A DNA stretch of 64,000 nucleotides from the IMG/VR virus record IMGVR_UViG_3300014613_000025, positions 1 to 64,000 of that record; one strand, 5' to 3'. Within the stretch, counting starts at the first letter, position 1. Every line of letters starts with the position of its first letter. Below, one piece after another: positions 1-64,000 of the stretch. Both the position numbers and the translations under genes were made by a program. This stretch comes from a virus (taxonomy: Duplodnaviria > Caudoviricetes). The notes beneath the pieces were generated by a model, which worked only from the letters and a program-made list of their open reading frames with translations, did not search any database and was not told where the DNA came from.

Positions 1-89
1 ATGTCGTCGATGCACAACATCTGGCACTCAAGGTCGAAGTTCTCCGACGCTAGTTCAATGCAGTGCCGTTTCCAGTCTCGCTTCTTCAT
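1..89 (-). CDS. hypothetical protein, 5' part (runs off the window)
   Basis: ATG at 89 preceded by GGAGGTGA; reads MKKRDWKRHCIELASENFDLECQMLCIDD with no stop before the edge. Confidence 0.65.
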   Translation of the reverse strand, partial: MKKRDWKRHCIELASENFDLECQMLCIDD

Positions 90-106
90 GTGCATCACCT
101 CCATAG

Positions 107-153
107 TGCCGCCCGGTGGAATCGAACCACCCTTGCACCGACTGCATGGCGGC
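107..153 (-). ncRNA. minimal tRNA-like element (acceptor stem + T-arm, no D arm)
   Basis: GCCGCC/GGCGGC 6-bp stem, T-arm GGTGG-TTCGATT-CCACC, one small hairpin TGCA-GTCGG-TGCA between them, no encoded CCA. Confidence 0.45.
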
Positions 154-472
154 TAACGGTCTGTGCATTCCGGGGTTGCAGAGGACAGCACAGACCCTGG
201 CATCAATGGCGCGTTCCTTCCTCGCGCGTTATATGTGCGCGGTGCTCGTGTCGGGTTGCCAACCCAATGCAGACTATGCGTTACGCGCTCCGTTGTGGGG
301 TTCTGTCCACCTCGTCTTGTCTGCTAGCAGCATCTCACGAGCCGTCTGACTATGTCGTTGTTCGTACCGCTACTTGGCGCCTTGTGTCCGTTCGCGGCAT
401 GGCATCCTCCTGGTTAGCGTTGGCCTCGTTGCCGACATCTACTAGTTAGCCATTGCCTCCTACGTGTCAAGG

Positions 473-895
473 TCAGAACGGAATTGATCCCACGTCGTCG
501 AACCCGTTGTTTGCGTCCGACGACAACCCATCATTGTCACGACTGCCGCGCGTGGCATCGTTGCGTTGTGGTTGCGCATCCCGCTTCCCGCCCAACAGAC
601 ACACGTCGCTAACGCGAATCTCCAACGACACCGCATCACCGCTACCGTCCCGCTTCGGGTACGTGCGCAGCGACACCTCGCCAGTCACGTCAATGGCATC
701 GCCCTTGCGGATGTACTCCGCGACCTTGACGGCCCTATCTCCCCACCACGAACAACTGAACCACTGCGTCTCGCCGTCCTTCTTGAACGCGCTGACTCCC
801 ACGCGCCAAGACACTACCGGCGTACCGCCAGCGTTGCGCGTCTCTGCGTCTGCGGCCACGTGGCCGATGATGTTGCAAACGTTCTTGCGTGCCAT
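473..895 (-). CDS. ssb: single-stranded DNA-binding protein
   Basis: N-terminal NIIGHVAADAETR, KGDAIDVTGEVSLRTY, acidic tail ending DDVGSIPF; GGAGG before ATG 895. Confidence 0.93.
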   Translation of the reverse strand: MARKNVCNIIGHVAADAETRNAGGTPVVSWRVGVSAFKKDGETQWFSCSWWGDRAVKVAEYIRKGDAIDVTGEVSLRTYPKRDGSGDAVSLEIRVSDVCLLGGKRDAQPQRNDATRGSRDNDGLSSDANNGFDDVGSIPF

Positions 896-906
896 TATCT
901 CGCCTC

Positions 907-2004
907 CTACTTGCATGCCTTGTATGATGTCGTATCAACCTCTCGCACCGCTTGCGCTTCCCACAACGCATCCCAGATGGCCTTGGGTTCCACCTCTGCC
1001 GACTTCGCTGCGGCGTTGATTGCCGCGACGCTAATGGTCTGCTTGACGTCTACCGCTAGGCACATCGTGTTTAGCACTGGTAGTGCCTTGGTGACGTCGA
1101 TGCTACGCCGAACAACGTTGATGGGCTTCAGTGTCTTGCCGTTTGGTAATGGCACAGCCCCATCCGTTTCGACTCTGAACTTCAACGCGCGCTCCAACGC
1201 TTCAACAAATAGTTTGGCGCGCTGCAACCGCTCCCACGCTTCGCCAACCTGAACCGGACCCATCGCCGTTACCGCTGCAAGCACCGCCTCGCCGTCCGAC
1301 AAAACGTGACGCGCAAGCGCTGTTGTTGACGGGCACGAACCCTTCGCCGCACAGTAGCGGCACTGCGGGCCAGTCCTCACGTCGGGAACGCCACCAGCCG
1401 CAACGATGGCGCGGTCTCTCTCTACGCGTCTAGCGATGTCGCTCACGCGCCTTGCGATGTCGGCCATATCGATTGAGTCATACGCCCTTGAATTGCGGTA
1501 CACGTCAGACCCGTCAAGGTGCACGATGTTGACCTCCACCTCGTCAACGTCATAGATGCGACTGACGCAATACGCGCCAAGCGCAAGCTGCAACGTTTCA
1601 ACGTCCGGGGCCTCGCGTCCAGTCTTGTAGTCATCAACCACGTAGACGCCATCGGCCTTGACCCATACACGGTCAAGTGTGATTGGTATCCAACCCTTCG
1701 GGCATGCGCTATAGTTGCGCCCAAGGCTTGACCCAAGGTGTCGGACCGCTCGCGTAGCCGGGTCGAATACATAGGTTGGTTCGCGCAGGTCAATGCCGTG
1801 GGACTTCGGGCGTGCCGCGTCAACGTCAACCTCGCCACAGTCTGCCTCGTAACCCGGTGTGACCGTCCCGTTTTCGAGGAAGAGGTGGATAGCGTGACCC
1901 CTGTCTGCTGGCTCGCCAGCGGGGTCTGTGATGCACGGCAACGCGTGTGAGGCTGGGCATGCATCCGCCTGGTCCAAGCGACTTCCTGATAGTGTCTGGC
2001 TCAC
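907..2004 (-). CDS. PD-(D/E)XK RecB/Cas4-like exonuclease
   Basis: DRVW...VVDDYKTG nuclease motif and C-terminal GPQCRYCAAKGSC cysteine cluster; adjacent to SSB and AAA ATPase. Confidence 0.8.
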   Translation of the reverse strand: MSQTLSGSRLDQADACPASHALPCITDPAGEPADRGHAIHLFLENGTVTPGYEADCGEVDVDAARPKSHGIDLREPTYVFDPATRAVRHLGSSLGRNYSACPKGWIPITLDRVWVKADGVYVVDDYKTGREAPDVETLQLALGAYCVSRIYDVDEVEVNIVHLDGSDVYRNSRAYDSIDMADIARRVSDIARRVERDRAIVAAGGVPDVRTGPQCRYCAAKGSCPSTTALARHVLSDGEAVLAAVTAMGPVQVGEAWERLQRAKLFVEALERALKFRVETDGAVPLPNGKTLKPINVVRRSIDVTKALPVLNTMCLAVDVKQTISVAAINAAAKSAEVEPKAIWDALWEAQAVREVDTTSYKACK

Positions 2005-2963
2005 GCGTTGCCCCCATCCTCGCCATCATCCGAACCGGGTTCGCGTTCCACCGGTTCGGCTACGCGGTTGCGCGCGACCTCGAATGCCTTGACCACGTCG
2101 GCGAACCCGCGCATCTTGTCGCGGTTGCGCTTGGCTTTCGCCAGGTCAGGCATGATGGCGTCGAGGTCAAGTTGGGTGACGCAAGCGTTGAGTCTTGCGA
2201 TGATGTCCGCGCTCCCATCGTCGTCGCGAATCTCAGCAAGCGGAGTGCGTGTCTTGGTGGGTTCGTCCACTGACGCAACGCCATCGGTCAACCACTCGCG
2301 CAACGTGGCCGCGACGTCAAGGCCAGCACGGCGCACAACCTGTCCAGTCATGGCAGGGCAACGCGACTTGCTGACGATAAGGTTGTTGTCTTGGTCGAGG
2401 TCTGCCACAAGGTCAAACTCATACTCCATGCCATCTCGTTGTACCGGTGCCATTCCCACCTTACGCACAACCGTCTTGCCGCTTCGCTCGTCTTTCTCTT
2501 GCACGTATTCGGTTTTGCTCCGCATGGTCGCAATCACGTGCAACTTCGCGCCGACGATGGCGTCAATGAGTGCGTTGTGTTGCGGCGTGACGTCGCGCCA
2601 TGCTCCGAACGAATTGCCACGCTGTCGCTTTGCCGCGTTGTCCACTTGCTCCAACGCGCCACCCTTGCCAACCCATGCGTGAGACAGTGAGTCAATGATG
2701 ACAACGTCAAAGCCCTCGTCTTCAGCGTCCGCGATTGCTCGCACGTAGTCAAGCGGCCCGTGCGTCTCCAACCCAAGTGCGTCGAATTCAAAGATGTCGG
2801 CGTACTTGCTGGCACTGCCACGCTCCGTGTCAATCAGCGCAACACGCTTGCCCAACCCTTCCGCGATTGATAGTGCAGTGTAGGTTTTCCCGCTTCCGCT
2901 CGGCCCGATAAGTGCGAGTCGCAGTCGCGCTGACTTCTTGGTTGCTTTCTGGAATCGTCCCAT
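2001..2963 (-). CDS. AAA ATPase, Sak4/AAA_24-like recombination protein
   Basis: Walker A GPSGSGKT, LIDTERGS, Walker B VIIDSLSHAW; typical phage recombination operon context. Confidence 0.85.
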   Translation of the reverse strand: MGRFQKATKKSARLRLALIGPSGSGKTYTALSIAEGLGKRVALIDTERGSASKYADIFEFDALGLETHGPLDYVRAIADAEDEGFDVVIIDSLSHAWVGKGGALEQVDNAAKRQRGNSFGAWRDVTPQHNALIDAIVGAKLHVIATMRSKTEYVQEKDERSGKTVVRKVGMAPVQRDGMEYEFDLVADLDQDNNLIVSKSRCPAMTGQVVRRAGLDVAATLREWLTDGVASVDEPTKTRTPLAEIRDDDGSADIIARLNACVTQLDLDAIMPDLAKAKRNRDKMRGFADVVKAFEVARNRVAEPVEREPGSDDGEDGGNA

Positions 2964-3011
2964 TGCCCTTAACCTCCCACCGTTGTCTCTTGCCATCAAT
3001 CCAACACCCGC

Positions 3012-3248
3012 TCATGGTGACTGCCACCGCGAGCATGACTCGTCTTCACTCCACTCCGTATTGGTGTGCACGCAAACCACCTTGTCCCCGTCGATGAATC
3101 TGGCGTGCTTGCACTCGCCACAATTCTCGTAAAGCTCCACCTGGTCGAGACTCGTATTGATGGCGTCGCGCAGTCTGCTACACTCCACGATTGCGCACTC
3201 CAGTGCTCTCAAGTCTTGCCGTGCAAAGCGGTAGTTGGGAGACGTCAT
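3012..3248 (-). CDS. hypothetical protein with CxxC
   Basis: ORF overlapping its upstream neighbour in the operon; CGECKH motif. Confidence 0.55.
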   Translation of the reverse strand: MTSPNYRFARQDLRALECAIVECSRLRDAINTSLDQVELYENCGECKHARFIDGDKVVCVHTNTEWSEDESCSRWQSP

Positions 3249-3514
3249 GCTTCGTATCCTTTCGGGTAGCGTTTGAACCCTGTTCCGCCGCACTTGTGGC
3301 ACGGGTCCAACTGACCGCCAGTGCCATCGCACCAAGTGCAAAGCGTCCGCGCATCGTCGGGTTGTGCGCAACCGTCCGCATACGGACCTTCGTCGTCAAC
3401 GTCGCAGTCGATTGCCGTCAGCGGTTCGCCGCTTGGCGCAAGGTCTGGTTGCCATGCAAGCCGTAACACAGGGAAGGTGTCGTCATCATCGATTGGCTTA
3501 GTCATCGTCGTCAC
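3245..3514 (-). CDS. small zinc-ribbon protein
   Basis: CTWCDGTG...CHKCGGTG repeats of DnaJ zinc-finger type. Confidence 0.6.
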   Translation of the reverse strand: MTTMTKPIDDDDTFPVLRLAWQPDLAPSGEPLTAIDCDVDDEGPYADGCAQPDDARTLCTWCDGTGGQLDPCHKCGGTGFKRYPKGYEA

Positions 3515-3752
3515 CCATTAGCGCGATGGCTTCGCGCAGGTCAGCGGCGGCTATGGCACACTTCCGAGACTCGTGCATTGCCGAAAAACTGTCGTTGTAG
3601 TTTCCGGTCAACTTGTGGCTTAGCGTCTCAAGACTCTCCGCATTCTCTGCGTCAGTGCCAGCATATCCGTATCTGCGAGCAACCAGTCTTCCGTGCCGCA
3701 ATCGCGTAGCAATCGTTGCCGCCTTGTCGTCTCCGTCATGGTCGCGCATCAT
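3498..3752 (-). CDS. hypothetical protein
   Basis: GGAGG RBS; tiles with neighbouring ORFs. Confidence 0.55.
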   Translation of the reverse strand: MMRDHDGDDKAATIATRLRHGRLVARRYGYAGTDAENAESLETLSHKLTGNYNDSFSAMHESRKCAIAAADLREAIALMGDDDD

Positions 3753-3790
3753 CGTCATCCTCCCGTGTCATTCACTAACTGACAGCCAAC

Positions 3791-3949
3791 CTAACCAGCC
3801 ATGTCGGCGCTGTCAAGGTCGCGCAGGTCTTGCTCTAGCCATGCGCCAATGTCTTCGCCGTTGCGTAGCGCGGCAAGCAAGTCCTCGCGACCTAGTTCCA
3901 CCAGCATCGCCTCGATGTCTGCCAGCCTGTCTAGCTCGATGTCGCTCAT
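3791..3949 (-). CDS. small acidic hypothetical protein (52 aa, not in ORF track)
   Basis: MSDIELDRLADIEAMLVELG...SADMAG*; start overlaps stop of upstream ORF. Confidence 0.55.
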   Translation of the reverse strand: MSDIELDRLADIEAMLVELGREDLLAALRNGEDIGAWLEQDLRDLDSADMAG

Positions 3950-4780
3950 GTTGTCCCCCTGTCATGCTTCGGAGTCTGCCAACGTACCGGGCGCGGGAGG
4001 ACACGCTGGCGGGCACGCTGGCAGGCTTCGATACACGACACATCGTCTCGCATTGTCTCGACTCTCTCCTGATACGCATGCAGCAATTGGGACGGGGTAG
4101 CACTGTAGGAGGCGTGCGCCATAACGCGAGCGCGCATCCACTCGATGTCGTTGACGTAGTGGGTCACAGCACACCCCGGCCATGCATGGCGGCAACCACC
4201 GCATCGCCATCGCGCGCGATGTCGGCGACGTCATGCGCTACGCAGTGTCCCTGTCGCACAGCATAGCAGCACGCGGCGTCCTGTAGCCACGAGGACGCGC
4301 CTTCGAGGTTGTCTAGGTGTTCGTCTACCTCCGCAGTCCTAACGGCCACAGCACGAGCCCTGGCGACGTAGGCGTCCAACACCTGCGCCACGTGACGCAG
4401 CGCTACCGGCGACTCCGCGTCAACGGTGAACGGACAGACACTGCGAGCAATCGCGAGACACCGCTCAACCTTGCGCTCGATGGGTTCCAATTCCTCGAAT
4501 GCGCGCGTTAGCGTTTCGGGTATCGGGTAGCGGCGCGTCCAGTGGTTGCCGTTTTTTGTCCACGCGTGGTTCACGACTCACCGCCTTCGCTGTCGCTGTC
4601 GGCGTACCGCGCAACGATGGCGGCGACGTCATCAAGCGTGGCGCACACGCGAGACGTGCCAGCGGTCGACACCTCCCAGCGGTTGCCGCGCAGGGCCGTG
4701 ACGCTTACCGCGCCAAGATCAACCGCGTGGAGTCCTACCGTCGCCTCGATAACCGCAAGTGCTTTGGCTAGTTCCTGCAT
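3946..4780 (-). CDS. three coupled hypothetical ORFs (4571-4780, 4164-4574, 3946-4167)
   Basis: 4-nt start/stop overlaps; first ORF has GGAGG RBS downstream of a sigma70 promoter. Confidence 0.6.
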
Positions 4781-4801
4781 GGTGTGTCCTCCTAGCGACC
4801 C

Positions 4802-4829
4802 ATAATAATCACAGCGGAACCCGTGTCAA
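4802..4829 (-). promoter_or_regulatory. sigma70-type promoter of the leftward recombination operon
   Basis: TTGACA-N16-TATTAT on minus strand, about 20 bp above ATG 4780. Confidence 0.75.
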
Positions 4830-5013
4830 GCATTTTCTTTCGTCCCACATTTGGCCACACGTTCGACGGCCAACGGTTGCGCAGTGTCGAGGCGTGGTTA
4901 GCATGGCACACCATGACGACCGTACTAATTTCGGCAGGCGTAGCGGTAGCAGTCATCGTGGCGGTTGGCGCGTTCCTGGCGTGGCTCGAACAAGACGACG
5001 AATAGGAGGTGAG

Positions 5014-5578
5014 ATGTCGACGTATCAGTGGACCGAAGACGAGCGCACCATCATCGCGCGAGTGTGCTCCGTGCTGTGCGACGCTGGCCTAGGTGCCATG
5101 CGGCACACCGTCGAGGAGCGTATGCACAATGGCAAAGACGATAGTCGCTACGGTGCCTGGACAATCAAGGGCGACCCGCGTGACTACATGGCAGAAGGAG
5201 ACGAAGAGATCATCGACGGGCTAGACTACTACGCTGCGCACATGTCGCGCGTCAAAAAACCGCACATCGTCAAGATGGGAATGCTGCTCATCGCGATGGG
5301 GTGCAAGCTAATCAAGGAGGCATGAGATGGGTACACAGATGAGGTTGTTTCGGTTGTCGCAGGACGAGGTGGAGATCAAGGCGAAGCACCTGGTGACGTG
5401 CAATGCTCAACTGCAAGACGCCAAGGACCGTCTGCTTGATGCGCAGAAGGCATTGCGCGAGTCTGCCGAGGCCGATGCTGTCAAGGAGGTCAAGGAAGAG
5501 ATCAAGTCAATCCGCGAGACGGCCAACGCGCTTATCGCTGACCTCGATAGCGAGTGCATCGTTGGAGTCGAGGCGTGA
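5014..5578 (+). CDS. two hypothetical proteins (5014-5325, 5327-5578)
   Basis: AGGAGG and GGAGG RBS; second is predicted coiled-coil. Confidence 0.6.
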
Positions 5579-5904
5579 ACCTTGACCAGTGGGCCGACAC
5601 CGTTTGGCATACCGCTGTTGAACACGGGTTCCACGATGACGGCATGAACGATGACATCCCGACGTTGTGTGCCAACCTTCACGGCGAAGTCAGCGAACTG
5701 TGGGAGGCATACCGCAACGGTGACATTGACGAACAATGCGACAAGCCAATCCCTCTCACGTGCGCAGAGGAGGAGCTTGCCGACATCATCATCCGTGCGC
5801 TGGACTGCGCCAAACAGAAGGGCATCAACATCGGTCGCGCCGTGCGTATCAAACACGAGTACAACGTTGGCAGACCGTTCCGGCACGGAGGCAAACTGGC
5901 ATGA
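5575..5904 (+). CDS. MazG-like NTP pyrophosphohydrolase
   Basis: LHGEVSELWEAYR and EEELADIIIRALD all-alpha NTP-PPase motifs. Confidence 0.8.
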   Translation: MNLDQWADTVWHTAVEHGFHDDGMNDDIPTLCANLHGEVSELWEAYRNGDIDEQCDKPIPLTCAEEELADIIIRALDCAKQKGINIGRAVRIKHEYNVGRPFRHGGKLA

Positions 5905-6278
5905 GCAATCTCATCTACCTAGCTAGCCCTTACAGCCACCCCGACATGCGCGTTGTGTTGGAGCGCTTCGATGCCGTGTGCCGCGTTGCCGCTATCATGA
6001 TGTCGCGTGGCGAATTCGTGTTCTCGCCCATCGCGCACACTCACCCTATCGCCGTGGTTGGAGACTTGCCAAAGGGCTTCGACTACTGGCAGACGTATGA
6101 CCACATGATGTTGGACATGTGCGGCGGAGTCGCTGTGTTGACCATCGACGGGTGGAAGCAAAGCGTTGGCGTTGCGGATGAGATACGATACGCCAACAGC
6201 ATTGGCCTACCCGTGCGACATATCGGCGAGGATGGCGTTTACCAGTGCTTGACACCTACCGCCCCGTGGTTACGTTGA
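5901..6278 (+). CDS. DUF1937 / nucleoside 2-deoxyribosyltransferase-like protein
   Basis: IYLASPYSHPD...VFSPIAHTH...GWKQSVGVADEI pattern. Confidence 0.75.
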   Translation: MSNLIYLASPYSHPDMRVVLERFDAVCRVAAIMMSRGEFVFSPIAHTHPIAVVGDLPKGFDYWQTYDHMMLDMCGGVAVLTIDGWKQSVGVADEIRYANSIGLPVRHIGEDGVYQCLTPTAPWLR

Positions 6279-6317
6279 GACTCGCAAACGCGTGATAGAC
6301 ATAGGGAGGAATGGCGA

Positions 6318-7679
6318 GTGAGCTATCAGGATTTTCTAGTCAACAAGACACAGATCGGAGCCGACCACGGGTTCGACTTGTTGGAAGTGCCAGACAAGTT
6401 GTTCCCGTTTCAGCGTTCGCTATTGGAGTGGTTGGTTCTCAAAGGCCGCTCCGCTTGCTATGCCAATTGTGGGCTTGGGAAGACCGCGCTCGAACTTGCG
6501 TGGGCGCGCAACGTGAACCTGCACACCGGCAAGCCAACACTGATACTTACTCCGTTGGCGGTGTCGTCACAGACAATCCGTGAGGGTGAGAAGTTCGGTA
6601 TTGAATGCCAACGGTCATCTGACGGGACAGTCTATCCTGTCACCATCACAAACTACGAGCGGCTACACTACTTCGACCCGTCCGCGTTCGCTGGCGTGGC
6701 GTGTGATGAGTCAAGCATTCTCAAGTCGTTTGACGGGGCGCGACGCAATGCCATCACCGACTTCATGCGCAAGGTGCCATACCGTCTACTCGCCACAGCG
6801 ACCGCCGCGCCCAACGACTACATCGAATTGGGAACGTCAAGCGAGGCCCTTGGTTACATGGGCCACATGGACATGTTGGGCAAGTTCTTCCGCAACGAGC
6901 GGGATAATTGCGCGACCAAACGCATGTACGGAGAGGCCCCCAAGTTCCGGTTGAAGGGCCACGCGGAGCTTGCATTCTGGCGTTGGGTGACGTCGTGGGC
7001 GCGTGCTGTGCGCTACCCGTCAGACCTGGGGTTCGAGGATGGTGACTTTCTGTTGCCGCCACTGATTGAAGTGGAGCACGTCATTGATACCGACAGCAAA
7101 CCGGAGGGAATGCTGTTCAACCTACCAGCAAACAATCTGTTTGAACAGCGTGACGAGCGGAGGCGCACCATTGTGGAACGCTGTGAGAAGGTTGCCTCGT
7201 TGGTTGTTGACACTGGTCAACCAGCCATGGTTTGGTGTCACCTAAACGACGAGGGGAATCTACTACAGAAACTGATACCAGGTTCGATTCAGATAGCCGG
7301 TAGCGACTCTGACGACGTCAAAGAGGAGCGGTTGTTGGCGTTTGCTTCTGGCAAGGCGAGAGTGCTAATCACCAAGCCAAAAATCGGCGCATGGGGATTG
7401 AACTTCCAACACTGCAACCACGTGGTATACTTCCCCTCGCACTCCTTCGAGGCTTACTTCCAAGCGGTCAGACGCTGTTGGCGGTTCGGGCAGACTCGAC
7501 CAGTTACGGTCGACATCGTGTTGACCGAGGGCGAGCGCAAGGTCATGGACAACCTGCGCCGGAAGGCAACGGCGGCAGACGTTATGTTTGCCACATTGGT
7601 CGCTGAGATGAACAACGCACTAGCGATTGCAAAGCCAGACGGATTCAACGTTAGAGAGGAAGTGCCATCATGGCTGTGA
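6318..7679 (+). CDS. SNF2-like DEAD/H helicase
   Basis: GLGKT, CDESSILK (DExx), LATATAAPND, C-terminal QAVRRCWRFGQ. Confidence 0.88.
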   Translation: MSYQDFLVNKTQIGADHGFDLLEVPDKLFPFQRSLLEWLVLKGRSACYANCGLGKTALELAWARNVNLHTGKPTLILTPLAVSSQTIREGEKFGIECQRSSDGTVYPVTITNYERLHYFDPSAFAGVACDESSILKSFDGARRNAITDFMRKVPYRLLATATAAPNDYIELGTSSEALGYMGHMDMLGKFFRNERDNCATKRMYGEAPKFRLKGHAELAFWRWVTSWARAVRYPSDLGFEDGDFLLPPLIEVEHVIDTDSKPEGMLFNLPANNLFEQRDERRRTIVERCEKVASLVVDTGQPAMVWCHLNDEGNLLQKLIPGSIQIAGSDSDDVKEERLLAFASGKARVLITKPKIGAWGLNFQHCNHVVYFPSHSFEAYFQAVRRCWRFGQTRPVTVDIVLTEGERKVMDNLRRKATAADVMFATLVAEMNNALAIAKPDGFNVREEVPSWL

Positions 7680-7858
7680 ACGACATCGGTTCTGAAGGCG
7701 CCATGCTTATCATGCAGAAGCGAGAAGAGCAATTGAGGGGAGACGTTGGCGTTGTGGTGGTGTCAAACACCAGACTTCAAAACCTAGTGCTAGCCGGTGC
7801 AGCCATAGCGGCAGAGATTGACATGTTGATTGAGGGAGACGACAATGCCAGTTCTTGA
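7670..7858 (+). CDS. hypothetical protein
   Basis: fills the gap between helicase and MTase with overlaps. Confidence 0.45.
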   Translation: MAVNDIGSEGAMLIMQKREEQLRGDVGVVVVSNTRLQNLVLAGAAIAAEIDMLIEGDDNASS

Positions 7859-8816
7859 CCAGACCATCACCGACACCTACGCGGCATACAACGGCGACTG
7901 TGTTGAAGTCATGCAAGGGTTGCCAAACAATAGCATTGACCTGTCGGTATACTCGCCTCCGTTCTGCGGGCTATACCAGTACAGCAGTCACGAACGTGAC
8001 CTGTCGAATTGCTCAAGCTACGACCAATTCTTTGAACACTACTCGTTCGTTGTTGGCGAACTTGCGCGCATCACCAAGCCAGGGCGCATCACTGCCGTGC
8101 ATTGCACCGACATCCCGTCAGGCAATTCCGGCAAGGACTACTTGATTGACTTCCCAGGCGACATCATTCGACTTCACGACAAGCACGGATTCCGGTTCGT
8201 GTCGCGCCATACGATTTGGAAGGAGCCGTTGTGGGTTCGCAACCGGACCATGACCAAGAACCTGGCGCACAAGACCATCGTCGATGACGCCGCGTACGCT
8301 GGTGTTGCCAGCGCTGACTACATGCTTATCTTTCGCAAGCATGGGGAGAACAAGGTTCCCATCTCGCACGAGCGAGGACTGCACTACTACGCTGGCGAGT
8401 GCCCCATGCCTGCCGACGTCCTACTCTTCCGCGACTGGAAAGGTAAGCAGACAGAGAACCGATTCTCGCACTGGATTTGGAGGCAGTACGCGTCAAGCAT
8501 CTGGGACGATATCCGCATGGGCCACGTGCTGCCGTACCTAGAAAGCCGCGAGAGTGAAGACGAGAAACATGTGCACGCATTACAGTTGGACGTCATTGAC
8601 CGAGTCGTGTGCTTGCGCTCCAATCCTGGCGAGGTTGTGTTCACGCCGTTTATGGGTGTAGGGTCGGAGGTGTACTCAGCGGTAGCGAACGGGCGCAAGG
8701 GTGTTGGCGTCGAACTGAAGGCGAGCTACTACCGGCAAGCAGTCAAAAACCTGGAGACCATTGAGGCCCCTGTTGAACGTGGACAGGTTGACCTGTTCTC
8801 AAGCGGGGCCTCATGA
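7845..8816 (+). CDS. DNA amino-methyltransferase (N4/N6 family)
   Basis: catalytic SVYSPPF motif first, SAM-binding VFTPFMGVGSE later, then GVELKASY. Confidence 0.88.
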   Translation: MPVLDQTITDTYAAYNGDCVEVMQGLPNNSIDLSVYSPPFCGLYQYSSHERDLSNCSSYDQFFEHYSFVVGELARITKPGRITAVHCTDIPSGNSGKDYLIDFPGDIIRLHDKHGFRFVSRHTIWKEPLWVRNRTMTKNLAHKTIVDDAAYAGVASADYMLIFRKHGENKVPISHERGLHYYAGECPMPADVLLFRDWKGKQTENRFSHWIWRQYASSIWDDIRMGHVLPYLESRESEDEKHVHALQLDVIDRVVCLRSNPGEVVFTPFMGVGSEVYSAVANGRKGVGVELKASYYRQAVKNLETIEAPVERGQVDLFSSGAS

Positions 8817-8876
8817 TCTCGCTGTTCTGGTTTTGCATTGCAGTCCTATTCGACGCGATGGGATGGGAGGTGGTAA

Positions 8877-9605
8877 ATGGTTGGCTTCAAAAACGTGGAT
8901 AACGATGCAGTTCTTTCCGACTACATAATGGTAGTGCGCGAACGCGACGCCGCTCACGCTGCCCTGCGACAGATTGCCGACTCGCTAGGCAATGGTGCAT
9001 TCGTTGGCGCAGAGTGCTCGCCCGAATTCCACTGCATGGTAGCGGACGAGGTTGCTGCGGTGGTTGCGAGATTGACGGGAGAACGGGACGCCGCCAACAC
9101 CATGAGGTCGGACATCGTTGAGACGGGTTTTCGCATTGCCGCCGAACGCGACGCCGCGCGGTACGAACTGGAAGCCGAACGCGAGGAATGCAATCAGATC
9201 GTTGCTGCTATGAACCAAGCGGAAGACGAACGCGACGCCGCGCGGGATGAACTGTCCGAGCAGATCGGCGTGACGTACGAATTGCGCGCAGAACTCACCA
9301 AGGCTGAGTCCGAACGCGGCGCAGCGCTCGATCTGGCGTACATCGGAGAACACCGTTTCCCCGATCTCACCTACAAGGCGAGGCTTGAAGAGTGTGTGAC
9401 AGACCTGCGCAAGGCTGAGTCCGAACGCGACGCCGCGCGGGCCGAATTGGTGCGGCTGCAGTGGTCTCACTATGGCCCGTGTGGGCTGAAACAGTGCCCC
9501 AGGTGCTTCGGGTACTCCACGGAATACTCGGCTGATAGCGGGCTAACGCGAGGGCATAAGGCGAACTGTCTGTTGGCCGAAGCATCCGCGCTGGGGAAGC
9601 GATGA
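8877..9605 (+). CDS. coiled-coil protein with repeated ERDAA(R) motifs
   Basis: six ER(D/G)AA units with matching near-identical DNA repeats. Confidence 0.65.
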   Translation: MVGFKNVDNDAVLSDYIMVVRERDAAHAALRQIADSLGNGAFVGAECSPEFHCMVADEVAAVVARLTGERDAANTMRSDIVETGFRIAAERDAARYELEAEREECNQIVAAMNQAEDERDAARDELSEQIGVTYELRAELTKAESERGAALDLAYIGEHRFPDLTYKARLEECVTDLRKAESERDAARAELVRLQWSHYGPCGLKQCPRCFGYSTEYSADSGLTRGHKANCLLAEASALGKR

Positions 9606-10535
9606 CCCGCGAACCATTCAAGCACGTAGGCCACCGCTTCAAGCCGGTCAAGGGCCTGCCGTGGCCCGTGTGTATCGGATGCGGTCTCGTGCGCTTGCGC
9701 AACCCTATCACGGAGTGGTGCGTGCGCCACGGATGCAACCATGAGGACCGCCCAGAATACAAGTCTGTGCTCAAACAGACCACATCGGAGAAGCGATGAC
9801 TGACACCCAAGACGACCGCCAGGTAGCTCGCCTACTGTGCGAGATAACGAAGATGTCGAAGACCATTGACGCGCTCACCAAGGCGCGGGACAATGCCGTA
9901 GAACAACTATATCAGACCAGTACCCAACTGCGTGGCACGGAACGCCAGTTGTCGGGGTGGCGCGTGGACGCATACAACGCCGAGGGCAAACTGGCAGACC
10001 TGCGCAACGCGGCGCAGTCGTTGTTTGATGCGTTGGACTATGTGCTAGGCCCGGAGTGGCGCTCTGACACGCTTGTCAATGGCGAGCAATCGGACGAAGT
10101 CAACGAGGCATGGTGTCGACTCGCTAAAGAACTTGGGAGGGACAAGGAATGACACGCAAAGCGGAAGAGTCAATACGTCGACTAGCATGCCTGCACAACC
10201 AAGCGGAGCACGGTCCGTGGTTGTGTGTGGCTGGTAGCGATGCCGCCAGCGAGAACTGGATACTAGCCAATACTGGCGCACATCCTGATACCGGCGAGGT
10301 TGTCTACATCACAACGGACCACCTACGCGTGAGCGAGTGTCGCGGCAATGGCGCGGAAGCGGACGGCCAATGGATCGCTGAGACGCGTACGCTTGCGCCG
10401 GAACTTGCGCGACACCTCGACACCGTTATGCACCTACTCATCGAGCACAAGGACGCGTTGCCCCACGAGGTTATCGATTGGCTTGATGCCAACACTGGGA
10501 CAGGCGACCAAGGCCAAGGCGAACTGCTGCCGTGA
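9602..10535 (+). CDS. three coupled hypothetical ORFs (9602-9799, 9796-10152, 10149-10535)
   Basis: 4-nt stop/start overlaps. Confidence 0.6.
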
Positions 10536-10579
10536 AGACCAACGGTTCCGGTTGGTTGTGTAATTGCTGACAGCGTCGG

Positions 10580-10608
10580 TTGACAGAACCGTAACATTGT
10601 GATAACAG
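10580..10608 (+). promoter_or_regulatory. sigma70-type promoter of the replication operon
   Basis: perfect TTGACA with a weak -10 (TAACAG at N17, or extended TG-N-GATAAC) immediately above ATG 10617. Confidence 0.55.
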
Positions 10609-10616
10609 GGTGCGCC

Positions 10617-10790
10617 ATGGCAAACAAGAACAGGACTGCAAAGGCCGTGCTTCTGCGAGTGAACGACAGAGAGCGCGCAATGATTGAGTGGATGTCGCAA
10701 CAGTCGGGGTTGAACCTGTCCGACACCGTTCGACAAGCGGTGCGAGAGGAGTACTCGCGTCGCTGCGGACGGGAGAAGGTGGCAGCGTGA
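10617..10790 (+). CDS. ribbon-helix-helix (Arc/CopG-like) regulator
   Basis: AVLLRVNDRERAMIEWMSQQSGLNLSDTVRQAV beta-alpha-alpha pattern. Confidence 0.75.
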   Translation: MANKNRTAKAVLLRVNDRERAMIEWMSQQSGLNLSDTVRQAVREEYSRRCGREKVAA

Positions 10791-11470
10791 AGAACCTAGA
10801 AGCGTTCAGATGGGGCTGCTATGCAGCGGGAGTGTGCACAGACGACGACGGCATCATGTTGTGCCCATTCTGTGGTGGTCACAACACGCACCATGCCGCA
10901 GTGACGGTGCACGACTCTGGCGGAGAGAACGACGACGGCAAAGAGACCTGCGTGATTGGCAGCAACGTAGTATCAAGACCGGCCACCCGCGAGGAATTCC
11001 TTGGCAGGCGTAACGATGTTGTGATATCGTTTTGGTGCGAGACGTGCCCAGCCGTTTGGGATCTTCAGATTGTCCAACACAAGGGGTCAACGTTGTTCCT
11101 TGTTGACCGCCAACGCACGTCGTTAGATGACATCGAATCCACCTGCGAGTCTCCAATCGAGGTAGCACTGTTGCGTGCCATTGTGGCCACCGGAGACATA
11201 CCGCTTGACGCAATACGCCCTCAACATGTTTTCGGTGGCTACCGGTTAGACTTTGCCATCCTACACAATGGCCGAAAGGTGTGCGTCGAAGCAGACGGCC
11301 ACGACTATCACGAGCGGACCAAAGAACAGGCGTCGCACGACCGCGCACGAGACAGGGCGTTGACGCTTGCGGGTTGGTCCGTATTGCGATTCACAGGGTC
11401 AGAGATATACAGAGACGCTGGCGCTTGCGCGTCGCAAGTTGTTCAAGCCGTTGTTGACGAGGTGGCGTGA
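10787..11470 (+). CDS. DUF559 / Vsr-like endonuclease with N-terminal Zn finger
   Basis: ESPIE...YRLDF...VEADGHDYH...DRARDRAL...GWSVLRFTGSEI. Confidence 0.85.
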   Translation: MKNLEAFRWGCYAAGVCTDDDGIMLCPFCGGHNTHHAAVTVHDSGGENDDGKETCVIGSNVVSRPATREEFLGRRNDVVISFWCETCPAVWDLQIVQHKGSTLFLVDRQRTSLDDIESTCESPIEVALLRAIVATGDIPLDAIRPQHVFGGYRLDFAILHNGRKVCVEADGHDYHERTKEQASHDRARDRALTLAGWSVLRFTGSEIYRDAGACASQVVQAVVDEVA

Positions 11471-12465
11471 TGCCAACCTTTGAAGTGGATGACAAGCTGC
11501 ACTCTCACCCCAAGACAGACTCGGCTGGTCTAGAAGCCATGGGGTTGTGGGTCGTTGCCGGGTCGTGGTCCGCTGACTACCTGACCGATGGATTTGTCCC
11601 CCAGGGACGCGCTCTCAAGTTCGGCGAAGTGTCCCTATGGGACAGGTTGGTGGACGCTGGTTTTGTTGAGCGCGTCGATGGCGGTTACCAGTTTCACGAC
11701 TGGGACCACTGGAACCGGACCGCTGTCACAATTCAAACCGGCAGAGCTAGAGCGGCCGAAAAGAAGGCGGATCAACGGGCAAGAAAGCGAGCATTGTCTA
11801 AGTGTCCCCAGGGGACACCTGCTAGGACATCCCCAGGGACATCCCAGGGGACTCCCCCAGGGAGTCTTATGGGGAGTCCCGACGTCCCACGCGCGCGCGT
11901 ATCCCAGGCCTCCTCCTCCTCCGTTTCTCTTCCTACGGAAGAGTCGACGCCCGCCGCGCCGCCAACCGACAAGCCAACCAAGTCAACACAGCAATCGTTG
12001 ACGTTGCCAAAGTTGGATCGAGGTTTTGGGTTCGGCCTATGGCAACCACGGTACAAGGCTAAGTATGGCGTGACGTATCGCTCGCCCAAGCAAAGCCCTG
12101 ACGGCAAGATAATGTCTTCTCTCGTTGATGAGGCAATGAGTGCCGCTCGCGAGCGAGCAGCAGAAACGCAAACGCTGTTCGACACAAGTACCGTTGCCGA
12201 TGTGTTGGCGCATTGGTTCGATTCGTACCTTGCGTCTGATAGTCAATTCTTGCAAACACAACGACACCCGCTCCGGTTCTTGCCGTCAGAGATAGGCAAG
12301 TACGGTTCTCCGTGGGAGACCGCAACCAGCATCGATGGCGATGACTTCGAGTGGACCGACGAGGGACCAACTACTCCACCGGAAGACCCTCCTGGAACAG
12401 AGTACGTCAAACCCGAAGAGATAAACGCTTTCGTTGAGCAACTTGCATTCGGTGAGCCAACATGA
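11467..12465 (+). CDS. putative replication initiator (replisome organiser)
   Basis: N-terminal VDDKLHSHPK...GLWVVAGSW...TDGFVP, low-complexity linker with internal repeats, located upstream of primase and DnaB. Confidence 0.65.
   Translation: MMPTFEVDDKLHSHPKTDSAGLEAMGLWVVAGSWSADYLTDGFVPQGRALKFGEVSLWDRLVDAGFVERVDGGYQFHDWDHWNRTAVTIQTGRARAAEKKADQRARKRALSKCPQGTPARTSPGTSQGTPPGSLMGSPDVPRARVSQASSSSVSLPTEESTPAAPPTDKPTKSTQQSLTLPKLDRGFGFGLWQPRYKAKYGVTYRSPKQSPDGKIMSSLVDEAMSAARERAAETQTLFDTSTVADVLAHWFDSYLASDSQFLQTQRHPLRFLPSEIGKYGSPWETATSIDGDDFEWTDEGPTTPPEDPPGTEYVKPEEINAFVEQLAFGEPT
11802..11861 (+). repeat. iteron-like repeats inside the initiator gene
   Basis: four CCCAGGG (11807, 11832, 11843, 11855) and inverted repeat GTGTCCCC-A-GGGGACAC (11802-11818). 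Confidence 0.55.
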
Positions 12466-13508
12466 GCGAGCACAGGGATACCGTTGCGCAAGCGTGGGCG
12501 TCGCGTGGGCCGTTTGGCGCGTGCGACTTGCTCAATGTGCGATACGAGCGCAACGGGCGCAACGCGGTAGTGTCGTGTCTGTGGCACGCTGACAAGTCGC
12601 CATCGTGCAACGTGGCAATCGGCCCAAACGGTACGCTACGCTTCCACTGCTTCGCATGCTCGCAGTCGTGGGACATCTTCTCAGCGGTGGCAGAACGCGA
12701 TGGCCTCGACGCGTCCACCGACTTCCCGAAGGTGTTGTGTCGTGCCGCTGAGCTTGTGGGTTGTTGGGATGTCGTTGATGACATCGAGGGTCGCGAGACT
12801 AAACGCGAGGCAAAGCCATTGCCGGTTCAATCTGTACCGGTTGAGGTTGAGCGCACCTATCCAGACCCGAAAGAGATTGCCAACCTTGTGGGTCAGTGCG
12901 TAACGTGTGACTCCGACCGTGGTGTGTGGGACTGGCTCAAGGGTCGCGGGTTGAACGCCTTTGCGGTTGCGGTTAGAGACCTGGCCTACGCGTTGCCTGA
13001 AGACGCCACCCTTCCGTTTTGGGCTAAGTATCGAGGCAAGACATGGGTTGAACTTGGACACCGACTGATTGTCCCGTTGTTCGACAGTGAAGCACAAGTG
13101 CGAAGCGTGCGCGCGGGTCGTATCGTTGATGGTGAGTCGCCTAAGCGCTTGCCGCCATCGGGCCACAAGGCAAGCGGATTGGTTATGCTTGACTCGATGG
13201 GCCGCGAGGCATTCCGCCTTGGCGCGTGGCCCTCGTGGGCGACTGGCGAATCAAGGTTCGTTGTGTGCGAGGGCGAGCCAGACTTCTTGTGTTGGGCCAC
13301 ACATAACAACAAGTTGAACGAGTGCCCCAAGCATGCAGTGATTGGCATCTACTCAGGTTCGTGGTGCGATGATATCGCGGCAAGGATTCCTGACGGGTCA
13401 AAGGTTGCCATCTGGACTGACGCCGACGACGCTGGGGACAAGTACGCCGCAATCATCCGCAAGTCATTGGAGCACCGTTGCTCCGTCATTAGAGGTAAGT
13501 ATCAATGA
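12462..13508 (+). CDS. DNA primase (CHC2 zinc finger + TOPRIM)
   Basis: CLWHADKSPSC...HCFAC; VVCEGEPD and IWTDADDAG. Confidence 0.85.
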   Translation: MSEHRDTVAQAWASRGPFGACDLLNVRYERNGRNAVVSCLWHADKSPSCNVAIGPNGTLRFHCFACSQSWDIFSAVAERDGLDASTDFPKVLCRAAELVGCWDVVDDIEGRETKREAKPLPVQSVPVEVERTYPDPKEIANLVGQCVTCDSDRGVWDWLKGRGLNAFAVAVRDLAYALPEDATLPFWAKYRGKTWVELGHRLIVPLFDSEAQVRSVRAGRIVDGESPKRLPPSGHKASGLVMLDSMGREAFRLGAWPSWATGESRFVVCEGEPDFLCWATHNNKLNECPKHAVIGIYSGSWCDDIAARIPDGSKVAIWTDADDAGDKYAAIIRKSLEHRCSVIRGKYQ

Positions 13509-14491
13509 CACGAGACGCAAACGATGTTCTGTTGTCGAAGGGTCGGTTGCCTGACCCATTCGAACCTGAGACGTCGGACGATATCGTTGACATGAAGACG
13601 TCGCTACGTGACGCGCTCACCGACGTGACACACAGAATGCAACGCAACGGAGAACTTGCTGGAGCGTGCACTGGATACACGAAGATCGACAACGCCATCG
13701 ATGGTTGGCAACGCGAGCAGGTCTACGTGGTCGGCGGGCGCAGCGGCATTGGCAAGTCAGTGTTCGGCCTCAACGTCGCAATGCGTTTTGCCGATCGAGG
13801 TCTTGGCGTCGACTTCATTACTCTTGAGATGCCAATCGGACAGCAGGCATTGCGTGCCATGTTCTGCAAGTCTGGGGTCGAGTCTCATCGGTTGAAGTTC
13901 GGGACTATGCGTCCCACCGACTTCGCCGACATGGTTCAAGCCAACCGCCACATGTGCGATTGGACGTGGGCCTGGAACCCAAAGTCAACGCTAAACATCG
14001 AAGGCATCCGCGAACACATCCAACGGGTCAAGGCGCACTTCGCATCGAAGGGGAAAGAACTTCACGCTGTGTTCATTGACCACGTCCTAAACATCAAGGG
14101 ATCGAACCTGCGGCAACCAAGGCGTGAACAACTGATACACATCACGCAGCAGTTGAAGTCTATTGCTAAAGATGAGCACGTTTGCATGGTGGCATTGACG
14201 CAACTAAACAGGTCATTGGAGCAACGCGGGGTGAAGGACAAGCGGCCTCGCATCTCTGACCTAAAAGAGTCCGGTTCGTTCGAGGAAGACTCCGACGTTG
14301 TCATGTTGCTGTATCGTGCGGACAGGTACGAAAAAAACCGCGAGCGATGGAACTACGAATTTGAGGTGTCGTTGCCGAAGATTCGCGGGGGCGAGGACGG
14401 GGTGTGTTCGATTCTGAAGTTTGACGGCCCACGCTACCGTATCGACAACAACGAGACGGATACGGGTAGCGACACGGACCCAAACCGTTAG
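13505..14491 (+). CDS. dnaB: DnaB-like replicative helicase
   Basis: GGRSGIGKS, FITLEM, VFIDH, LTQLNRSLE, SDLKESGSFEEDSD. Confidence 0.93.
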   Translation: MTRDANDVLLSKGRLPDPFEPETSDDIVDMKTSLRDALTDVTHRMQRNGELAGACTGYTKIDNAIDGWQREQVYVVGGRSGIGKSVFGLNVAMRFADRGLGVDFITLEMPIGQQALRAMFCKSGVESHRLKFGTMRPTDFADMVQANRHMCDWTWAWNPKSTLNIEGIREHIQRVKAHFASKGKELHAVFIDHVLNIKGSNLRQPRREQLIHITQQLKSIAKDEHVCMVALTQLNRSLEQRGVKDKRPRISDLKESGSFEEDSDVVMLLYRADRYEKNRERWNYEFEVSLPKIRGGEDGVCSILKFDGPRYRIDNNETDTGSDTDPNR

Positions 14492-14502
14492 GGGGTAGAT
14501 GT

Positions 14503-14988
14503 ATGCGAGTGCTAGGCATTGACCCAGGTGTTCACGTTGGTTGGTGCGTGGTTGACATGTTCGCCAAACCCGAATGGGTGGCGCATGGTGTTATCGAGTG
14601 TCAACCCGGCGACGAACTGGATACGGCTAACGAGCTTTGCGAGATAGTCGCGGAGCACAATACCGCCTTGGTAGCCATTGAGGACTACGCGCGCCGGTTC
14701 GTGTCGCCAAAGGCAGCACAGCAGATGATTCAGGCGGCGCAGTCGTGTGGTATGATTCGCGGGTTGCTGACAGCGTGGCTTGAGCCGTCGTCAGGCGTTG
14801 ACGTTGTGGCCTACCCGGCAAACGTCTGGCGCAAAGCTATAGTTGGGAACGGGTCGGCGAAGGATGCGAAGATCGAATGGGCCTTGCGTGAACTGCACCA
14901 CGTGACGGACATGCCAAGGCGCACTAACGCTCACGTGCGAGACGCTTGCGGGTTGGCAATCTATGCGGGTCGCGAGGTGGACCAATGA
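14503..14988 (+). CDS. RuvC-like Holliday junction resolvase
   Basis: VLGIDPG, VAIED, C-terminal HVRDACGLA. Confidence 0.85.
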   Translation: MRVLGIDPGVHVGWCVVDMFAKPEWVAHGVIECQPGDELDTANELCEIVAEHNTALVAIEDYARRFVSPKAAQQMIQAAQSCGMIRGLLTAWLEPSSGVDVVAYPANVWRKAIVGNGSAKDAKIEWALRELHHVTDMPRRTNAHVRDACGLAIYAGREVDQ

Positions 14989-17900
14989 TGCGCCTTGGTA
15001 AGTGGGGGCTGGATACCAAGTGGTATCGCATCCGCTCCGAGTCGTACGGCCTTGGCGTTGACGTCGACACGTGGAACCAATTGGTTGGGTTGGAGATAGC
15101 CAACGCGGAGGTGTGGGTGTGCGTGCCAGGTTGGGGTAGGCGTGTTGTTTTGCGAATTGGTCACGAGCACGGTTGACAATGCGACGGCAGTGGTTATCGT
15201 TGAGGTGGAGGCAACATGATTGACCCGAAGGCTATCGAGGATGCTAGGTACATATCGTCCATGGGTGCAGCCTGGTGCGGTTCGCCTCGCAGTGTTGTGG
15301 TTGCCCGTGCATTGCTCGCCGAGCACGACCGGCAGGAACGGCAGCGGTGCGGGACGTGCCGGTGGATGGACATGAGCGAGTGTCTCAGAATCCCTGGCGC
15401 GTGGATTTCTACATGCGAACACACATCGTGCTCGTGGTGGCAGGCAAAGGACGGTGCGGAATGACCGACGATGAACTGGCGCAGGTCAAGGCGATTGTTA
15501 GGGGGTTCGCGTGGCCGTGTGGAGCATCACTGCGGAGCATCCTAACGGACCTTGATGCGCTGCCTGTGCATGGCACGTGCGAGACTTGCGCAGAGTGGAT
15601 GACGTTTGAGGGCAGGCCATGCGGTTCCCTCGAACCTGGGCATGGTGAGTGCGGAGAGTGGGAACGCGCTAGCTACTACGCAATCACGCGCAAAGAGGAA
15701 TACTGTTCGTGTTGGATAGCGAGAGGTGGCAACGAATGACCGACGAAGAACTGCAGGCAATCTGGGAACGGGTCGAAGCTGTTGGCGACAACTGGAGGAC
15801 GTGGGACGAATTGCATGACAACGCTATCACCGACATCCAGGCCCTCCTCGCCGAAGTCGACCGGCTGCGCGCCTTGGCGATGCGGTGGGAAGCGGTAGCG
15901 AGCGAACTTGGTGTGTCCATCGCGTAAACAGGAGGCAACCAGCCCACCTAGCCAAACATGGCCAACGCTGGCGTGACGTTGGCTTAGGAGGGCCGTTTGG
16001 GTTGTCGCGCGTGGTAGGAGGCATGACGGAACGAAAGGCCGTCCTAGATACCGCTACGGCCCAGCAAACAGGTGTTACGTTTTGCAACAGGGAGGCATGG
16101 TAGAATGGCAACGATTCAATTGAACGAGGGTGCGCGGCTCGTGGGAACCACAGGGCCGACGCAGTGGACGCTAGAAACGCTGCGCATTGCGGGACCAAAC
16201 GCCAAGAACCCTGGCGAGGAACACTGGACGGGTGTCGGTTGGTGGCCAAAGTTGGGGATGGCGTTGACCCACGTGCTAGAGCACGACATCGCGGGGTCGC
16301 AAGCGGAAGGTATCGCCGAACTGAGGGCCGTTGTTCTCGCCGCTCGCGACGATATCGTTAGCGCGGTAGGTGGGTCGTGAGTGACGCGCTAACAACCAAG
16401 CAGTGCATGATTGAACTGATAGCCATGGCGCAACTGATGGGCAGACCCAACGAGCAAGCGCAAGTGCGAGACGCCATCGTGTGGGACGGACAGGTTAGCG
16501 GCTACTACAATCGCGACTTCGCCGAAGACGCGCGCGCTCACCTGTGCAACGCGCTAGTGTGCGTGGCTACGGCCATCGCCTACGGGGCAGAGACCGGCGA
16601 GAACTTCGACGCGCTGCACGACATCGCTGAGGTGTGGTTCGACCTGGAGGATAGCAGTGTCACCGGCTGAACGGGTTGAGGCAATCCTGAAGCGTTGTCG
16701 TGGTAGACAGGTATGGCGTGACAACATGGCAATCAATCAACAACGAAACACTGAACGCGTCATCAAGCGAAAGCAAAGGGTCAAACTGTCCAAGGCGTGG
16801 CTGCTAGAGCAGTATGTCATTCAGCGTCGCAGTACGGCATCGATAGGCAAAGAGCGGAGATGCTCGCCCTGTTCCGTGTCAACAGCACTGCGGCGTTGTG
16901 GCATAGCGATACGACCCGTGAATACGCCAGACATTGACGACCCCGAACGCATCGCTGAGATGCGCAAGCACGACAAGCCCGATTGTGTGTCATATCGCAC
17001 ATGCCTGACAACGGCGTTCAACCTTGACACTCCGTGCGTGTGCGAGCAAGGTTGTCGACGCTACCAGGCGGAACCCGCTGCGCTTCGCATCGAGCGAGTC
17101 TCACCACTGCGCAGTGCTATGGGCTGGTTCGTCGGCGAGGATTCCGACACGTGAGCGTGAAGTCGCGCAAGGCCATGGTTGACAGGGCCAAGTCGATGGT
17201 TACTGTTGACATCATGAACCCCGGCGAGCGCATCGACCCGCTACCCGAAGCCGTGGCGTGGTGTCTCGCGTCAAGGTGGTCGTTTACGTGTCGGGTGTGT
17301 GGTTCACGCGTAGCGGTATCGTCGAAGGCATTGCCGCACGACTGGATTGCAAAGCACCGCGAGTGCGAGGGAGGCGAGAGTGCCTAAGCTATACGAGATT
17401 CCCAACGGGTCAACCGTTGTGGCTGAATGCAGCGACGGTAGCACATGGCTAACGTTCCACCGCATCGATGGTATGTATTCGGTTTGCACGACAGAACGTG
17501 GTGCGCTGGCGCACTTGTATGCGTGCTCTGATATGCGGTTGCGGGATGACGGCAAGTACGAACTAGAGGGAGGCGAGAGTGAGTAACATCGAAGTCGGTA
17601 TGTGGGTCAAGGACACTTGGTATCCTGGTGCCGGTGTTGCTGTGGTAACAGCGGTAGACAAGGACGGCATTGTAGAATGTTTGCACAACAAAAAACTTGA
17701 CTCCAAGTCGTCGTGCCAAGCGGACAGGTTGGTTCCAGTCGACGACTCCGCGCGCGTCAAGGTTGGTGCTCGCGTGCGGTGGTTGCAGAACAACCACCAC
17801 GTGGAAGCCGGGGTTGTGGACCTCGTAGATGAGAGTGACAACATGGCACACGTTGAGTATTTCGGCATCAACAGGTGGGTGCGCCTGCACAAGTTGCACG

Positions 17901-18879
17901 TCATCGAGGACGCCCCGGTCAATGTGAAGGGTGTTGCTAGCGACGGCGCGGCGATTGTTGGCGTTGCCACGTCAAAGACAACGTTCACTAACACCAAGTA
18001 TGCAACGCAAGCCGAACTGTCGAACGCTGCATTTCTGCCAGTGGTCGCACACGCGGCATCGCAAGCCATCATCGCTGACAGGTACAAGCGCATTGAAGCG
18101 TTGTTCCGCGAGCATGATTGGTTGTCGCCATCGAAGCCGGTCTGGCACCCTACGCAACTGGACGGCTACATGGGTGCGAGACACCTTGACTTTGACGGCA
18201 ACATCACTGTCACCGAGGTCAAGACGCGTTCCACCGTTGATGCGAAGCCGTGCTTGCGCGAACGTCTAGCGCGAGCGTTTGGGTTGTCGCCAGACGCTAG
18301 TGACGACATCGTGGAGGCTACCGCGTGCAAGGCGTGGGATGGTGTCAGCGATAGGGCAACACGCCTTGATGTGGAATTGCGCGCACTGCGTGCAGACTAC
18401 GCGGTAGAACGTCAGCGCGCGTTGGGATTGGCCGACGTGTGCGGAGAACAGACCACCACTAACGGTTGGCTAGAGACGGAGAACCGTGACCTGCTAGCAG
18501 AGAACGCAAGACTACGTCGGAGACTGGACAAATGAGCTTCACCAGCGCTGAGATACTCGAAGAGTGCTTGTCGTCGGCATGCGTGCTAGACGCTACCCGA
18601 TACGATAGACTCTTCGCATGGTCGGACTACTGCGAGACGCGCGACAACGAGGCCGCTCAGGACCGACGCCAGCGCCTGCGATGCATTCGAGGGCGCACGC
18701 GCTCGCAATGCGGTTGGTGCGGCAGCGAGATTGTGCGCGGGTTCGACCCTGGCCGACCGCGTGGGTTCTGTTGCCATTCACACAAGACCCGCGAGATGCA
18801 CGAGCGATGCAAGCGGTTGAGGCGGGGGAGTGTTGCGGGTGGACAGGCGTTGTTGTTTGGGGAGGATGTGGGCCAATGA
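14985..18879 (+). CDS. run of small coupled hypothetical ORFs (14985-15176, 15216-15464, 15461-15739, 15736-15927, 16105-16380, 16377-16670, 16657-17154, 17151-17387, 17380-17586, 17579-18535, 18532-18879)
   Basis: mostly overlapping starts/stops and GGAGG RBSs; several Cys-rich; 16657-17154 has an HTH-like segment WLLEQY...SVSTALRRCGI. Confidence 0.6.
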
Positions 18880-19739
18880 CGTTGGAAGAGGAACAAGAAC
18901 AGCGCGCAGCGAAGTTCGTGGTGAGTGGGGCAATACCGCGCTCTGATTGGCCTCCCCTTCCTGGTGTATACTTCGCCCGTGTGGCAGAGATACCAGATCG
19001 AGTGAAGATTGGTCGGTCTGGTTGTATCCAAAAGCGGCTGGCTGACTTGGCTAGAATGAATTCTGGCACCTTGGAGGCGATGGCGTTCGCGCTTGGAGAA
19101 GAACCGTTAGAGTCGTCGTTGCATAATCGTTTCAGGGGCGCCAGGTTACATGGTGAGTGGTTCAGACTCACCGACGAAATCCAAGACGTGATTGTTAGTT
19201 ATGCCAACGAATGGCGAACCAAGATAACTGACGTGGTGCTCGCATTGCGTCAAATGGAATGGCAGAAACTTGTGGCTGAAGGGCGGACCTCCCCAGGTAA
19301 AGTGAAGGAACACATAACAGACAACATTGTGTCAGAATTGGTGTCAGGTGACATGTTTTGCGCAGAACTGTGTACGCCACACAATGGCGGAATGTGGCCC
19401 AAACCATGGCACCCTATTCTGTTAGCGGCGAGAGAGTGGTTTATCCGTAGCGTATTCGTCTTTCCAGACGCGGATAGTGGGATTGGTATAGAATACAGGG
19501 ATGAACTGCGGGAGATTGTCGATACCATTGGTCGCATTCACGCCGTATGTAACCCACGACTTGCCCAGGATTGGGCTCATTGGAGACGACCTAGGCCCTA
19601 TTGGGTCAGGCATTACATGAAAAATTCGTCTTTCTACCACGCGGCCCAACGCAACGGAATTGATGTTAACGAACTGGTCGAAGGTGTTGGTAGGTTGGAT
19701 AGTGAAAAAGAGATTGCGCTAGACTTCACTGGACACTAA
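18876..19739 (+). CDS. T5orf172/MUG113 (GIY-YIG-like) domain protein
   Basis: GVYFA...VKIGRS..IQKRLADL...LESSLHNRF...GEWF. Confidence 0.8.
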   Translation: MTLEEEQEQRAAKFVVSGAIPRSDWPPLPGVYFARVAEIPDRVKIGRSGCIQKRLADLARMNSGTLEAMAFALGEEPLESSLHNRFRGARLHGEWFRLTDEIQDVIVSYANEWRTKITDVVLALRQMEWQKLVAEGRTSPGKVKEHITDNIVSELVSGDMFCAELCTPHNGGMWPKPWHPILLAAREWFIRSVFVFPDADSGIGIEYRDELREIVDTIGRIHAVCNPRLAQDWAHWRRPRPYWVRHYMKNSSFYHAAQRNGIDVNELVEGVGRLDSEKEIALDFTGH

Positions 19740-19745
19740 CCCACG

Positions 19746-20243
19746 ATGACTCTCTCAACCTGGCTCGCCAACGACGAACTATTCCTCCGCGAACTACGCG
19801 AGGGCCACGCGTGGCAGATGCTGCCCGCCACGTTCTTCACGCTCGCAGGTCTCCGCGTCGAAGTGCCAGCACTGCGTGAGCGTGAGCGACAATCGCAGGC
19901 GCGGCAATGGTCGGACACCACCGACATCGTCCTAAACGGCTGGCCCATCGAAGTCAAGAGTAGGCGCGAGGCATTCACGAGCAACATTGACTACCCCTAC
20001 AAGACAGCGTTCGTCGACACCGTCTCAGGGTTCGAGGCGAAGACCACGAAGCCGCTCGCCTACGTGCTAGTGAGTCGACCCACCGGGGCCATGCTGTGCC
20101 TGTCCGTTGCCAAGACGCGAGCGGTGTGGAAGGTGGTCGAGAAACGCGACAGGGTCAGAGACATTGACGAGCGGTTCTACGTCGTTGGCTCGCGACACCT
20201 CCAACCGGTTGGCGTGTTGGTGGATGCGCTGAAGGCGACCTAA
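19746..20243 (+). CDS. possible PD-(D/E)XK-fold nuclease
   Basis: DTTDIVLNGWPIEVKSR motif. Confidence 0.5.
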   Translation: MTLSTWLANDELFLRELREGHAWQMLPATFFTLAGLRVEVPALRERERQSQARQWSDTTDIVLNGWPIEVKSRREAFTSNIDYPYKTAFVDTVSGFEAKTTKPLAYVLVSRPTGAMLCLSVAKTRAVWKVVEKRDRVRDIDERFYVVGSRHLQPVGVLVDALKAT

Positions 20244-20294
20244 ACGCGTGACGCCTATTGACGTGCGCTGAGATGTGGTTACCGTAGAAGATGA

Positions 20295-20371
20295 GCCGCT
20301 GTAGACTAATTGGCAGGTCGTCTCTCGTGGGCCCGTCGAGGGAGATGCGGGTTCGATTCCCGTCAGCGGTG
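20295..20371 (+). tRNA. atypical tRNA-like gene with enlarged anticodon arm (identity not assignable)
   Basis: acceptor GCCGCTG/CAGCGGT, D arm GACT-AATTGGCA-GGTC, T arm GCGGG-TTCGATT-CCCGT; anticodon arm 23 nt; upstream TTGACG-N16-TACCGT. Confidence 0.65.
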
Positions 20372-20389
20372 CTAAGTGGGAGGGAAGCG

Positions 20390-20755
20390 ATGCGAATACT
20401 ATTCGTTGACGATGACGATACCAGACACGACATCGCCGCCAAAGCGTTCAAGGCGCACGAGGTCTGGCACGCGCGAGACATTGACGTCGCCATCCACATG
20501 CTTGCAGCGCGCGAGTATGACCTGGTGTGTATCGACCACGACATGGCAGACGATGGCAGGACCGGGGTCGATGTCGCTACCGCACTGGTCGCCCAACCGT
20601 GGGAACCTCGCTTTGCGTGGGTCCACTCGTGGAACCCGGTTGGTCAGCAACGGATTGCGGACGTTCTAAGCGGCAAGGTAAGGCATGGCATCCGCGCGTT
20701 TTCTGGCGATGCGTGCGTGTCAGTGTCTCAGATAGTGAGAGGCATAGAGACATGA
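20390..20755 (+). CDS. cyclic-phosphate-processing receiver (cREC)-like domain protein
   Basis: ILFVDDD...YDLVCIDHDM...G.DVA...VHSWNPVG pattern. Confidence 0.75.
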   Translation: MRILFVDDDDTRHDIAAKAFKAHEVWHARDIDVAIHMLAAREYDLVCIDHDMADDGRTGVDVATALVAQPWEPRFAWVHSWNPVGQQRIADVLSGKVRHGIRAFSGDACVSVSQIVRGIET

Positions 20756-21130
20756 GAGCCATAGACGGTATCGCGGTAGCCATGCTCGGCGGTGCGATGG
20801 GTGCTATCGCATCAATGTCTGTCGAACGATGGGACGCACGTACCGTGTTGGCATCGGTAGCGTTAGCGGCCATGGCGGCATGGTGTGTGTCGCAGTGGAA
20901 AGGAGACGATGACGATGGCGAATAGCATGACCGTGATGGTGCCAAGGCGCATCGTGGTGCACAAGGACGGCGCGCATTGCGGGAGGTTGTGTTCTTGGTT
21001 GTGGGACGTATATGGCGCGTCAGAGTGCGATGTGTTCATTCTGCGCGGCGGCCCTTCGCGACCACTGGTTAGGGACAATGTCGGCCCGCTCCGATGCAAG
21101 CAATGCCTCGCCGCGACCAAGGCGAAGTGA
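20752..21130 (+). CDS. small membrane protein (20752-20925) and Cys-rich hypothetical (20909-21130)
   Basis: two hydrophobic helices in the first; coupled ORFs. Confidence 0.5.
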
Positions 21131-21840
21131 TGGCGCGTCACGACTCGCTAGGCGACCGAATGAAGCGCTACGAGTGCGCCACGCGCACAACGCTAACGCC
21201 TCGCACGCCGGTCATCGTCCGCGTTGACGGCAAGGCATTCCACGCTTACACGCGAGGGCTACCGGCATTCCACGAGCCGTTCGGTGATGCCATGGCTGTG
21301 GTCGCGTGGAAGCTATGCGAAGGCATCCAAGGCGCTGTGATGGCCTACGTGCAAAGTGACGAGGTCAGCGTTCTCGTGCACCCATACAAGCGCTATGCGA
21401 CAAGCGCATGGTTTGACGGGCAAGTCCAGAAGACCGTTAGCGTTGCGGCAAGCATTGCGTCGTCGACCATGACGGTGGAGTCCGCGCGTGTGTTCCAATA
21501 CATTAGACCCGCAGTCTTCGACGCGCGCGCGTTCGTATTGCCAGAGGGCGAGGTGGCTAACTACTTCGTCTGGCGACAGCAAGACGCTGTCCGCAACAGC
21601 GTTCAGATGCACGCGCGCTCGATGTTTTCTCACAAGCAATGCGACCACAAGAACTGCGACACGCTCAAGGCCATGTGTGCGGACGCGGGCAAGCCATGGG
21701 ATGACCTGTTGCCGCGCTGGCGCCAAGGTATCGTGTCGATGCGTGGCGGTGGCGACATCCCAGGGAGGTCAATGCCCGCCATGACGTTTGCCGACAACCG
21801 AGACGTCTTTGCGTTGTTGCTAGCGACGGAGGAGGAGTGA
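21130..21840 (+). CDS. tRNA(His) guanylyltransferase Thg1-like protein
   Basis: DSLGDRMKRYE, VIVRVDGKAFH, YVQSDEVSVL, FDARAF, YFVWRQQDAVRNS. Confidence 0.92.
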   Translation: MARHDSLGDRMKRYECATRTTLTPRTPVIVRVDGKAFHAYTRGLPAFHEPFGDAMAVVAWKLCEGIQGAVMAYVQSDEVSVLVHPYKRYATSAWFDGQVQKTVSVAASIASSTMTVESARVFQYIRPAVFDARAFVLPEGEVANYFVWRQQDAVRNSVQMHARSMFSHKQCDHKNCDTLKAMCADAGKPWDDLLPRWRQGIVSMRGGGDIPGRSMPAMTFADNRDVFALLLATEEE

Positions 21841-22163
21841 TGTCGGCAACGAGTGAGACAGTTATACCGTTCGACCGAACCGGCACCCTAATCGAAGTGG
21901 GAGACATTGTCCTGTATGCTCACAACCTGGATCGCAGTGCTGGTCTGCAATGGGGCAAGGTTGTTGCGCTTGACTATGGCGATGACCGATACAAGTTCCC
22001 GCGAGGTGTGCGCGTTCACGTGCGCGGTGTGTCAGAGTACTCCAGTAGGCCACCAACGTTACTGTTGCGCGTGGGTCGGTTGCAGTACCCCGACCGCGTG
22101 GTTGTCATACCGCTCCCCAGGGTACCGGTTGCAATTGGCGACTTGCTAAGAGGTGTGACGTGA
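21837..22163 (+). CDS. hypothetical protein (SH3/KOW-like start)
   Basis: FDRTGTLIEVGDIVLYA; coupled to Thg1. Confidence 0.55.
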   Translation: MMSATSETVIPFDRTGTLIEVGDIVLYAHNLDRSAGLQWGKVVALDYGDDRYKFPRGVRVHVRGVSEYSSRPPTLLLRVGRLQYPDRVVVIPLPRVPVAIGDLLRGVT

Positions 22164-22197
22164 CTCGCGACGGGCCTAAACGCGTGGGACTGTAGAC

Positions 22198-23535
22198 ATG
22201 GCTGACGTTCTCCTGGTCAATTATGACAATGGGTCGCACATCGCTCAACCGCCCCACGGGTTGGCGTATCTCGCGAGCGCGCTTGTCAACGCGGGCCACA
22301 ACGTTGACGTGTGGGACGCTGGCGTTACGCACGAGCCTGCCGACAAGTTGCGTGAACACATCAACGCAACCAAGCCGTCAGTCGTGGCAGCGTCCGTGAT
22401 CGGCGGATACTGGCAGCATGCCCAATTGCTAGCGCTCAGCAAGGCCGTGAATGCCTCGCAACATCGTGACCGCTTGTGGTATGTCATCGGAGGACATGGC
22501 CCTGCCAGTGCCCCGGAGTACTTCCGCAAGGTAACGGGTGCCGATACCGTCTTTAGCGGCGAGGGCGAGGTAACGTTCCCCGCGCTGTGCTCCGCTAAGG
22601 ACCGCCCGCAATTCGCGCACGGTGAGACTGTTGACGTTGACGCGGTAGCGTGGCCCGCGTGGGACTTGTTTGACATGTCCGTCTATAGGTTGCAACGGTA
22701 TCCCAAGACGTTGCCGACCGACTTCGCTATGCCGGTGTTGAGCGGACGAGGGTGCACGTATAAGTGCTCATTCTGTTTTCGCCACGTGCCGGGATTCCGC
22801 GCGCGTCAACCCGCTGCCGTTGCCGATGAGATTGCTTGGTTGCAAAGCGCACACAATATGACGTACGTCAATTTCGACGATGAACTGCTCATGAGTGGCC
22901 CCAAGCGCACGCGCGACTTGTGCGAGGCAATCGGACCACTAGGCATTCGGTGGATGTGCAATGGTCGCCTTGACGTTGCAGCGAAGCACCCTGATCTGTT
23001 GCCATTGATGCGAGACGCGGGAGCGACGTTCATCAACTACGGGGTTGAGTCTCTCTCGCAACCCGTGCTCGATGCCATGAACAAGCGCCTAACTGTGGAG
23101 CAGATTCACGCTGGCGTACGTGCTACGCTTGACGCTGGTTTAAGTCCGGGCCTCAACGTCATGTGGGGTTGCCCCAATGACACGGTTGAGTCGTTGCGCA
23201 TGTTGGTCGGCTTCCTACGTGAGTATGATGATGGCGCGCAGATTCGCTCGATCAGACCGGTAACGCCCTACCCCGGCAGTCCGCTGTTCGACCTGGCGGT
23301 GCGCGAAGGGCGTATCAAAGACGCCGAAGACTTCTATGTGCGACACGTCAACAGCGACCTTGCAAGCGTGCAGTGGACTGGCCTAGATGACGACGCGTTC
23401 CACTCCGCGCTATACGACGCTAACGCCGACCTTGTGGAGTACGGTTGCGAACGGATCGAGGCCGACCGCAAGCGTCAATTGTCCAAGTTATACCACGAGC
23501 GCGATGCCTCGTGGCGCGGGTTCAGACACACCTAG
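22198..23535 (+). CDS. cobalamin-binding radical SAM enzyme (class B methyltransferase-like)
   Basis: N-terminal PPHGLAYLAS...IGGHGPA B12-binding domain; GRGCTYKCSFC; YGVESLSQ; TPYPGSPLF. Confidence 0.88.
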   Translation: MADVLLVNYDNGSHIAQPPHGLAYLASALVNAGHNVDVWDAGVTHEPADKLREHINATKPSVVAASVIGGYWQHAQLLALSKAVNASQHRDRLWYVIGGHGPASAPEYFRKVTGADTVFSGEGEVTFPALCSAKDRPQFAHGETVDVDAVAWPAWDLFDMSVYRLQRYPKTLPTDFAMPVLSGRGCTYKCSFCFRHVPGFRARQPAAVADEIAWLQSAHNMTYVNFDDELLMSGPKRTRDLCEAIGPLGIRWMCNGRLDVAAKHPDLLPLMRDAGATFINYGVESLSQPVLDAMNKRLTVEQIHAGVRATLDAGLSPGLNVMWGCPNDTVESLRMLVGFLREYDDGAQIRSIRPVTPYPGSPLFDLAVREGRIKDAEDFYVRHVNSDLASVQWTGLDDDAFHSALYDANADLVEYGCERIEADRKRQLSKLYHERDASWRGFRHT

Positions 23536-23544
23536 GAGGGTAAC

Positions 23545-25392
23545 GTGATGCCGTGGCCGAATGATTACCGTCAACCCGCGACGCGGGCAATGCCGCAACC
23601 GTCAGACGTATTCGACATCAACGCAGAACTTGAAGCGTATGGGTGCGGTCATCTGGCGGTGAAGGAGGAGCCGGTGGGACTATTGCAAGAGTGGTTTGGT
23701 GGGCCATTCGTGTGCCTGTTGTGCGGGGAGAAAAGCGTGGATGTGGTGGAGTACCAAGAGAGGAACAACGACAGATGGTCACACAACATGTTCGGCAAAC
23801 TTGTAACTGTGGCCTATGCCCCAAGAAGCGTCCGCGCTAAGTATCAGTGCTACAGTTGCGGTGCTACCATCGTGGTGGACCGATGAACCACAACCCAAAC
23901 GGCGACCCTGGTAGTCACAACCCTCGCGGCAATCCTCAACGCGGGTTGCGACTGCCAACGATTACGATTGACCTGCCGCACATCTACTTGCCACAGTTTA
24001 CGGCCTGCACGTCATGTACGCATTGCCTTGACGCCGAAGCGTGTGACGTCGCCACGTGTGACCGGCCAGACGCTTGTGCGTGCGACAGTGCCAACGGTTG
24101 CGAGTCATGCGAAGCGGGCGGCATCTGTCGCCACTGCGGCGGCAAGGACGACTATGCGGAGCGTGGCAAAGACGGACTAGTGTGTTGCTGGCAATGCGTG
24201 GATAAGGAGACGGCGTGAGACCCGTTCGCCACACGTCAACCGATGCGCTCCTAGGCCATCGGGTCGCTTTCACCGGCAGTGCTGATGTGCTTAGGTTCGA
24301 GTCGCCACGTGGCCCGGTAGACACCATGGCGAAGCAAGCGACAGGAACACTACTCAAGACGGTCGCAACCAACGGGGTGCGGCCCGATAACCGCAACGAC
24401 GCATTGTGTGCGGACCCTATCCACGAATTGCGCGAAGTGATGGCGGAACACTCCGTCAACGGGTCGTGGATGATGTCGCGACTTGCCGCTGAGAGGCTGT
24501 GGTCTCGTGCTGTGGTTGATGCGTTGTGGCCCGACCATGACGCTGGCGTGGCAACGCTGGACATCAATGGTAAACGCATATCGGTTGACGTGGCCCGCAA
24601 CGATACGCCTAAGCGCATCGCGTCCAAACTTGTGGACGCCGTCAATTCGTCGAGCGTTGGGCTCGTGGCTAGCGTTAGGAAGGAACCAGGATGACAGACC
24701 CACACAGATACCTAGTCAAGGTTGGGGATATCGTCGAGACGTATCACGACGGGAGGGCAACGGTAACCAAGGCCAAACACGAGGGCCACGTGCAATACGA
24801 CTTCGACAGCGGCGAACTGTACTACACGCTACACACGTGGGAGTCGTGGGTCAAGGCCATCGACAGCGGCGAAGTCAAGGTGATACGCGCCCTAAACGCG
24901 TCGGGTTAGTGGTATGACGTCAACCAAGTGGCCGCCGCACCCATGCTCGCGTTGCCAGTGTGAGGACTGTTGCGAGACAGGAGCGTATCGAGACTTCTAC
25001 GTGCGCAGTGCGATTGACGGGTCGTGGTGGTGCGAGGTGTGTTGGTTGTATGACGTCGAGGGTTGCAATTCAGATTGCGAGCGCCCACCGTATATTGACA
25101 TTGTCTACAGGGAGGTGTGAGCATGGGCGTCACGTTGGAAGAGTACGATAGACTTGAACGCGAGGTAAAGACCGACTACGTTCGACACACACCAACGCAG
25201 CGGTTGGCTCTTGGCCTTGTGAGGTTATCAGAACTGACGGCAGAGCAAGACATAGCGTGCACTGATGATGTGCTATACGGCCCTGGTGGTGGCCCAGATT
25301 CACACTACTTTGAGAAAGCAGACATCTTGCTATTGTTGTCGCTTGGTTGGCGCTGGCATGCAACCGTCGAGTCGTGGGCGTTTGTGGTATGA
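23545..25392 (+). CDS. run of small hypothetical ORFs (23545-23886, 23883-24218, 24215-24694, 24691-24909, 24914-25120, 25117-25392)
   Basis: coupled starts/stops; two are very Cys-rich. Confidence 0.55.
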
Positions 25393-26153
25393 CACCCGCC
25401 GAAATCCTAACCTCGATAGGCCACGAACCGCGCAACCCGCGACCGTTCGGCCCAACGCGAGACGGCACCGCTACGGCCTGGACGTGCGACGGTGGAACCA
25501 TCTACCTCGACAGGTCACCAACTACGCCATACGTCGGGCGCGGGTCTGCCATGCTCGCCATCGACGACGCGAGACGTGCGCACCTAATCGAGCGCCAAGC
25601 GTGCGGTCGGCGAGTGCTTGACTTCGGGTCTGGCCTTGGTGGGTTCGTTGGCCGTGTGCGTGAGTGCGCAGCGTTTGCGATTGGCTACGAACCGTCCGCT
25701 CCCGATGCCATCACATGGTCATCGGTGGCCCACCAAGGCCCCTACGACATCGCAACAGCGTGGCATGTGGTAGAACACCTTGACGACCCTATTGAGGCCC
25801 TGACGCGCCTGTCAGGCATCATGGCTCCCGGTGCGCTACTGGTCGTCGAAGTGCCCCATGCGCGCGATTGGTTGCTCCACTCGTGCGGGGCGTTCCGTGC
25901 GTTCTCGCTGTGGTCGGAGCATCGTATTCTGCACACGCGAGAGACGTTGCGGTCGCTGCTACAATGTGGAGGCTTCGACGTCGAACGGATTGAGGCCGTG
26001 CAACGCTACCCGCTCGCCAATCACCTGCACTGGCTAACGCGTGGGATGCCAGGTGGGGTTGATGTCAACGAGAACCTTGACCGCGAGTATGCGGCAATGC
26101 TTGCGGCGCGAGATGAGACCGATACTCTGATCGCTTGGGCAAGGAAGGGGTGA
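25389..26153 (+). CDS. class I SAM-dependent methyltransferase
   Basis: VLDFGSGLG, WHVVEHLDDP, LVVEVP, QRYPLANHLHWL. Confidence 0.88.
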   Translation: MTPAEILTSIGHEPRNPRPFGPTRDGTATAWTCDGGTIYLDRSPTTPYVGRGSAMLAIDDARRAHLIERQACGRRVLDFGSGLGGFVGRVRECAAFAIGYEPSAPDAITWSSVAHQGPYDIATAWHVVEHLDDPIEALTRLSGIMAPGALLVVEVPHARDWLLHSCGAFRAFSLWSEHRILHTRETLRSLLQCGGFDVERIEAVQRYPLANHLHWLTRGMPGGVDVNENLDREYAAMLAARDETDTLIAWARKG

Positions 26154-26156
26154 CAA

Positions 26157-27200
26157 GTGGAACGTAAACTAGCAAGCATCCAACGCATCGAATCACTGAA
26201 GCCCATAGCCAAGGCCGACGCCATCGAGTGCGCTCGCGTACTTGGATGGGATGTCGTGGTCAAGAAGGGAGAATTCCAACCCGGAGACCTGTGCGTCTAC
26301 TTCGAGATTGACTCGATGATACCGCAGGACGTGCCAGAATTGGCATTCATGGCTAACGCTCGATGGCGAGTCAAGACCATCAAGTTGCGGGGCCAATTGT
26401 CGCAGGGCCTAGCGTTACCAGTGTCCACGTTCCCTTGGTTGCGGCTCACCGACAACCCTATCGACACCGACGTATCAAGCATGATTGGCAGCGGTGTCAC
26501 CAAGTGGGAACCGGACATTCACCCGTCGCTATCGGGAGAAGCGCGCGGGTCGTTCCCTGGGTTCCTTCGCAAGACCGACGAACCACGCATTCAGTCGTGC
26601 GCCGGATTGCTGCGCAGGCATGCGGACGCGTTGTGGTATGCGACCGAGAAACTGGACGGCACATCGTTTACGGCGTACTGGTATCGCGAAGACTTTGGCG
26701 TGTGCTCGCGCAACCTCAACCTGAAACCAGAGAGCGTCAATGGCAACGACACGCGCAATGTTCACTGGCGCGTTGCTAACCGGCTGGACCTGGCAGAGAC
26801 GTTGCCAAAGTTGTGTGTTGCATACGGACGCGACCTAGCTATCCAAGGCGAAGTCGTCGGCCCTCGCATCCAAGGAAACAAGTACGGGCTAGAGGAACCA
26901 ACGTTGTTCCTGTTTGGTGTGTATGACATCGAGCGCGCTGAATTCTTGGACTTGCCAGACCTTGTCAATATGTCTGCATCACTTGGTGTCAAGCATGTGC
27001 CAATGATTGCCAACCACATAGACTTGGGCGGCTCTACTGTTAATGACCTGGTTAGGAGTGCTGAGGGTAAGTCTAGGTTAGCCGACACACAGCGTGAGGG
27101 ACTGGTCTACCGGACCACGCAATACCGCGCAGACGACAGGGCGGGCCATGCGTCGTTCAAGGCCATCAACAACAAGTTCCTGCTAAAGCACGGCGAGTGA
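26157..27200 (+). CDS. RNA ligase, Rnl2/DRB0094 family
   Basis: RKLASIQRI N-domain, ATEKLDGTS (KxDG), IQGEV.G..IQGNKY, REGLVY, FKAINNKFL. Confidence 0.92.
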   Translation: MERKLASIQRIESLKPIAKADAIECARVLGWDVVVKKGEFQPGDLCVYFEIDSMIPQDVPELAFMANARWRVKTIKLRGQLSQGLALPVSTFPWLRLTDNPIDTDVSSMIGSGVTKWEPDIHPSLSGEARGSFPGFLRKTDEPRIQSCAGLLRRHADALWYATEKLDGTSFTAYWYREDFGVCSRNLNLKPESVNGNDTRNVHWRVANRLDLAETLPKLCVAYGRDLAIQGEVVGPRIQGNKYGLEEPTLFLFGVYDIERAEFLDLPDLVNMSASLGVKHVPMIANHIDLGGSTVNDLVRSAEGKSRLADTQREGLVYRTTQYRADDRAGHASFKAINNKFLLKHGE

Positions 27201-27239
27201 CCATGGCTGACCACGGCCTAAACGTGTAGGGCTATAGAC

Positions 27240-27461
27240 ATGAGCGACAACGTAACAACCGAAGCGGTAGCACTCGACCCCGAAGCGCTATGGGAGCACG
27301 TCGGGTTGCCAATCATCAAGCAGGTGTGCGCGCCAATCGTTGAGGGAATCGAGTCGCAAGCGCTTGCGCTAGAGTACGGCATCGAACCTGAGCGGGTGGC
27401 CGCGACGCTGCGCGTGTTGGCTAAGTCTATTCGCGAGGCGTACGGGTTGGAGTCTATGTAG
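27240..27461 (+). CDS. hypothetical protein
   Basis: starts 23 nt after a CCTAAAC motif. Confidence 0.55.
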   Translation: MSDNVTTEAVALDPEALWEHVGLPIIKQVCAPIVEGIESQALALEYGIEPERVAATLRVLAKSIREAYGLESM

Positions 27462-27462
27462 C

Positions 27463-28491
27463 ATGTTCGACACTCACGCATACGAGCGCATGCACGGCCT
27501 CACGCACGGTAGTCTGTTCGAGCGCTACCGCTCACGCAAGCCAACCGTGTGGAACATTGAGACTACCTCGCATTGCAACATGCGTTGCCGGATGTGTCCA
27601 CGAACCACGATGATGACGCGTAAGCCGTCGACGATGCCTCTTGGCACGTTCGCTAACGTGGTATCGCAACTGACGGCCCCAACGCGAGAGGCCGAGATGT
27701 CGTGGCGATGGTTCTGCGAAGACGTATTCGGCATAGCTCACGATGACGCGCCAAGCGAGAATCACTTTTACCTGCACACCATGCCATGGGTCGTGCAACT
27801 ACACGGCTACGGTGACCCGCTACTCGACCCGCACATTGCGGAGCGTATTGCGTTGCTTACCGAACGAGGGTTGCGCTCCTACTTCTCGTGTAACCCGGCC
27901 AACGTGGACCAAGCGCGTATCAACGATTGCCTGCGCGCTGGCCTTGGCGTGGTTAAGTTTAGCATCGAGTCAACCGATGACGAGCGGTTCAGGTCGATAC
28001 GTGGCAACAAGGCGACATTCACGCAAGCGTTTGACGCCGTCAGGAACGTGGTTGACGCGAGAGACCATGTCAATCCACATACCCAAGTTGTCGTGACCAT
28101 GCTTGACCTTGGCGCGAGCGACAGCGCTGCCGAATTCGCACGACTTCGCGAAGCGTTCGATGGGGTTGACGTGTATCTGTACCACAAGAGCGAGGATACC
28201 CAGTGGTTGAGACCAGACGGGACACACGGCACCAATTCAATCCACTGGTCAACGCCGTGTCTACACCCCTGGACGTCGATGACCGTGCTCGCCAACGGCG
28301 ATGTCGGGGCTTGTATGGAAACGTTTGACGAGGGAGAATTCGCACTCGGCAACGTCAACGATGCGTCGCTAGAGGACATCTGGAATGGCGAGGCGTATGC
28401 CGCGTTGCGACGCGCCCACCTGACCGGCAAGGGGTTGCCGCTCAAGTGCCAAGCGCGTTGCGATATGCCTGTGATTGGAGGGAGACAATGA
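27463..28491 (+). CDS. radical SAM enzyme with SPASM/Twitch domain
   Basis: CNMRCRMC; GYGDPLLD; C-terminal CLHPW...GDVGAC...GNVND.SLEDIWNG...CQARC. Confidence 0.88.
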   Translation: MFDTHAYERMHGLTHGSLFERYRSRKPTVWNIETTSHCNMRCRMCPRTTMMTRKPSTMPLGTFANVVSQLTAPTREAEMSWRWFCEDVFGIAHDDAPSENHFYLHTMPWVVQLHGYGDPLLDPHIAERIALLTERGLRSYFSCNPANVDQARINDCLRAGLGVVKFSIESTDDERFRSIRGNKATFTQAFDAVRNVVDARDHVNPHTQVVVTMLDLGASDSAAEFARLREAFDGVDVYLYHKSEDTQWLRPDGTHGTNSIHWSTPCLHPWTSMTVLANGDVGACMETFDEGEFALGNVNDASLEDIWNGEAYAALRRAHLTGKGLPLKCQARCDMPVIGGRQ

Positions 28492-29797
28492 ATATTGAAG
28501 ATGACACCCTGTGCGACGTGTGCTATCATTCTGGCGTTACCACTGTTGAGATGGTTGGCATTCAGGTGTGCGCCGATTGTTTATGGTCTGCTAGCCAAGC
28601 AATGGCTAGACACATGCAAAGCCATGGCCTAACGGACACTGACGAAAGCGCAAACGCCATAAGTGACGCGTGGCGATTGGCCGAAGCGGCAATGTTGGCG
28701 GCAACGGAGGGCGAATGAAGACGCTAGCGTTTGAGGGTTACAGTGATGATACGTTCGGTGAATACCGCACAACCATGGACGATGCCAGCAACAGTGCCAA
28801 CGGTAAGCCCATCGTGTTTTCGGTGCGCTCGCCATCGACAGGCGATGGCCTTTTCGTGTGGGGACTGTACGCCAACGATGACGCGCCAAGGTCAACGCCA
28901 GGTTGCTGGGTTATCGGTATCCAACAGTTAGACGAGGACGTCCTGTTGCCGTTGTGGCCCATGTACTGGCGCACAGCCAAGAGCGGGTATTCGCCTATCC
29001 TTGAGATTGACGCCCCTGACGATGTTGTTGTGAAGTACGAATCGCCAGGGAAGGAAGGGCGATGAGCAAGCAAGAGATTATCAGTTGCGACGTGTGCAAA
29101 ACTGCCGAAGAAGTAAACGACGCCACGCGTGACGGACGATGGTGTCACGTCTTCATAGAACTAACGCCCAAACTGTCGGGGCGCAAAGGCCGCTCTTACG
29201 ACCTATGCCCAGAGTGCGCGTCCCGCGTCAACGACGCGTTGACAGAGCGATGAGCATCGCGCGCAAAGTCTCGCCGCCTATCGCGCTAGCAATAGCGGTT
29301 GCCGTCGTGCTGTTCGCGTTCGCTGCGCCCACCGTGCAAGCGTTGCTGATTGTGTGGGCGTTCTGTGATTGGCGGGGCTAACGGCGTGCGTGCCGATATA
29401 CGCAACTGTGATTGTCGAGGTGGGCCTTGAGCCAACTTGTTTGCGCGCTCAAAGTGCCCAGTTTAGGCAAGGAAGGTGCGCGATGGTAATCAACGTAACA
29501 CTGGAACACTTCAACGGTCACGGGTTCGAGTGTTCATTCGACCCGCCCATGACCGAGTGGAAACTACACGGGGTGTCGTACAAGTGGACAGAGGCCAGAG
29601 TCGTCGAATGTCTGAATTCGTTTACGGGCAGACCTATGTTGATTGAGGAACCTGGGCCTAACGAACACGTACCGGCTAGCGTGCTAACCGTGGGCCGCGT
29701 CGCGCGTGAACTGGTGCGCGTTCTCAACAACCTAGTCGCGCGAGAATGTATCATCGCTGACGGGTTCAGGTCGGCACACGTTAGGGCGTGGCCGTGA
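28488..29797 (+). CDS. run of small hypothetical ORFs (28488-28718, 28715-29065, 29062-29253, 29250-29381, 29483-29797)
   Basis: coupled overlaps and RBSs. Confidence 0.55.
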
Positions 29798-30450
29798 TTC
29801 TCATCTTCGGAGGTGGGCCGATATCGGATGCGCTAACGCATGGCTTGCCGAACACGCAACGCTTGCATAGGTCAGAGGTTGACGTTACGGATCTTGACGA
29901 AGCCGCGTGGGCATTCAAAACATGGCACACCTCCACCTCCGTCATCGTGTGCGCGGCCCGCAACCCCAAACACGGCGATGCCTGGGCCTGGCGGCCTTTC
30001 CACGAGACCCACAACGACGGGGTTGACTCGTGGTCCGTCAACGTCGCCGGGTCCGCTAACGTGGCCCGTGCGGCCATTGCCGCGTGGTTGCCCAAGGGCG
30101 TGCGCGGTAGCATCGTCCTGATGGGCTCGATACACGGCGAAGTCTCGCCTGACCCGCGACTATACGACGGGGCGCACAAACCCTGGGAATACAGCGCCAC
30201 GAAAGCCGCGCTGCCTGCCCTGGCGCGATACGTCGCCGCTCACTACGGGCGAGACGGTATCAGGTGCAACGTGCTGGCCCCTGGCGGGGTCGACACGACG
30301 TCGATGCAGTCCTATGCGCATCGGTCGCCATCGGGTCGCATGGTGCCCCTACAAGGCGTCGTGAGCGCAGCAAAGTGGCTTTGCTCGCCAGACTCTGATG
30401 GCGTCAACGGGACCGTTGTTCGTGTGGATGATGGGTGGTGCGCGGTCTAA
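29794..30450 (+). CDS. short-chain dehydrogenase/reductase (PtmA-like)
   Basis: IFGGGPI, NVAG, MGSIHG, YSATK (YxxxK), IRCNVLAPGGV, NGTVVRVDDGW. Confidence 0.82.
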   Translation: MILIFGGGPISDALTHGLPNTQRLHRSEVDVTDLDEAAWAFKTWHTSTSVIVCAARNPKHGDAWAWRPFHETHNDGVDSWSVNVAGSANVARAAIAAWLPKGVRGSIVLMGSIHGEVSPDPRLYDGAHKPWEYSATKAALPALARYVAAHYGRDGIRCNVLAPGGVDTTSMQSYAHRSPSGRMVPLQGVVSAAKWLCSPDSDGVNGTVVRVDDGWCAV

Positions 30451-30791
30451 CCTTCAAGGATTGCCAACGCGGACGCGGGCCACTTGGTTTTAGCGTCCCA
30501 CCCTGGAGCGTCGTCGGCCATGCGGTAGCAAGGCACGGCCTCTCCGCCACCGTCGCCCAGTCGCAATTCAGGCACAGCCCACGTTGATGCTAGGTAGGTG
30601 TAGGATTCAACGTCTGGGATGCCATCCGCTAGGATGGTGCCTCCAGTGTAACCCCAGTCGCCACTCAACCCGGCCTGGGCATCGGTGGCCCCACGCTCTC
30701 GGATGATGCGGGCGGCCTTGTCCCAGTCGAAGACCATGCTTGGATTGCCAGCATTAGCCATGCCCATATCGAATGCTTGCCATGTGTTCAA
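30447..30791 (-). CDS. hypothetical protein
   Basis: GGAGG RBS; VFDWDKAARII...AGLSGDWGYTGG. Confidence 0.7.
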   Translation of the reverse strand: MNTWQAFDMGMANAGNPSMVFDWDKAARIIRERGATDAQAGLSGDWGYTGGTILADGIPDVESYTYLASTWAVPELRLGDGGGEAVPCYRMADDAPGWDAKTKWPASALAILEG

Positions 30792-30846
30792 TGTCTTTCC
30801 CTCCTAACCGTCGTATTCGCTAACCTTACCCTAACCACGTTTAGAC

Positions 30847-31638
30847 CTAGCGCAACCGCATGCCGCCAGCAATTTGGTTGAGGCGAGCGACAAGGTCTGG
30901 CCTACGGAATTCAACGTGAAGGTTGCCGTTCTTGAAGCAACGGAACGCGAAGTAGGCGGTCGCACCCTTGCCGGTGCCATCGAGCGGAGTCGACTCCACC
31001 GCGTTGTAGACGTCGGAGCGATAACCCTTGTGGGCAAAGCCCTTGCCGTCAAGCGCGGTAAAGACGTTTTCGAGTGCCGTTAGTTGCGCCGCACGGTAGT
31101 AGTTCACTCGGTAGTGTGTCGACCAGTCGCTGCTAACCATTCGCTCCAAGATGGCCTTGGGGCCAATCTCATATTCGCTGTTGGTCTTGTGCCGCGAGCG
31201 AACCGGGCGCAAAAAGTCGAACACCTCGCGCACGGCCTCACCGTGTATCTCGGTTAGGTTATCGGCGTACCCCCTGGCAAACGCGTAGACACTTGCCTCA
31301 GTGACGGGTGGCAATTCGCCCCGCTCCAACTGGTTATCAAGCTCCTTCGCACGCTTGACCGAGAGCATGCTACGAATCTCCAAGCGGTCGACAATCGAGG
31401 CCCAGACGTCTCGCTTCAATGCCTCGATGGTGCTTGACGGGTTGTCGAACGATACCCCACCATGCTGACGGTCACGGATGCGAATGGTGCGATGGTTGCC
31501 CAGCGAGAAGGCATCGTTGAGGCTAGTCTCAGCGGCGTGGATTGACGCGAACGCTGACTCGATGTCAGCGACAGCGCGGCGATACGTTGCCACGAGCCCT
31601 GCGATTGTCGCACGCTTAGCAAGCTCCGCTGTGTTCAT
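30847..31638 (-). CDS. DUF4942-domain protein
   Basis: C-terminal YFAFRCFKNGNLHVEFRRPDLVARLNQIA. Confidence 0.8.
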   Translation of the reverse strand: MNTAELAKRATIAGLVATYRRAVADIESAFASIHAAETSLNDAFSLGNHRTIRIRDRQHGGVSFDNPSSTIEALKRDVWASIVDRLEIRSMLSVKRAKELDNQLERGELPPVTEASVYAFARGYADNLTEIHGEAVREVFDFLRPVRSRHKTNSEYEIGPKAILERMVSSDWSTHYRVNYYRAAQLTALENVFTALDGKGFAHKGYRSDVYNAVESTPLDGTGKGATAYFAFRCFKNGNLHVEFRRPDLVARLNQIAGGMRLR

Positions 31639-31690
31639 TGGGTAGATTCTCCCCTATCGGTTGATGCGAAACGCCACGGTTACGGAAACA

Positions 31691-31710
31691 AGTGTAACAG
31701 GTGTTACACT
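31691..31710. promoter_or_regulatory. perfect 20-bp palindrome, candidate operator
   Basis: AGTGTAACA-GG-TGTTACACT in the intergenic gap above the DUF4942 gene. Confidence 0.55.
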
Positions 31711-31720
31711 TTGGAACGTG

Positions 31721-33748
31721 TCAGGCAACGATGCCACGCAACGAGGTGAACGCCTTGGCGAGCGAGACATCAACCGCTTGGCGTACCTCGTCCGGTTCGC
31801 GGTCTAGCGCATTCCAAACGGATTCGTTCGCACGGTTGAACCCTTCGAAGTCGCCGGTGCTAGCCAACGCGAGGTTGGCTGTTAGTCGCGCGATGTACCA
31901 CGCTACGGCATCGTTAGTACTGATAGGCATCGGTCAACCTGCTTTCTTTTCGGACTTCTCCGCTAGTTCCAAAGAGGCAAGCGCGAGGTATAGCAACTGT
32001 AACGCGTTGGACAGTTCAACCTTGCCGGTCTCAGTGATGGGCCGCATGCCCCGCAATGCCTCGATGGTGCGCACGGTGTTGTCGATTGCGTCGTCGATGT
32101 TCATTCGGCCCATCCTTTCACGGTCTCAAGCGCTTCATGGTGCCCTCAGCAGTTGCAATGCGTGTGCCAATCAGGCCGTGCTTCCCACCAGCCAAAGTTC
32201 AACCACGGTCTCAAGCGCTTCCGTCAATGCCTCGTGCCTCGTTGCCCCTGCGCCGATGATGTCGCCATCAAAGTCCAGTCCTGGGTCCACAACGAAGTAG
32301 CGCGGCAACCCTTCCTTGACGCCATCTGCATCCGTCTCTTGGACGTCGATGGCCGTAACGCCTAGCAGGTTGCAAAGCGCGCATCGGGTGTCGTCGATTG
32401 TGTGGGTGTTGTTCTTCATGGTGCTCTCAGTAGTTGCAAGTGCGATGCCACAGTTACCGGCCACGATAGGGCGAACTTGAGACGGTAGGCCGCTGCCCCC
32501 CGCCGTTGTCGTTGTCATGTGCGGCGGCATACCAGCCCTCGCGTTCGAGGTTCGACTTGGGGTTGTCCAAGTCTTGGATGGCTTCCCACATGACCCACAT
32601 GACCCAACCGTGGTGCCTGCGCTCGTTATCCTGATTCGTCATGGCGACTCCTGCCGGGGTCACCGCGACCCCGTTGTGCGGGTTGGGGTTATGCGTCGAG
32701 TGCGTACTCCGCTGCGCAAGCGCGGCACATGGTCTGGCCGTCGAGGTATCCGCCTTCGGCACGGACCGGCGACTGGCCCTCTTGCGGTTGCAGGATGCGA
32801 CCACAAGCGCAGCGGAACGCGCGGGCGGTTGCACCACGGTAGGCTGAGACCACCGCGTCAGCGTGGGCATCGGCATCGTAGCGGGCTTGGATTTCGGCGT
32901 GGGTCGCGTCTCGGTTGCTGTTGTTTTGGTTCTTCATGGTACTCTCAACCTTTGCAATGCGTGTGCCAGGTTCAGCCGCCCATCTGTTCCGCTGACTCGC
33001 GCGCTTCGTTCTCGGCAGCCGCAAAGCGGAGAGCTTCGGCGACACCCTTCAGCGCGCGCTTGCTGCCCCGGAGTGCTCGTCCACACATCCTGACCTGCGC
33101 GTCGTCGCCGAACCGGTTGGCCTCGTCGCGGAGTTTGCAGATTTGTTCGTAGGTGGGATTGCTGCTGTTGGTCTTGCTGGTCATGGTTCGTGTCCTCCTA
33201 CGGCCTCAGGCCGGGAACCGCGAAGGCTACCCGGCCGGGGTTGGGGTTGGAGAGAGCCTATACGGCTACCGTGTATCCGTTGCGCTTAGCGTGGCGGTTG
33301 ACGCCTTCGACCCATTCCTGAGCCGATTCTTCCGACACGAAGTCCATCGTGCTTTGGATGGTGATGCCTTCGAGGTTGCCAGAGATGAAGGTCTGGGAGA
33401 AGGTGAGGGTGTAGGGGTAGGGGTTGCTGCTGTTGTTTTGGTTTTTCATGGTACCAATTCCTAATGCAAACGCGGTGCCAATCAGGCCGGGGTGTGCGCG
33501 CGGACGAGAGCACGAACCGTGTTTTCGTAGGTTGCCGTGAAAACCCAGATGGCGGCATCGTAATCGCCAGCGAAGGTAGCCTTGGGGAATTCAACCTGAA
33601 ACGACTGCCAAAGGCCCATGCTCATATCGGTATCGGGTTCGTCTCCGCTAAAGACGCAGTAGTTTACGTGATCTTCCGCAGCGTCGACTGCGAACTTGAT
33701 GACGCGAGCGGTTGTCTTGCCGATGTCGTATTGGGTGATGTTCTTCAT
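31721..33748 (-). CDS. block 1 small ORFs (33482-33748, 33258-33449, 32972-33184, 32689-32937, 32454-32642, 32171-32419, 31934-32104, 31721-31930)
   Basis: starts fixed by a sigma54 motif 17 nt upstream or by an SD; no recognisable domains. Confidence 0.7.
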
Positions 33749-33779
33749 GGTGCCCCCAACCTATGCACTCCGCATGCCA
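32154..33779 (-). promoter_or_regulatory. block 1: five sigma54 (-24/-12) promoters
   Basis: 32154-32169 TGGCACACGCATTGCA; 32435-32450 TGGCATCGCACTTGCA; 32953-32968 TGGCACACGCATTGCA; 33465-33480 TGGCACCGCGTTTGCA; 33764-33779 TGGCATGCGGAGTGCA. Confidence 0.88.
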
Positions 33780-33846
33780 CGCGCAACCCGAAAGCGTAAA
33801 CGCCTAGAACGAGGCTGCGCCGCGCATATCATTGCGCCGCCAGACC

Positions 33847-34236
33847 ACGACTTTGAAGTCAGGGCCATGCAAACTTTGCCGATTCGTCCAAAAGTGTATG
33901 GTCACTATTTGGCCTTGTCCTTAGAAACAAGCGGTATTGCGTTTGGTTGCGCGGATAACAACCATGGCATCCATGTCATGGTGTGCGAAAACGTCGGGGT
34001 TTTGGGGGTAACTTCAGCAGTCCTAATGTTACCGCGAGACGCTACCGGGGCCAGCGCTGACCATGACATCCATGTCATAGCGGATGGCCCCCAAACGCGC
34101 GATGCTCGGTAAACGTAGGCTAACGTCCCCATGACATCCATGTCATAGCAAACCGGGTCGGCCTTGCCATGCTGCGCGAATACATGCGCAGCGATAGCGT
34201 TTTCGCGTTGCAGGGCGACTATGACATTGATGTCAT
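33847..34236. repeat. palindrome cluster A: 5 x A(T/C)G(A/G)C-N6-GTCA(T/G)
   Basis: copies start at 33847, 33964, 34063, 34131, 34221. Confidence 0.85.
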
Positions 34237-34481
34237 ACCCATGAACCATGCCTAGAAAACGTCTCTCCGGGTCAACCGCTGGCTTGGTGCTCCACCCTCG
34301 CCGCGCAGGGTGGCCATGATGGCGAGGACATGCGCTATCGTATCGCGAGCCGCTTGTGTCTCGCACACGTCGGGGTCGGACGCTATCGGGGTTATCGCGT
34401 TCGCAAGCTCAGCCGCTAGGTCCGCCGCGTTGAAGGGCCGCTCGCTAGCGATACGCCTAGCGGCGTGGATGCCAACCAGAC

Positions 34482-37400
34482 TCACGACGGCCCCGCAGTG
34501 CCGCGAGGTTGGCTGTAGCGGGATTCCGCTACCGCCCCGGCGCAAGCGTCGCGAGCGAACCGTTGGGCCACCTCTGACGGGTAGCTGCCCCCGTCATCGA
34601 GGTACACCCCCAACGCTATCTCGCATAGCTTCACCTGTTCAGTGTCGCCAGCCATGGCGGCTTCGTTGAGCAAGTCGCCAATCTGTCTGTCCGTCACGTA
34701 GTTTGATCCCATGTTATTCGTCCTTCTCGGTTGCTGAGATGGCCTTTGATAGCGCCAGCGCGGTGTGCAGGATGGCGACCTGGACAAGTTCTCTGCCTTC
34801 AGCGGTAGACGGTTCGACCTTGTGTAACGCGTCCAGTGCCTCGTCCAGCGCCGCTAGCGCGGTAGCGTGCGGGGTGTGGTCCGTGGTCATGACAGACGGT
34901 CCCATCCGCCGTTGCGCCGCTGGATTTCGACACGACCCCACGCGTCGTCAAAGTAGGGGCGCATGGCGCGAGCGAGCGCACGCTCCGCGCTTGTCACGGA
35001 CTTGGCGCGCGTCGCGATGACGTGGCCGACATCGTTACCAGTCTCGCCCACTACCAACCGGAAGGTTGAGCCGTAGGCTTCGTTGGGGTCGTTCTTGTTC
35101 GTGGTCATGTTCGTGGTCTCCTTGTCTCTCAGCGTTGCAAGCGTTACGCCAACTGCCAACCCTTGGGCAAGTCACACGGCAAGAATTCCGCGTTACCGGC
35201 AACGATAACCCCGACCGTTGGGCTCGCGACGCAACCGCACGCGCCGTCGCCAAAGGGCGACCCGTCCCACGGCACGACGCTAACGAGGTCAGCACTAGCG
35301 TTGTGCGCGCACACCTCCGCAACGTCTCGCGACTCGACCATCACACACCACTCGTTCGCGCTTGGTCCTTCCAGGTCGAACCAGATTGCATCATCGCAAG
35401 CGAGTCCGTTAGGGTCTCCGCCGCGAAGGGTGGCGATGTGGAGCGCGCTGGGCTTGGTTGTCGTTGTCATGTTCGTATCCTCCTACGCGCCTAAGCCTGC
35501 AAGGCGTGAGCCAAGCAGGCGAAGCGGTGTGGGTTGTGGTTAGAAATTGTAATCGTAGTACTTGTGCCTCGCTCCGATGGTAACGCGTTCCGTGCTGCGC
35601 GACACTCGCCAAGTGCCATCCTTGCGGAGCGTGGCCTTGGTGGTGGGGCCATCCAAGTCTCGTTCGTAGGAGTAGCGCTGGACGCCTTCAGTATGGCCGA
35701 AGAACCCACCAGGTGTGAACGTCAACGCGTCAGGTTCGCCGGAATTGAAGCCGTTGAGCAGGGTGGCCTTGTCGCGCTGCAACGTGATTGTCTTGCCGTT
35801 AGCCGACACGGCGATGACGGTTTGGGGAGTGGAGTCGCTGTAGTGGTGAATGGTGGCACCGTCACCAACCGCAGGCTTGTTCCGCGCCAACCGCATGGCC
35901 TTAGTGAACGAACCTCCGCAATCACAGACAATATTTCGGACGTCCAATACTGATGGGGTGCGCCCGTGGCGCTCCATGGTAGCGACGATGATTTCGCGCA
36001 GCGAAGCGGTAGCGATTGACGGGTATGTCCAGCGCAGTAGGTAGTCCTCGCACAGTTCGTCAACGCGCTCGTTCTGGGTGTCGGTCAAGGTTGTCGTTGT
36101 CATTGTCGTTGTCCTCCTACGCGTTACCTTTGCAATTCTAGTGCCACCGCTACGCCCTAGCCAAGAATCCTTTGCGGATTGCCAGGTACGCTTGCGACTG
36201 TTCGTTGCGGCCATGCTTCGCACACGTTGCAGCCATACGGCCAGCGGCATCGGCAGCCATCATGGCGGCATCAACCGAGCCGTTGTAGCGGGCGAGTGCA
36301 AAGACCTTGGCTGCGCGGGTTGGCGTCAAGGAGCCGCTCAGTATCTCTTTGATTTGGTCGATGTAGTTCATGACATCTTACCTTTGCAATCCTCGCGCCA
36401 ACTAGCGCCCGGTGTGCCTGAGATACCAGCGGACCGCGCCCGATTGAGTCTTGAACGTCTTGCTGACGGTAAACGTCATGGCGAGCCAAGTGCCGTCCGG
36501 TTGCGCGAAAACGCCGCTCGACAGGCTCTCGTTGTTGCCCATGTCAAGGGTCCGGTTCGTTACGGTCGGGGTTGTCGTTGTGGTCTTCATGATGCTTTCC
36601 TTCGGTGCAAACCTGATGCCAACCGCTACACTTCGACGATGACGCAATCGCCATTGTCGATGGCGCGCACGAAGCTGGCGGTAGCACTGTTGGCCCAATA
36701 CGAGCCGCAGTTTTCGAGGTAGCGCGAGAACACGCCAGCAAGTTGGGCAGACCTGAAAGTCTTGCGTGCGCGCTTGCCATTGATGGGGTCCGTGTAGCGG
36801 ACCGTGGTGCGTCCGGTACGGGTTGTCGTGGTCTCGATGTCGGCGTTGTATTGAGTCGTCATGATGCTTGTTCCTTATGCGAGCGGCGTGCCAATCACTC
36901 CCACGAACCGTTACGCGTTCGGGTCAAGCCAACGGAGCGGCGGATGCCGTTGCTCGCGCGAGCCCTGGCGTTACGTGCGTTCCGCGCCTTGTCCTGCGTT
37001 GCCGCTTCGGTGCGTGCGCAAGTGCGTCCAGACTCGGTCAACGAAAGGTAATCGGCGTCGAATACGTCGCCTTCTGCGAGGCCGTAGGCCACAAGTGCGC
37101 CGAGAGTCTCCCATCCGCATCGCGGGGTCTGGTTGAGGTAGAGGGCCAGGAGTGCATCGCGCTGGGTTCTGGTGAGCTTATTCATGGGAGATTCCTTATG
37201 CGATACTTGTGCCAAGTGGTCTAGCCGTTGTGGCGATGGCCGCTGCCGTTGCAACGGTAGCAGCAACCGCCGTTAATGTGGCGGTACTCAGGCAGCACAC
37301 CAGTCCCACCACAGCGCGGGCACTTGGCGGCTTCGCGCTCTGCGTTGGCGACTGCTGCCTGAACCTGGTAAAGCGCATCCAAGCGCGTTTCCGTGGCGGA

Positions 37401-37857
37401 ATCCATGGCCTTAGAGGTGGTCGCCATCAACAGGGCCAGCGGGTCGAAGGGTGCGGATGCATCGTAGGAGGCGTCAAGCGTCGGAGCGAAAGCAGCGCGA
37501 ATCTCGGCGATACGGTCGGCGATGGCATCGGAACCGGTTGCGATTGCCATTAGGTCAGCAACCACTTCGTCGTCGAGTGCGAGGAGGGCGGTGTTTTCGT
37601 TGGCGTTCATGATGATAATTCCTAATGCTAGATGCGTGCCAACTTGGCTAGCGAGCGCGGCGAGTCTTGCGAGTGGGCATCGTCAATTCGATATCGTCCA
37701 CCGTGAGGGTATTGACGGCCTTGGTGGTATTGAGCCAGCGGACGCAGCGGTCGCACATGCAACGCCCCGCATCTTCGGAATCCATAAAGCAGACGTTGGT
37801 TCCGTAGGTGGGGTGGTTGGTGTCGATGGTAACGTTGGCGTGTTCTGCGTTCGTCAT
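34482..37857 (-). CDS. block 2 small ORFs (37648-37857, 37221-37610, 36895-37185, 36626-36862, 36402-36590, 36150-36371, 35540-36103, 35144-35470, 34887-35108, 34714-34890, 34482-34712)
   Basis: nine have their own sigma54 motif; 37221-37610 ends in a CPRCGGTG...CYRCNGSG zinc ribbon. Confidence 0.7.
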
Positions 37858-37888
37858 GGTGCTTCGACACAATGCAACAGCGATGCCA
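35136..37888 (-). promoter_or_regulatory. block 2: nine sigma54 promoters
   Basis: 35136 TGGCGTAACGCTTGCA; 35498 TGGCTCACGCCTTGCA; 36131 TGGCACTAGAATTGCA; 36385 TGGCGCGAGGATTGCA; 36606 TGGCATCAGGTTTGCA; 36878 TGGCACGCCGCTCGCA; 37199 TGGCACAAGTATCGCA; 37626 TGGCACGCATCTAGCA; 37873 TGGCATCGCTGTTGCA (16-bp, lower coordinate given). Confidence 0.88.
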
Positions 37889-37978
37889 ACCAGACAACCT
37901 AGCCCAACCGCATATCATTACGCTGGCACTGCACGGAACCACCGATGTTCAGTGCTTTGGCGGGGCTGAAATGTATGG

Positions 37979-38443
37979 TGCCATACATGCAGGACTAAAC
38001 GTATGACTTCAATGTCATAGGGCCTTTAGCGCTTTGATTCTCGATGAAACGTGACGCCAAAGGGGAATGACCATACATGTAGGAGCAAACGTATGACTTG
38101 AAAGTCATAGGGCCAAACCGTCACGATGTGCCTAGAAAACAAGCGTGGCGCGCAAAGCGTGGCTGAATGACCATACACGTAGGAGCAAACGCATGGCGCC
38201 GTGGTCATACTGAACAAGGCCCAACCCCATCGAGCGGACCTTGGCGCCGTGGTCCGATGTCGAATGTTCGCGTTGGCCTTGTTCTGTAGCGTTTAGCGTT
38301 CGTTGGGCCACGAGTCCGCAACGTTTGCATACCACCACGACATCAAAGTCATAGGTGTTTCGGGTTCGCGGAATGCCTTGAATCGTAGCGGCAAGCGCGG
38401 CGTGACCATACATGCAGGAGCAAATGCATGACTTCAATGTCAT
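37979..38443. repeat. palindrome cluster B: 5 palindromes, four embedded in a ~45-bp direct repeat
   Basis: palindromes at 38003, 38093, 38193, 38337, 38428; unit GACCATACA(T/C)G(T/C)AGGAGCAAA(C/T)G(T/C)ATG(A/G)C-N6-GTCAT. Confidence 0.85.
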
Positions 38444-38617
38444 GGTGCTGTGTGGGATAGCGTGTGGGCTGGTGGCAACCTGTGGGAGCTATTCGTTGAC
38501 AGCGTGGAATAGTGCGGCGTTTTGGACGGTGGGCCATTGCTGGGCCAAGGATGGGCCTAGGACGCGTCGGGGTGGCGCCATGGCATCCAAGGCCAACCTG
38601 TGGCCGAAAGGGCCGTC

Positions 38618-41600
38618 CTAGGCCAACGTCGCGCGCCAATACCAGAGACCGCGCGCGCCGGTTGACTGGTAGAATACCTCGCCACGGTCCCCAACGTCTC
38701 CGTGGGTTGGAGCGCCGATACCGTGCAGGTAGTATCGTTCGCCATCATCCGCGCGGATTGTCCAGACGTAGGCGTTATAGTGGCAGGGTTTGCCTACGAT
38801 GGTAGCTGGTTTGCCTGTGGGCGAAATGTCAAGGTAAGCCTGGGCCAACCTAACCATGTTGGGCGCTCCGGGTATTGCGTGAGATACCAGATACTCTGCC
38901 AATTGCCTGGGTGACATGTCGTCGGGGTCGATTGGATTATTCTGTTCCACTATTCCTCCTTACAGGCTCAGATAAAGGCCGGTCTCATCGGTGAACAAGG
39001 TCTTCAACCCATCGGCGTAGATGTCGCTATGCGCGCTGCGCTTGGTTGCCTTGCCGCCACGGACCGTCCAGAATTCAACGGTGTAGGTGTCGCTAGGGTC
39101 CAAGCGAACCTTGACCATGTTTGACTTGTTACGGGCGCGCGCCTTGAACCGGAATGACGCGGTGTCCTCCGTCCCGAAGAACGATGACGCGCCAAGCATG
39201 GCGGAGAGTCGGCCCGTGCCGCCCATCTGGGCTAGGATTGTGTTTGCAACTTCGAGGTTGGTTTGCGTTGTCATGATGCTTTCCTGTCTTGCACGAGCCG
39301 TGCCATCACTTGCTGGCGAGGTAGGCAACCACTCGGCGCAGGTCGCGTGCGCCAAGGGATCCGAACCTGTCAGCGATCCATCCGCCGTCCGAGTCGCTAA
39401 CGCTAGCGCTCGTTCCTTTGCCGCAAGCGGAAGGGGTTACGGTAAGCACTGCGTCAGCCGGAACCTGGCGCACGCGAACCTTGGTCCCCTCGTAGCAACC
39501 CGCGTTGACGTAGGCGAGCGGTTGGCCCCAAAGGGCGGAGCAGAGGTCAGCGGCTGAGACGGTGATGGGGTTGGTGAAGTTCGTCATGGTGTTGGTTCTC
39601 TTTGCACGAGCCGTGCCACTAACGCAGCATGCCCCGCGTGGCATGCGCCAGCGGGGCGGTTGGCGTGGGTTCTGGCTACACGCTCTCGGCCACTTCCTGC
39701 AAACGCCGCATCCAATACGCCTTCTCTTCCCTGCCGCCAATCACCATCTCATTGGCTGCGCGGCAAGCCTCAACGTGCGAGTAAAACCCGCACTCGCCAG
39801 CGTTGGGCGCGTTGGCAACGAGGGAGGCGAATCGGGCCTTGCCAGCAAGGATGCAGCGTTCGGATTTGGCGATCTGGTTGGTGATGTAGGTTGCGGTATT
39901 CATGGTTCGTGTTCTCCTTGCCAGATAGCAATGCACTCCGCGTGCCAACCGCTACCAGTCCTCCAACCACTCGATGGTGGCCCCGTCTTCCAGCAAGGCC
40001 CACGGGCGGCCATCGTGGTAAACGAGCACGAACCAAAGATGCCACTCGCCGATTTTGTTACACACGTGAGGGCGGCCCATGATGTCGCTGGTTTTGATGT
40101 AGTCGGAGCAAGCGGCTTGGGTCGTGAAGGTCATGGTATTCATGGTGCTTGGTTCCTTTGCGAGACTCGTGCCAATGTCTACGCTATCCTGAGACCTGAC
40201 ACCAGCCTCTGGTTCGCTCGGCTGTAGGTGGCGGTGCTGACTCGGTCAAGCTCTGCCTTTGCCGCTGCATCGCCAGTCCACGCCTTCGTTGTCTTGTCGA
40301 ACGCGAATCCGCAGTCGCGGAGCAGTTTCGCTGCGGGGTAGGTGTTTCCGGTGATGGTGACTGTGTTCTCGTTGTTCATGATGACTCTTCCTTATGCACT
40401 CAGCGTGCCAATCATGCCCAGGTTTCGGTGCAGAGTACCTCGAACCCATTGACGCGACCCTTGCTGTCAAGCGATTCGCGCACCAGTCGGCGGACCTTGC
40501 GGCAAGTGTTGGTCTCCCAGAAGCAGCGGTATTCGACGGTCGGGGCCACGGTCGACTTGGTGTTGTTTTGGTTCTTCATGGTACAAGTTACCTTTGCACG
40601 CGTCGTGCCAGGTTCAACAAAACTAACCGTTCAGCATCCCCAGATCCAGATCTGGTAAGTGTTCAGATTGCCGTGTTCATGCAGATATTCGAGCGCATCG
40701 GCGAAGTCTTCGCGCGTCCAATCGAGCACGCGGATCGCTATCGATTCGTTCGAATAGCGCGGCTTGCGCGTTAGCATCTTTCCGTAGTCGTCGAGGTTCC
40801 ACTCACCTCCCCTGGCTCCTCGTTCCAACAACGCACGCAAGCCACGGGGGGTAAAAGCCCAGTAGTGATCGTACTGCTGAACGTATATTCTAGACATTGC
40901 AGCTATCTTCCTTGTCCAACCTAAGTTCCGTCGCTACGATCCTGCGAATGTAGGCTTCAATTTGGTCCCGCGATGCCATCCCAGGAATCCCTAGCCGCGT
41001 GGCTATCGTGCGGCGATCTTCGTCAGTTACCTCGACCAAAACTCGAATTTTCATGTCCCCCCCTACGCTCGGCAAAGGTGGACCCAGATCGACTTGATCG
41101 TCCACGTCCCATAGTCGGCATCGTCTACCATGTCCAAGTCGAACATGCGGTCGACCACGGCGTCCGAAACCCGGCGCTCCCACACGGGCCGAGCGGAGTC
41201 GAAGATCGACCACATTTTCTCGCCAAGGCCCGGCCTCATCAGAGTGACGGTCCCAGTACACTCCGCGAGGGCCTTTCGCAATCCGGCGGGTAGGCGAGCG
41301 GGGTTGTTGTCTGTGCCCGCGGTGCGCTTGCTCGTGCTCTTCATGGTTCGTGTCCTCCTGCTTGTTATCATTGCATTCAGCGTGCCAATCACTCCCCGCA
41401 GAATCCGTCGTCGCATAGACAAGCCGTTGCGTTGCCTTTCGCCCAATCCTTGGCCGCCGTCAAGGCTCGGAACCACTTGCTCTTACCATTGTCCAGGCAC
41501 ACTTCGTATTCGGTCCCATGGATTTGGCTTACAAGCACCGTGATTGTTCCCTCGCTATTCCCATCGATGGCGACGTCAATCCGTGCGCTTCCGTCCCAGT

Positions 41601-41897
41601 TGGTGACCTTGTCTCCGAACGTGACCTTGTTTGTTTGAGTCTTCATGGTACAAGTTACCTTTGCAGGACGTGTGCCAACCTGACGGCTCACTCGAATTCG
41701 GCGAACAGGTCAGGTTCGCCATCGGCGTCCACCGGGCGACCCTGGGCGACCCAATCGGCCTTGAATGCAGCGTGGCAAGCGGCAACGCGAGCGGATTCCG
41801 CTGCATCCGCGCGTCGCTCCTTAGCGGTGCGGTAGTAGTTCGCGGGGTTGCTGATGTAGGCGTGGACGTCTGCGAAGCTGGTTTGGTTGTTGTTCAT
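38618..41897 (-). CDS. block 3 small ORFs (41688-41897, 41389-41646, 41063-41344, 40890-41054, 40631-40897, 40412-40579, 40179-40379, 39952-40143, 39676-39903, 39306-39587, 38960-39274, 38618-38950)
   Basis: nine have their own sigma54 motif; 40412-40579 (55 aa) is not in the ORF track; 38960-39274 (ANTILAQMGG...VRLDPSDTYTVEF) resembles a widespread phage/ICE hypothetical. Confidence 0.7.
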
Positions 41898-41928
41898 GGT
41901 GCAATCCTACCTAGCACGCACTGTGCCA
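39290..41928 (-). promoter_or_regulatory. block 3: nine sigma54 promoters
   Basis: 39290 and 39603 TGGCACGGCTCGTGCA; 39932 TGGCACGCGGAGTGCA; 40159 TGGCACGAGTCTCGCA; 40395 TGGCACGCTGAGTGCA; 40595 TGGCACGACGCGTGCA; 41372 TGGCACGCTGAATGCA; 41662 TGGCACACGTCCTGCA; 41913 TGGCACAGTGCGTGCT. Confidence 0.88.
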
Positions 41929-41997
41929 ATACCCCAACGACACCGCGAAGCGCTACGTCTACCGACGAAAGCGCGTTCCACTGAGTGGATTCATACC

Positions 41998-42331
41998 ACG
42001 ACTTTCAAGTCGTGCCTGTGCAAAGTTTGCCGGTTTGGCCAAAAACGTATGGTCACTGTTCCGCGATACGCTATGAAACAAGGGTTAGCGTAACTTGCGC
42101 ACACCTGAACACCGCACGACTTTCAAGTCGTGGTGTTGCTGGCATGCCTTGTTTTGTGGCGTTTGGCAAAGGGTACAAGTAATGCTGGTACCCTTGGGGC
42201 CACGGCCCGCAACGGTGTGTGCGCTTGGTAGGACATGTGCGCTTGCCATGGCGTCAATGTCATACTGAACAAGCCAAACCGCACGACTTGCCGTAACCTG
42301 TAGGCTTTAGCCACCACGACTTCGATGTCAT
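41998..42331. repeat. palindrome cluster C: 4 copies
   Basis: 41998 and 42116 ACGAC-TTTCAA-GTCGT; 42248 ATGGC-GTCAAT-GTCAT; 42316 ACGAC-TTCGAT-GTCAT. Confidence 0.8.
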
Positions 42332-42441
42332 GCTGAACAAGCCCCAATGGTGCACGGTTGTTGTGTTTGGCTTTAGTTGTGCGGATATCGTGGTAGGCGG
42401 CGGGTATGGCGTGGATGTCGTGGTGGGTGTGCGTTCAGTGT

Positions 42442-43524
42442 CTAACCGACGATGCGCAACCCGGCATCGGCGACCATGGCCCGCACGATGTCAAGCGGAA
42501 GGTTGACCACCGCGACGCACCAGCCGTATCCGTAGCGCGTACGGCCCTCGTATTCATCGAAGCCAATCCGGCGCAGGGCGCGGATAGCAACGCCACGAGA
42601 CGTCGCCTCAACCTCATATTCCCCAGCGGTATCCTGGTGGCTCAACTTGGTCGCAAGCGCACGGACTGCCTTGCGTGTCGAGTCGTCTCCGGTCAAGGTC
42701 GCGAGGCAATCGCCACCCATGGGACCGTGCGAGGTCAGGAAGACGTTGCCAATCCTCGCGCCGCAGCACACGCATGAGATGTTGGCAAAGGTTCCGCCAA
42801 GCGCTTCCAGGGCCGCTGGCGAGCCAGCAACCGCGAATCCTTCGAGGGCCACGCCGTCAAACTTGTCGCGGATCTTCTGGGTAAGTCGCATCGTCGTCTC
42901 CCTCTTCTCGTTGTCCTTGGTCGCAACCGTTGGAGTCGAACCAACCTTATACCACAATCACCCTGGTGGGCGCTCGCCGGAGCCTTTTCGTTGTGGGCTG
43001 CGATGCTTGGTGAGTATGCGAACGGCGTGCCAAGCTATGCGGCACGCTGGCTTTCCAACAGCGCTAGCCGCCAATACGCGGCCTCAAGCCGCTCGCCCAC
43101 ACGGAGGCCGTGCCAGGTGTGGGTTACGCCAGCGAACCGCCTATTGTTTAGGTCGCGAATCTCGACCTTGAGGTCAAGGATGCGACGTTGGATAAGCTCA
43201 GGAGTCATGCGGGTTGTGTTCGTCATGGCTCTACTCCCATGCACTCAGCGTGCCAAGCGCTCAGCGCGTTACCCTGAACCCCTGCGAGGTTGCGTTCAGG
43301 TAGACGTTCTCGGCGGCGATGCGGCAGTTGTTGCGGTGCGTTTCGGCATCGAGCAGAGCTTGCGGCCACTGCTCAGGTACACCGGCGCAGATCGTAGCGT
43401 ACCGCAGCGCATTGTATGCGTGAATGGCCTTATCGTAGGCTTTCGTCGCCTTGTTCATGGCAACCTTGGCAGCGCGCGCGGTCGGGAAGGTCTTGGTCTC
43501 GGCGGGGTTGGCTTGGTTCGTCAT
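42442..43524 (-). CDS. block 4 small ORFs (43261-43524, 43035-43226, 42442-42891)
   Basis: two have own sigma54 motif; the third has a GGGAG SD downstream of the tRNA-like RNA and CVCC...GGDC cysteines. Confidence 0.7.
42918..43002 (-). ncRNA. CCA-ended tRNA-like RNA without D or anticodon arms
   Basis: acceptor CGCAGCC/GGTTGCG + A + CCA; T arm GTTGG-TTCGACT-CCAAC; 5' end 16 nt below the -12 element of promoter 43017. Confidence 0.75.
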
Positions 43525-43555
43525 GGTGCAAACCCACTATGCACGCACCATGCCA
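43017..43555 (-). promoter_or_regulatory. block 4: three sigma54 promoters
   Basis: 43017 TGGCACGCCGTTCGCA; 43240 TGGCACGCTGAGTGCA; 43540 TGGCATGGTGCGTGCA. Confidence 0.88.
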
Positions 43556-43623
43556 CGCAACACAAAAACGCGAAACGTCTACTCCCACAGGGACAACGTT
43601 GTTACACTAAGTAGATTCACACC

Positions 43624-44023
43624 ATGGCATTCAAGTCGTGCTATTGCAAAAGTTGCGTGATTGACCCAAAAGTGTATGGTCATTCCAAACGCGTCCTCAA
43701 CGTTTCCGACATGTTGCGCGCCTAGTGAGTCATTCTTGACCCATGGCAAAACGGTCCTGGTCTGCACGAAGTGTCTTGTTTTGTAGCGGTTTGCGAAACG
43801 TGGCGGGCTAGGTCTGCCAGGTGTCGGGTTGTCGCGGCGAGACGATAGCCAACGGCCTACCATGACAGCGGTGTCATAGCAAAACGTCACATTAGCGAAT
43901 CCTTCGAGGTTTACGCTATGACATTGAAGTCATAGCATCGAGGTCCAAGACGGCTACGATGTGCTGGCGTGGCTTGTTCTGTAGCGATTGAGGTACGCGT
44001 GGCGGGTATGACATTGATGTCAT
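43624..44023. repeat. palindrome cluster D: 4 copies
   Basis: 43624, 43862, 43918, 44008 (last is TATGACATTGATGTCATA). Confidence 0.85.
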
Positions 44024-45005
44024 AGGGTCTTGGCGGAGCGAAGGATTCGCGACGAAAGCGAGGTCAGCGCGTCACGGACCTTGCCGTCGCCATCGTCGTC
44101 CGCGCTATTGACGGCGTCAATTAGTCGCGACCATGCGGCTTCCTCTGCTCCCTCGTTGACGTGTAGCACGCCTGCGGCATGGTCGAACGTGCCAGGAAAC
44201 GGCTCGTAGTCGCCGTCAAAGGCCAGGCAATCGTCAAACGCGGGGTCGAATACATAGATGGTCAACCCGCACGCCTGAATCTCGCCTACGCGGAATGTCG
44301 CCATCAGATGCCGCGACGCGCGCGCTCCTTTTGGAACAAGGACAATTCGGTGAGGTATCTTTCGCCGCCCATGCGCTGAACCCAGCTATTCGTGGCGGTA
44401 ACGGTGAGCAGTCCTTCAAGAGCGAGGGAGCAGTCGCGATGCGACCACACCAGCTCGGAGTCACTCATCTTGCGGATGCGGTCGGCGATGCGCTTGGTTG
44501 CCTTGTCGGTGTTCTTCATGGTGCTTTCCGAGTATGCGAACGCTATGCCATCGTTGCCGTAGCCTCAAAACCGCCAGGCTCGACACCCAAGCCATGACAC
44601 GAATGTCATACCTAAACGCCGTTTCGCGATATTCGTGAGGTTTTCGCTATGACATTGGTGTCATGCTTAGGCGAGCGGTTGTCGGCTCGCTTCGCAATGT
44701 GCCTTTATTTGTAGCGATTATGCGCGGAGCGGGTGGTATGACATTGGTGTCATGGCAGGCTGTGGTCATGCGTACATGGCGGCGTTCAAGGCCAGCCACG
44801 CTGCATCCACATGCGCGTTCAAGGTCTTGGCGTAGAGCCAGCGCGCCATGTTCACAGCCTTGCGGCTAGGCTTGCGGCTGCTGCTAGTGACGCACTGGAT
44901 CCTGATCTCACCCAGGCAATCACAGGCGAACAAGTAGCCCCCGACTGTAACCGTCATGGGTGCGCCGCTGCCGTCCGAGTAGACTTCGATTGCTGTGGTT
45001 TTCAT
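44020..45005 (-). CDS. small ORFs 44766-45005, 44304-44519, 44020-44304
   Basis: first two start 14 and 17 nt below sigma54 motifs. Confidence 0.65.
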
Positions 45006-45122
45006 ACCATCCTGCCTAGCACGTCGCATGCCAACGGTCCCAAACCCGTCCGCTAGCGCTTGACCATATCTCGCCGTTCCCCTCCAGCGGGAGTGACCCA
45101 AACCTGTGCACGTCGCATGCCA
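44535..45122 (-). promoter_or_regulatory. three further sigma54 promoters
   Basis: 44535 TGGCATAGCGTTCGCA; 45018 TGGCATGCGACGTGCT; 45107 TGGCATGCGACGTGCA. Confidence 0.82.
44594..44753. repeat. palindrome cluster E: 3 copies
   Basis: 44594 ATGAC-ACGAAT-GTCAT; 44649 and 44738 ATGAC-ATTGGT-GTCAT. Confidence 0.85.
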
Positions 45123-45165
45123 AGGTTGGCGGCTGACCGGACCTAAACGCATTGGGCCTGGTGGT

Positions 45166-45767
45166 ATGAGTGAACCCAAACCAGGTGAACGGCCCGACGT
45201 TGAAGGCGTCTTTGAACGACTCCGCCAACGGTTGGATGACATTGTGCCGATGCCACGCAAGACAGTCGAGGTGCTTGCCACGCTGCTAGGTGGCCTTGAC
45301 GCTAGGCGAGAGGTCAGATGGCGCAAGCGTGAACATCGAGTCAAGAACCGCAACGAACGGCAACGGCGCGCACTGTCGCGCAGGAAGGCGAGACGATAGC
45401 AATGCAACAGAGACCAGCAAAGGAGCACGATACCATGGCATGCACGAAGCGTATCGCGAAGGCTGCGAAGCACTTGGACAAGGCCGCCGACCTGTTGGAC
45501 GATGCCATTGACGACTACTACAACGAGGAGGTTGGTCAACGTGTTCCCACGCGCGAGGACGTTATCGCGCATGCGGCAAAGGCCATCCTAGACAATGTGT
45601 CAGCGCGCGGTGCCGTGGTCCTGTTCGGCCAACGTGACAACTGTGTGGCATTGACTGACACTGGGCCACTTCGCGCATCGCCTGCGGCCCAGATAGCTTC
45701 GCTGCTAACACTGGCCGTGCGCGAGGCAATCACGCAAGCGTATCAGGAGGCCAACGGCGATGACTGA
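45166..45767 (+). CDS. two hypothetical proteins (45166-45399, 45435-45767)
   Basis: first starts 24 nt after CCTAAAC; second has AAGGAG RBS and overlaps the cytidylyltransferase start. Confidence 0.55.
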
Positions 45768-46881
45768 CAACGTCGTAGCCATCATCCCAGCGCGAGGCGG
45801 CAGTAAGGGACTGCCACGCAAGAACCTGGCAATGGTTGGCGGGTTGCCGTTGCTCGCGCGCGCTATCGAGACCTGCCGCGACGCGGGTATCGCTGACATC
45901 GTGGTCACGACAGACGATGACGAAATTGCAGCGGTCGCACAATGTCATGGCGCGCAGGTTGTTCGGCGACCGTTGGACTTGGCTAGCGACACCGCCACAA
46001 GCGAGGATGCCATCTGGCACGCGCTAGACGTGTGTGGCATCGATAGCGGGACGTGTGCGTTCGTGCAATGCACGACTCCGCTGTTGACGTCTGACGAGGT
46101 GGCGCACTGCGTGGCGTTGGCAGAACTAGGCCGCAGCGCGTTTACGGTCTATCCGCACCACAACGTTTTCTGGTACGATGATGAACCGCTTAGCACACTG
46201 CCACGCAAGCCAAGACAGCAATGCAAGCCGCTGTGGAAAGAGACTGGCGGATGCTATGCGTTCCCGGTCGAGGCATTCATGCGCAAGCGCTCGCGCTTCC
46301 CGACTGAGACCGTTATGGTCCGCTCAGAGTATGGCATTGACATCGATGATGAAAACGACCTGGCGGCGGCCAATGCGATTGTGCGTCGCGGTTTGACAAG
46401 CCCTGGCTTGCGTAGCCGATTGTCGCGCGTTCAGTTGCTCGTCCTAGACTTCGACGGTGTGCTAACAGACAACCGCGTGTTGACCGACAGCGATGGGCGC
46501 GAGGTGGTATCCTGTTCCAAGGCTGACAGTTCGGGCATCATACTGCTCCAACGCGCTGGCGTTCGGGTTGTGTGTTTGACTCACGAGCACGACAGGTCGG
46601 CACTGTTACGGTGTCGCAAGTTGGGCATCGAGTGTGTGCAAACGTCGGGGCTAAAACCGTTAGCCCTAGAGACAATGCTACAAGGCACACCGCTAGAGCA
46701 AGTCTGCTACGTTGGCAATGACGAACCCGACGTTGCGTGTATGGCAATGGTTGGCGTGAGCATGGCCCCGCATGATGCGGAACCGTGCGCGCTTGATGCC
46801 GCTCAGGTTGTGCTAAAGCGCAACGGTGGAGACGGCGCCGTACGCGAGGCGTGTGAGATGATTCTGGAGGCGCAATGCTAA
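45760..46881 (+). CDS. neuA: acylneuraminate cytidylyltransferase fused to KdsC-like HAD phosphatase
   Basis: AIIPARGGSKGLPRKNL, VQCTTPL, IDIDDENDL; then LVLDFDGVLTD and YVGNDEPD...GGDGAVRE. Confidence 0.92.
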   Translation: MTDNVVAIIPARGGSKGLPRKNLAMVGGLPLLARAIETCRDAGIADIVVTTDDDEIAAVAQCHGAQVVRRPLDLASDTATSEDAIWHALDVCGIDSGTCAFVQCTTPLLTSDEVAHCVALAELGRSAFTVYPHHNVFWYDDEPLSTLPRKPRQQCKPLWKETGGCYAFPVEAFMRKRSRFPTETVMVRSEYGIDIDDENDLAAANAIVRRGLTSPGLRSRLSRVQLLVLDFDGVLTDNRVLTDSDGREVVSCSKADSSGIILLQRAGVRVVCLTHEHDRSALLRCRKLGIECVQTSGLKPLALETMLQGTPLEQVCYVGNDEPDVACMAMVGVSMAPHDAEPCALDAAQVVLKRNGGDGAVREACEMILEAQC

Positions 46882-47252
46882 CCGTCTATGCAATCCAAAA
46901 CGCCGATGGGCAATGGCTTCGCAGCAAGGGATACGGCGGCTGCGGCCCGTCGTGGGTTGACGATATCAGCCTTGCGCGCCTATACCAGCGCATCGGAACG
47001 GCGCGCGGTCGCGTTGGCTACTACGTTGGAGCGTATCCAGACTTGCCGCCTCCCAAGTTGTTTGCGTTTACGTGCAACGAGGGTGTGGAACTTGACGAGT
47101 CCGCTCGCGTGGCAAAGGTAGCTAAGCACAAGTCGACACAGAAGAAACGAAAAGAATTGGCAGACGCTAAGCGGAAACTGAAGGACGCGAACGACAGGTT
47201 TGCTAAGGCCAAGAAAGACTTGGAGGCATTGAAGTGCACACCGTCAGAGTAG
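46875..47252 (+). CDS. hypothetical protein
   Basis: overlaps both neuA and neuB; YAIQNADGQWLRSKG start, basic helical tail. Confidence 0.6.
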   Translation: MLTVYAIQNADGQWLRSKGYGGCGPSWVDDISLARLYQRIGTARGRVGYYVGAYPDLPPPKLFAFTCNEGVELDESARVAKVAKHKSTQKKRKELADAKRKLKDANDRFAKAKKDLEALKCTPSE

Positions 47253-48103
47253 GCAATCGCGAGGTTGGTGAGGGCAAACCGTGCTTCATTATAGCGGAGA
47301 TCGGGATCAACCACGATGGCGATGTTGACGTTGCCAAGCGGCTGATTGATGTGGCGGTGTCGGCAGGGTGTGACGCTGTCAAGTTTCAGAAGCGCACACC
47401 TGACTTGCACGTTGCACCAGACAAGCGAGACGTCTTGCGTGATACCCCGTGGGGCGAGATGCGCACGATTGACTACCGCGAGCGCATCGAATTCGGCCAC
47501 GCCGAATACGACGACATCAACGAGTATTGCTTGCAGCGTGGTATCCTGTGGTTCGCGTCGCCGTGGGACGTGCCGAGTGTTGACTTCCTCGAACAGTACA
47601 ACCCGCCATGCTACAAGATTGCGAGCGCTGGCATGGTCAACAAGGCCCTACGCTGCGCCGTCTGGGCCGCAAGACGGCCCGTCATCATGTCGACGGGCAT
47701 GGCGACACTGGCAGACATTGACGAGGCGTACGATGACCTGGCAAGCGACAGGTTGACGCTATTGCATTGCACGAGCAACTACCCAACGACGGACGATGAG
47801 ATTGACCTACCTGTAATCGAGACACTGCGGCAGCGCTACCGCGTACCGGTTGGTTACAGCGGCCACGAGGTTGGACTGTTGCCGTCTGTATTGTCCGTTG
47901 CGGCCTGGCGGGCTTGCATCGTTGAAAGGCATGTGACATTAGATCGAGGCCGAAAAGGCAGCGACCACGGCGCAAGCATTGAGCCGCATGGGTTGCACTT
48001 GCTCGTGCGCGACATCAGGCGAGCGGAGCGGTTGCGCGAGGGTGGTTGGAACAAGCGGGTTCATGCGTCGGAGGCGGCGCAGATCAAGAGGTTGAGAGGA
48101 TGA
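47234..48103 (+). CDS. neuB: N-acetylneuraminate (nonulosonate) synthase family, short form lacking SAF domain
   Basis: FIIAEIGINHDGD, AVKFQKR, YKIASA, IMSTGM, LLHCTSNYP, GYSGHE, IVERHVTLDR..GSDH. Confidence 0.93.
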   Translation: MHTVRVGNREVGEGKPCFIIAEIGINHDGDVDVAKRLIDVAVSAGCDAVKFQKRTPDLHVAPDKRDVLRDTPWGEMRTIDYRERIEFGHAEYDDINEYCLQRGILWFASPWDVPSVDFLEQYNPPCYKIASAGMVNKALRCAVWAARRPVIMSTGMATLADIDEAYDDLASDRLTLLHCTSNYPTTDDEIDLPVIETLRQRYRVPVGYSGHEVGLLPSVLSVAAWRACIVERHVTLDRGRKGSDHGASIEPHGLHLLVRDIRRAERLREGGWNKRVHASEAAQIKRLRG

Positions 48104-48300
48104 CACCCAAGCAAGCAACAATGGTTCTGGACGTCATGCGGACGCATGAGTGGCATCGCGGGGAAGAGGGGACGTGGTGCCAATCGTGCAATGGCGGATA
48201 TTCGATCTATAGCCATAGTAAGCACCGCACTCCTAGTCACAAGCGTGGATGCAAGTGGGCGCGCGCTGTTAGGTTGTTGGAGGGATTGTTGGCGTCCTAA
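48100..48300 (+). CDS. small Cys/His hypothetical protein
   Basis: coupled to neuB. Confidence 0.5.
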   Translation: MTPKQATMVLDVMRTHEWHRGEEGTWCQSCNGGYSIYSHSKHRTPSHKRGCKWARAVRLLEGLLAS

Positions 48301-48350
48301 ACCCGTTTGACGTATTAGCATAGGACAACAGAACAACAGGACAGGAGAAC

Positions 48351-50234
48351 ATGCGACAAGTATCAGTGCTGGGTGGAGGTGAGATTGCACCGGAGATGAT
48401 TGCGGTATTGCAACCCGCGACGGTGTCAGTCATGGAAGCGGCAATGCCCGCTAACGTGGGGCCACGCTCGCGCGCTATCCTTGAGTCAGTGGAGCCCATT
48501 GGGCACTTTGGCATCACTGGCAATGGTGCGTTTACGCTGGTCCACAGCGGTCAAACGTGGGACTCGTTCGACGCTGGCAAGGAAGAGTCGCTACGCAAGG
48601 AGATTGAACTAGGCCACCCGCTAGTCATCTTCGGATGCGGCGCAGGCAACCTGCTATTTCGCGTTCGCACTATCTGTCAATCTGTGCGCGACGGGGTTCC
48701 GCCAATCATCATCTACGAGCCAAACGCTGGCGTGCTCAAGGCGTTCCTGTCCGTGCGCTTCCCGCTCCAAGGTGTGAGTGTCTGTTGCGATATCGACGAC
48801 TTCCGCCACATGCTGCAAACGCTGTTGCAGGGTCAGTCATCGTTGACCATCTTTCATACTGGCGACTACGTGATGCCCGCTGAGATTGCGGAGCAACGAG
48901 GGCCAATCGCCGTCGCTAACCAAGAGGCTTACGCGCTGTTCTCCGATGTCGTGCGGCGCATCGTTGACGCTGAGCAAGTGACCATGAACACCATCGCAGC
49001 GCGAATGGGCGAGTGGATTCGCAACGTGGCAGAGAACCTCGACGCATGCGCGGGACAAGTGCCAGCCATGTCGTTGGCGGGTGCGTTCGTTGGTGCGCCC
49101 GCGTTCATCGTCGGGGCAGGGCCATCGCTGGACCGTAACGGGCCTTTGCTGGCGTCGTGTTACGAGAAGGGGCTGGTCATCACCGTGGACGTTGCGGCGC
49201 GAGCGTTCGTCAAGCACAACGCGCAACCGCACCTATTCCTGGCGGTCGAAGGGCGCGACTTGTCAGAACACCTCGAAGGCGTCGAGTGGATTGACACTGT
49301 CCCGCGAGCGTTCTCGCTAGAGGCTAGTCCTGCGGTGTTGAAGATCGGCAATGGCCCACTGTTGCCTTGGGCGGATAGCAACTTTTCGTTCAACGCCGTC
49401 AACCACCAACTGCTAGGTTCCGAGGGATTGCCGATTGGTGGCAGTGTCACAACCGCTGCGTTCTTGTTTGCCGAAGCGTTCGGATGCAACCCCATTATCC
49501 TTGTGGGCCAAGACCTGGCAAACACTGGCGGCAAGCGTGCGGCGGATGGCGTGCTAGCTGACAAGTTGCATGCACTCGAAGAGCATGGCGAGGTTGCCGC
49601 ATGGGGCGACCCTGCAACGAAGATTCCCGATACGCCGCAGTGGTTGCACGCGCGTGTTTGGTTCGAGCAACGCGCTGCTAGGTTGGCAAAGGACAAGCCG
49701 CATATCAGGCTCATCAACTGCACCGAAGGTGGGTCACACGTTGACGGGTTCGAGGACTTGCCGCTTGCGGATGTCATCGAGGAAATGCAAAGCGTTAGCA
49801 TCGACATCAAGGGTGCGTTGAATGACGTTCAACCCGTGTGGAAAGACGGTATCGACTGGTTCCGCGATAAGCAAGTAGAGAAACTGCAACCCATTGCAGA
49901 CGCGGCATTCGCGACGGTTGCCGCCTGCGAGGCAGTAGCGTCAATGATTCGCACAGACAAGGATGCGGACGTGTCTGAACTGATGGCGACCCGGACCGAA
50001 AATGAGAACGCGTTTAGGGTGTTGGCCGCGCCCCACGAGATGTTCACCGGCTGGACCCAAGCACTCATCATCAACCTACAGGACATTCGCAAACAGTCGA
50101 CTAAGCACGAGATGGTTGGCGAGGATGCCGCCGCGTTCTTTGACACTGAGGCAGGCATCTTCCGCGCGATGGGTGATGCTGCGGTTGAACTTCGCAACGT
50201 GCTCACACGTCAAACGGAGAAGGCCAATGCGTGA
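48351..50234 (+). CDS. Maf/DUF115 (MptE-like) family putative nonulosonate glycosyltransferase
   Basis: AFIVGAGPSLDRN, ITVDVA, GGSVTTAA, IILVGQDLA, INCTEGG; C-terminal helical region. Confidence 0.82.
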   Translation: MRQVSVLGGGEIAPEMIAVLQPATVSVMEAAMPANVGPRSRAILESVEPIGHFGITGNGAFTLVHSGQTWDSFDAGKEESLRKEIELGHPLVIFGCGAGNLLFRVRTICQSVRDGVPPIIIYEPNAGVLKAFLSVRFPLQGVSVCCDIDDFRHMLQTLLQGQSSLTIFHTGDYVMPAEIAEQRGPIAVANQEAYALFSDVVRRIVDAEQVTMNTIAARMGEWIRNVAENLDACAGQVPAMSLAGAFVGAPAFIVGAGPSLDRNGPLLASCYEKGLVITVDVAARAFVKHNAQPHLFLAVEGRDLSEHLEGVEWIDTVPRAFSLEASPAVLKIGNGPLLPWADSNFSFNAVNHQLLGSEGLPIGGSVTTAAFLFAEAFGCNPIILVGQDLANTGGKRAADGVLADKLHALEEHGEVAAWGDPATKIPDTPQWLHARVWFEQRAARLAKDKPHIRLINCTEGGSHVDGFEDLPLADVIEEMQSVSIDIKGALNDVQPVWKDGIDWFRDKQVEKLQPIADAAFATVAACEAVASMIRTDKDADVSELMATRTENENAFRVLAAPHEMFTGWTQALIINLQDIRKQSTKHEMVGEDAAAFFDTEAGIFRAMGDAAVELRNVLTRQTEKANA

Positions 50235-52560
50235 CAAGACTCGCAATGCTGTGCTCGAACCTGACCGCATGCTAACCCCTGCGCTGTGGTGTGCCATTGC
50301 CGCGAGCGATGGCGTGAGCGATGAGGTTATCAGTCACTACGCGGCCATCATGATCGAGTCTTGGTTGGGCCGGTGGATGTGATGAGGGTGGATACCATGC
50401 AAGGGCCAACCGTTGGAATGCAAGAGGTCATCGACAACATGATAGCGCGCATGTTGTTGATGAATCACACTGACCCGCAGGTGAGGGTGTGGACAGACAA
50501 CGAGCGGCCTAACCCTTGGCGCGTAGCGATGGTTACTGGCCGGGACTTCATGCGAGGCGGGTCCGCTGGATTCGACGGCACAGCGCTTGACCTGGCACTA
50601 GCACTGGTGGTGTTGTTGGGGAGTCTGTCAGACGTCCCGCTTGACGGAGTCATCCAAGAAGTGCCGAGGCGCAATTGATAATCTTGCCCGACAATGGCAC
50701 TGCCACGCTGTGCGAACTATGCCACAAGCAAGAGGCGATGCAGTACGCGCATGACATGCCCCCGTGGATGCCTAACGCCACGGGTTGGATATGCTACGAG
50801 TGCTCGGAGATAGACTTTAGGCCAAACCCTCGATGCGAGTGTTGCGGCTGTGAGAACGAGGCCGACACGTTCGAGCCAGACCCGTACACAACCGAGGTGT
50901 ATGGGCCAAAACCTGGCGAGCAAGAGTGGCAGTGCAATGACTGTTGCGGCCACAGACTGGACGACATCTGAATGATCTCACCCGACAACGAGTCAGACTT
51001 GCGCTGGTACTTCAGCGAAGCGCGCGGGGCATGCGGCGTCAAGTCGCCACTCGGCGCGCAGTTGGACATCATGCGTACCGGTACGATGCGCGGCAAGCAC
51101 GAGCGCGTAGTGGTGGCCGACATCAACGAGCGCACCTTGATGGCCGCTGAGCGCGCTAACCGTATTGGCAAGCGCTTACGCAAACTAGCACCCAACCACG
51201 TTCCGATACTGCGTCTGCAATACGACGCAGACGAGGCCGCCAATGGGTGCCAGGTTGGCGCGTCAAGGTTGCTCGATGGCGTACGGGTAGCGCTTATCGT
51301 GTCAACGCCCATCGCGTTGCGGTTGCATAACGCCATAGCGCGGACGTCATCGCGCAAGCATCCTGAGCAGTCGCCACCCACGCGGGTCATGTGGCTTGCG
51401 TGGCTCTGTCGCCGCGCCAAGGACAAGAAAGCGGAGCGTGAGGCTGAGACGCTAAGCGTGCTGTTGACGTCAGCACAAGGGCTCCTGAACGCGGCACATG
51501 CCGCTTACGAGGCAACGTAATGTCGTACTTATACGCCGCCCCAGGGTTGGGCTTTGACCCGTTCCGGGTAGAACCGTTCGACCCAAACATTACAATCTAC
51601 ACAACCATGACACAACCAATCCCAGCGACAAGGTTGGCGGCCGAGGCAATGGCAATGGTGACGTGTGCGCAGGCGGTTGCCGCGCTGTCGCCAGAGTCAC
51701 GTAAGCGCGTCGCCGAATGGTTGCTACGCGAGTGCGAGCGAGAACAGGAAGAGGTAACGTGATGTCGTATACGAACAAGGAAGTAAAAGAGAACGAGCGG
51801 CTATTGGATAGCAAGTGCAAGGTTCCGTCGTTTTCACTACCGATGCCGCGTGACGCAGACATCCAAGCAATCCTAGACGCTATCGAACGGTTGCGCAAAG
51901 ACGTCGACACGCTTACGGTTCAGGTCAATGACGTAAACAGTAGATGCGCGAGCATAGCGCGCACATTGCGAAGTGTTGGCTGGAAGGCATAGGAAGGCGC
52001 AACGTGAGAGACGACACTGTCACGCCATCGCAACTGCTAAAGGCCGACTGGTCCGCGCTTGTGCGCCTTGCCAAGTCGCTAGGGCTACGCGTGCGCGCTG
52101 GCCCAGAAGGCCACGACGAACGCAAGCGTGAGGCGTTGGTTGCCAAGATGTTGGATAGGATGATTGAACTTGAGGATAGTGATGCGAGGGCGCGAGAAGG
52201 ACTGAAGCACAAATGACTACGATTGAAGCCAAACACGCTACGTGTGAGGATGACGATGGCCCGATGTCGATTGCCTCGTGCGCAGCGCTTGATGGCGTTA
52301 GCACTGGTGCCGTTCGGTCGATGCTCGATGTCGTCGATGCGTTCGTTGACGCCGCGTCAATGACGGATTCGTTCGTGTGGGAATTGGGCATGCACGCTGA
52401 GCAGCATGCGGTGCCAATCGGGTTCACTGCGATATGCCCTCAGTGTGATATGTTCTTTGAGGTCAAGTTGGGCAATGTCGGCAGACCTAGGCGGTTCTGT
52501 TCTGACGAGTGCTGTTTCTGCTATAACCACTGCATGCAATTGCCAAAGGTTTACGCGTGA
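50227..52560 (+). CDS. run of hypothetical ORFs (approx. 50227-50382, 50382-50678, 50675-50971, 50972-51520, 51520-51762, 51759-51992, 52005-52216, 52213-52560)
   Basis: coupled starts/stops; no confident domain; some starts uncertain. Confidence 0.5.
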
Positions 52561-53897
52561 GTGACAATAACGCAAGCGTGGCGTTCTTGCTGTTCGAGAA
52601 ACCAAGACACAAGCAATCAAGCGCAGCATTCGACGATGGCAACAATATGGGAGTACATGTTGTGCGGGACGTGCTAGAGCGCGCCGGTGTCCGCGTTGGC
52701 TATTGCACGCCAGAGACGGCCAAGCACTTCCGCGTTGTGTTGGTATCATTCACATCTAAGCACGATGTGATTGAATTATATAGGCGAGTATCCAAGCGCG
52801 CTGATTGGCAACGGCCTCGCTCTTTCGTGGCGATAGGTGGCGGGTCTGGTATGCAGAACCCCGTTGCCATCCGCAACCTTTTAGACATGGCTGTGTTTGG
52901 TAGGAGTGAGGCGTTTGTCGCCGAACTTGTAGTGTCAACCCTTGATGCTAAACCGTTCGAGCACCCAAGCGTGATGCACTTGCCAGACGTGTCAGACGTT
53001 GAGATTGCGCAGGCACCATGTCTATACCCCAACAGGATAATCGGACCTGATAAGCGCCACATCGGCGGATGGTCAGAGGCGTCGATAGGGTGCAAAAACA
53101 AGTGCATGTTTTGCCACTATGCGTTTACGCGGAAGACGCTTGCTGGCAATTCGTGGAACGACTCAGGCAACACTGAGTCCACGCTGTTAGACCTTGTCAA
53201 TGCGGGAGCAACGCGATTACGTAGTAGTATCAAGGGCCAACTGGTAACGGCTCTTGATGGCACGTCTGAGCGCCTGCGTTGTCTATTCGGTAAACCCATC
53301 AAGGCCCACCACGTGACAGCGCTGATCGAACTACTAGCCGACGCAGGCGTGGGGCACATTGTGAAGCTATTCAACATTGGCAACTTCCCAACAGAATCCA
53401 AGTCTGACTGGGATGAATTGCGTGACTGCTGCCTAGCGGCCAATCCGCGCGCCCACGTTCGTATTGCCGTACAGACAACACCGTTCCAACCTGAGCCGTT
53501 GACACCCATGCAGTGGGAAGCGGTGCGCCTATTTCCCAACCTAAAGCGCATGGAACAAAGCCCCATCGCGCGCACTGGCAATGTTGAGGTGTTCCACGGT
53601 CGTTATGTTCAGGGGCCTATGCCTCAATTGTCTTCAGCACTTGTGGCGCGAGCCACGCCGCAGACTGACGCGGCGTTTGCTGCACTGTGCATGTCCTCAA
53701 AGTTGCGCGCGATGGGTTCGGAACAAGGCGTGCGAGCACTGTTGAAGTCGTTTGATTTGTCACCGGTAACGCGCGAGTATGAGATAGGCGAGCAGTTGCC
53801 AACGTGGTTCCTGCGTTCGTACACACCAACACACAAGATCGAGCGCATGGCGCAACGAATGAGGGCGAGGCCAGAATATGCCAATTCCAAAGGGTGA
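52557..53897 (+). CDS. radical SAM protein with B12-binding-like N-terminus
   Basis: GGGSGMQNP, ASIGCKNKCMFC (CxxxCxxC), ALDGTSERLR, TPFQPEPLTP. Confidence 0.82.
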   Translation: MSDNNASVAFLLFEKPRHKQSSAAFDDGNNMGVHVVRDVLERAGVRVGYCTPETAKHFRVVLVSFTSKHDVIELYRRVSKRADWQRPRSFVAIGGGSGMQNPVAIRNLLDMAVFGRSEAFVAELVVSTLDAKPFEHPSVMHLPDVSDVEIAQAPCLYPNRIIGPDKRHIGGWSEASIGCKNKCMFCHYAFTRKTLAGNSWNDSGNTESTLLDLVNAGATRLRSSIKGQLVTALDGTSERLRCLFGKPIKAHHVTALIELLADAGVGHIVKLFNIGNFPTESKSDWDELRDCCLAANPRAHVRIAVQTTPFQPEPLTPMQWEAVRLFPNLKRMEQSPIARTGNVEVFHGRYVQGPMPQLSSALVARATPQTDAAFAALCMSSKLRAMGSEQGVRALLKSFDLSPVTREYEIGEQLPTWFLRSYTPTHKIERMAQRMRARPEYANSKG

Positions 53898-54411
53898 CAT
53901 CGGTAAGCAATCAGCGGAAGCCGCAGCGGTTTGGGTTGACACCAAGTCGCTCAAACCATGGGTAAAGAACCCACGCAAGAACGACGCGGCAGTATTGCGC
54001 GTGGCCGACAGTATCAAGCGCTTTGGCTTCGGGTCTCCTATCCTAGCTCGCCGCGCTGACGGTGAGATCATTGCTGGGCATACTCGGCTCAAGGCGGCAT
54101 TGTCTCTTGGCATTGACAAGGTGCCAGTCAGGTATCTTGACCTAGACCCGGCTGACGCGCACTTGCTAGCGCTTGCCGACAACAAGTTGGGCGAGATTGC
54201 AGAGTGGGACAACGAACTAGTCGCCGAGATTCTAGCAGACTACAACACAGACGACACCGGCCTAGCCGGTTGGACGGACCGCGAAGTCTCTGAACTAACA
54301 GGGCTTGACGACGACTGCGACCTTGGAGACATCCCTGAGACTGGTAGTGATAAGGGTGAGCGCGACAACCTAATCACTTGTCCAAAGTGTGGATTGCAAT
54401 GGGCGAAGTGA
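53878..54411 (+). CDS. ParB/Srx N-terminal domain protein
   Basis: LKPWVKNPRKND...SIKRFGF..PIL...IIAGHTRLKAA...ADNK; C-terminal CPKCG. Confidence 0.88.
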   Translation: MPIPKGDIGKQSAEAAAVWVDTKSLKPWVKNPRKNDAAVLRVADSIKRFGFGSPILARRADGEIIAGHTRLKAALSLGIDKVPVRYLDLDPADAHLLALADNKLGEIAEWDNELVAEILADYNTDDTGLAGWTDREVSELTGLDDDCDLGDIPETGSDKGERDNLITCPKCGLQWAK

Positions 54412-54614
54412 CACCACAATAAGAGACGGCGCGCAATGCCGCGCCGCGTTGTAGAAATCAATCCCAGTTATGAGGGACGTAGTGTAACCACACTGGGCGA
54501 GTGTGAGTGTCAATGGCGCATCGTGATCGGTTGTCGAGTCGTGCGCCCACACGCGCAGCCTCGCCCCTCCTGCCGTGCCTCCCTCCGGTTCGACAACCGT
54601 TCACGGTGTGTAAA

Positions 54615-54751
54615 ACGTTGTGCGGAACGATAACCGCAACACGGTGCACCCACGTTGTGCGGGACGATAACCGCAACACGGTGCACCCACGTTGTGCGGG
54701 ACGATAACCGCAACACGGTGCACCCACGTTGTGCGGGACGATAACCGCAAC
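54615..54751 (+). repeat. 37-bp tandem repeat, 3.7 copies
   Basis: ACGTTGTGCGG(G/A)ACGATAACCGCAACACGGTGCACCC at 54615, 54652, 54689, partial at 54726. Confidence 0.95.
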
Positions 54752-54857
54752 CGTCGATGCCAGGTCGCCCCAGATCGCGTCGATGCCAGGCCGACGCTTG
54801 ACCCACAAGGCCACTAATCCGGTGGGAGCCTGGCGCTACCTATCACGATGAGACAGC

Positions 54858-55283
54858 ATGCCACCGCGCACTAACAAGAATTCACCACGACGCCTAGACG
54901 CTGACGAGAAAGCACGTCACGCACTATCGCTTAGGCGCGCTGGTTTGGACTTCGACGCCATCGCGCAACAGGTTGGTTATGCCAACCGTTCCGGCGCGTG
55001 GAAGGCTGTTGTGCGATTGGTCGAGTCTCGTGCTGCGGAGTCTGTGAAGGACGCCGATGTCATCATTGCCATGGAGGTTGAGCGCTTGGACGCGATGCTC
55101 ATGGCGGTGTGGGCTAAGGCAAAGAAGGGCGACGTTGCCGCAGTCGACCGCGTATTGAAGATCCAAGAGCGCAGAGCTAAGTTGTTGGGCCTTGACGCTC
55201 CGACTAAGACCGCTAGTGAACTGAGCGGAAACGTTAGTGTGACCTCGCCTGTCATCATGATTCCGCCGGAATCGGATGAGTAG
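54858..55283 (+). CDS. terminase small subunit (HTH)
   Basis: ALSLRRAG.DF.AIA..VGY; ERLD...DRVLKIQERRAKLLGLDAP; directly before TerL. Confidence 0.85.
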   Translation: MPPRTNKNSPRRLDADEKARHALSLRRAGLDFDAIAQQVGYANRSGAWKAVVRLVESRAAESVKDADVIIAMEVERLDAMLMAVWAKAKKGDVAAVDRVLKIQERRAKLLGLDAPTKTASELSGNVSVTSPVIMIPPESDE

Positions 55284-55285
55284 GA

Positions 55286-56668
55286 GTGCCGCATCCTGAA
55301 GACTGGCGGCCTAACCCAGGGCCGCAAACACGCTTCCTCTCACTGACGTGTAGAGAAGCGCTATACGGCGGAAGCGCTGGTGGTGGCAAGTCGGCAGCGC
55401 TCTTGGTCGACGCCATCCGATACGTTGGCAAGGGATACGGCCCGGCCTACAAGGCACTGCTACTTAGGCGCACGTACCCTGAACTTGAGCGCTCGCTTAT
55501 TCAGGAGTCGCGGCTTCTGTACCCTCGCCTTGGTGGGCGGTACAATGGCACACTGCATGTCTGGACATTCCCGCAAGGCGAGACTGTGTGGATGTCGCAT
55601 CTCCAACAAGAGAGCGACGTTGCGGCGCATCAGTCTGCTGAGTATCAGTTCGTTGGATTCGATGAGGTTACGCACTTCACCGAAAAGCAGTATCTGTATC
55701 TAGGGTTCTCGCGCATGCGTTCGTCGCATGGCATACCGCTGCGGTTGCGAGCCGGGACGAACCCTGGCGGCGACGGTCATGATTGGGTGTTTCGCAGGTT
55801 CGGCGCATGGCTTGACCCAGAGTCGAAGACCACGGCGGAACCTGGTCAGGTCTTGTACGTTAGGAACGTAGAAGGCAAAGACGAATACGTGCCACGCGGG
55901 ACGCCTGAGTCGTTTGGTCGGTGCTTCGTACCTGCCAGGGTGACAGACAATCCGCGCATCAGTCCAGACTACGCCGCTGGGTTGAGCATGCTTGACCCCG
56001 TCACTCGCGCGCAATTGCGCGATGGCGACTGGCTCATAAGGCCAGGTCGTGGGCTGTTCTTCAAGCGCGACATGTTCGAGACTGTCGGCCATGCGCCAGA
56101 GAGTCAACAGCGCATACGATACTGGGACCGCGCAGGGACTGGTGAGACGGAAGCCTTCAAGCGCAAGTCTGACCCTGACTTCACAGCCGGGCTGTTGATG
56201 TGCAAGGTTGGTTCTATCTACTACGTTGAAGACGTGGACCACTTTCGCGGGTCGCCTGGCGAGGTCAAGGCGCGCATCGTTTCGGTTGCTCGCACCGATG
56301 GCAAGTCAGTACAGGTTGGGTTAGAGCAAGACCCTGGTTCTGCTGGCAAGTTCGAGATTGCTGAATACGTCACAGCACTAGACGGATTCAACGTTAGAGC
56401 GTACCCGGCACGACAAGACAAGGTCACACGCGCGAAGCCGGTTAGTGCGCAGTCTGACCAGCACAGAGTGAAGTTGGTGCGCGGTTCGTGGAACAACGAA
56501 TTCTTGCGCGAACTAGAAGCCTTCCCAGAGGGTGGGCACGATGACATGGTTGACGCCTTCAGTGGAGCGCACAACGCGCTTGCTGTGGAGGTATTGCCGT
56601 CGTCAGTGACGAGGTTGCGGGCGACACCGCAGCGCGACACAATCTTTGGCGACGCTGGCGGCTGGTAA
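55286..56668 (+). CDS. terminase large subunit
   Basis: YGGSAGGGKS, VGFDEVT, GTNPGG, YWDRA, EQDPGSAG, HDDMVDA. Confidence 0.95.
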   Translation: MPHPEDWRPNPGPQTRFLSLTCREALYGGSAGGGKSAALLVDAIRYVGKGYGPAYKALLLRRTYPELERSLIQESRLLYPRLGGRYNGTLHVWTFPQGETVWMSHLQQESDVAAHQSAEYQFVGFDEVTHFTEKQYLYLGFSRMRSSHGIPLRLRAGTNPGGDGHDWVFRRFGAWLDPESKTTAEPGQVLYVRNVEGKDEYVPRGTPESFGRCFVPARVTDNPRISPDYAAGLSMLDPVTRAQLRDGDWLIRPGRGLFFKRDMFETVGHAPESQQRIRYWDRAGTGETEAFKRKSDPDFTAGLLMCKVGSIYYVEDVDHFRGSPGEVKARIVSVARTDGKSVQVGLEQDPGSAGKFEIAEYVTALDGFNVRAYPARQDKVTRAKPVSAQSDQHRVKLVRGSWNNEFLRELEAFPEGGHDDMVDAFSGAHNALAVEVLPSSVTRLRATPQRDTIFGDAGGW

Positions 56669-56684
56669 CTACTAACACACAAGC

Positions 56685-58091
56685 ATGGCAAAACCACTCA
56701 CATCGACGCAGCCAATAGCGGACTGGACGCTATACGATAAGGCTGCTGCGCATTGGGGCGCCGCCATGACCATTGGCGTAGTCACCTCGATGATGCGCCA
56801 GTGTGAACTAGGTCAACGCGACCTGTGGTGTGACCTGCTTAGCGAATTGCTCGAAGGCGACCCGCACGCGCACAGCGTGTTGAAGAAGTGTTACTCGTCA
56901 ATCTCCAACCATCGATGGGAGCTAATCCCGCCACGGTTCGAGGACGAGGGCGAGCAATACAAGGCCGACATCGTAGCGCGCGAGACCACTGAGATTATCG
57001 CGAAGATTCCTAACTGGAAGTCTCGCATATACCAGTTGCTTTGGGGCCATTTCACTGGTGCTTCCGCGCATGAGGTCATGTGGCGGTTCAACGGCAAGTG
57101 GTCAATCCGCGAACTGCGCCACGTGCCGTCGCGCCGGTTGGGGTTCGACGACAGTTTTGAACTGTACTTGACGGATGGCAGTTACTCCACAACAGGCATT
57201 CCGTTAGGGTCTCTGCCTGGCAAGTTTCTGGCCTACGTCCCGTGTGTGACCGGAGAGGTTCCTACGCGTGAGGGACTTGGCAGAATCCTCGCTTACTGGC
57301 TTGGGTTTGGCCGTTGGGCGACTCGCGACTTTCTCACGTACGTTGAGCGCTTTGGCAAGCCGTTGCCGCTCGCTGTGATGAAGACAGGTCGAGTCACTTC
57401 CGATGAAACGGATAAGACCTTAGCCAATTCGTTGGTGCAGAATATCGGTCGCGGTACGCAGTTCGGTGCTGTTGTTCCTGACACGATTGACCTGCAATTC
57501 CCAAGCACTGGCGGGTCTGGTGGCAACGGTGGTGCCAAGGTCACAGTACACGGCGACTTCCTTGACCGCAAGAACGCAGAGGTCAGCAAGGCAGTACTTG
57601 GCGGCACGCTCACGACCGAGGTTGGTTCGAGCGGTGGCAACCGTGCGCTAGGCGAGCGGCAGGGCGTCGACCAGCAAGAGATTATCGAGACCATTGCGTC
57701 GCAGTTGGACGAGGCCATCACGGCGGCTATCGTGGTGTGGTTGGTGCGTTTGAACTTCGGCGAGGACGCCGAGAAGTACACGCCACAATACCACACCATG
57801 GTCGAGACCGACGATGACCAGTTGGCCGCCGCTGAGGTGTTGAAGATTCTTGTCGACAGCAAGGTCAGGTTGCCAGCTAACGACGTCCGCGAGCGGTTCG
57901 GTTGGCGTGAGCCATCCGATGACGAAGAGGTCGTTGGCGGCCCCATGGCGGCCCCGCAATCGGCAACGCCAGCGACTCCGCCAGACGATGGCGAGGACGA
58001 TGGCGAGGACGATACTGAAGACGAACCCGATGCCACGCCACCGCGTGACACTGCTACTGAGGACGATACCCCGGACGACGGGGAGGAGTAA
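56685..58091 (+). CDS. portal protein, DUF935 (Mu gp29-like)
   Basis: YVERFGKPL, EVSKAVLGGTLTT...GNRALGE; follows TerL; acidic tail. Confidence 0.88.
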   Translation: MAKPLTSTQPIADWTLYDKAAAHWGAAMTIGVVTSMMRQCELGQRDLWCDLLSELLEGDPHAHSVLKKCYSSISNHRWELIPPRFEDEGEQYKADIVARETTEIIAKIPNWKSRIYQLLWGHFTGASAHEVMWRFNGKWSIRELRHVPSRRLGFDDSFELYLTDGSYSTTGIPLGSLPGKFLAYVPCVTGEVPTREGLGRILAYWLGFGRWATRDFLTYVERFGKPLPLAVMKTGRVTSDETDKTLANSLVQNIGRGTQFGAVVPDTIDLQFPSTGGSGGNGGAKVTVHGDFLDRKNAEVSKAVLGGTLTTEVGSSGGNRALGERQGVDQQEIIETIASQLDEAITAAIVVWLVRLNFGEDAEKYTPQYHTMVETDDDQLAAAEVLKILVDSKVRLPANDVRERFGWREPSDDEEVVGGPMAAPQSATPATPPDDGEDDGEDDTEDEPDATPPRDTATEDDTPDDGEE

Positions 58092-58097
58092 AGACCA

Positions 58098-58995
58098 ATG
58101 ACATACGGTGCAGTCCCGTCGTTTGGCAATATGCCGCAAGACGGCTTTCACAAGACGAACAATATCGCCAGTTGCGTTGAAGACCTTGGGTCTTTGGTGG
58201 GCTATGTTCCGGCCTCTGGTTCCACGCGAATCCCGCCCGCTGGCGGCACTACCACGCTGGCACTTGCGGACGGTTGCCTGCGAACCATCTCGACGGTAGC
58301 GATTGCCACTGGCATGACGCTCGCCATTCAGACCACTGGCGCAGTGCAAGGACAGCGCTTCGTGATTGCGAAGATCTCCACTGCCGGGACGGGCGCCGTT
58401 ACTATCGACCTCAAGGCGTCGACTACGAAGAAGAAGTTCAACGCCGAGTTGATGTTTGTCAACGGCGCATGGCGGCTAATCAGCCATTACGAATACGCGT
58501 GATGGCTATGGCTGAGACGTTCTGGGAGATCGTTGATGGCGAGTGTCGCAACTGCGACTCCTGTGGAAAGTCTCAGCCGATTGGTGCGACTGTCAAGTAT
58601 GTGGCAAACGGGAATCTAATCGAGTCCCTGACGTGCGCCGCATGCGAAGGCAATACCCCGTCATGGTCAGAACGTTTGGTGCCATACAGTGGGCACAAGG
58701 CATACTACCTGCTTGGACTTCTCAGAGATCTGCGGCCAGTGCTTGAATGCCCAGGCAAGCAGAATATCATGCAGACGAAACACGGCAGGGTATTGGAACT
58801 GCGTAGTATGGCCGACGAAATCGAACAAGACCTAACTGCCAACGGGTACCACCTATGACTGACAGAGAGGCCGAATTGACTGCGGAGGTTGAGGCACTGC
58901 GTGAACGAGTGGCGGCCCTTGAGGCACAGTTGCGCAATGCCAAGAACGCAGCGGCGCAGGTTGGTGGTCAAGCGTCCTGGTATCAGACTCGCTAA
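58098..58995 (+). CDS. three hypothetical ORFs (58098-58502, 58502-58858, 58855-58995)
   Basis: coupled; first is beta-rich and possibly structural; second has CxxC pairs. Confidence 0.55.
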
Positions 58996-60950
58996 TGGCT
59001 AACCCGAACCCCTCACTGCTTGCCATGTCCAACGCGCAAGCGGAGGACGTTTCGGGCATAGTCGACCGTGGCGCACAGTCGCTTGTGGTGACGTATAGGC
59101 GTCTCGCCAAGGCACCACGTGGCGAGCGATACGCAAAGCTCAAGGCGGCCATCGTCGGGACAGTGGATGGCGGTCGTGCGGCGGCCAACGAACTGGCCGC
59201 GACTCACCTGCTAGACCAGTTGCGCAAGGTCATCGGGTCGAAGGTTGACAACGTCTCGCTTGGACTGAACGCTAGGCCCAAGCGCGCTGAGGTTGACCAG
59301 TACATTGACAACGCTGTTGATGCCGCTCGTGCTGCCGACGAAAACGACGCTGGCATCGAGTCGACCGAATGGCACGCACTTCGTGTGCTAGAGTCGGAAG
59401 TCTTCCGCGAGTATGACGAGGCCCGTCGTGTTGCGGAGTCTAGCCTTGCGGCGTTGTCCGACGATGCCGCTGCCAGGTTGGGCTTTCAGGTTGCTAGGAA
59501 GCAATCGCAACTACGAGACATTGGCAACATTGAAACACGCGGCGACGTCCCGCTTGTGCCGGTGTTCGGCAAGATGTGGAACGCCGTTGGAGACAAGCGG
59601 ACCTGCCAGGTTTGCTCTGCGCTCGATGGCAGTCTTGGGCTACTTGGCAGCGAGTATGACCCAAGCAATCCGCCAGCACATTCGCGCTGTCGTTGTGTCA
59701 CGACCCTGTGGGCCGTTGGCTGGATCGACACGGAGAAAGCAATGACAGACACGGTTGAACGTGACAGCCCGGCAGAGCCCATCGTTAGGGCCTATGCGGC
59801 AATCGATACGCGTGCCACCAACGAAGAGACGCGCACCATTCTAGGCGCCGTTGCCAGCACGGAAGCGATTGACTCGCATGGTTCTATCATCCGCGCCAAG
59901 GGTTGGAATCTCTCGCGCTACGAGAGCAACCCAATCCTAGTGTGGAATCACGCGCTGTCCAACATGTTCACCAAGGCGATGCCTGAGGACATCCTGGGCA
60001 CCGCGTCGATGCGCGTTGACAAGCGAGGCAAGCGACTGCTTGCCGACTTGCACTTTGCACCGGAGGGCGCCAACCCGCGCGCTGACATGGTGTGGGGGCA
60101 AGTCCAGCGCGGCGAAGTGCGTGGGTTGAGCGTTGGATTCCAACCTACGAAGTACCACTTCGAAGCCATCGATGGCGACACTGAAGACGAGCGCATGGTC
60201 ATTGACAATGCTGACCTCGTTGAATTGTCTGTGGTCGCATTGCCCAGCAATGCAGAGACACTAATTGCACAAGTGCGTAGTCTGTTCGGGCAACCGGATG
60301 ACAAGGCGTGTTGTGCTCATGAAGTGCGTAAGGCATCGGCCTCCGCCGATAACAAAAACAAGGAGCAAGCAACCATGACGACGGAAGTTGTTACTGCCCT
60401 CCCGGCTGAGATCGTTGCCATCTTGGGAACGTCCGACGCTGTGGAAGCGGTCAAGCAGATCACGCAAGACAAGTTGCGCGTGAGTCAGTTGGAAGACGCA
60501 TTGGCACGCAAGGATGAGGCTATTGCCACCGCCAACGCCGCGACCGAAGTGGTCAAGGCCGAATTGGTTGAGGCACGTAGCGCGCTCACTGCACAACACG
60601 ACAAGGCGTGTGACGCTGAGGTCGACTCCCTCGTTGCATTGGGTCTTGTGAAAGAGACTCAGCGCGATATGGCGTGCAAGTTTGCGCGCTCTGACCTCGA
60701 CGGGTTCAAGGCGTTTTACGCTGAGGAACGCGAAGAGATGGCTAAGCGCACGGCACCCATGGCCGCACTGCTTGACACGACCCCAGTGGTCAAGGTCAAG
60801 GCGAGTGATGGCAAGGTTGCCCCGACGCGACCCATTGCCGACCACGCCGCGATTCATCGCGCCAAGGCGATTGAGATTCAGAACCGAGACAAGTGCGATT
60901 GGAGCGAGGCATGTGCTCGCGCCTTCAACGAACTTCAGGCGAGTGCCTGA
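58995..60950 (+). CDS. MuF-like head morphogenesis domain + HK97-type prohead protease + scaffold fusion
   Basis: DKRTCQVC...PPAHSRCRC; ASTEAIDSHG...NPILVWNH...GLSVGF...ELSVVALPSN; coiled-coil C-terminus; no stop in 651 codons. Confidence 0.82.
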   Translation: MANPNPSLLAMSNAQAEDVSGIVDRGAQSLVVTYRRLAKAPRGERYAKLKAAIVGTVDGGRAAANELAATHLLDQLRKVIGSKVDNVSLGLNARPKRAEVDQYIDNAVDAARAADENDAGIESTEWHALRVLESEVFREYDEARRVAESSLAALSDDAAARLGFQVARKQSQLRDIGNIETRGDVPLVPVFGKMWNAVGDKRTCQVCSALDGSLGLLGSEYDPSNPPAHSRCRCVTTLWAVGWIDTEKAMTDTVERDSPAEPIVRAYAAIDTRATNEETRTILGAVASTEAIDSHGSIIRAKGWNLSRYESNPILVWNHALSNMFTKAMPEDILGTASMRVDKRGKRLLADLHFAPEGANPRADMVWGQVQRGEVRGLSVGFQPTKYHFEAIDGDTEDERMVIDNADLVELSVVALPSNAETLIAQVRSLFGQPDDKACCAHEVRKASASADNKNKEQATMTTEVVTALPAEIVAILGTSDAVEAVKQITQDKLRVSQLEDALARKDEAIATANAATEVVKAELVEARSALTAQHDKACDAEVDSLVALGLVKETQRDMACKFARSDLDGFKAFYAEEREEMAKRTAPMAALLDTTPVVKVKASDGKVAPTRPIADHAAIHRAKAIEIQNRDKCDWSEACARAFNELQASA

Positions 60951-60965
60951 AAGGAGCATTGAGAC

Positions 60966-61427
60966 ATGACCCTGCAAGTTAGCGTTCCCTGCAAAGAGCA
61001 GCGGATGATCGTGCCCGTCTACAACGCGAGCACCGCCGCTGTCATCAAGGCCAATACCGCTGTGCGACTCGTGACTAGCACGACTGTCAATCAGGTCTAT
61101 TCGGTGAGCAACGTCGGTGCTACCGCTGGCGGCGCAAACCTCACGTTCATCTTCGGTGTGTGTGAGAGTCAGATCGCAACCGGAGGCGTTGGCGAGTGCG
61201 TCATTCACGGACCGGCTGAGATTACCGCCGCGTCTGCAATCACCGTCAAGTCGCCAGTGTGCGCGAACCCTGGCACCGCCGCGATTCGTGGCCGCTCGAC
61301 TACCGCTACCATCGTGACCGCTGGTGGCGCGGTGTCCAGCAAGTATCTCGGTTGGGCCATGACCGTTGGCGCTACCGGTTCGACCCACGTCGTTTTCGTC
61401 AACACCCCGCACGCGCCGATTGCGTGA
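60966..61427 (+). CDS. head decoration / capsid cement-like protein
   Basis: small Ala/Thr/Gly-rich beta protein between protease and capsid genes. Confidence 0.65.
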   Translation: MTLQVSVPCKEQRMIVPVYNASTAAVIKANTAVRLVTSTTVNQVYSVSNVGATAGGANLTFIFGVCESQIATGGVGECVIHGPAEITAASAITVKSPVCANPGTAAIRGRSTTATIVTAGGAVSSKYLGWAMTVGATGSTHVVFVNTPHAPIA

Positions 61428-61441
61428 TAAGGAGCCCAACT

Positions 61442-62551
61442 ATGACTGAGCCGCGAATCACCCAGATCCGTGACCTCGATACCGGGCTCATGCTTCGGTT
61501 CGACGAGGCCAACCACACTGTCACGCTGCCCGATGGCCGAGTGCTTGACTTCGTCGAGCACGACCCGTCTGCCATGCTGCAACGCGACTTCTCGCTTAGC
61601 GACGTTCACGTTGCTGCGGCGTTGACGAACTTCGCCGTTGACTACGGTTCCCAGCAAGGCCAGGCGATTGCCGACTTGGTAGCGCCGCCCATCCTGGTCG
61701 ACAAGGCGTCTGACTACTACCACACGTTCGACAAAAACAACCGCTATCGTCGAGTCAACACCCTGTTGAGCACGAACGATGGGGCGATTCCTGAGATTGG
61801 CGCAGCCAAGTCCAGTTCGTCTTACACGGTTGATTCCTACGGTGCTTCGACGTTCGTTCCGCTCAAGATCGAAGCGGGCGCGGATGCCGTCGTTCAACCG
61901 CGTATGCGTGCCATGCGGCGTATCATGAACGCCATGGTCACTGACCGTGAGCACCGCGTTGCGGCTGCTGCACTGAACGCTACCACGTTCGCGTCCTACC
62001 TGACCACGTTGACGTCCTCGAACTTCTGGGATGACGGCGCGGACTCGGACCCTCGCAAGAACATCATCGACGCAACGGAAGCCATGCTCGCGCCTTGCAC
62101 GCATATGGCTCTCAGCGAGAAGTCGTGGAACCGACTCGTTCACAACGCCAAGTCGCAGCAATACGGCATTAGCGTTGGAATGGCTGTGAATGAAGCGCCC
62201 GCTGCGTTCATGGCTCGCCTTGGATTCCCGAACATTACGCCACTCATCGGTCGTATGCGCTCGGAGTCCACCACGACTGGTACTACCACGTTGTCCTTCG
62301 TGTGGGACGATGACGTGCTGTTCTTCCACAACCCGCAGGGGTCGACGGAAGACGAGCAGGAAGTGCCTACCATCCGCACGTTCCGCTGGGTTCTCCCCGG
62401 CATGTCTGCTGCCTCCGGTGGCTTCCGTATCCGCGAGTGGGACCAGCCCGACCGTGGCTCTGACGGTGGCCGCAAGATGGCAGTGCTGTGTGACGAGAAG
62501 GTGGTTGTGACTGGTGTGGATACCGGTTACATGATCCAGAACGTTTGGTGA
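61442..62551 (+). CDS. major capsid protein
   Basis: position and size (369 aa); SDVHV..ALTNFAVDY segment; AGGAG RBS. Confidence 0.8.
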   Translation: MTEPRITQIRDLDTGLMLRFDEANHTVTLPDGRVLDFVEHDPSAMLQRDFSLSDVHVAAALTNFAVDYGSQQGQAIADLVAPPILVDKASDYYHTFDKNNRYRRVNTLLSTNDGAIPEIGAAKSSSSYTVDSYGASTFVPLKIEAGADAVVQPRMRAMRRIMNAMVTDREHRVAAAALNATTFASYLTTLTSSNFWDDGADSDPRKNIIDATEAMLAPCTHMALSEKSWNRLVHNAKSQQYGISVGMAVNEAPAAFMARLGFPNITPLIGRMRSESTTTGTTTLSFVWDDDVLFFHNPQGSTEDEQEVPTIRTFRWVLPGMSAASGGFRIREWDQPDRGSDGGRKMAVLCDEKVVVTGVDTGYMIQNVW

Positions 62552-62937
62552 TGAGTATGAGTAAGCAAGGACGACCTGGGGGCGGCAGTTATGCGCTGTC
62601 GTCAATGCCGAAAACGGTTGTGCAAAAGTCGGTTGAGGTAGAGTCTGAGGCCGCGAAAGTGGCTGAGGATGTGGCGCCCATCGACGAAGTGAAGGAACCA
62701 ATGGAACAAGAAGTCAAGCAGATCTTTGCAGTGTCTCGCTGTTGCTATTCAAGCGCAGGCAAGATCGTTACCGCCGAGAAGTTCGACCGCATTGTGGATT
62801 GCAAACCACAAGACCTGAAGGAGCTGAAGGCGGAGGGTTGCGTGATTGAGATTACCGAATCAGAATTGGCTGCGGTTCGCGCTGTGTCCAAGTCTGACGG
62901 CCCCGACCGCGCCAAGTTGCTCGCCCTGCTGGCCTAA
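62551..62937 (+). CDS. hypothetical protein after capsid gene
   Basis: position in head module. Confidence 0.55.
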   Translation: MSMSKQGRPGGGSYALSSMPKTVVQKSVEVESEAAKVAEDVAPIDEVKEPMEQEVKQIFAVSRCCYSSAGKIVTAEKFDRIVDCKPQDLKELKAEGCVIEITESELAAVRAVSKSDGPDRAKLLALLA

Positions 62938-62940
62938 CGC

Positions 62941-63429
62941 ATGGGACGGTATCTGTCGCAAACCGGAGGCACGAGTGCCACTGGCGATCTGACCCAAGCG
63001 ATTGGCAATGACCGCTTGTCTATCTTGTGCCCCAACACCGACAATGGTACCGTCTCAACGTCTGCTGTCGCCACGGTTATCACCAAGGCAGAGGCGGAAG
63101 TCAACAGCCTTCTAGGGCCTAACTTTTCGGTGCCTGTTGCCACGTCAATCGTGGCCGACATTGTGAAGTTGTGCGCCTGCGATATCGCTGTCCACTTCTG
63201 CTATAAACGCACTACGGAATTCCGTGATGACCAGGGCAACACTCCTGTGCAACCAGACTTCGTCGAGGCCGTAAAGCGGTTGAAGGAATTGAAGTCAGGC
63301 GAGCGAGACATGGGAGATGAGGCAGCTACTAGCAAGTCATCCACGGTAGGCGGTGTTGTGTACTACAGCACCAACGCCTTTATCGTGGAGACTGCGGAGT
63401 CTACTGACGGGCCTAGCGGTGGGTTCTAG
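62941..63429 (+). CDS. head-tail connector, DUF1320 (Mu gp36-like)
   Basis: MGRYLSQ...ITKAEAEVNSLL...LCACDIA...AVKRLKELKSG. Confidence 0.8.
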   Translation: MGRYLSQTGGTSATGDLTQAIGNDRLSILCPNTDNGTVSTSAVATVITKAEAEVNSLLGPNFSVPVATSIVADIVKLCACDIAVHFCYKRTTEFRDDQGNTPVQPDFVEAVKRLKELKSGERDMGDEAATSKSSTVGGVVYYSTNAFIVETAESTDGPSGGF

Positions 63430-63882
63430 GTGGCTGTCACAATCAACGTTAGCGCGTTCCTGAAGTCGTGGGAAACCATGCAGAACCGCATGGATGCTAA
63501 CGGCCAAACCGCATGGCGCAATGCCGTGCGCGAGGCGTGGGACTCGCAGCGCGAGCATGGTTATCAGAACAAGACGGGACGCTTGACGGCGTCGATGTCT
63601 TGGAAGACCTCGCAGCGCGGCAAGTTCAATTGGGCTGGTAGGCTAAAGACGTCAGCCCCATACGCTGTATACGTGGACAGCGGGACTGGTATCTACGGGA
63701 GAGGTACTCCAATCGTGCCTATCCGCGCCAAGTTCCTGCGATTCTGGATTGGTCCTAGACTGGTGTTTGCTAAGTCAGTCAAAGGATTCAAGGGTGCCAA
63801 GTTCACGAACAATGCGCGTGGCATCTTTGAGAACAACGCACCATCATGGGTACAGAAGGCGCTTGATTCGGCGGTGAGATAA
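63430..63882 (+). CDS. HK97 gp10-like / neck or tail-completion protein
   Basis: YQNKTGRLTAS...APYAVYVDSGT...KGAKF. Confidence 0.7.
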   Translation: MAVTINVSAFLKSWETMQNRMDANGQTAWRNAVREAWDSQREHGYQNKTGRLTASMSWKTSQRGKFNWAGRLKTSAPYAVYVDSGTGIYGRGTPIVPIRAKFLRFWIGPRLVFAKSVKGFKGAKFTNNARGIFENNAPSWVQKALDSAVR

Positions 63883-64000
63883 TGACTGCGCGCATTGACC
63901 AAATGGGCGCGGTGGTTGTGCCGCTGTCAAGCGTCGCGACAGGCGGGTCTCTTGTCTCGCTTGCTGACCCGGTCATCACAGACCTGCTTAGCAAGTTCAA
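63882..64000 (+). CDS. next structural gene, partial
   Basis: TAATG coupling; open to the window edge. Confidence 0.55.
   Translation, partial: MTARIDQMGAVVVPLSSVATGGSLVSLADPVITDLLSKF

Follow-up and report, generated by a model that had tools for sequence, protein, structure and literature searches.

A tRNA-like gene with a remodelled anticodon arm, almost certainly unable to decode, lies directly upstream of a cREC gene in a phage genome

Introduction

Can a tRNA-like gene that has lost the usual anticodon loop still be of use to a phage, or is such a gene what remains of a tRNA that once decoded? Phage tRNAs are known to counter host defences that cut tRNAs, and the tRNA-shaped RNA considered here is encoded beside predicted RNA repair genes. 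The locus lies in the IMG/VR record of an uncultivated phage (73,113 bp, linear, about 78% complete, 58% G+C), the first 64 kb of which are the window analysed here. A first-pass annotation had drawn attention to the gene, to its oversized anticodon arm and to its position directly upstream of a gene for RNA-end processing.

Results

A complete tRNA body around one aberrant arm

The gene at 20295-20371 scored 42.8 bits with the Rfam model RF00005 (gathering score 29; E 9.7e-6 for the 64-kb window), and the match covers model positions 1-71, the full model. Our own covariance model, built from 60 ordinary tRNAs of other phages (model R1), gave 52.2 bits, which is inside the range of real phage tRNAs. 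This match is the sole RNA gene above the Rfam threshold in the window and the sole tRNA match across the whole 73,113-bp record. A permissive Rfam scan (E up to 5) revealed nothing credible besides it, and a second tRNA-like RNA at 32-45 kb was not found. Two other public assemblies, an ENA contig of 35 kb and a Logan contig from a different run, match the region at 100% identity across 3-6 kb that take in the element, thus an assembly artefact is excluded. The gene is composed as follows:

20295..20371, + strand: tRNA-like gene, 77 nt including the discriminator G, CCA not encoded (Rfam RF00005, model R1)
20295..20301, + strand: acceptor stem 5' strand GCCGCTG, pairing with 20364-20370 in 7 bp (a G1.U72 wobble and six Watson-Crick pairs)
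20304..20319, + strand: D arm with a 4-bp stem (GACT/GGTC) and the 8-nt loop AATTGGCA, containing A14, A15, G18, G19 and A21 (sequence and covariance alignments)
20320..20346, + strand: remodelled 'anticodon' arm, 27 nt compared to about 23 in a standard tRNA, counting position 26, arm and variable loop (folding, deletion enumeration)
20347..20363, + strand: T arm GCGGG/TTCGATT/CCCGT with a canonical T loop (sequence and covariance alignments)

U8 and A9 are present in the sequence, and the variable loop GAGAT, 5 nt long in both covariance alignments, supplies G46 and the U48 that faces A15. Outside the arm, none of the 16 stem pairs is lost, three of them being G.U pairs, and the conserved core bases are all in place. 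The gene thus has the 7-bp acceptor stem, the D arm with G18G19 and the T arm with a TTCRA loop that define a tRNA body, and body and core are intact. The first-pass annotation had placed a tRNA-like gene with canonical acceptor, D and T arms and without an encoded CCA at exactly these positions, and the sequence together with both covariance models bears this out. Pseudogene-type decay, with scattered mismatches and lost invariant bases, is not seen outside the arm, which in a single sequence is also compatible with a very young pseudogene.

The anticodon arm folds into a long irregular hairpin

The two strands of the arm, TCTCTC and GAGGGAGA, can slip against each other, resulting in three near-isoenergetic folds. 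In the fold of minimum free energy (-31.9 kcal/mol, pair probability 83-88%), 20320-20326 pairs with 20340-20346, followed by a 1x1 mismatch, three pairs and a GCCCG pentaloop. In the register TCTCTCG/CGAGGGA, 7 bp enclose the 9-nt loop TGGGCCCGT and 3 nt are left for the variable loop; its energy is -29.6 kcal/mol, or -30.4 kcal/mol if two extra pairs form inside the 9-nt loop, and the canonical register of the covariance models reaches -26.1 kcal/mol. The arm had been described earlier as 6 nt oversized, with a 7-bp stem and a 9-nt loop. It is indeed oversized, but the net excess is 4 nt, since the 7-bp register borrows two bases of the variable loop. The 7-bp pairing can form but is not the thermodynamic optimum, and in the model the register with the 9-nt loop makes up a minority of about 10%. 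Each of the registers contains a 9-10-bp irregular helix with a GC-rich tip of 4-5 nt (or 9 nt), which exceeds a normal anticodon arm by 4-5 bp, and the covariance models place 13-15 nt where 9-11 are expected. According to the folding, the departure from an ordinary tRNA is confined to this one arm and is paired rather than eroded. The z-score of the minimum free energy is unremarkable for the tRNA-like gene (-1.74).

A 5-bp stem with a 7-nt loop carrying U33 and a purine at position 37 is absent from every register folded, in agreement with the earlier observation that there is no U33-type 7-nt loop. We enumerated all contiguous deletions of 0-12 nt, and none of them restores a canonical loop in the canonical register. 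Removal of GGGCCC yields the loop GTGTCGA (anticodon GUC, with U33 and G37), but for this the register has to shift and the variable loop shrinks to 2 nt. Because no canonical loop appears in any register or by deletion in the canonical register, the folding models indicate that the RNA is almost certainly unable to decode as it stands and that simple excision would almost certainly not rescue it. The description of the RNA as non-decoding is well supported by the lack of a 7-nt U33/R37 loop, by the surplus of 4-5 bp and by the failure of every single excision in the canonical register. ARAGORN did report tRNAs here: in its default call, Thr(cgt), the 5-bp anticodon stem has to contain two mismatches, the D stem is reduced to 3 bp and the variable region grows to 11 nt, and its call with the option -i, Pro(ggg) with a 4-nt 'intron', leaves a U at position 37 in a structure that is forced and poorly paired.

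Frameshift-suppressor tRNAs (e.g. of the sufD type) keep the 5-bp stem and U33 and have an 8-nt, rarely a 9-nt loop. The element shares an enlarged anticodon loop with them, but its stem is lengthened to 7-10 bp and it has neither the 5-bp stem nor an 8-nt loop with U33. The earlier proposal of a frameshift-type tRNA is therefore disfavoured.

The tRNA-like gene precedes predicted RNA-end repair genes

The surroundings of the gene contain the following features:

18618-19739, + strand: T5orf172/MUG113 (GIY-YIG-related) protein
19746-20243, + strand: 165-aa protein
20239..20249, + strand: CCTAAACGCGT motif that overlaps the 165-aa gene's stop codon, a candidate for a promoter or regulatory site of the phage
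20258..20285, + strand: weak sigma70-like pair TTGACG, 16 nt, TACCGT, which stops 9 nt short of the tRNA (sequence reading)
20378..20384, + strand: Shine-Dalgarno-like GGGAGGG for the cREC gene (sequence)
20390..20755, + strand: cREC_REC (cyclic-phosphate-processing receiver), 121 aa (PF20274, E 1.1e-13, 52.1 bits, cut-off 27)
21094..21840, + strand: Thg1-like 3'-5' polymerase (PF04446, E 1.4e-23; phrog_4717, E 6.4e-70); public callers start 36 nt later, 236 aa
26157..27200, + strand: ATP-dependent RNA ligase, DRB0094 (DraRnl) family (TIGR02306, 194 bits, cut-off 151; PF21189, PF09414)

All genes are on the + strand, in the order T5orf172, 165-aa protein, tRNA-like gene, cREC, two small ORFs, Thg1-like polymerase and a B12-binding radical SAM enzyme; farther downstream follow, again on the + strand, a methyltransferase, the DraRnl-family ligase and a SPASM radical SAM enzyme. 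The conserved residues D8, R12, D49, D51, H79 and N82 of cREC are all present. Its ATG at 20390 lies 19 nt past the last base of the tRNA, as stated before, and public gene callers agree on this start. An ATG-initiated ORF (20291-20755, + strand) spans the whole tRNA-like gene in frame with cREC and is an annotation trap. We rejected it as the coding region, since the cREC domain begins at residue 3 of the short form and relatives as well as public callers use that form. For domains of the cREC type, the predicted activity is the resolution of 2',3'-cyclic phosphates, both in RNA repair and in ADP-ribose processing, and they have been tied to RNA ligases in phages (PMC7824862, PMC9503650).

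A consensus scan of 19900-21200 found neither sigma70 promoter-like sites nor intrinsic terminators, and thus none between the tRNA-like gene and cREC; the sigma70-like promoter TTGACG/TACCGT that had been read from the sequence fails this standard scan. The CCTAAAC site upstream, also pointed out earlier, is real, and the motif is over-represented in the window, with 13 copies where 3.3 are expected. Extended motifs similar to CCTAAACGCGT are located at 22175, 24891, 27217 and 45142 (+ strand); in each case GGG comes next, then a few bases and, at a fixed distance of about 16 nt, an ATG. From this context, we infer that the motif may be a signal specific to the phage, a promoter or a start signal used by middle genes.

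Searches of the phage genome for Ro60/TROVE (PF05731), RtcB, a CCA-adding enzyme and an integrase found none of them. A remnant of an attP or integration site was rejected as an explanation of the element, the integrase being absent and the cloverleaf full-length.

The arm contains the only GGGCCC of the genome

At the tip of the arm lies a hexamer that the genome otherwise avoids:

20329..20334, no strand assigned: GGGCCC at the arm tip, sole copy in the 73-kb genome (14.8-19.9 expected)

Taking 17 hexamer palindromes together, 14 sites are seen in the whole genome compared to 375 expected (CAGCTG 0 of 28 expected, GCCGGC 0 of 41, CCGCGG 1 of 42). TTAA occurs 6 times (100 expected), and GATC and AGCT are found at about 0.3 of expectation. 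Such avoidance of palindromes points to heavy restriction pressure from the host. Within the 8-kb repair module (20.3-28.5 kb), the GGGCCC of the arm is the sole residual site of the 17 palindromes. The purge is as complete here as in the rest of the genome, and therefore the module is not recently imported, unameliorated foreign DNA. The chance that one of the 14 residual sites falls into a 27-nt stretch is about 0.004, a post hoc figure. This suggests, by an argument that is itself post hoc, that the sequence of the arm has been held against the pressure that removed GGGCCC elsewhere.

The arm is quasi-palindromic, and a loop-loop duplex of 6 bp was calculated at -12.5 kcal/mol; an extended homodimer was calculated to be 17.7 kcal/mol more stable than two monomers. 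By this calculation, pairing of the arm with a second copy of itself is possible. The HIV-1 dimerisation initiation site is a hairpin with a 9-nt loop centred on a GC palindrome of 6 nt. The arm has the same layout in the 7-bp/9-nt-loop register; however, the two are unrelated, that register is the minority one, and dimerisation of the arm is a calculated property.

Relatives and the surroundings of other cREC genes

No homologue of the element was found by blastn of 19800-20900 against GenBank phages, with exact or degenerate patterns for arm and T arm in IMG/VR, with a D-loop plus T-arm pattern and an arm plus T-loop pattern in JGI metagenomes, or in a genome collection searched for the tRNA-like element. 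A tblastn search with cREC against GenBank phages was empty. The closest relative of the cREC protein (L073) is 50% identical, and its gene has no tRNA upstream. In relatives of the 165-aa upstream protein (L122-L126), the tRNA and the whole module are absent. Of 71 Thg1-like loci, none contains a related element, and L069 alone has a cREC gene as well. Terminase relatives are at most 41% identical, carry unrelated tRNAs and have no cREC. With no homologue found, the element is compatible alike with a decoy or a substrate of the repair enzymes and with a decaying pseudogene, all proposed earlier.

Two side observations come from these relatives. Three phages with a homologue of the 165-aa protein (L124, L125, L126) encode translation initiation factor IF3 and a peptide deformylase beside dUTPase and UDG. 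Among the distant terminase relatives (L117, L118, L119), one tRNA-like gene has an anticodon loop of 8 nt (ARAGORN 'ccta'), another is a mini match of 54 nt and a third is a weak match of 67 nt.

A profile of 40 cREC proteins yielded 80 phage cREC loci, and 39 of these other loci have at least one ARAGORN tRNA within 2.5 kb, a raw count. In 8 of the 80, a tRNA on the same strand ends at most 150 nt upstream of cREC, with the isotypes Ser, Cys, Arg, Leu, Glu, Asn and Gln. Model R1 furthermore detected tRNA look-alikes directly upstream of cREC: three tandem copies of 128-133 nt in L244 (2071-2481; L246 is alike) and two of 128 and 66 nt in L243 (2219-2346 and 2422-2487). They have normal acceptor, D and T arms, a 50-60-nt domain replaces the anticodon arm, and ARAGORN misses them; they are sited in a tRNA array and share an internal hairpin similar to TTGTTCGGGCAACCGAAC. 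Like our element, they combine a tRNA body with a domain other than an anticodon arm directly upstream of cREC. Unlike it, they carry inserts of 50-60 nt with a conserved internal hairpin, compared to a net gain of 4 nt here, and there is no sequence relation between the two. cREC genes are thus at home among tRNA genes, and two or three other contigs, from at least two further lineages, have a non-decoding look-alike directly upstream of cREC. This proximity cuts both ways, since it explains a leftover, yet the recurrence of the pairing also hints at an association. Near another cREC gene (L250:4417-4496), an 80-nt look-alike has a 16-nt anticodon loop with the 8-nt palindrome GATGCATC.

A possible origin from tRNA-Thr

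To trace the ancestry of the gene, we scanned one genome each of 185,579 species for tRNAs that agree with it in their first ten bases, in the T loop and in the 3' strand of the acceptor. The scan gave 98 matches; 80 of them were fetched, 64 of which are tRNA-Thr, 53 of these 64 being Thr(CGU). The actinobacterial Thr(CGU) anticodon stem reads TCTCA/TGAGA after G26, and the tRNA-like gene has TCTCT/AGGGA after G26. Furthermore, ACG is the commonest Thr codon of the phage (37%). Owing to the acceptor stem, the likeness of the anticodon stem and the ACG usage, descent from a gene of the tRNA-Thr(CGU) type is plausible, and we consider it likely from the sequence, but it is not proven, because the acceptor stem is common property in phages, where an identical one serves tRNAs for Thr, Leu, Arg and others; phage tRNA-Arg(CCU) genes also have G1.U72 and G73.

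The identity set of tRNA-Thr consists of G1-C72, C2-G71 and, in the anticodon loop, G35 and U36. In the element, C2-G71 is present, positions 1 and 72 form a G.U pair, and the arm contains two copies of CGT, neither in a canonical loop. Compared to a canonical tRNA-Thr(CGU), the element resembles it in the full cloverleaf above the Rfam cut-off and in the acceptor GCCGCUG, which is mainly found in bacterial tRNA-Thr. It differs in being 4 nt longer, in having no 5-bp stem with a 7-nt U33/R37 loop, and in having G1.U72 and G73 instead of G1-C72 with A or U73.

Among phage tRNA look-alikes that share the acceptor stem (L307:4973-5061, L337:3053-3131), one of 91 nt has a 23-nt anticodon loop that folds into a hairpin of its own, and the other, of 81 nt, has an extended D loop. 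Bacterial tRNA-Leu normally has a long variable arm. A tRNA-Leu(TAG) of 74 nt, a class I length, is present in seven phage contigs (L308, L312, L316, L325, L341, L343, L345).

Comparison with known tRNA-like RNAs

YrlA is a tRNA-like Y RNA encoded in bacterial rsr-yrlBA-rtcBA repair operons; the one from M. smegmatis is cut by RNase P and receives CCA (PMC4201824). Both YrlA and the phage element are non-decoding, have tRNA-like acceptor, D and T elements and are encoded beside RNA repair genes. The element, however, is a complete cloverleaf of 77 nt, whereas YrlA is a module within a larger RNA that has a Ro60-binding stem and needs Ro60, and the phage has neither TROVE/Ro60 nor RtcB. Because Ro60 is missing from the phage and no Y-RNA family of Rfam matched at E up to 5, we rejected membership in the Y RNA family.

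The stable RNAs rnaC and rnaD (species 1 and 2) of phage T4 are small, have no known function and are encoded where a tRNA cluster ends that also holds a gene for a GIY-YIG endonuclease. In contrast to the element, rnaC matches model R1 with a T-arm-like fragment only (14.4 bits) and rnaD shows no match, so that neither is a full tRNA look-alike by this model. No cREC domain was found in the ten T4 ORFs neighbouring the two genes, and the parallel to T4 was rejected.

Discussion

The data are best described by a non-decoding RNA derived from a tRNA, matured in the same way as a tRNA and heading the cREC/Thg1-like operon, a proposal that we put at about even. The gene keeps everything needed to fold the top half and the core of a tRNA, and host RNase P, 3' endonuclease and CCA-adding enzyme should be able to handle its transcript; the phage itself encodes none of these maturing enzymes. 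The anticodon arm would have been rebuilt as a longer, GC-rich, quasi-palindromic hairpin unable to present an anticodon. Probably the RNA is transcribed as the first element of a unit with cREC, the two small ORFs and the Thg1-like gene and would then be excised, and the cut would at the same time fix where the cREC mRNA begins. The released RNA, non-decoding and with a tRNA body, might be a stable mimic that occupies a host factor targeting tRNAs. Alternatively, it might be a partner or substrate of the phage enzymes predicted to repair tRNA ends (cREC, the Thg1-like polymerase and the DraRnl-type ligase). Expression, processing and all functional roles of the RNA are thus inferred from its sequence and its neighbours. 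We lean towards retained function over random decay because the tRNA body is intact, the altered arm is base-paired and the sole GGGCCC has been kept. Also in favour of the proposal are the strong scores with both tRNA models, the identity of the sequence in three independent assemblies, the distance of 19 nt to cREC with no terminator found in it, and the tRNAs and oversized look-alikes near other cREC genes; YrlA is a precedent for a tRNA-like, non-decoding RNA that RNase P cleaves and that receives CCA (PMC4201824). Several observations stand against this: no homologue of the element was found that could show covariation or conservation, the closest cREC relative has no tRNA upstream, relatives of the 165-aa protein occur without the module, the GGGCCC argument is post hoc, the z-score is unremarkable and the consensus scan finds no promoter. 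In addition, the adjacency of cREC genes to tRNA arrays accounts for the position of the element even if it is a mere leftover.

Such a leftover would be a relic pseudogene, the last tRNA of an array from which the cREC/Thg1-like module was carved, with a small indel in the anticodon loop, persisting because it is young or because it overlaps transcription signals. This, the main rival, we regard as possible but on the doubtful side. The location of many cREC genes inside tRNA arrays is in line with it, as is the frequency of aberrant tRNA-like genes in phage tRNA regions. The element is, moreover, the sole tRNA of its genome, non-decoding and without relatives found, and with ACG making up 37% of the Thr codons an ancestral working Thr(CGU) would make sense. 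But the damage is limited to one arm, whose helix is lengthened and not broken, all 16 outside pairs and the core bases have stayed intact, and the arm retains a hexamer that was otherwise eliminated, in a module that is fully purged. That the gene still decodes, as Thr(CGU) in the fold proposed by ARAGORN or as an expanded-loop frameshift type, is very improbable in our view: the Thr call, the Thr-like acceptor stem and a TCGT at 20325-20328 resembling U33-C34-G35-U36 speak for it, but the ARAGORN fold is strained and far less stable than the long-hairpin folds. Neither the 9-nt loop, whose second base is G, nor the pentaloop has a U at the position of U33 or a purine 37, and G1.U72 weakens the G1-C72 identity pair used by ThrRS. 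An anticodon arm lengthened by 4-5 bp would furthermore misplace any anticodon on the ribosome.

The presence nearby of genes for an RNA ligase, for a 5'-end polymerase and for an enzyme predicted to be a cyclic-phosphate esterase could also be taken to mean that the RNA is a pre-tRNA with a tiny intervening sequence, which phage healing-and-sealing enzymes cut out and reseal to a working tRNA. The 4-nt 'intron' of ARAGORN and the GUC loop obtained by removing GGGCCC would fit, but the first solution leaves U37, the second needs the shifted register with its 2-nt variable loop, and there is no bulge-helix-bulge, no group I signature and no intron family in Rfam, with an excess of just 4 nt; no endonuclease that would make such a cut is known from bacteria, and we give this reading very little weight. 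Hardly any more credible is a role at the level of DNA, in which a protein, for instance a homing endonuclease or a regulator, would bind or cut the quasi-palindrome that surrounds the unique GGGCCC inside the tRNA-like gene. The GIY-YIG-related T5orf172 gene is located 550 nt upstream, and in T4 the GIY-YIG endonuclease gene segB lies inside a tRNA cluster. Nothing connects the upstream gene to GGGCCC, however, the inverted repeat is imperfect, and the intact tRNA body would be left unexplained.

Going beyond a non-decoding, tRNA-derived RNA at the head of the operon, one can imagine a purpose-built tRNA-shaped RNA whose GC-palindromic arm pairs with a second copy or docks a specific protein. 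Its partners would be the cREC, Thg1-like and DraRnl-type enzymes, and it would serve e.g. as bait for a host defence enzyme that cuts tRNAs or as an RNA cofactor or sensor of repair. More broadly, look-alike and cREC would be a recurrent functional pair in phages. We consider this extension speculative and rather unlikely.

The tRNA regions of phages hold many unannotated tRNA look-alikes of unknown use. The gene described here is an unusually clean case: its tRNA body is perfect, and the change in the arm is minimal and structured and, according to the folding models, abolishes decoding. The gene stands first in an operon of enzymes predicted to repair tRNA ends, and it has retained a hexamer that is otherwise forbidden in the genome. 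As a relic it would be a trap for annotation, in which ARAGORN reports a tRNA-Thr and an ORF runs through into cREC. If it is functional, it would offer a compact model for the use of the tRNA shape by phages beyond translation, and a handle on the still uncharacterised cREC domain.

Follow-up and report, generated by a model that had tools for sequence, protein, structure and literature searches.

The window, a 64,000-nt stretch of the 73-kb contig of an uncultured groundwater phage, contains an accessory block of small genes spanning about 13 kb. The probable explanation of its layout is that the block is a string of self-contained sigma-54 cassettes, activated via islands of palindromes and giving rise to leaderless-type transcripts. 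The array proper consists of 29 motif copies, the first at 32154-32169 and the last at 45107-45122 (Table 1).

A sequence-only reading had reported 29 minus-strand TGGC-N9-GC(A/T) motifs in 32154-45122, and we recovered the same 29 sites. The loose pattern, TGGC-N9-GCW, has 58 matches in the window, where shuffled sequence yields 30.2 ± 5.5. Minus-strand matches within 32154-45122 make up about 36 of the 58. A strict pattern, TGGC[AGT]Y-N5-N[TCA]GCW, was compared with 1000 Markov-1 simulations. The block minus strand (32.1-45.2 kb) has 30 matches, and the simulated mean is 0.84 (maximum 4). A single match lies on the block plus strand and five are in the remaining 60 kb, both strands included. 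Motif density elsewhere is not equal, with six strict motifs in the rest of the contig against 30 on the array strand. A position weight matrix (PWM) scan of the full 73-kb record returned 30 minus-strand matches, 29 of them in 32148-45122, and one weak plus-strand match; since the PWM was trained on the same 29 sites, only the contrast between inside and outside is informative. The phages taken as negative controls, namely distant terminase relatives and those that share the DUF4942 gene, have approximately 0-1 strict motifs per 20 kb.

The sigma-54 consensus is TGGCAC-N5-TTGCW or, in extended form, YTGGCACG-N4-TTGCW. The array agrees with it at all defining positions and at exact spacing, as had been claimed. 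The GG and GC doublets (TGGC-N9-GC, one helical turn) are invariant in 29/29 sites. TGGC is followed by A (26/29), then C or T (29/29), then G (16/29), and is preceded by T at 20/29 sites. Position -14 is T in 23/29, and W follows GC in all 29. At -15 there are 16 T and 11 G (n = 29); G is the less usual base here in sigma-54 promoters. Sigma-70-like promoters are not in excess in the block, and no minus-strand terminators were found. The array promoters are embedded in repeats of 40-60 nt that extend into the first codons. Identical 16-mers recur (P32968 = P32169; P39618 = P39305; P40410 = P43255). No signal of RNA folding is seen in the elements (mean z -0.12, with no element under -2). In a variant contig from run X4, the promoter core is at identical coordinates and spacer letters differ; the P41387 coordinates read TGGCACTGTGCGTGCA. 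One low-depth contig of the same run connects position 32905 with 41338, close to two cassette starts.

Cassettes share a common order: stop codon, TGGCAC-N5-(T/G)TGCA, 10 nt and a conserved G-C/T-A at the predicted +1. Intergenic gaps of 30-48 nt are exactly filled by the promoter element. The predicted +1 was placed at position +26 from the T of TGGC, taking the C of GC as -12. This base is G at 22/29 sites, followed by C or T at 28/29 and A at 25/29, regardless of whether an ATG, a Shine-Dalgarno (SD) sequence or a tRNA-like RNA lies downstream. Measured from the last base of GCW, the ATG is 15 nt away at 17 sites, 13 nt at three, 12 nt at one and 27-28 nt, with AGGAGG, at five. Counted from the G of GC, these are the near-fixed distances of 14-17 and 29-30 nt described in the earlier reading. 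The other three of the 29 sites are 32169 (a decayed cassette), 43032 and 45122 (a tandem copy). Site 43032 is the motif previously noted above a tRNA-like RNA, which we confirm; the RNA starts at predicted +5/+6. P45122 sits in a divergent control region, opposite a plus-strand operon beginning at 45166.

The ATG is thus at predicted +6 or +4 in 21 genes and at about +18, behind AGGAGG, in five. SD sequences occur only in cassettes with a long leader, just downstream of the predicted +1 (5/5). In 11/21 short-leader cassettes an AGGA-type word precedes the ATG by 9-13 nt and lies upstream of the predicted +1. Such words could be weak SD sequences on read-through transcripts, with partly polycistronic reading. 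The small ORFs are real coding sequence because their codon usage correlates with that of the phage large genes in frame (r = 0.78; 0.11 and 0.22 out of frame). Neither the leaderless-type start nor the palindromic, enhancer-like islands had been noticed in the first reading.

Table 1. Coordinates of the block, its sigma-54-type promoters and genes, and the palindrome islands.
Feature	Coordinates	Strand	Description
Leftward block	30447..45005	-	~36 small genes, 55-263 aa, mostly ORFans; 27 genes/RNAs with own sigma-54-type promoter
P45122	45107..45122	-	TGGCATGCGACGTGCA; tandem copy 89 nt upstream of 45033; without own ORF
P45033	45018..45033	-	gene 45005-44766, 79 aa; ATG 12 nt past GCW
Island A	44594..44753		in non-coding gap preceding P44550; 3 perfect ATGAC-N6-GTCAT
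P44550 (head)	44535..44550	-	gene 44519-44304, translationally coupled to gene 44304-44020; nearest palindrome begins 59 nt upstream
Island B	43618..44023		3 perfect copies, one degenerate (~84 nt upstream of P43555); GCAA-N-TTGC element
P43555 (head)	43540..43555	-	gene 43524-43261
P43255	43240..43255	-	gene 43226-43035; 13-nt spacing
P43032	43017..43032	-	tRNA-like RNA, then SD-led ORF 42891-42445
tRNA-like RNA	42918..43002	-	7-bp acceptor-like stem, T arm GGUUCGACUCC, ACCA end
Island C	41992..42331		4 degenerate copies, ACGACTTTCAAGTCGT twice; proximal ~85 nt upstream of P41928; also GGCAAACTTTGC
P41928 (head)	41913..41928	-	gene 41897-41688
P41677	41662..41677	-	gene 41646-41389
P41387	41372..41387	-	gene 41344-41063; long leader, AGGAGG
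P40610	40595..40610	-	gene 40579-40412
P40410	40395..40410	-	gene 40379-40179
P40174	40159..40174	-	gene 40143-39952
P39947	39932..39947	-	gene 39903-39676; long leader, AAGGAG
P39618	39603..39618	-	gene 39587-39306
P39305	39290..39305	-	gene 39274-38960, 104 aa
Island E	38003..38443		upstream of P37888; 5 copies, repeat unit 44 nt
P37888 (head)	37873..37888	-	gene 37857-37648
P37641	37626..37641	-	gene 37610-37221
P37214	37199..37214	-	gene 37185-36895; 13-nt spacing
P36893	36878..36893	-	gene 36862-36626
P36621	36606..36621	-	gene 36590-36402
P36400	36385..36400	-	gene 36371-36150; 13-nt spacing
P36146	36131..36146	-	gene 36103-35540, 187 aa; long leader, AGGAGG
P35513	35498..35513	-	gene 35470-35144; long leader, AGGAGG
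P35151	35136..35151	-	gene 35108-34887; long leader, AAGGAG
Island F	33841..34236		4 copies, proximal degenerate copy (~83 nt upstream of P33779); also GGCAAAGTTTGC
P33779 (head)	33764..33779	-	gene 33748-33482
P33480	33465..33480	-	gene 33449-33258
P32968	32953..32968	-	gene 32937-32689
P32450	32435..32450	-	gene 32419-32171
P32169	32154..32169	-	decayed: 6-codon ORF at usual 15-nt slot; real ORF at 40 nt, gene 32113-31934

The sigma-54 holoenzyme strictly needs an enhancer-binding AAA+ protein. No Sigma54_DBD, Sigma54_CBD or Sigma54_activat domain is encoded by the 73-kb contig. Hence, host factors are implied. Domains of sigma-54 or of enhancer-binding ATPases are also missing from five other module-bearing records, two of which are complete. 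Completeness of the contig is 78% (CheckV), and an activator gene could lie in the missing part, but complete module-bearing phages also lack one. The likely readers of the promoters are host sigma-54 and an activator, the latter probably host-encoded. The myxobacterial or other deltaproteobacterial host suggested in the earlier reading is a conjecture.

The palindrome ATGAC-N6-GTCAT occurs 23 times in the window; 2.0 ± 1.4 copies are expected. Seventeen of the 23 fall in five non-coding islands in the block, heading promoter runs. About 23 of the 29 array promoters have no palindrome within 130 nt. A probe of IMG/VR with the palindrome only gave 32 loci; in 16 of these a strict sigma-54 motif, directed away from the palindrome, follows 57-170 nt downstream. 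Palindrome-promoter spacing shows helical phasing with a period of 10.5 bp (R = 0.34, p ~7e-4; copies not fully independent), and divergent promoter pairs flank palindrome triplets. A survey of 401 Pseudomonadota genomes did not reveal the palindromes as a host feature, and no exact IHF consensus site is present.

On these grounds we propose the following mechanism. Host RNA polymerase with sigma-54, assuming a host rpoN, would form a closed complex at each promoter. These complexes would be opened by an AAA+ enhancer-binding protein that is not phage-encoded, probably a host protein of matching specificity, which would bind the palindromes in the five islands. Head promoters would be reached from about -80 to -110. 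Internal promoters, without their own palindrome, might be served by looping over up to ~3 kb or by activator from solution. The downstream part of each cassette would supply the G for initiation and, after it, a leader of 3-5 nt up to the ATG or one of ~17 nt that carries AGGAGG. Most transcripts would then be leaderless-type mRNAs, translated from the 5'-proximal AUG.

The design is shared. The earlier reading knew of no description of such an arrangement; we likewise found no published account of such a sigma-54 array, but the arrangement is not unique, as at least two unrelated phages (G007 and G008) have it. The motif count is 15, within 7.3 kb, in G007, about 10 in G008 and lower in G009. 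Their layout is GCW-N10-G-C-ATG, placing the ATG at predicted +3 with no SD-like word. The search of other phage contigs also returned three short ones, L145, L192 and L118, with the same cassette design. Among the unrelated phages the flanking repeats differ, and core and geometry are kept. Module-bearing phages range in GC from 0.45 to 0.70, and one record is 618 kb. Of the array proteins, only the 104-aa product of the P39305 cassette has homologues in G007 and G008, and these too are sigma-54-promoter-proximal. G007 has a homologue of the tRNA-like RNA element, under a sigma-54 promoter. Small Fis-type HTH (HTH_8) proteins adjoin the modules in G008 and G009 only. No protein family beyond ParB/methylase types is common to G000, G007, G008 and G009.

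An unlikely alternative is that a factor specific to the phage (a sigma-like protein that escaped recognition, an RNA polymerase-redirecting protein or a phage RNA polymerase) reads the motif, with the palindromes as co-regulator operators. The lack of an encoded enhancer-binding protein, despite the strict need of sigma-54 for one, would fit such a factor, whose gene could be in the missing part of the contig, as would the Fis-type proteins beside modules in G008 and G009. However, the motif matches the universal sigma-54 consensus, position by position, and no protein family occurs in all phages that carry it. Pfam and PHROG screens detected no phage RNA polymerase or sigma domain. The variable spacer and variable -11 to -1 region fit a bipartite sigma-type element rather than a contiguous phage polymerase promoter.

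Less probable still, the sites bind the sigma-54 holoenzyme but act mainly as sigma-54 sinks, closed-complex roadblocks or insulators, the block being transcribed as a long read-through RNA from few upstream promoters. Closed complexes are stable and silent, and PMC4591121 speaks of many non-productive sites in E. coli. The missing activator gene, the scarcity of nearby enhancers, the AGGA-type words before half of the short-leader ATGs and the lack of terminators between genes agree with this. Yet a sink or roadblock needs neither a fixed start-codon distance nor a conserved +1 G. Every site is oriented along the gene direction, and long-leader SDs are always directly past the predicted +1. 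In G007, G008 and G009 an ATG at +3 without an SD-like word is sensible only if the RNA begins there. Least probable of all, and very unlikely, is that the repeat marks a recombination or mobility boundary of gene cassettes, or an RNA processing or translation signal, its sigma-54 likeness being incidental. Repeats running into first codons, recurrent 16-mers and the 32905-41338 join suit a boundary, though recombination at promoters can result from repeats and need not be their function. The flat folding profile, invariant letters that coincide exactly with the doublets contacted by sigma-54 in an otherwise variable repeat, and a core and geometry that are constant in unrelated phages despite different flanking repeats all oppose it.

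Sigma-54 promoters are silent until an ATP-driven activator acts and are independent of sigma-70. If the block is a sigma-54 regulon, such control could hold accessory genes fully off until a particular host signal, or sustain their expression while the phage shuts down sigma-70 transcription. Cassettes could let the phage swap genes as autonomous units and, at a compact 32 nt, could serve as tight, orthogonal expression parts. Occurrence in unrelated environmental phages makes the module look like a general, unstudied layer of phage gene control. The model yields concrete predictions, namely 29 start sites and five candidate enhancers. A broader proposal, to which we give a small chance, is a widespread undescribed strategy of plug-in accessory cassettes (sigma-54 promoter plus leaderless start) with shared enhancer islands. 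The activator would be a hijacked, signal-sensing PilR-like host protein, which would make the phage express its accessory genes in response to a host signal, or else a factor opening sigma-54 complexes without a recognisable AAA+ activator. The latter is considered because complete module-carrying genomes encode no such ATPase.

The Pseudomonas phage YuA reportedly has three sigma-54 promoters, in its structural and lysis region. It is the closest precedent found, being a tailed phage without a sigma-54 gene that uses host sigma-54 for part of its transcription, as predicted here. YuA differs in having few rpoN-dependent promoters (Ceyssens et al. 2008, as given in Putzeys et al., doi 10.1101/2023.10.13.562163) rather than 29. 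The present block thus has about one for each small accessory gene, together with enhancer-like palindrome islands and leaderless-type starts. Experiments tested RpoN dependence in YuA; here it is predicted from sequence.

Comparison with glnAp2/NtrC, pspA/PspF and pilA/PilR reveals the same -24/-12 core and palindromes centred ~75-110 nt upstream of the start. As at classical sigma-54 promoters, one enhancer, here a putative one, is common to divergent promoters and there is helical phasing; unlike them, most phage promoters have no enhancer of their own. The half-site TGAC/GTCA is that found upstream of 21 proteobacterial sigma-54 pilin promoters. The pilin (PilR-type) enhancers are TGAC-N7-GTCA (14 copies versus one with N6), whereas the phage palindromes are ATGAC-N6-GTCAT. 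We rejected a PilR-type pilin enhancer given this spacing and the absence of a driven prepilin gene; the G-F-T-L-I-E prepilin signature occurs neither in the phage nor in palindrome-bearing loci. Predicted phage leaders are 2-5 nt, while the pilin genes, picked by requiring 50-80 nt between GCW and the prepilin motif, have leaders some tens of nt long that include an SD.

Host-takeover modules of SPO1 and T5 consist of small genes with individual promoters that use the housekeeping sigma. T4-type phages are said to have hyperplastic early regions built of promoter-early stem-loop cassettes, one promoter per small ORF. The block resembles these in its many small ORFans with their own promoters and its repeated promoter cassettes, which might promote shuffling. 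It differs in having a sigma-54-type core and leaderless-type starts, with no terminators or stem-loops, in place of sigma-70/sigma-A and stem-loops. Leaderless or short-leader mRNAs include lambda cI from PRM and are widespread in Actinobacteria, Deinococcus and Caulobacter. We found no literature report pairing leaderless starts with enhancer-dependent sigma-54 promoters. The likeness to leaderless mRNAs is a transcript without an SD whose 5' end, predicted here, coincides with the AUG or precedes it by a few nt. The difference is that the predicted leader is not 0 but 5 or 3 nt long, and 2 nt long in G007, G008 and G009.

An array of 29 sigma-54-type promoter motifs had been proposed by the sequence-only reading, and motif statistics confirm it. 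The loose pattern TGGC-N9-GCW, where GCW is the end of the -12 element, occurs 58 times in the window compared with 30.2 ± 5.5 in shuffled sequences, a twofold excess. Of these matches, approximately 36 fall on the minus strand within 32154-45122. With the stricter pattern TGGC(A/G/T)Y-N5-N(T/C/A)GCW, the block minus strand has 30 matches where 0.84 would be expected, and the highest count among 1000 simulations was 4. Density elsewhere was not equal: the block plus strand has one match, and the two strands of the other 60 kb together have five. A position weight matrix scan of the full 73 kb placed 29 of 30 minus-strand matches within 32148-45122. Other phages of similar GC content, used as negative controls, gave approximately 0–1 strict motifs per 20 kb.

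Alignment of the 29 sites revealed an invariant TGGC followed by A (26/29), C or T (29/29), G (16/29) and a variable spacer. The -12 part consists of T or G, T (23/29), an invariant GC, and A or T (29/29). At the sequence level, this core is the sigma-54 consensus TGGCAC-N5-TTGCW. The G at -15, found in 11 of 29 sites, is unusual. Sigma-70-like promoters are not in excess in the block, and a reading of the motif as an RNA hairpin was rejected; the 40-nt elements carry no RNA-folding signal. On sequence and comparative evidence, assignment of the array to the sigma-54 type is well supported.

The block ORFs are genuine coding sequence and nearly all are ORFans. Inside promoter runs, intergenic gaps measure only 30–48 nt. 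Hence, each promoter starts at or beside the stop codon of the previous gene. With the C of the invariant GC set at -12, the predicted +1 is the 11th base after GCW. This base is G in 22 of 29 sites and is followed by C or T (28/29) and A (25/29), regardless of the downstream feature. In 21 cassettes (promoter, short leader and small gene) the ATG is 15, 13 or 12 nt on from GCW, so that predicted leaders are 5, 3 or 2 nt, typically GCACC-AUG. Five cassettes have the ATG 27–28 nt on, with AGGAGG or AAGGAG directly after the conserved G-Y-A. Among promoters, named here by coordinate, P45122 is a tandem duplicate of P45033, and P32169 heads a decayed cassette. No minus-strand intrinsic terminators were found in the block and nested read-through transcripts are therefore expected. 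Half of the short-leader cassettes contain an AGGA-type word 9–13 nt before the ATG, inside the -10 to -1 stretch. This could serve as a weak Shine-Dalgarno (SD) sequence on read-through RNA, and translation of part of the block may be SD-assisted.

One array promoter had been placed above a tRNA-like RNA, and P43032 bears this out. Here, the RNA occupies the slot of the ATG in other cassettes and an SD-led ORF follows. The element is in the 5' region of ORF 42891-42445 and has no normal D or anticodon arms. It was not called by ARAGORN or Rfam, and Rfam gave no family match across 30.0–46.5 kb at E <= 1. The start of a homologous element (GCATCGCAGGCACCGACGAAAA) is found under a sigma-54-type promoter at 38143 in another phage, G007. 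In phage G008, several sigma-54-type promoters lead into sequence without a nearby ATG. In view of the tRNA-like RNA in the sigma-54 block, an RNA-repair-like set in the plus-strand operons is of interest. This comprises tRNA-Thr(CGT), a Thg1-type tRNA-His guanylyltransferase, an RNA ligase with a PHA02142 OB fold and a cREC receiver-domain protein.

Palindromes of the form ATGAC-N6-GTCAT number 23, compared with 2.0 ± 1.4 expected, and 17 fall in five islands within the block. Every island occupies a larger non-coding gap upstream of a promoter run. A conserved stretch of approximately 150 nt is common to three regions that head such runs (P43555, P41928 and P33779). It includes a degenerate palindrome, starting approximately 83–85 nt upstream of TGGC, and a GCAAA-N-TTTGC element. 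At P44550, a perfect palindrome starts 59 nt upstream. Measured from the palindrome centre to TGGC, the spacings follow a 10.5-bp period (R = 0.34, p about 7e-4, n = 62, with copies not fully independent) and show no phasing at 9–10 or 12–13 bp. Approximately 23 of the 29 promoters have no enhancer of their own. We conjecture that these would be activated either from an island as far as 3 kb distant, through looping, or by activator in solution. The exact IHF site WATCAA-N4-TTR is absent from the whole genome. A second palindrome, GCAAA-N(1-4)-TTTGC, is found between the ATGAC palindromes and the head promoters and could be bound by a further DNA-binding protein.

Uniqueness of the arrangement is not supported by a search of other phage contigs; the same layout was found in L145, L192, L118 and phages G007 to G009. 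The three contigs, recovered from metagenomes with a promoter-plus-leader probe, have 4–5 cassettes each in 2–6 kb. In L145, a divergent promoter pair has three palindromes between its members, and GCAAACCGGTTTGC, the L145 form of the second palindrome, flanks both promoters at positions closer to each. Probing IMG/VR with the ATGAC palindrome only returned 32 loci. In 16 of these, a strict sigma-54 motif was 57–170 nt downstream and pointed away; such motifs account for 27 of the 71 motifs in 277 kb. Phage G007 (99.5 kb, complete) has 15 motifs in 30.8–38.1 kb and four palindrome clusters, while G008 (93 kb) has approximately 10 motifs, with divergent pairs around palindrome triplets. G007, G008 and G009 share a GCW-N10-G-C-ATG layout that places the ATG at the predicted +3. 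Internal promoters of these three phages abut the end of the preceding gene at its stop codon, and no palindrome is present within 130 nt of them. These phages have almost no proteins in common with the window's phage. That unrelated phages keep the -12 element and the ATG at a fixed distance makes sense only with the RNA 5' end at this place. We take this spacing as the strongest indirect evidence that transcription would initiate at the conserved G. The only array protein of the window's phage with counterparts in G007 and G008 belongs to an ORFan family (…QLGG.G.LSAMLGA…KAN.V.V.LD..DLY.V…TGLYLSL) with no match in Pfam. In each phage it is near a sigma-54-type promoter and a palindrome cluster.

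Coordinates of features in the window's phage and in the phages and contigs compared
Feature	Position	Strand	Description
Plus-strand operons	~3.6-30.4 kb and ~45.2-73 kb	+	
Small-gene block	30.4-45.0 kb	-	
tRNA-like RNA	window 42918-43002	-	acceptor-like stem, canonical T arm, ACCA end
RNA-repair-like set	window 20295-20372, 21094-21840, 26157-27200, about 20.3-20.8 kb	+	
Conserved ORFan family	window 38960-39274; L237 12930-13259; L247 4389-4982	-; -; -	
GCAAA-N(1-4)-TTTGC	about 43640-43655, 42020-42035, 33868-33882; L145 1360-1373, 1577-1590		second palindrome
CCTAAACG(C/T)(G/A)T	window 20239, 22175, 24891, 27217, 45142, 48296 (+), 50018 (-)		second motif
Fis-type HTH_8 proteins	G008 33408-33776 (+), 17809-18117 (-); G009 83451-83903 (+)		

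We then considered what might read the modules. No sigma-54 domains or Sigma54_activat ATPase are encoded by the 73-kb record, by G007 to G011 (two complete genomes and one 618-kb record among them), by G001 or by the source record of contig L049. The last of these is a true relative of the window's phage, with helicase and methylase approximately 70% identical, yet it has only one good site in 14.7 kb. Besides ParB/methylase-type genes, the module-bearing phages have no protein family that all of them share, and no common phage-encoded binder was found. Hence, host sigma-54 with a host enhancer-binding protein (EBP) would be the parsimonious readers. PilR was examined as a candidate for the latter. 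Of 151 Pseudomonadota genomes, 18 yielded a total of 21 pilin genes driven by sigma-54; upstream of these, we counted 14 copies of TGAC-N7-GTCA versus one with N6. The half-site is the same as in the phage palindromes but the pilin spacing is one base longer. Identity with PilR was rejected because of this N6 versus N7 difference and because the phage modules drive no pilin genes; the PilR literature yielded no site matching the phage palindromes. ATGAC-N6-GTCAT with a sigma-54 box gave only chance-like, intragenic matches in 401 Pseudomonadota genomes. The relaxed N6 core gave 14 matches and the reversed control 5, no genomic context recurred, and the exact and relaxed modules were at chance level in the 401 and 151 genomes. 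A PilR-like protein from a clade outside the sampled genomes may serve as activator, or something else may do so.

Fis-type HTH_8 is the DNA-binding domain of NtrC-family activators. Small proteins of this type are encoded beside modules in G008 and G009, and not in the window's phage, G007 or G010. They have no ATPase, and one is directly upstream of a palindrome and sigma-54 promoter. Such proteins could act at enhancers as competitors or mimics of the host activator.

The record (73,113 bp, linear, estimated 78% complete) is an assembly from groundwater metagenomes, and its first 64 kb make up the window. It encodes tailed-phage proteins (Mu-like portal, large terminase, prohead protease, tail sheath and baseplate), a replication module (helicase, primase, DnaB and replication initiator) and two radical-SAM enzymes. 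A nonulosonic-acid pathway at 45760-50234, directly right of the divergent control region, comprises a NeuA-like cytidylyltransferase fused to HAD, NeuB and a 627-aa MptE/Maf-like protein. No cultured phage gave a megablast match to the record; the portal and DnaB reach no more than 33% identity with those of cultured phages. By these comparisons, the phage has no close cultured relative. Terminase relatives (at most 42% identity) are without arrays, as are the unrelated temperate phages that contain DUF4942 homologues. Two block proteins used as single-protein probes had no matches in IMG/VR. Prophage-like terminase matches, at 36% identity or less, are spread over many phyla and gave no host assignment. 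The suggested myxobacterial or deltaproteobacterial host is not supported.

The -24/-12 promoter and the palindromic upstream sites are classical parts. In Pseudomonas phage YuA, sigma-54-dependent promoters are documented, and these are few (doi 10.1101/2023.10.13.562163). For a T4-type phage, an EBP-like early protein has been put forward in a recent preprint. Full-text literature searches turned up no account of an array with one sigma-54 promoter for each gene, of shared phage enhancer islands or of sigma-54 promoters coupled to leaderless starts. Not described previously are the scale (29 promoters, approximately one for each gene), packaging into 32-nt cassettes, coupling to leaderless-type starts and occurrence in phages that are unrelated.

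The promoters sit within 40–60-nt repeats whose downstream part takes in the first codons, and several 16-mers recur unchanged in more than one cassette. These repeats are consistent with cassette duplication or recombination. DNA contigs of four groundwater runs were near-identical and thin, yielding one variant promoter and one low-depth joint. The variant, on a low-depth contig of another groundwater run, keeps TGGCAC...GTGCA at the exact coordinates of P41387, with different spacer letters. The joint, from metagenome run X4, links 32905 with 41338 through 7 other letters and so omits 8.4 kb. Each end is a short way inside the start of a cassette; strains may have recombined at the level of cassettes, or the assembly may be chimeric at the repeats. 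At 33180-33202, a copy of the long-leader SD and ATG segment (GGAGGACACGAACCATG) precedes ORF 33184-32972 with no recognisable sigma-54 core upstream, and may be a cassette whose promoter was lost.

Enrichment was also seen for a second motif, CCTAAACG(C/T)(G/A)T (15 copies with at most one mismatch versus 4.0 ± 1.9 expected), which may be another promoter or -10-like class. In four cases it is exactly 16 nt before an SD-less ATG of the plus-strand operons. CCCAAAC variants are interleaved with P45033 and P45122 in the divergent control region. Copies also adjoin some of the palindromes, and L145 has one copy.

Follow-up and report, generated by a model that had tools for sequence, protein, structure and literature searches.

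The window analysed here, 64,000 nucleotides of a 73-kb IMG/VR phage contig (G000), contains a leftward block of small genes interrupted by five gaps, each holding a cluster of palindromes above sigma54-type promoters, and we asked what these palindromes do. The window contains 12 exact copies of the dyad ATGACNNNNNNGTCAT (ATGAC-N6-GTCAT), where shuffled sequence predicts 0.04, and at up to one mismatch there are 23 matches against 2.0 expected. An earlier note on this DNA had listed 21 dyads, and every one of them was found in its place, with at most two mismatches. From these 21 sites we derived a symmetrised 20-bp matrix, with the consensus C(T/C)ATGAC(A/T)T-NN-A(T/A)GTCAT(A/G)G, and applied it to the 73-kb contig. 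This gave 22 sites in total, 21 of them scoring at least 19 bits; all 21 lie inside the five clusters, and none lies elsewhere in the contig. One listed site, at 38193-38208, is weak by the matrix (10 bits), and a dyad of 19 bits at 42406-42421 was absent from the list, so the copy numbers given earlier for clusters A, B, D, and E stand and that for C becomes five instead of four. In form, these 22 sites with a 20-bp symmetric consensus agree with upstream activator sites, which are dyad-symmetric, about 16–20 bp long, and present in multiple copies.

The clusters had also been described as filling gaps that lack credible open reading frames. Codon statistics agree that the gaps are non-coding: their best-frame log-odds are at or below 0, with one to six stops in the best frame, against 0.14–0.23 for the adjacent genes. 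An Rfam search of the gaps and the region gave no match, and neither sigma70 promoters nor terminators are in excess in the region. All five are diverged copies of one module, with A and C sharing their site spacing. Distances between dyads are 55–144 bp overall, mostly about 68 and about 90 bp. The modules and their dyads (the latter without assigned strand) are listed here.

33780..34251, minus strand: module A, non-coding gap with five dyads, from the upstream gene's stop (34252) to the next block's first promoter; codon log-odds -0.008, stops in all frames; dyad spacing 117, 99, 68, 90
33847..33862: dyad A1, promoter-proximal, ACGAC...GTCAG variant, 21.9 bits, 67 nt from the promoter at 33779
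33964..33979: dyad A2, 26.6 bits
34063..34078: dyad A3, exact, 30.5 bits
34131..34146: dyad A4, exact, 30.5 bits
34221..34236: dyad A5, exact, 31.1 bits, 16 nt off the upstream gene's stop codon
37889..38617, minus strand: module B, non-coding gap with five dyads, one of them weak (repeat family D15, matrix, codon statistics); the extended repeat is the dyad plus ACGTTTGCTCCTACATGTATGGTCA, in four units
38003..38018: dyad B1, proximal, exact, 30.1 bits, 114 nt from the promoter at 37888
38093..38108: dyad B2, exact, 27.9 bits
38193..38208: dyad B3, degenerate, only 10.0 bits
38337..38352: dyad B4, 28.4 bits
38428..38443: dyad B5, exact, 29.7 bits
41929..42441, minus strand: module C, non-coding gap with five dyads (repeat families D14 and D20, matrix, codon statistics); dyad spacing 118, 132, 68, 90; paralogue of module A
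41998..42013: dyad C1, proximal, ACGAC...GTCGT variant, 23.0 bits, 69 nt from the promoter at 41928
42116..42131: dyad C2, 22.7 bits
42248..42263: dyad C3, 23.5 bits
42316..42331: dyad C4, 27.3 bits
42406..42421: dyad C5, newly found, 19.0 bits; its spacing of 90 equals that of A4-A5
43556..44019, minus strand: module D, non-coding gap with four dyads (matrix, codon statistics); dyad spacing 238, 56, 90
43624..43639: dyad D1, proximal, 22.6 bits, 68 nt from the promoter at 43555
43862..43877: dyad D2, exact, 23.2 bits
43918..43933: dyad D3, exact, 30.9 bits
44008..44023: dyad D4, exact, 30.8 bits, overlapping the stop codon of gene 44304-44020
44551..44765, minus strand: module E, short non-coding gap with three dyads (repeat family D19, matrix, codon statistics); dyad spacing 55, 89; similar to the distal half of module D
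44594..44609: dyad E1, proximal, exact, 26.6 bits, 43 nt from the promoter at 44550
44649..44664: dyad E2, exact, 27.6 bits
44738..44753: dyad E3, exact, 27.3 bits

The modules also hold other conserved sequence, TGTATGGTCA, GCAAAGTTTGC, and CGCTACAAAACAAGGC, which falls outside an enhancer account of the gaps and counts against it.

Sigma54-type promoters accompany the modules in number. On the minus strand, 29 sites fit the consensus TGGCAY-N5-xTGC, nearly one per gene, with GG and GC invariant and 10 nt apart, directly 5' of start codons that lie 14–16 nt below the promoter GC. The previous counts of 5, 9, 9, 3, and 1 promoters per block were reproduced, and two further promoters lie upstream of E. 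The block encodes about 40 tiny proteins without assigned function. The promoters nearest to the modules are as follows.

33765..33779, minus strand: first sigma54-type promoter below module A, TGGCATGCGGAGTGC, with an ATG 16 nt past the GC
37874..37888, minus strand: first sigma54-type promoter below module B, consensus match
41914..41928, minus strand: first sigma54-type promoter below module C, consensus match
43541..43555, minus strand: first sigma54-type promoter below module D, consensus match
44536..44550, minus strand: sigma54-type promoter below module E, consensus match

For A, C, and D, the dyad-promoter distances reported previously were confirmed, with the proximal dyad edge 67, 69, and 68 nt, respectively, from the T of TGGCA (about -94 to -111). 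Modules B and E, which count against the enhancer reading, have their proximal dyads 114 and 43 nt from the promoter (-141 to -156 and -70 to -85). In position, the dyads resemble activator sites, which lie roughly 80–150 bp upstream of a GG-N10-GC promoter without overlapping it: no dyad overlaps a -24/-12 element or start site, and the nearest edge is 43 nt upstream of TGGCA. Also against that reading, there is no dyad within 150 nt of 24 of the 29 promoters, and promoters internal to a block have none of their own, which implies either activation over 0.3–3 kb or firing from solution.

The same arrangement recurs in other phages. IMG/VR was scanned with dyad pairs alone as the query, and promoters were scored afterwards, outward-facing and within 150 nt. 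Such a sigma54 motif was present in 10 of 22 dyad-pair loci, where chance predicts about 0.13; bacterial dyad-pair loci, tested alike, gave 3 of 120. Dyad and promoter also keep the same distance in other phage contigs, at 67 nt, twice, in phage G001 and 62–64 nt in phage G002. Across the large contigs compared, G000 has no structural protein in common with G001, G002, or G005. The system is also found in phage contigs of 36–43% G+C.

The earlier note had suggested looking for the dyad near sigma54 promoters in candidate host genomes. We scanned bacterial genomes for a dyad, then 55–85 nt, then a sigma54 promoter, with the reversed pattern as control. In one phylum, probably Myxococcota, 8 of 401 genomes had the pair, with 0 for the control and 1 of 401 Pseudomonadota in the comparison set. 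Dyad and promoter so co-occur across independent genomes, phage and bacterial. Scanned by dyad pair alone, bacterial genomes gave, among the matches listed, mainly CRISPR repeats, tandem repeats, and an unrelated conserved Alteromonas element. At locus L188, the dyad begins 3 nt past the stop codon of a gene for a bacterial enhancer-binding protein (bEBP; Sigma54_activat, E = 5e-75, with a GAFTGA motif) whose domains are FHA, GAF, sigma54-AAA+, and HTH_8. Of 151 genomes of the phylum, 117 encode a close match to this bEBP, as a single copy in all but two. Among the 20 closest orthologous loci, a dyad-like site stands at or just past the stop in about 15 by eye (6 dyads within one mismatch by automatic scan), and a promoter-like sigma54 motif follows about 70–120 nt beyond the dyad in about 14 by eye and 8 automatically. 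A Sorangium orthologue of 61% identity is without the dyad. Conserved adjacency suggests a link between this protein and the dyad, and makes the FHA-GAF-AAA+-HTH_8 family the best candidate reader. In the literature library searched, no paper ties this dyad to an activator, and we found no published binding site for the candidate's orthologue group. As for the host, Myxococcota would be an unlikely one for the phage contigs of 36–43% G+C, and the portal protein, whose prophage relatives in the candidate phylum are only about 30% identical, is uninformative. The Escherichia coli activators RtcR and PspF were rejected as readers, the rtcB and pspA upstream regions being without such a dyad.

Because dyad and -24/-12 element travel together at a fixed distance in phages that have no structural genes in common with this one, and because the pair also adjoins a conserved activator gene in bacterial chromosomes, the core proposal of the earlier note, that the dyads serve the sigma54-type promoters as activator sites, gains strong comparative support. 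We consider it reasonably probable that the five gaps are sigma54 enhancer arrays copying the site of a host activator, with that activator encoded by the host. We infer that a protein binds the dyads and that whole blocks respond, as well as which activator and which host are involved. Each 20-bp dyad would bind one dimer of a helix-turn-helix domain of the Fis type, which most probably forms the C-terminus of a host bEBP. Bound dimers may then nucleate an active AAA+ ring; through looping of the DNA, this ring would remodel the closed complex that sigma54-RNA polymerase forms at the first promoter, some 100 bp away. By the earlier note's further proposal, each cluster would serve its whole block; the ring might then also act on other TGGCAY-N5-xTGC promoters farther along the leftward block. 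In this way the modules of the phage would copy the native host layout of dyad, 62–85 nt, and -24/-12 promoter. Classical activator site pairs are two to three helical turns apart, and the spacing of 55–144 bp counts against the scheme, since one ring formed from these sites would need tight loops.

The dyads resemble NtrC-family activator sequences (NtrC at glnAp2, NifA at TGT-N10-ACA) in several ways: they are 16–20 bp long and form small groups whose centres lie about 100 bp upstream of a GG-N10-GC promoter; they keep clear of the polymerase footprint; and some, as in phage G002, stand between divergent promoters. Unlike those sites, they are 55–144 bp apart rather than two to three turns, one array stands before up to nine promoters, and the elements are borne by a phage without an encoded activator. 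The dyad, ATGACA-N4-TGTCAT, is not known to match any activator motif. Jelsbak, Givskov and Kaiser reportedly described FHA-domain enhancer-binding proteins of Myxococcus in 2005; our candidate reader resembles these in its FHA, GAF, sigma54-AAA+, and HTH_8 domains and differs in that it is conserved adjacency that ties it to its putative site.

The dyads could instead be operators for a small DNA-binding protein of the phage that acts as timer or insulator and shuts off, delays, or separates blocks, for instance by occupying sites in competition with the host activator. Arrays with sites 55–144 bp apart do look like cooperative repressor arrays, the block holds its tiny proteins without assigned function, and two phages, G002 and G005, have genes for small stand-alone HTH_8 proteins of the Fis type that could themselves bind the dyad: that of G002 (33408-33776) sits within its sigma54 region, and that of G005, with two HTH_8-like repeats, about 1.6 kb past the last dyad of its region. 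In G000, G001, and G003, however, we found no HTH_8 or other DNA-binding Pfam domain, and no protein family is common to all phages carrying the system. A repressor site would be expected over or close to a promoter core or start, and no dyad overlaps a promoter; this speaks against plain repressor operators, as does the presence of the same dyad beside an activator gene in bacterial chromosomes. We regard operators as unlikely. A search of 39 block proteins for DNA-binding domains matched only DUF1391 and DUF4942. The sole block protein common to G000, G001, G002, and G005, phrog_9437 (104 aa, 39274-38963, minus strand), was rejected as dyad binder because a 57%-identical homologue lies on contig L184, which is without dyads or sigma54 motifs.

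Quite unlikely, in our estimate, is the recruitment of a new kind of sigma54 activator encoded by the phage, one with no recognisable AAA+ domain or with its gene in the portion that the contig lacks. The contig is about 78% complete by CheckV estimate, leaving about 22% for such a gene, and many of its proteins are without family assignment; against this, searches of G000 and of four complete genomes with the system (G001, G003, G008, and G009) gave no Sigma54_activat domain, and no protein is conserved across the phages. We know of no sigma54 activator that lacks an AAA+ domain. That the clusters are partition (parS-like), replication, packaging, or injection-pause sites falling by chance in intergenic gaps seems highly improbable. 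Dispersed palindrome clusters are the centromeres of some linear plasmid-prophages, as in phage N15, and G001 encodes a ParB_N-methylase fusion, but no partition gene or ParB is among the 25 listed of 37 matched Pfam families in G000. Neither an origin nor a pac site fits five clusters confined to a single 11-kb transcription region. An iteron origin has direct repeats at one locus beside an initiator gene, whereas the repeats here are inverted and divided among five clusters in a transcription block. Nor would a non-transcriptional role account for the fixed distance to sigma54 promoters or the co-occurrence of both motifs in chromosomal loci and in phages that have no structural genes in common with this one.

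If the dyads are indeed host-activator enhancers, about 29 small genes run from host sigma54 promoters through a copied host enhancer, and a signal-sensing activator of the host would be needed for phage expression and would set its timing. This would be a different take-over strategy from the usual account of phage early and middle transcription, which has sigma70 promoters, phage polymerases, or phage sigma-like factors. More tentatively, and as a proposal we hold to be possible rather than probable, phage lineages without structural genes in common each built cassettes mimicking the natural target of a single, conserved sigma54 activator of the host, so that infection plugs dozens of tiny, near-leaderless single-gene transcripts into host signalling without a phage transcription factor. 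Were the activator an FHA-GAF protein, wiring to Ser/Thr-kinase signalling would be probable. Late promoters of phage T4 rely on a "mobile enhancer", the sliding clamp gp45, with nicks, a tracking clamp, and the phage's own sigma-like proteins. Like T4, the proposed scheme would activate many promoters from few DNA entry sites; unlike T4, it has sequence-specific dyads and host-type -24/-12 promoters. Pseudomonas phage YuA also has host sigma54-type promoters, and, as far as the citing text relates, one mapped promoter region was linked to sigma54 (Ceyssens 2008, cited in PMC10914365), unlike the 29 promoters and dedicated enhancer arrays here.

For an uncharacterised activator that is conserved in a bacterial phylum, the analysis provides a predicted binding motif together with some of its putative target loci, and the dyad-promoter pair could mark hosts of uncultured phages. 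The compact enhancer-promoter cassettes could also be synthetic-biology parts and, speculatively, sigma54-driven phage transcription might evade measures aimed at sigma70.

A 69-aa gene below module B that matched G001 and G002 genes proved an artefact of translated shared promoter sequence. Megablast of the region against known phages found no close relative, and a portal-based IMG/VR search no relative; the nearest terminase is about 41% identical.

All 21 ATGAC-N6-GTCAT dyads listed in an earlier note were recovered at two or fewer mismatches, which confirmed that observation, and exact copies numbered 12 against 0.04 expected. A symmetrised 20-bp matrix derived from the 21 sites gave the consensus C(T/C)ATGAC(A/T)T-NN-A(T/A)GTCAT(A/G)G, and every match of at least 19 bits in the 73 kb scanned fell inside the five clusters. 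One of these (42406-42421) was absent from the original list, and the dyad at 38193 was weak (10 bits). The same note had placed the clusters in gaps lacking credible open reading frames, and this also held: the five gaps, here modules A to E (215–729 bp), had best-frame codon log-odds at or below 0 and contained stops, against 0.14–0.23 for adjacent genes. No Rfam families were found in the region, and neither sigma70-type promoters nor terminators were in excess.

The window covers the first 64 kb of a linear IMG/VR viral contig of 73,113 bp (estimated completeness 78%), with a G+C content of ~58%. Its structural genes include the following:

55286-56668, plus strand, terminase
56685-58091, plus strand, portal
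58995-60950, plus strand, 651-aa protein matching major head protein and head-protease families

Between ~45.1 kb and 31.7 kb lie ~40 small minus-strand genes, 29 of which are preceded by the sigma54-type promoter motif TGGCA(C/T)-N5-(T/G)TGCA. In all 29 the GG and GC are invariant and exactly 10 nt apart. The distance from GC to ATG was 16 nt in 17 cases, 13–14 nt in 4, and 28–29 nt in 5, where a purine run resembling a Shine-Dalgarno sequence (AGGAG or AAGGA) intervenes. None of the 24 promoters internal to the blocks had a dyad of its own. At 45003-45402 this sigma54-driven block, running leftward, diverges from an enzyme operon that runs rightward. No dyad lies upstream of the two promoters furthest to the right (45122 and 45033), both TGGCATGCGACGTGC; relative to the gene that they drive, module E is downstream.

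The five gaps are diverged copies of a single module. Read in the direction of transcription, dyad spacings were 90, 68, 99, and 117 nt in module A, with a further 67 nt to the promoter; 90, 68, 132, and 118 nt in C, with 69 nt to the promoter; 90, 56, and 238 nt in D, with 68 nt to the promoter; and 91, 144, 100, and 90 nt in B, with 114 nt to the promoter. Module E (89 and 55 nt) resembles the distal part of D and lies 43 nt from its own promoter. Four units of module B (37981-38449) share an extended repeat of 44 nt, within which ACGTTTGCTCCTACATGTATGGTCA flanks the dyad. In A and C the proximal dyad is of the variant type ACGAC/GTCGT, and in D it has only the GTCGT half. Conserved stretches besides the dyads were TGTATGGTCA, CGCTACAAAACAAGGC, and a small palindrome, GCAAAGTTTGC; TGTATGGTCA is found again on the opposite strand, where it adjoins GCAAAGTTTGC and the proximal dyad in each of A, C, and D.

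IMG/VR was scanned for two dyads 44–74 nt apart, with no promoter required, yielding 22 loci. An outward-facing TGGCAY-N6-TGC lay within 150 nt of a dyad in 10 of the 22, on 7 contigs (chance expectation ~0.13). In G001, a complete 99.5-kb phage genome of 67.6% G+C, all 10 exact dyads fell within 5.5 kb, amid 16 promoters of the form TGGCATG-N4-GTGCtataa...ATG, and the proximal dyad stood 67 nt from the promoter in two cases, matching the window. The 93-kb G002 carries five three-dyad clusters, with dyads 66–79 nt apart, directly upstream of sigma54-type promoters. Divergent promoters flank three of these clusters, and the dyad-to-promoter distance was 62–64 nt at several. A second scan, for a dyad linked to a promoter, added further contigs of 36–68% G+C. 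Because low-G+C phage contigs are among those that carry the system, other phyla probably have related activator-dyad pairs.

No structural proteins were common to the window's phage and G001, G002, or the further phage G005. The sole block gene shared among them was phrog_9437, which is also present in a phage that lacks the dyad-promoter system. The Sigma54_activat domain was found neither in the complete genomes G001, G003, G008, and G009 nor in the window's phage. A pair of cis-elements common to phages without a common trans-factor points to readers supplied by the host.

Among the bacterial dyad-pair matches listed, a sigma54 motif was nearby in only three, all in ‘Deltaproteobacteria’ MAGs. 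We searched 401 genomes from the phylum of one of these MAGs for ATGACA-N4-TGTCAT, 55–85 nt, then TGGCAY-N6-TGC. The phylum is probably Myxococcota, as suggested by its genome sizes (2–11.5 Mb) and by the presence of FHA-type activators. The pattern occurred in 8 of the 401, with none for the reversed control, and the identical search of 401 Pseudomonadota gave one match, apparently intragenic. At one bacterial locus, L188, the dyad starts 3 nt past the stop codon of an activator gene whose product has GAF, Sigma54_activat (E = 5e-75, GAFTGA present), and HTH_8 domains. The full-length activator at locus L202 (1027-2877) has 616 aa with the architecture FHA-GAF-AAA+-HTH_8, and reached none of the NCBIfam equivalog cut-offs. 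Of 151 genomes of the phylum, 117 had a match to the activator (43–82% identity), and all but two of these had just one copy; no orthologue was found in a Smithella MAG, a low-G+C ‘delta’ MAG, or a Paraburkholderia genome.

By eye, ~15 of the 20 closest orthologous loci had an (A/C)TGACA-N4-TGTCAT-like dyad at or just past the stop codon, and ~14 had a sigma54 promoter-like motif ~70–120 nt beyond it; an automatic scan of these loci recovered the dyad (at most one mismatch) in 6 and the promoter in 8. The host dyad at L212, CTGACATCCATGTCAT, has a core identical to that of window dyads A3 and A4. A CACTTA(A/G)-like element lies 14–20 nt upstream of the TGG in four host loci, and CACTTAG recurs in the G001 modules. 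A Sorangium genome encodes a 61%-identical orthologue from which the dyad is missing, so the activator-dyad arrangement is common, not universal. At several of the loci L197-L216 and L188, the activator's TGA stop lies inside the dyad.

Testable features of an enhancer were found together: a dyad, a position near -100, a cognate -24/-12 promoter, and co-occurrence of the pair across genomes. The earlier note had proposed enhancer sites, with repressor operators and partition or injection-control sites as alternatives, and its main idea is favoured over these. Operators would be expected to overlap the promoters, and partition or injection sites would not be expected to hold a fixed distance to -24/-12 elements across genomes with no structural genes in common. 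Enhancer sites are the best-supported reading, towards which the balance leans modestly. In the simplest account, a host sigma54 activator would use the dyad as its upstream activator site, and the phage modules would be multi-copy imitations of that host enhancer, placed ahead of blocks of sigma54 promoters. Each array may serve all 3–9 promoters of its block or just the first one. The FHA-type protein is a candidate for the cognate activator; we infer protein binding to the dyad, the activator's identity, and the phage host.

In mode of action, the window elements would resemble NtrC/NifA-type upstream activator sites. Their dyad spacing, ~68 and ~90 bp, is unlike that of classical activator site pairs; each widely spaced dyad may seed its own oligomer, or bending proteins may take part. 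Pseudomonas phage YuA is a precedent for phage sigma54 promoters (PMC10914365). Our literature search found no account of phage-borne enhancer arrays or of ~29 sigma54 promoters within one phage region, and did not find the dyad described as an activator motif.

Small stand-alone Fis-type HTH_8 proteins were found in two of the phages, and none in the window's phage:

G002, 33408-33776, plus strand, small stand-alone Fis-type HTH_8 protein
G002, 17809-18117, minus strand, small stand-alone Fis-type HTH_8 protein
G005, 69558-69977, plus strand, small stand-alone Fis-type HTH_8 protein with two HTH_8-like repeats in one chain

These proteins may bind the dyad and could be competitors for it. Most sigma54-type promoters in the G002 dyad region are directly followed by the palindrome GCATACTAAGTATGC (e.g., 25305-25335 and 31585-31615, locus L030). 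This palindrome overlaps the stretch from -12 to +1 as well as the ATG, and may be an operator in its own right or form a 5′ hairpin.

A second phage group (39–59 kb) has tightly packed TGGCAC-N5-TTGC arrays:

G009, 31496-31700 and 33173-33213 (locus L175), packed arrays
G008, 42580-42850 (locus L173), packed array
G003, 26731-27037 (locus L035), packed array

These adjoin dyads 19–43 bp apart, mostly 21–23, and in G009 and G003 include convergent, face-to-face motif pairs that form 33–34-bp palindromes. Sigma54 promoters that converge and overlap are hard to understand as promoters, so the arrays may instead trap sigma54 holoenzyme or be bound by a different protein.

Many Alteromonadaceae genomes among the matches listed carry a conserved ATGACA(A/G)CG(C/T)TGTCAT dyad pair, 63–67 nt apart, with a sigma54 motif near none. 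This pair (L038, L052-L054, L059, L061, L092, L125, L134, L156, and viral contigs L001 and L002) is a different conserved element with the same outer half-sites.

Elsewhere in the phage (45760-50234, 20295-20372, and other positions), Pfam searches identified NeuB, a cytidylyltransferase, and an MptE-like protein, which constitute a nonulosonic-acid pathway. Also matched in the window were two radical SAM proteins, B12-binding and SPASM domains, and an RNA ligase, Thg1, and a cREC receiver domain, assigned to RNA repair; a tRNA-Thr(CGT) gene is encoded as well. Among 39 small proteins scanned from the minus strand (30447-45005), one matched DUF1391 (E = 3e-23), a family known from enterobacterial prophages, which fits poorly with a Myxococcota-like host.

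Follow-up and report, generated by a model that had tools for sequence, protein, structure and literature searches.

An 85-nt stretch on the minus strand of a phage contig has the acceptor stem, T arm and CCA end of a tRNA and stands directly below a promoter motif, at the place where a small gene would be expected to begin. The locus raises the question of what such an RNA is and what it could do there. An initial annotation, made from the DNA letters, had proposed a new tRNA mimic with three possible functions: a decoy for tRNA-targeting defenses, an aminoacylatable mimic, or an RNase P/RNase Z processing signal for the downstream gene. The mimic itself, with its acceptor/T-arm half and CCA at the ORF-start position of a cassette, was borne out. 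Among the three functions, the processing signal is the best fit to the local anatomy, and the decoy and aminoacylation functions are speculation.

The source was a linear IMG/VR virus contig of 73,113 bp, estimated to be 78% complete. The window, i.e. the whole stretch of DNA that was analyzed, was its first 64 kb, and coordinates refer to the window unless another locus is named (Table 1). A terminase search returned no relative above 42% identity and found no close phage relatives, and blastn of 2 kb against phages gave no match. Genes for a CMP-sugar cytidylyltransferase, a NeuB-type synthase and an MptE/Maf-like protein are clustered on the plus strand at 45760-50234, which looks like a phage nonulosonic-acid pathway.

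Table 1. Coordinates of the element, its flanks and related features
Feature	Position	Strand	Basis or remark
tRNA-like element, 85 nt	42918-43002	minus	sequence read directly; ARAGORN/Rfam-negative
Acceptor 5' strand	42996-43002	minus	
Element body, 50 nt	42946-42995	minus	
T arm	42929-42945	minus	
Acceptor 3' strand	42922-42928	minus	
Discriminator A	42921	minus	
Encoded CCA	42918-42920	minus	
Sigma54-type promoter motif TGGCACGCCGTTCGCA (-24 GG, -12 GC)	43017-43032	minus	motif match
Predicted start site G	43006	minus	usual sigma54 -12 geometry
Predicted 4-nt 5' leader GCAU, U at -1	43003-43006	minus	sequence; start site inferred
SD spacer, 26 nt; GGGAG at 42898-42902, 6 nt before ATG	42892-42917	minus	sequence
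Downstream ORF P0001, 149 aa, conserved Cys and GPMGGDCLATLTGDDSTR motif	42442-42891	minus	homolog alignment
Upstream ORF P0002, 63 aa, own promoter at 43255	43035-43226	minus	
Look-alike, GCTGTCC/GGGCGGC, T arm GGTGG-TTCGATT-CCACC, A73 then CTA (no CCA)	107-189	minus	ARAGORN-negative
ARAGORN/Rfam 'tRNA-Thr' (CGT), 42.8 bits	20295-20371	plus	ARAGORN end 20372
Thg1-like gene	21094-21840		downstream of cREC-domain gene
Methyltransferase gene	25347-26153		few kb beyond 20295-20371 tRNA
RNA ligase gene	26157-27200		few kb beyond 20295-20371 tRNA
Look-alikes of relative G001	L009 1555-1608, 2760-2836, 2966-3055	minus	top-half scan

Sequence and predicted fold of the element

The element was read on the minus strand from 43002 to 42918, and its acceptor stem, T arm, discriminator A and CCA were found as the initial annotation had described them. 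The acceptor stem (CGCAGCC/GGTTGCG) is 7 bp long and includes a single G-U pair. The T arm (GTTGG-TTCGACT-CCAAC) consists of a 5-bp stem and a 7-nt loop, and its G53, T54, T55, C56, R57, A58 and C61 are all canonical. The element has in this way the 7-bp acceptor stem and the 5-bp T stem with a T54-Psi55-C56-R57-A58 loop of a canonical tRNA. Neither a D arm nor an anticodon arm with its 7-nt loop was found in the 50-nt body, which excludes a canonical tRNA. ARAGORN, run on the window, called no tRNA or tmRNA at the element, and its sole tRNA lay at 20295-20372; Rfam searches at gathering thresholds and at E ≤ 10, with RF00005 and the tmRNA clan included, returned nothing at the element. The absence of standard hits had been anticipated, as had the lack of fit to tRNA, tmRNA or Y-RNA models, and both were what ARAGORN and Rfam returned.

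For the body, a CACAA/TTGTG stem enclosing the hairpins GCTC-CGGC-GAGC and CCC-ACCA-GGG had been proposed. The sequences for this fold are present (-26.5 kcal/mol; a close variant, -28.2 kcal/mol), but the minimum free energy structure of the element (-28.4 kcal/mol) has a different body, a long imperfect hairpin. Ensemble pair probabilities of the isolated element were ≥0.88 for the acceptor and T arm and only ~0.4 for the CACAA/TTGTG stem. On these modeled probabilities the top half is well defined, and the CACAA/TTGTG stem is one candidate fold for the body. The fold energy of the single sequence was not unusual relative to shuffles (z = -0.79). With 160 nt of downstream sequence included, the acceptor pairing vanished, as it did for a bona fide tRNA-Ala control from another phage. 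The best explanation of the element, advanced tentatively, is that it is a real non-decoding tRNA look-alike in which a tRNA top half is joined to a foreign 50-nt body.

Promoter and position within the cassette array

The motif above the element has the GG/GC spacing of TGGCAC-N5-TTGC, a predicted sigma54/RpoN promoter. Motifs of this type were counted 18 times against an expectation of 2.7, and 17 of the 18 lie on the minus strand within 32-43 kb; the claim that the element has its own sigma54-type promoter was thus upheld, and by a member of an over-represented motif family. Neither a sigma54 gene nor an enhancer-binding ATPase gene (PF04552, PF00158) was found in the 78%-complete contig. 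The promoter-plus-spacer pattern was also searched in IMG/VR contigs, where it gave 3 single matches, all unrelated.

The minus strand carries an array of TGGCAC-N5-TTGC motifs at 32154-43255, one per small ORF. In most cassettes 13-15 nt separate the motif from the ATG, so that a leader of 3-5 nt is predicted from the usual sigma54 geometry; at least 3 others have a leader of ~30 nt with AGGAGG. Counting from the C of the -12 GC, C1 of the tRNA-like element is 16 nt downstream, as had been noted before. Promoter and spacer aligned with those of the neighboring cassette at 36893 at ~84% identity, and the ATG of that cassette fell on G2 of the element. By this alignment the element begins where an ORF would begin in a cassette, in agreement with the earlier statement that its 5' end occupies the ATG position of its neighbors.

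No sigma70-like promoter and no intrinsic terminator were predicted in 42300-43400. Because no terminator was predicted there, the element is probably co-transcribed with P0001. Read-through from the cassette at 43255 can also reach the element.

Flanking reading frames

The 143-nt gap between P0002 and P0001 is fully filled by the promoter, the element and the SD spacer. P0002 is an orphan, with no homologs among 5.8 billion proteins; the same number of proteins yielded 11 homologs of P0001. Upstream of its ATG, the P0001 frame contains no stop codon as far as a TTG within the element. Eight of the 11 homologs were aligned; their starts coincide with the ATG at 42891, and their extra length is C-terminal. 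Since the homolog N-termini align with this ATG, the element is judged, from the protein alignment, to be non-coding.

Cys40, Cys43, Cys62 and the GPMGGDCLATLTGDDSTR motif are invariant in the P0001 family. Comparison of P0001 with Pfam, PHROG and PDB folds gave no match, and Atlas gave nothing informative. Upstream of the P0001 homologs no tRNA-like element was found; tight operons or a small Cys-rich ORF were found instead, and in the closest relatives it is the small Cys-rich ORF that precedes in place of the element (L054 55-270, L055 492-707).

Expected frequency in shuffled genomes

To estimate chance occurrence, the 73-kb genome was shuffled 400 times with a first-order Markov model. 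A T-arm-like hairpin was defined as 5 pairs with a TTCRANN loop, and an acceptor as 7/7 pairing with a heptamer 25-120 nt upstream. Shuffled genomes contained 2.1 T-arm-like hairpins each; hairpins with a 7-bp acceptor occurred 0.22 times per genome, and those that also had CCA after the discriminator occurred ~0.005 times per 73-kb genome.

Searches for homologs of the element

Exact and patterned searches were run against several collections. An exact 29-mer of the element had 0 matches in IMG/VR contigs, and the T arm plus acceptor 22-mer had 0 matches in 185,579 species genomes. A gapped acceptor plus T-loop pattern gave 0 matches in IMG/VR contigs and 1 in JGI metagenome contigs, which lacks a T stem and is a chance match. 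A looser pattern, T-loop-N4-GGTTGCGACCA (the T loop, 4 free bases and the 3' strand of the acceptor plus ACCA), had 77 matches in the 185,579 species genomes, none of them a tRNA, which rules out a copy of a cellular tRNA end. By these sequence searches the element is a single orphan candidate.

The 85 nt were also compared by blastn with 50,697 phage records. Only short, non-significant matches were returned (25-30 nt, E 0.7-3), the best of them being T arms of phage initiator-type tRNA-Met(CAT) genes that start with CGC. The 17-nt T arm of the tRNA-Met(CAT) of the Felixounavirus Escherichia phage EC6 is identical to that of the element, and the T arm of the second best-match phage, the T5-like Pectobacterium phage DU_PP_V, is near-identical. 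Ancestry from tRNA-Met(CAT) is on this sequence similarity a lead only. A literature search on phage sigma54/leaderless arrays and phage tRNA-like decoys found no paper on such an element in the collection searched.

Related elements in this phage and its relatives

Scanning for intact tRNA top halves yielded two further elements in the same phage. The one at 189-107 has a long imperfect hairpin in place of the anticodon arm and a weak Rfam tRNA-Sec score of 16.8 bits, far below threshold; it is followed by an SD (GGAGG) and then by an ATG at 89, 17 nt downstream. The other is the tRNA called at 20295-20371, whose anticodon arm has 7 bp in the stem and 9 nt in the loop, the latter with the palindrome GGGCCC; this tRNA lacks a CCA and ends 18 nt before the SD-led ATG of a cREC-domain gene (20390-20755). 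The gaps from the three look-alikes to an SD-led ATG are 26 nt for the element under study and 17-18 nt for the others. The cREC, Thg1-like, methyltransferase and RNA ligase genes look, from their sequences, like an RNA-repair module; phage gene sets of this kind were described by Iyer et al. (PMC7824862).

The same scan was applied to G001 (IMGVR_UViG_3300003323_000307, 71.7 kb), a distant relative by terminase. Three ARAGORN-negative look-alikes lie there within 1.5 kb (~52.1-53.6 kb), on the strand opposite the terminase, and two of the three are followed by ORFs. One is a 54-nt mini form consisting almost entirely of acceptor, T arm and a small hairpin; it reaches 31.1 bits with the Rfam tRNA model and 25.7 bits with that of mascRNA, whose threshold is 42.5. 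G001 also has a normal tRNA-Ala (L058 3032-3106). Another terminase relative, G004, has an ARAGORN tRNA with a four-base anticodon (ccta; L061 11855-11926, minus strand), and more odd tRNA-like hairpins lie near it, with T loops at G004 10943 and 11128.

Phages of this loose group appear, from the sequences compared, to keep tRNA top halves and to let the decoding half vary freely. Intact top halves next to varying decoding halves argue against random decay of tRNA genes.

Comparison with known tRNA-like RNAs

For the tRNA-like t-elements of plant mitochondria, a role as mRNA-end signals for RNase P/Z has been documented (Forner et al. 2007, PMC1920247). Like the phage element, they adjoin mRNA ends, depart from the canonical tRNA structure but keep the T arm, and are open to a reading as cis-signals for RNase P/RNase Z; a t-element, once cut out, can persist as a small RNA. 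They differ in that t-elements are organellar, derive from recognizable tRNAs and have no promoter of their own 4 nt upstream, whereas the phage element belongs to a phage of bacteria, encodes its CCA, has its D and anticodon arms wholly replaced and is cleaved by prediction. mascRNA and menRNA (RF01684) are small tRNA-like RNAs that, like the element, have an acceptor/T-arm helix and no decoding anticodon loop. mascRNA is cut from a longer transcript by tRNA-processing enzymes, as is proposed for the element; it is however eukaryotic, lies at the 3' end of a lncRNA and receives its CCA after cleavage, while the element encodes its own and has no Rfam mascRNA match, only the 54-nt mini form of G001 reaching a score. 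On paper, by analogy, the element would be t-element-like or mascRNA-like.

The tRNA-like domain of tmRNA, in reduced TLD-only forms as well, shares the acceptor, the T arm, A73-CCA and the missing anticodon arm, and in both RNAs the D and anticodon arms are replaced by a helix that leaves the core. The G3:U70 alanine identity pair of tmRNA is absent, position 3:70 being C-G in the element, which also has no tag reading frame. tmRNA is excluded by this C-G pair, by the model searches and by the lack of an smpB gene in the phage. Y RNAs/YrlA are tRNA mimics with a T-arm-like elbow that are linked to RNA repair loci (PMC4201824), and both traits recall the phage element. Y RNAs end in a Ro60-binding stem and the element ends in acceptor-CCA; these ends, the lack of a TROVE gene (PF05731) and the lack of an Rfam match exclude a Y RNA. 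The tRNA-Met(CAT) genes of EC6 and DU_PP_V share with the element the T arm, the 5' CGC start and an encoded CCA, and that of DU_PP_V also shares the discriminator A. They fold into complete cloverleaves, have CAT as the anticodon and are mismatched at 1x72, whereas the element has a 1-72 C-G pair and no D arm, anticodon arm or anticodon, and the similarity is statistically insignificant.

Alternative explanations

The element could instead be a trans-acting tRNA-shaped small RNA whose functional product is the excised 85 nt, a reading that is possible but somewhat unlikely. Such an RNA might serve as a decoy or sponge for host factors that target the acceptor end or the elbow of tRNAs (e.g., CCA-end-modifying toxins or acceptor-stem nucleases), as a chargeable minihelix carrying an amino acid, or as a partner of the phage's RNA-repair enzymes. 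Its own promoter and ORF position look as if the RNA were the gene of the cassette, the encoded CCA and A73 give it a mature-type 3' end, and the phage has tRNA-conflict functions (cREC domain, Thg1-like protein, RNA ligase; PMC7824862). On the other side, no terminator is predicted, so that the RNA would never be a stand-alone transcript, and no Ro60/TROVE (PF05731), SmpB or CCA-adding gene was found as a partner in the 78%-complete contig. Bacterial tRNA-Pro typically has a C1-G72 pair and A73 at its acceptor end, which the end of the element resembles, yet the aminoacylation identity set is incomplete, with no G3:U70 and no anticodon. The anticodon loop is the usual target of anticodon nucleases, and the element is without one. 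A more specific version is improbable: an early, free and stable CCA-ended minihelix would act in trans, either sponging acceptor-end defense enzymes or feeding a phage enzyme after tRNA-Pro-like charging, and would form a tRNA-conflict toolkit with the two other look-alikes and the cREC, Thg1-like and RNA ligase genes.

Felixounavirus and T5-like phages carry initiator-type tRNA-Met, and a neutral relic of a phage tRNA gene, for instance one of this kind, its middle replaced or scrambled, would account for the tRNA-Met(CAT) matches, including the 17 nt identical in EC6, and would fit a terminase that is distantly related to that of Felixounavirus. This origin is unlikely: the matches cover so little at such E values, the 50-nt body is unrecognizable whereas no defect is seen in any of the 12 helix pairs, the conserved T-loop bases or the CCA, random decay should have damaged the top half too, and the same asymmetry between top and bottom recurs in three elements of one phage. 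Very unlikely is a chance resemblance, or an attP-like tRNA 3' fragment or tRNA-derived integration core. About 10% of shuffled T-arm-like hairpins also find a 7-bp 'acceptor' within 25-120 nt, and over ~250,000 scanned windows an event of 0.005 per genome is expected somewhere; the expected count for this one genome is nevertheless 0.005, and it is lower still for an intergenic position that exactly fills the gap from promoter to SD. Against an attP origin, an integrase search of the contig found none, and in the species genomes the 22-mer is missing, the 77 looser matches include no tRNA, and a host tRNA end that would match did not turn up.

Proposed RNase P processing of the element

The reading tentatively preferred, by analogy with t-elements, is a cis-acting, non-decoding module that RNase P of the host would cut. 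RNase P, EF-Tu, TrmA/TruB and the enzymes that trim the 3' end or repair the CCA all recognize a tRNA by its top half. U at -1, the preferred base, and a 3' RCCA are known determinants of bacterial RNase P, and an encoded CCA is an anti-determinant for RNase Z. The features of an RNase P-recognizable module at an mRNA boundary are present at the locus: a 12-bp coaxial helix, U-1, RCCA, an SD-led ATG at a distance of 26 nt and no predicted terminator.

The sigma54-type promoter would transcribe the element as the 5' leader of the P0001 mRNA, and read-through from the upstream cassette would also yield RNA that contains it. Host tRNA-maturation enzymes would recognize the top half, and RNase P would cut at U-1/C1, the encoded RCCA helping it to dock. 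The cut would separate the upstream transcript and leave a base-paired 5'-monophosphate end. Two outcomes are conceivable at the 3' side. Trimming back to the CCA would release the P0001 mRNA with its SD and, as a separate piece that may also accumulate, an 85-nt tRNA-shaped RNA; alternatively, the element would remain attached and shield the 5' end of the P0001 mRNA. Transcription, RNase P cleavage and any effect on the mRNA are all inferred here.

RNase P processing is favored because the top half is flawless and no remnant of a D or anticodon arm accompanies it, because such a feature set is rare by chance, and because the 143-nt gap is fully used, has no terminator and leads to a P0001 ATG confirmed by homologs. 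It is favored also by the two further look-alikes that precede SD-led ATGs in the same phage, by the three in G001, by the match of U-1 and the 3' RCCA to RNase P determinants, and by the documented role of t-elements at mRNA ends. Several observations speak against it. The element has no homolog in the collections searched, its fold energy is not significant alone and its body structure is ambiguous. The promoter 4 nt upstream would make a 5' end without cleavage, and at least 3 other cassettes simply have an SD leader after the promoter. The encoded CCA blocks RNase Z as a route of 3' release, and close P0001 homologs elsewhere manage without such an element.

Implications

The setting is unusual: a sigma54-type promoter and an array of near-leaderless cassettes in a phage with tRNA-repair enzymes. 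If the element is processed as proposed, tRNA finders and Rfam would be overlooking a class of phage RNA genes, and phages of bacteria would use stripped-down tRNA shapes as mRNA punctuation or 5' caps, a principle so far documented mainly in organelles.
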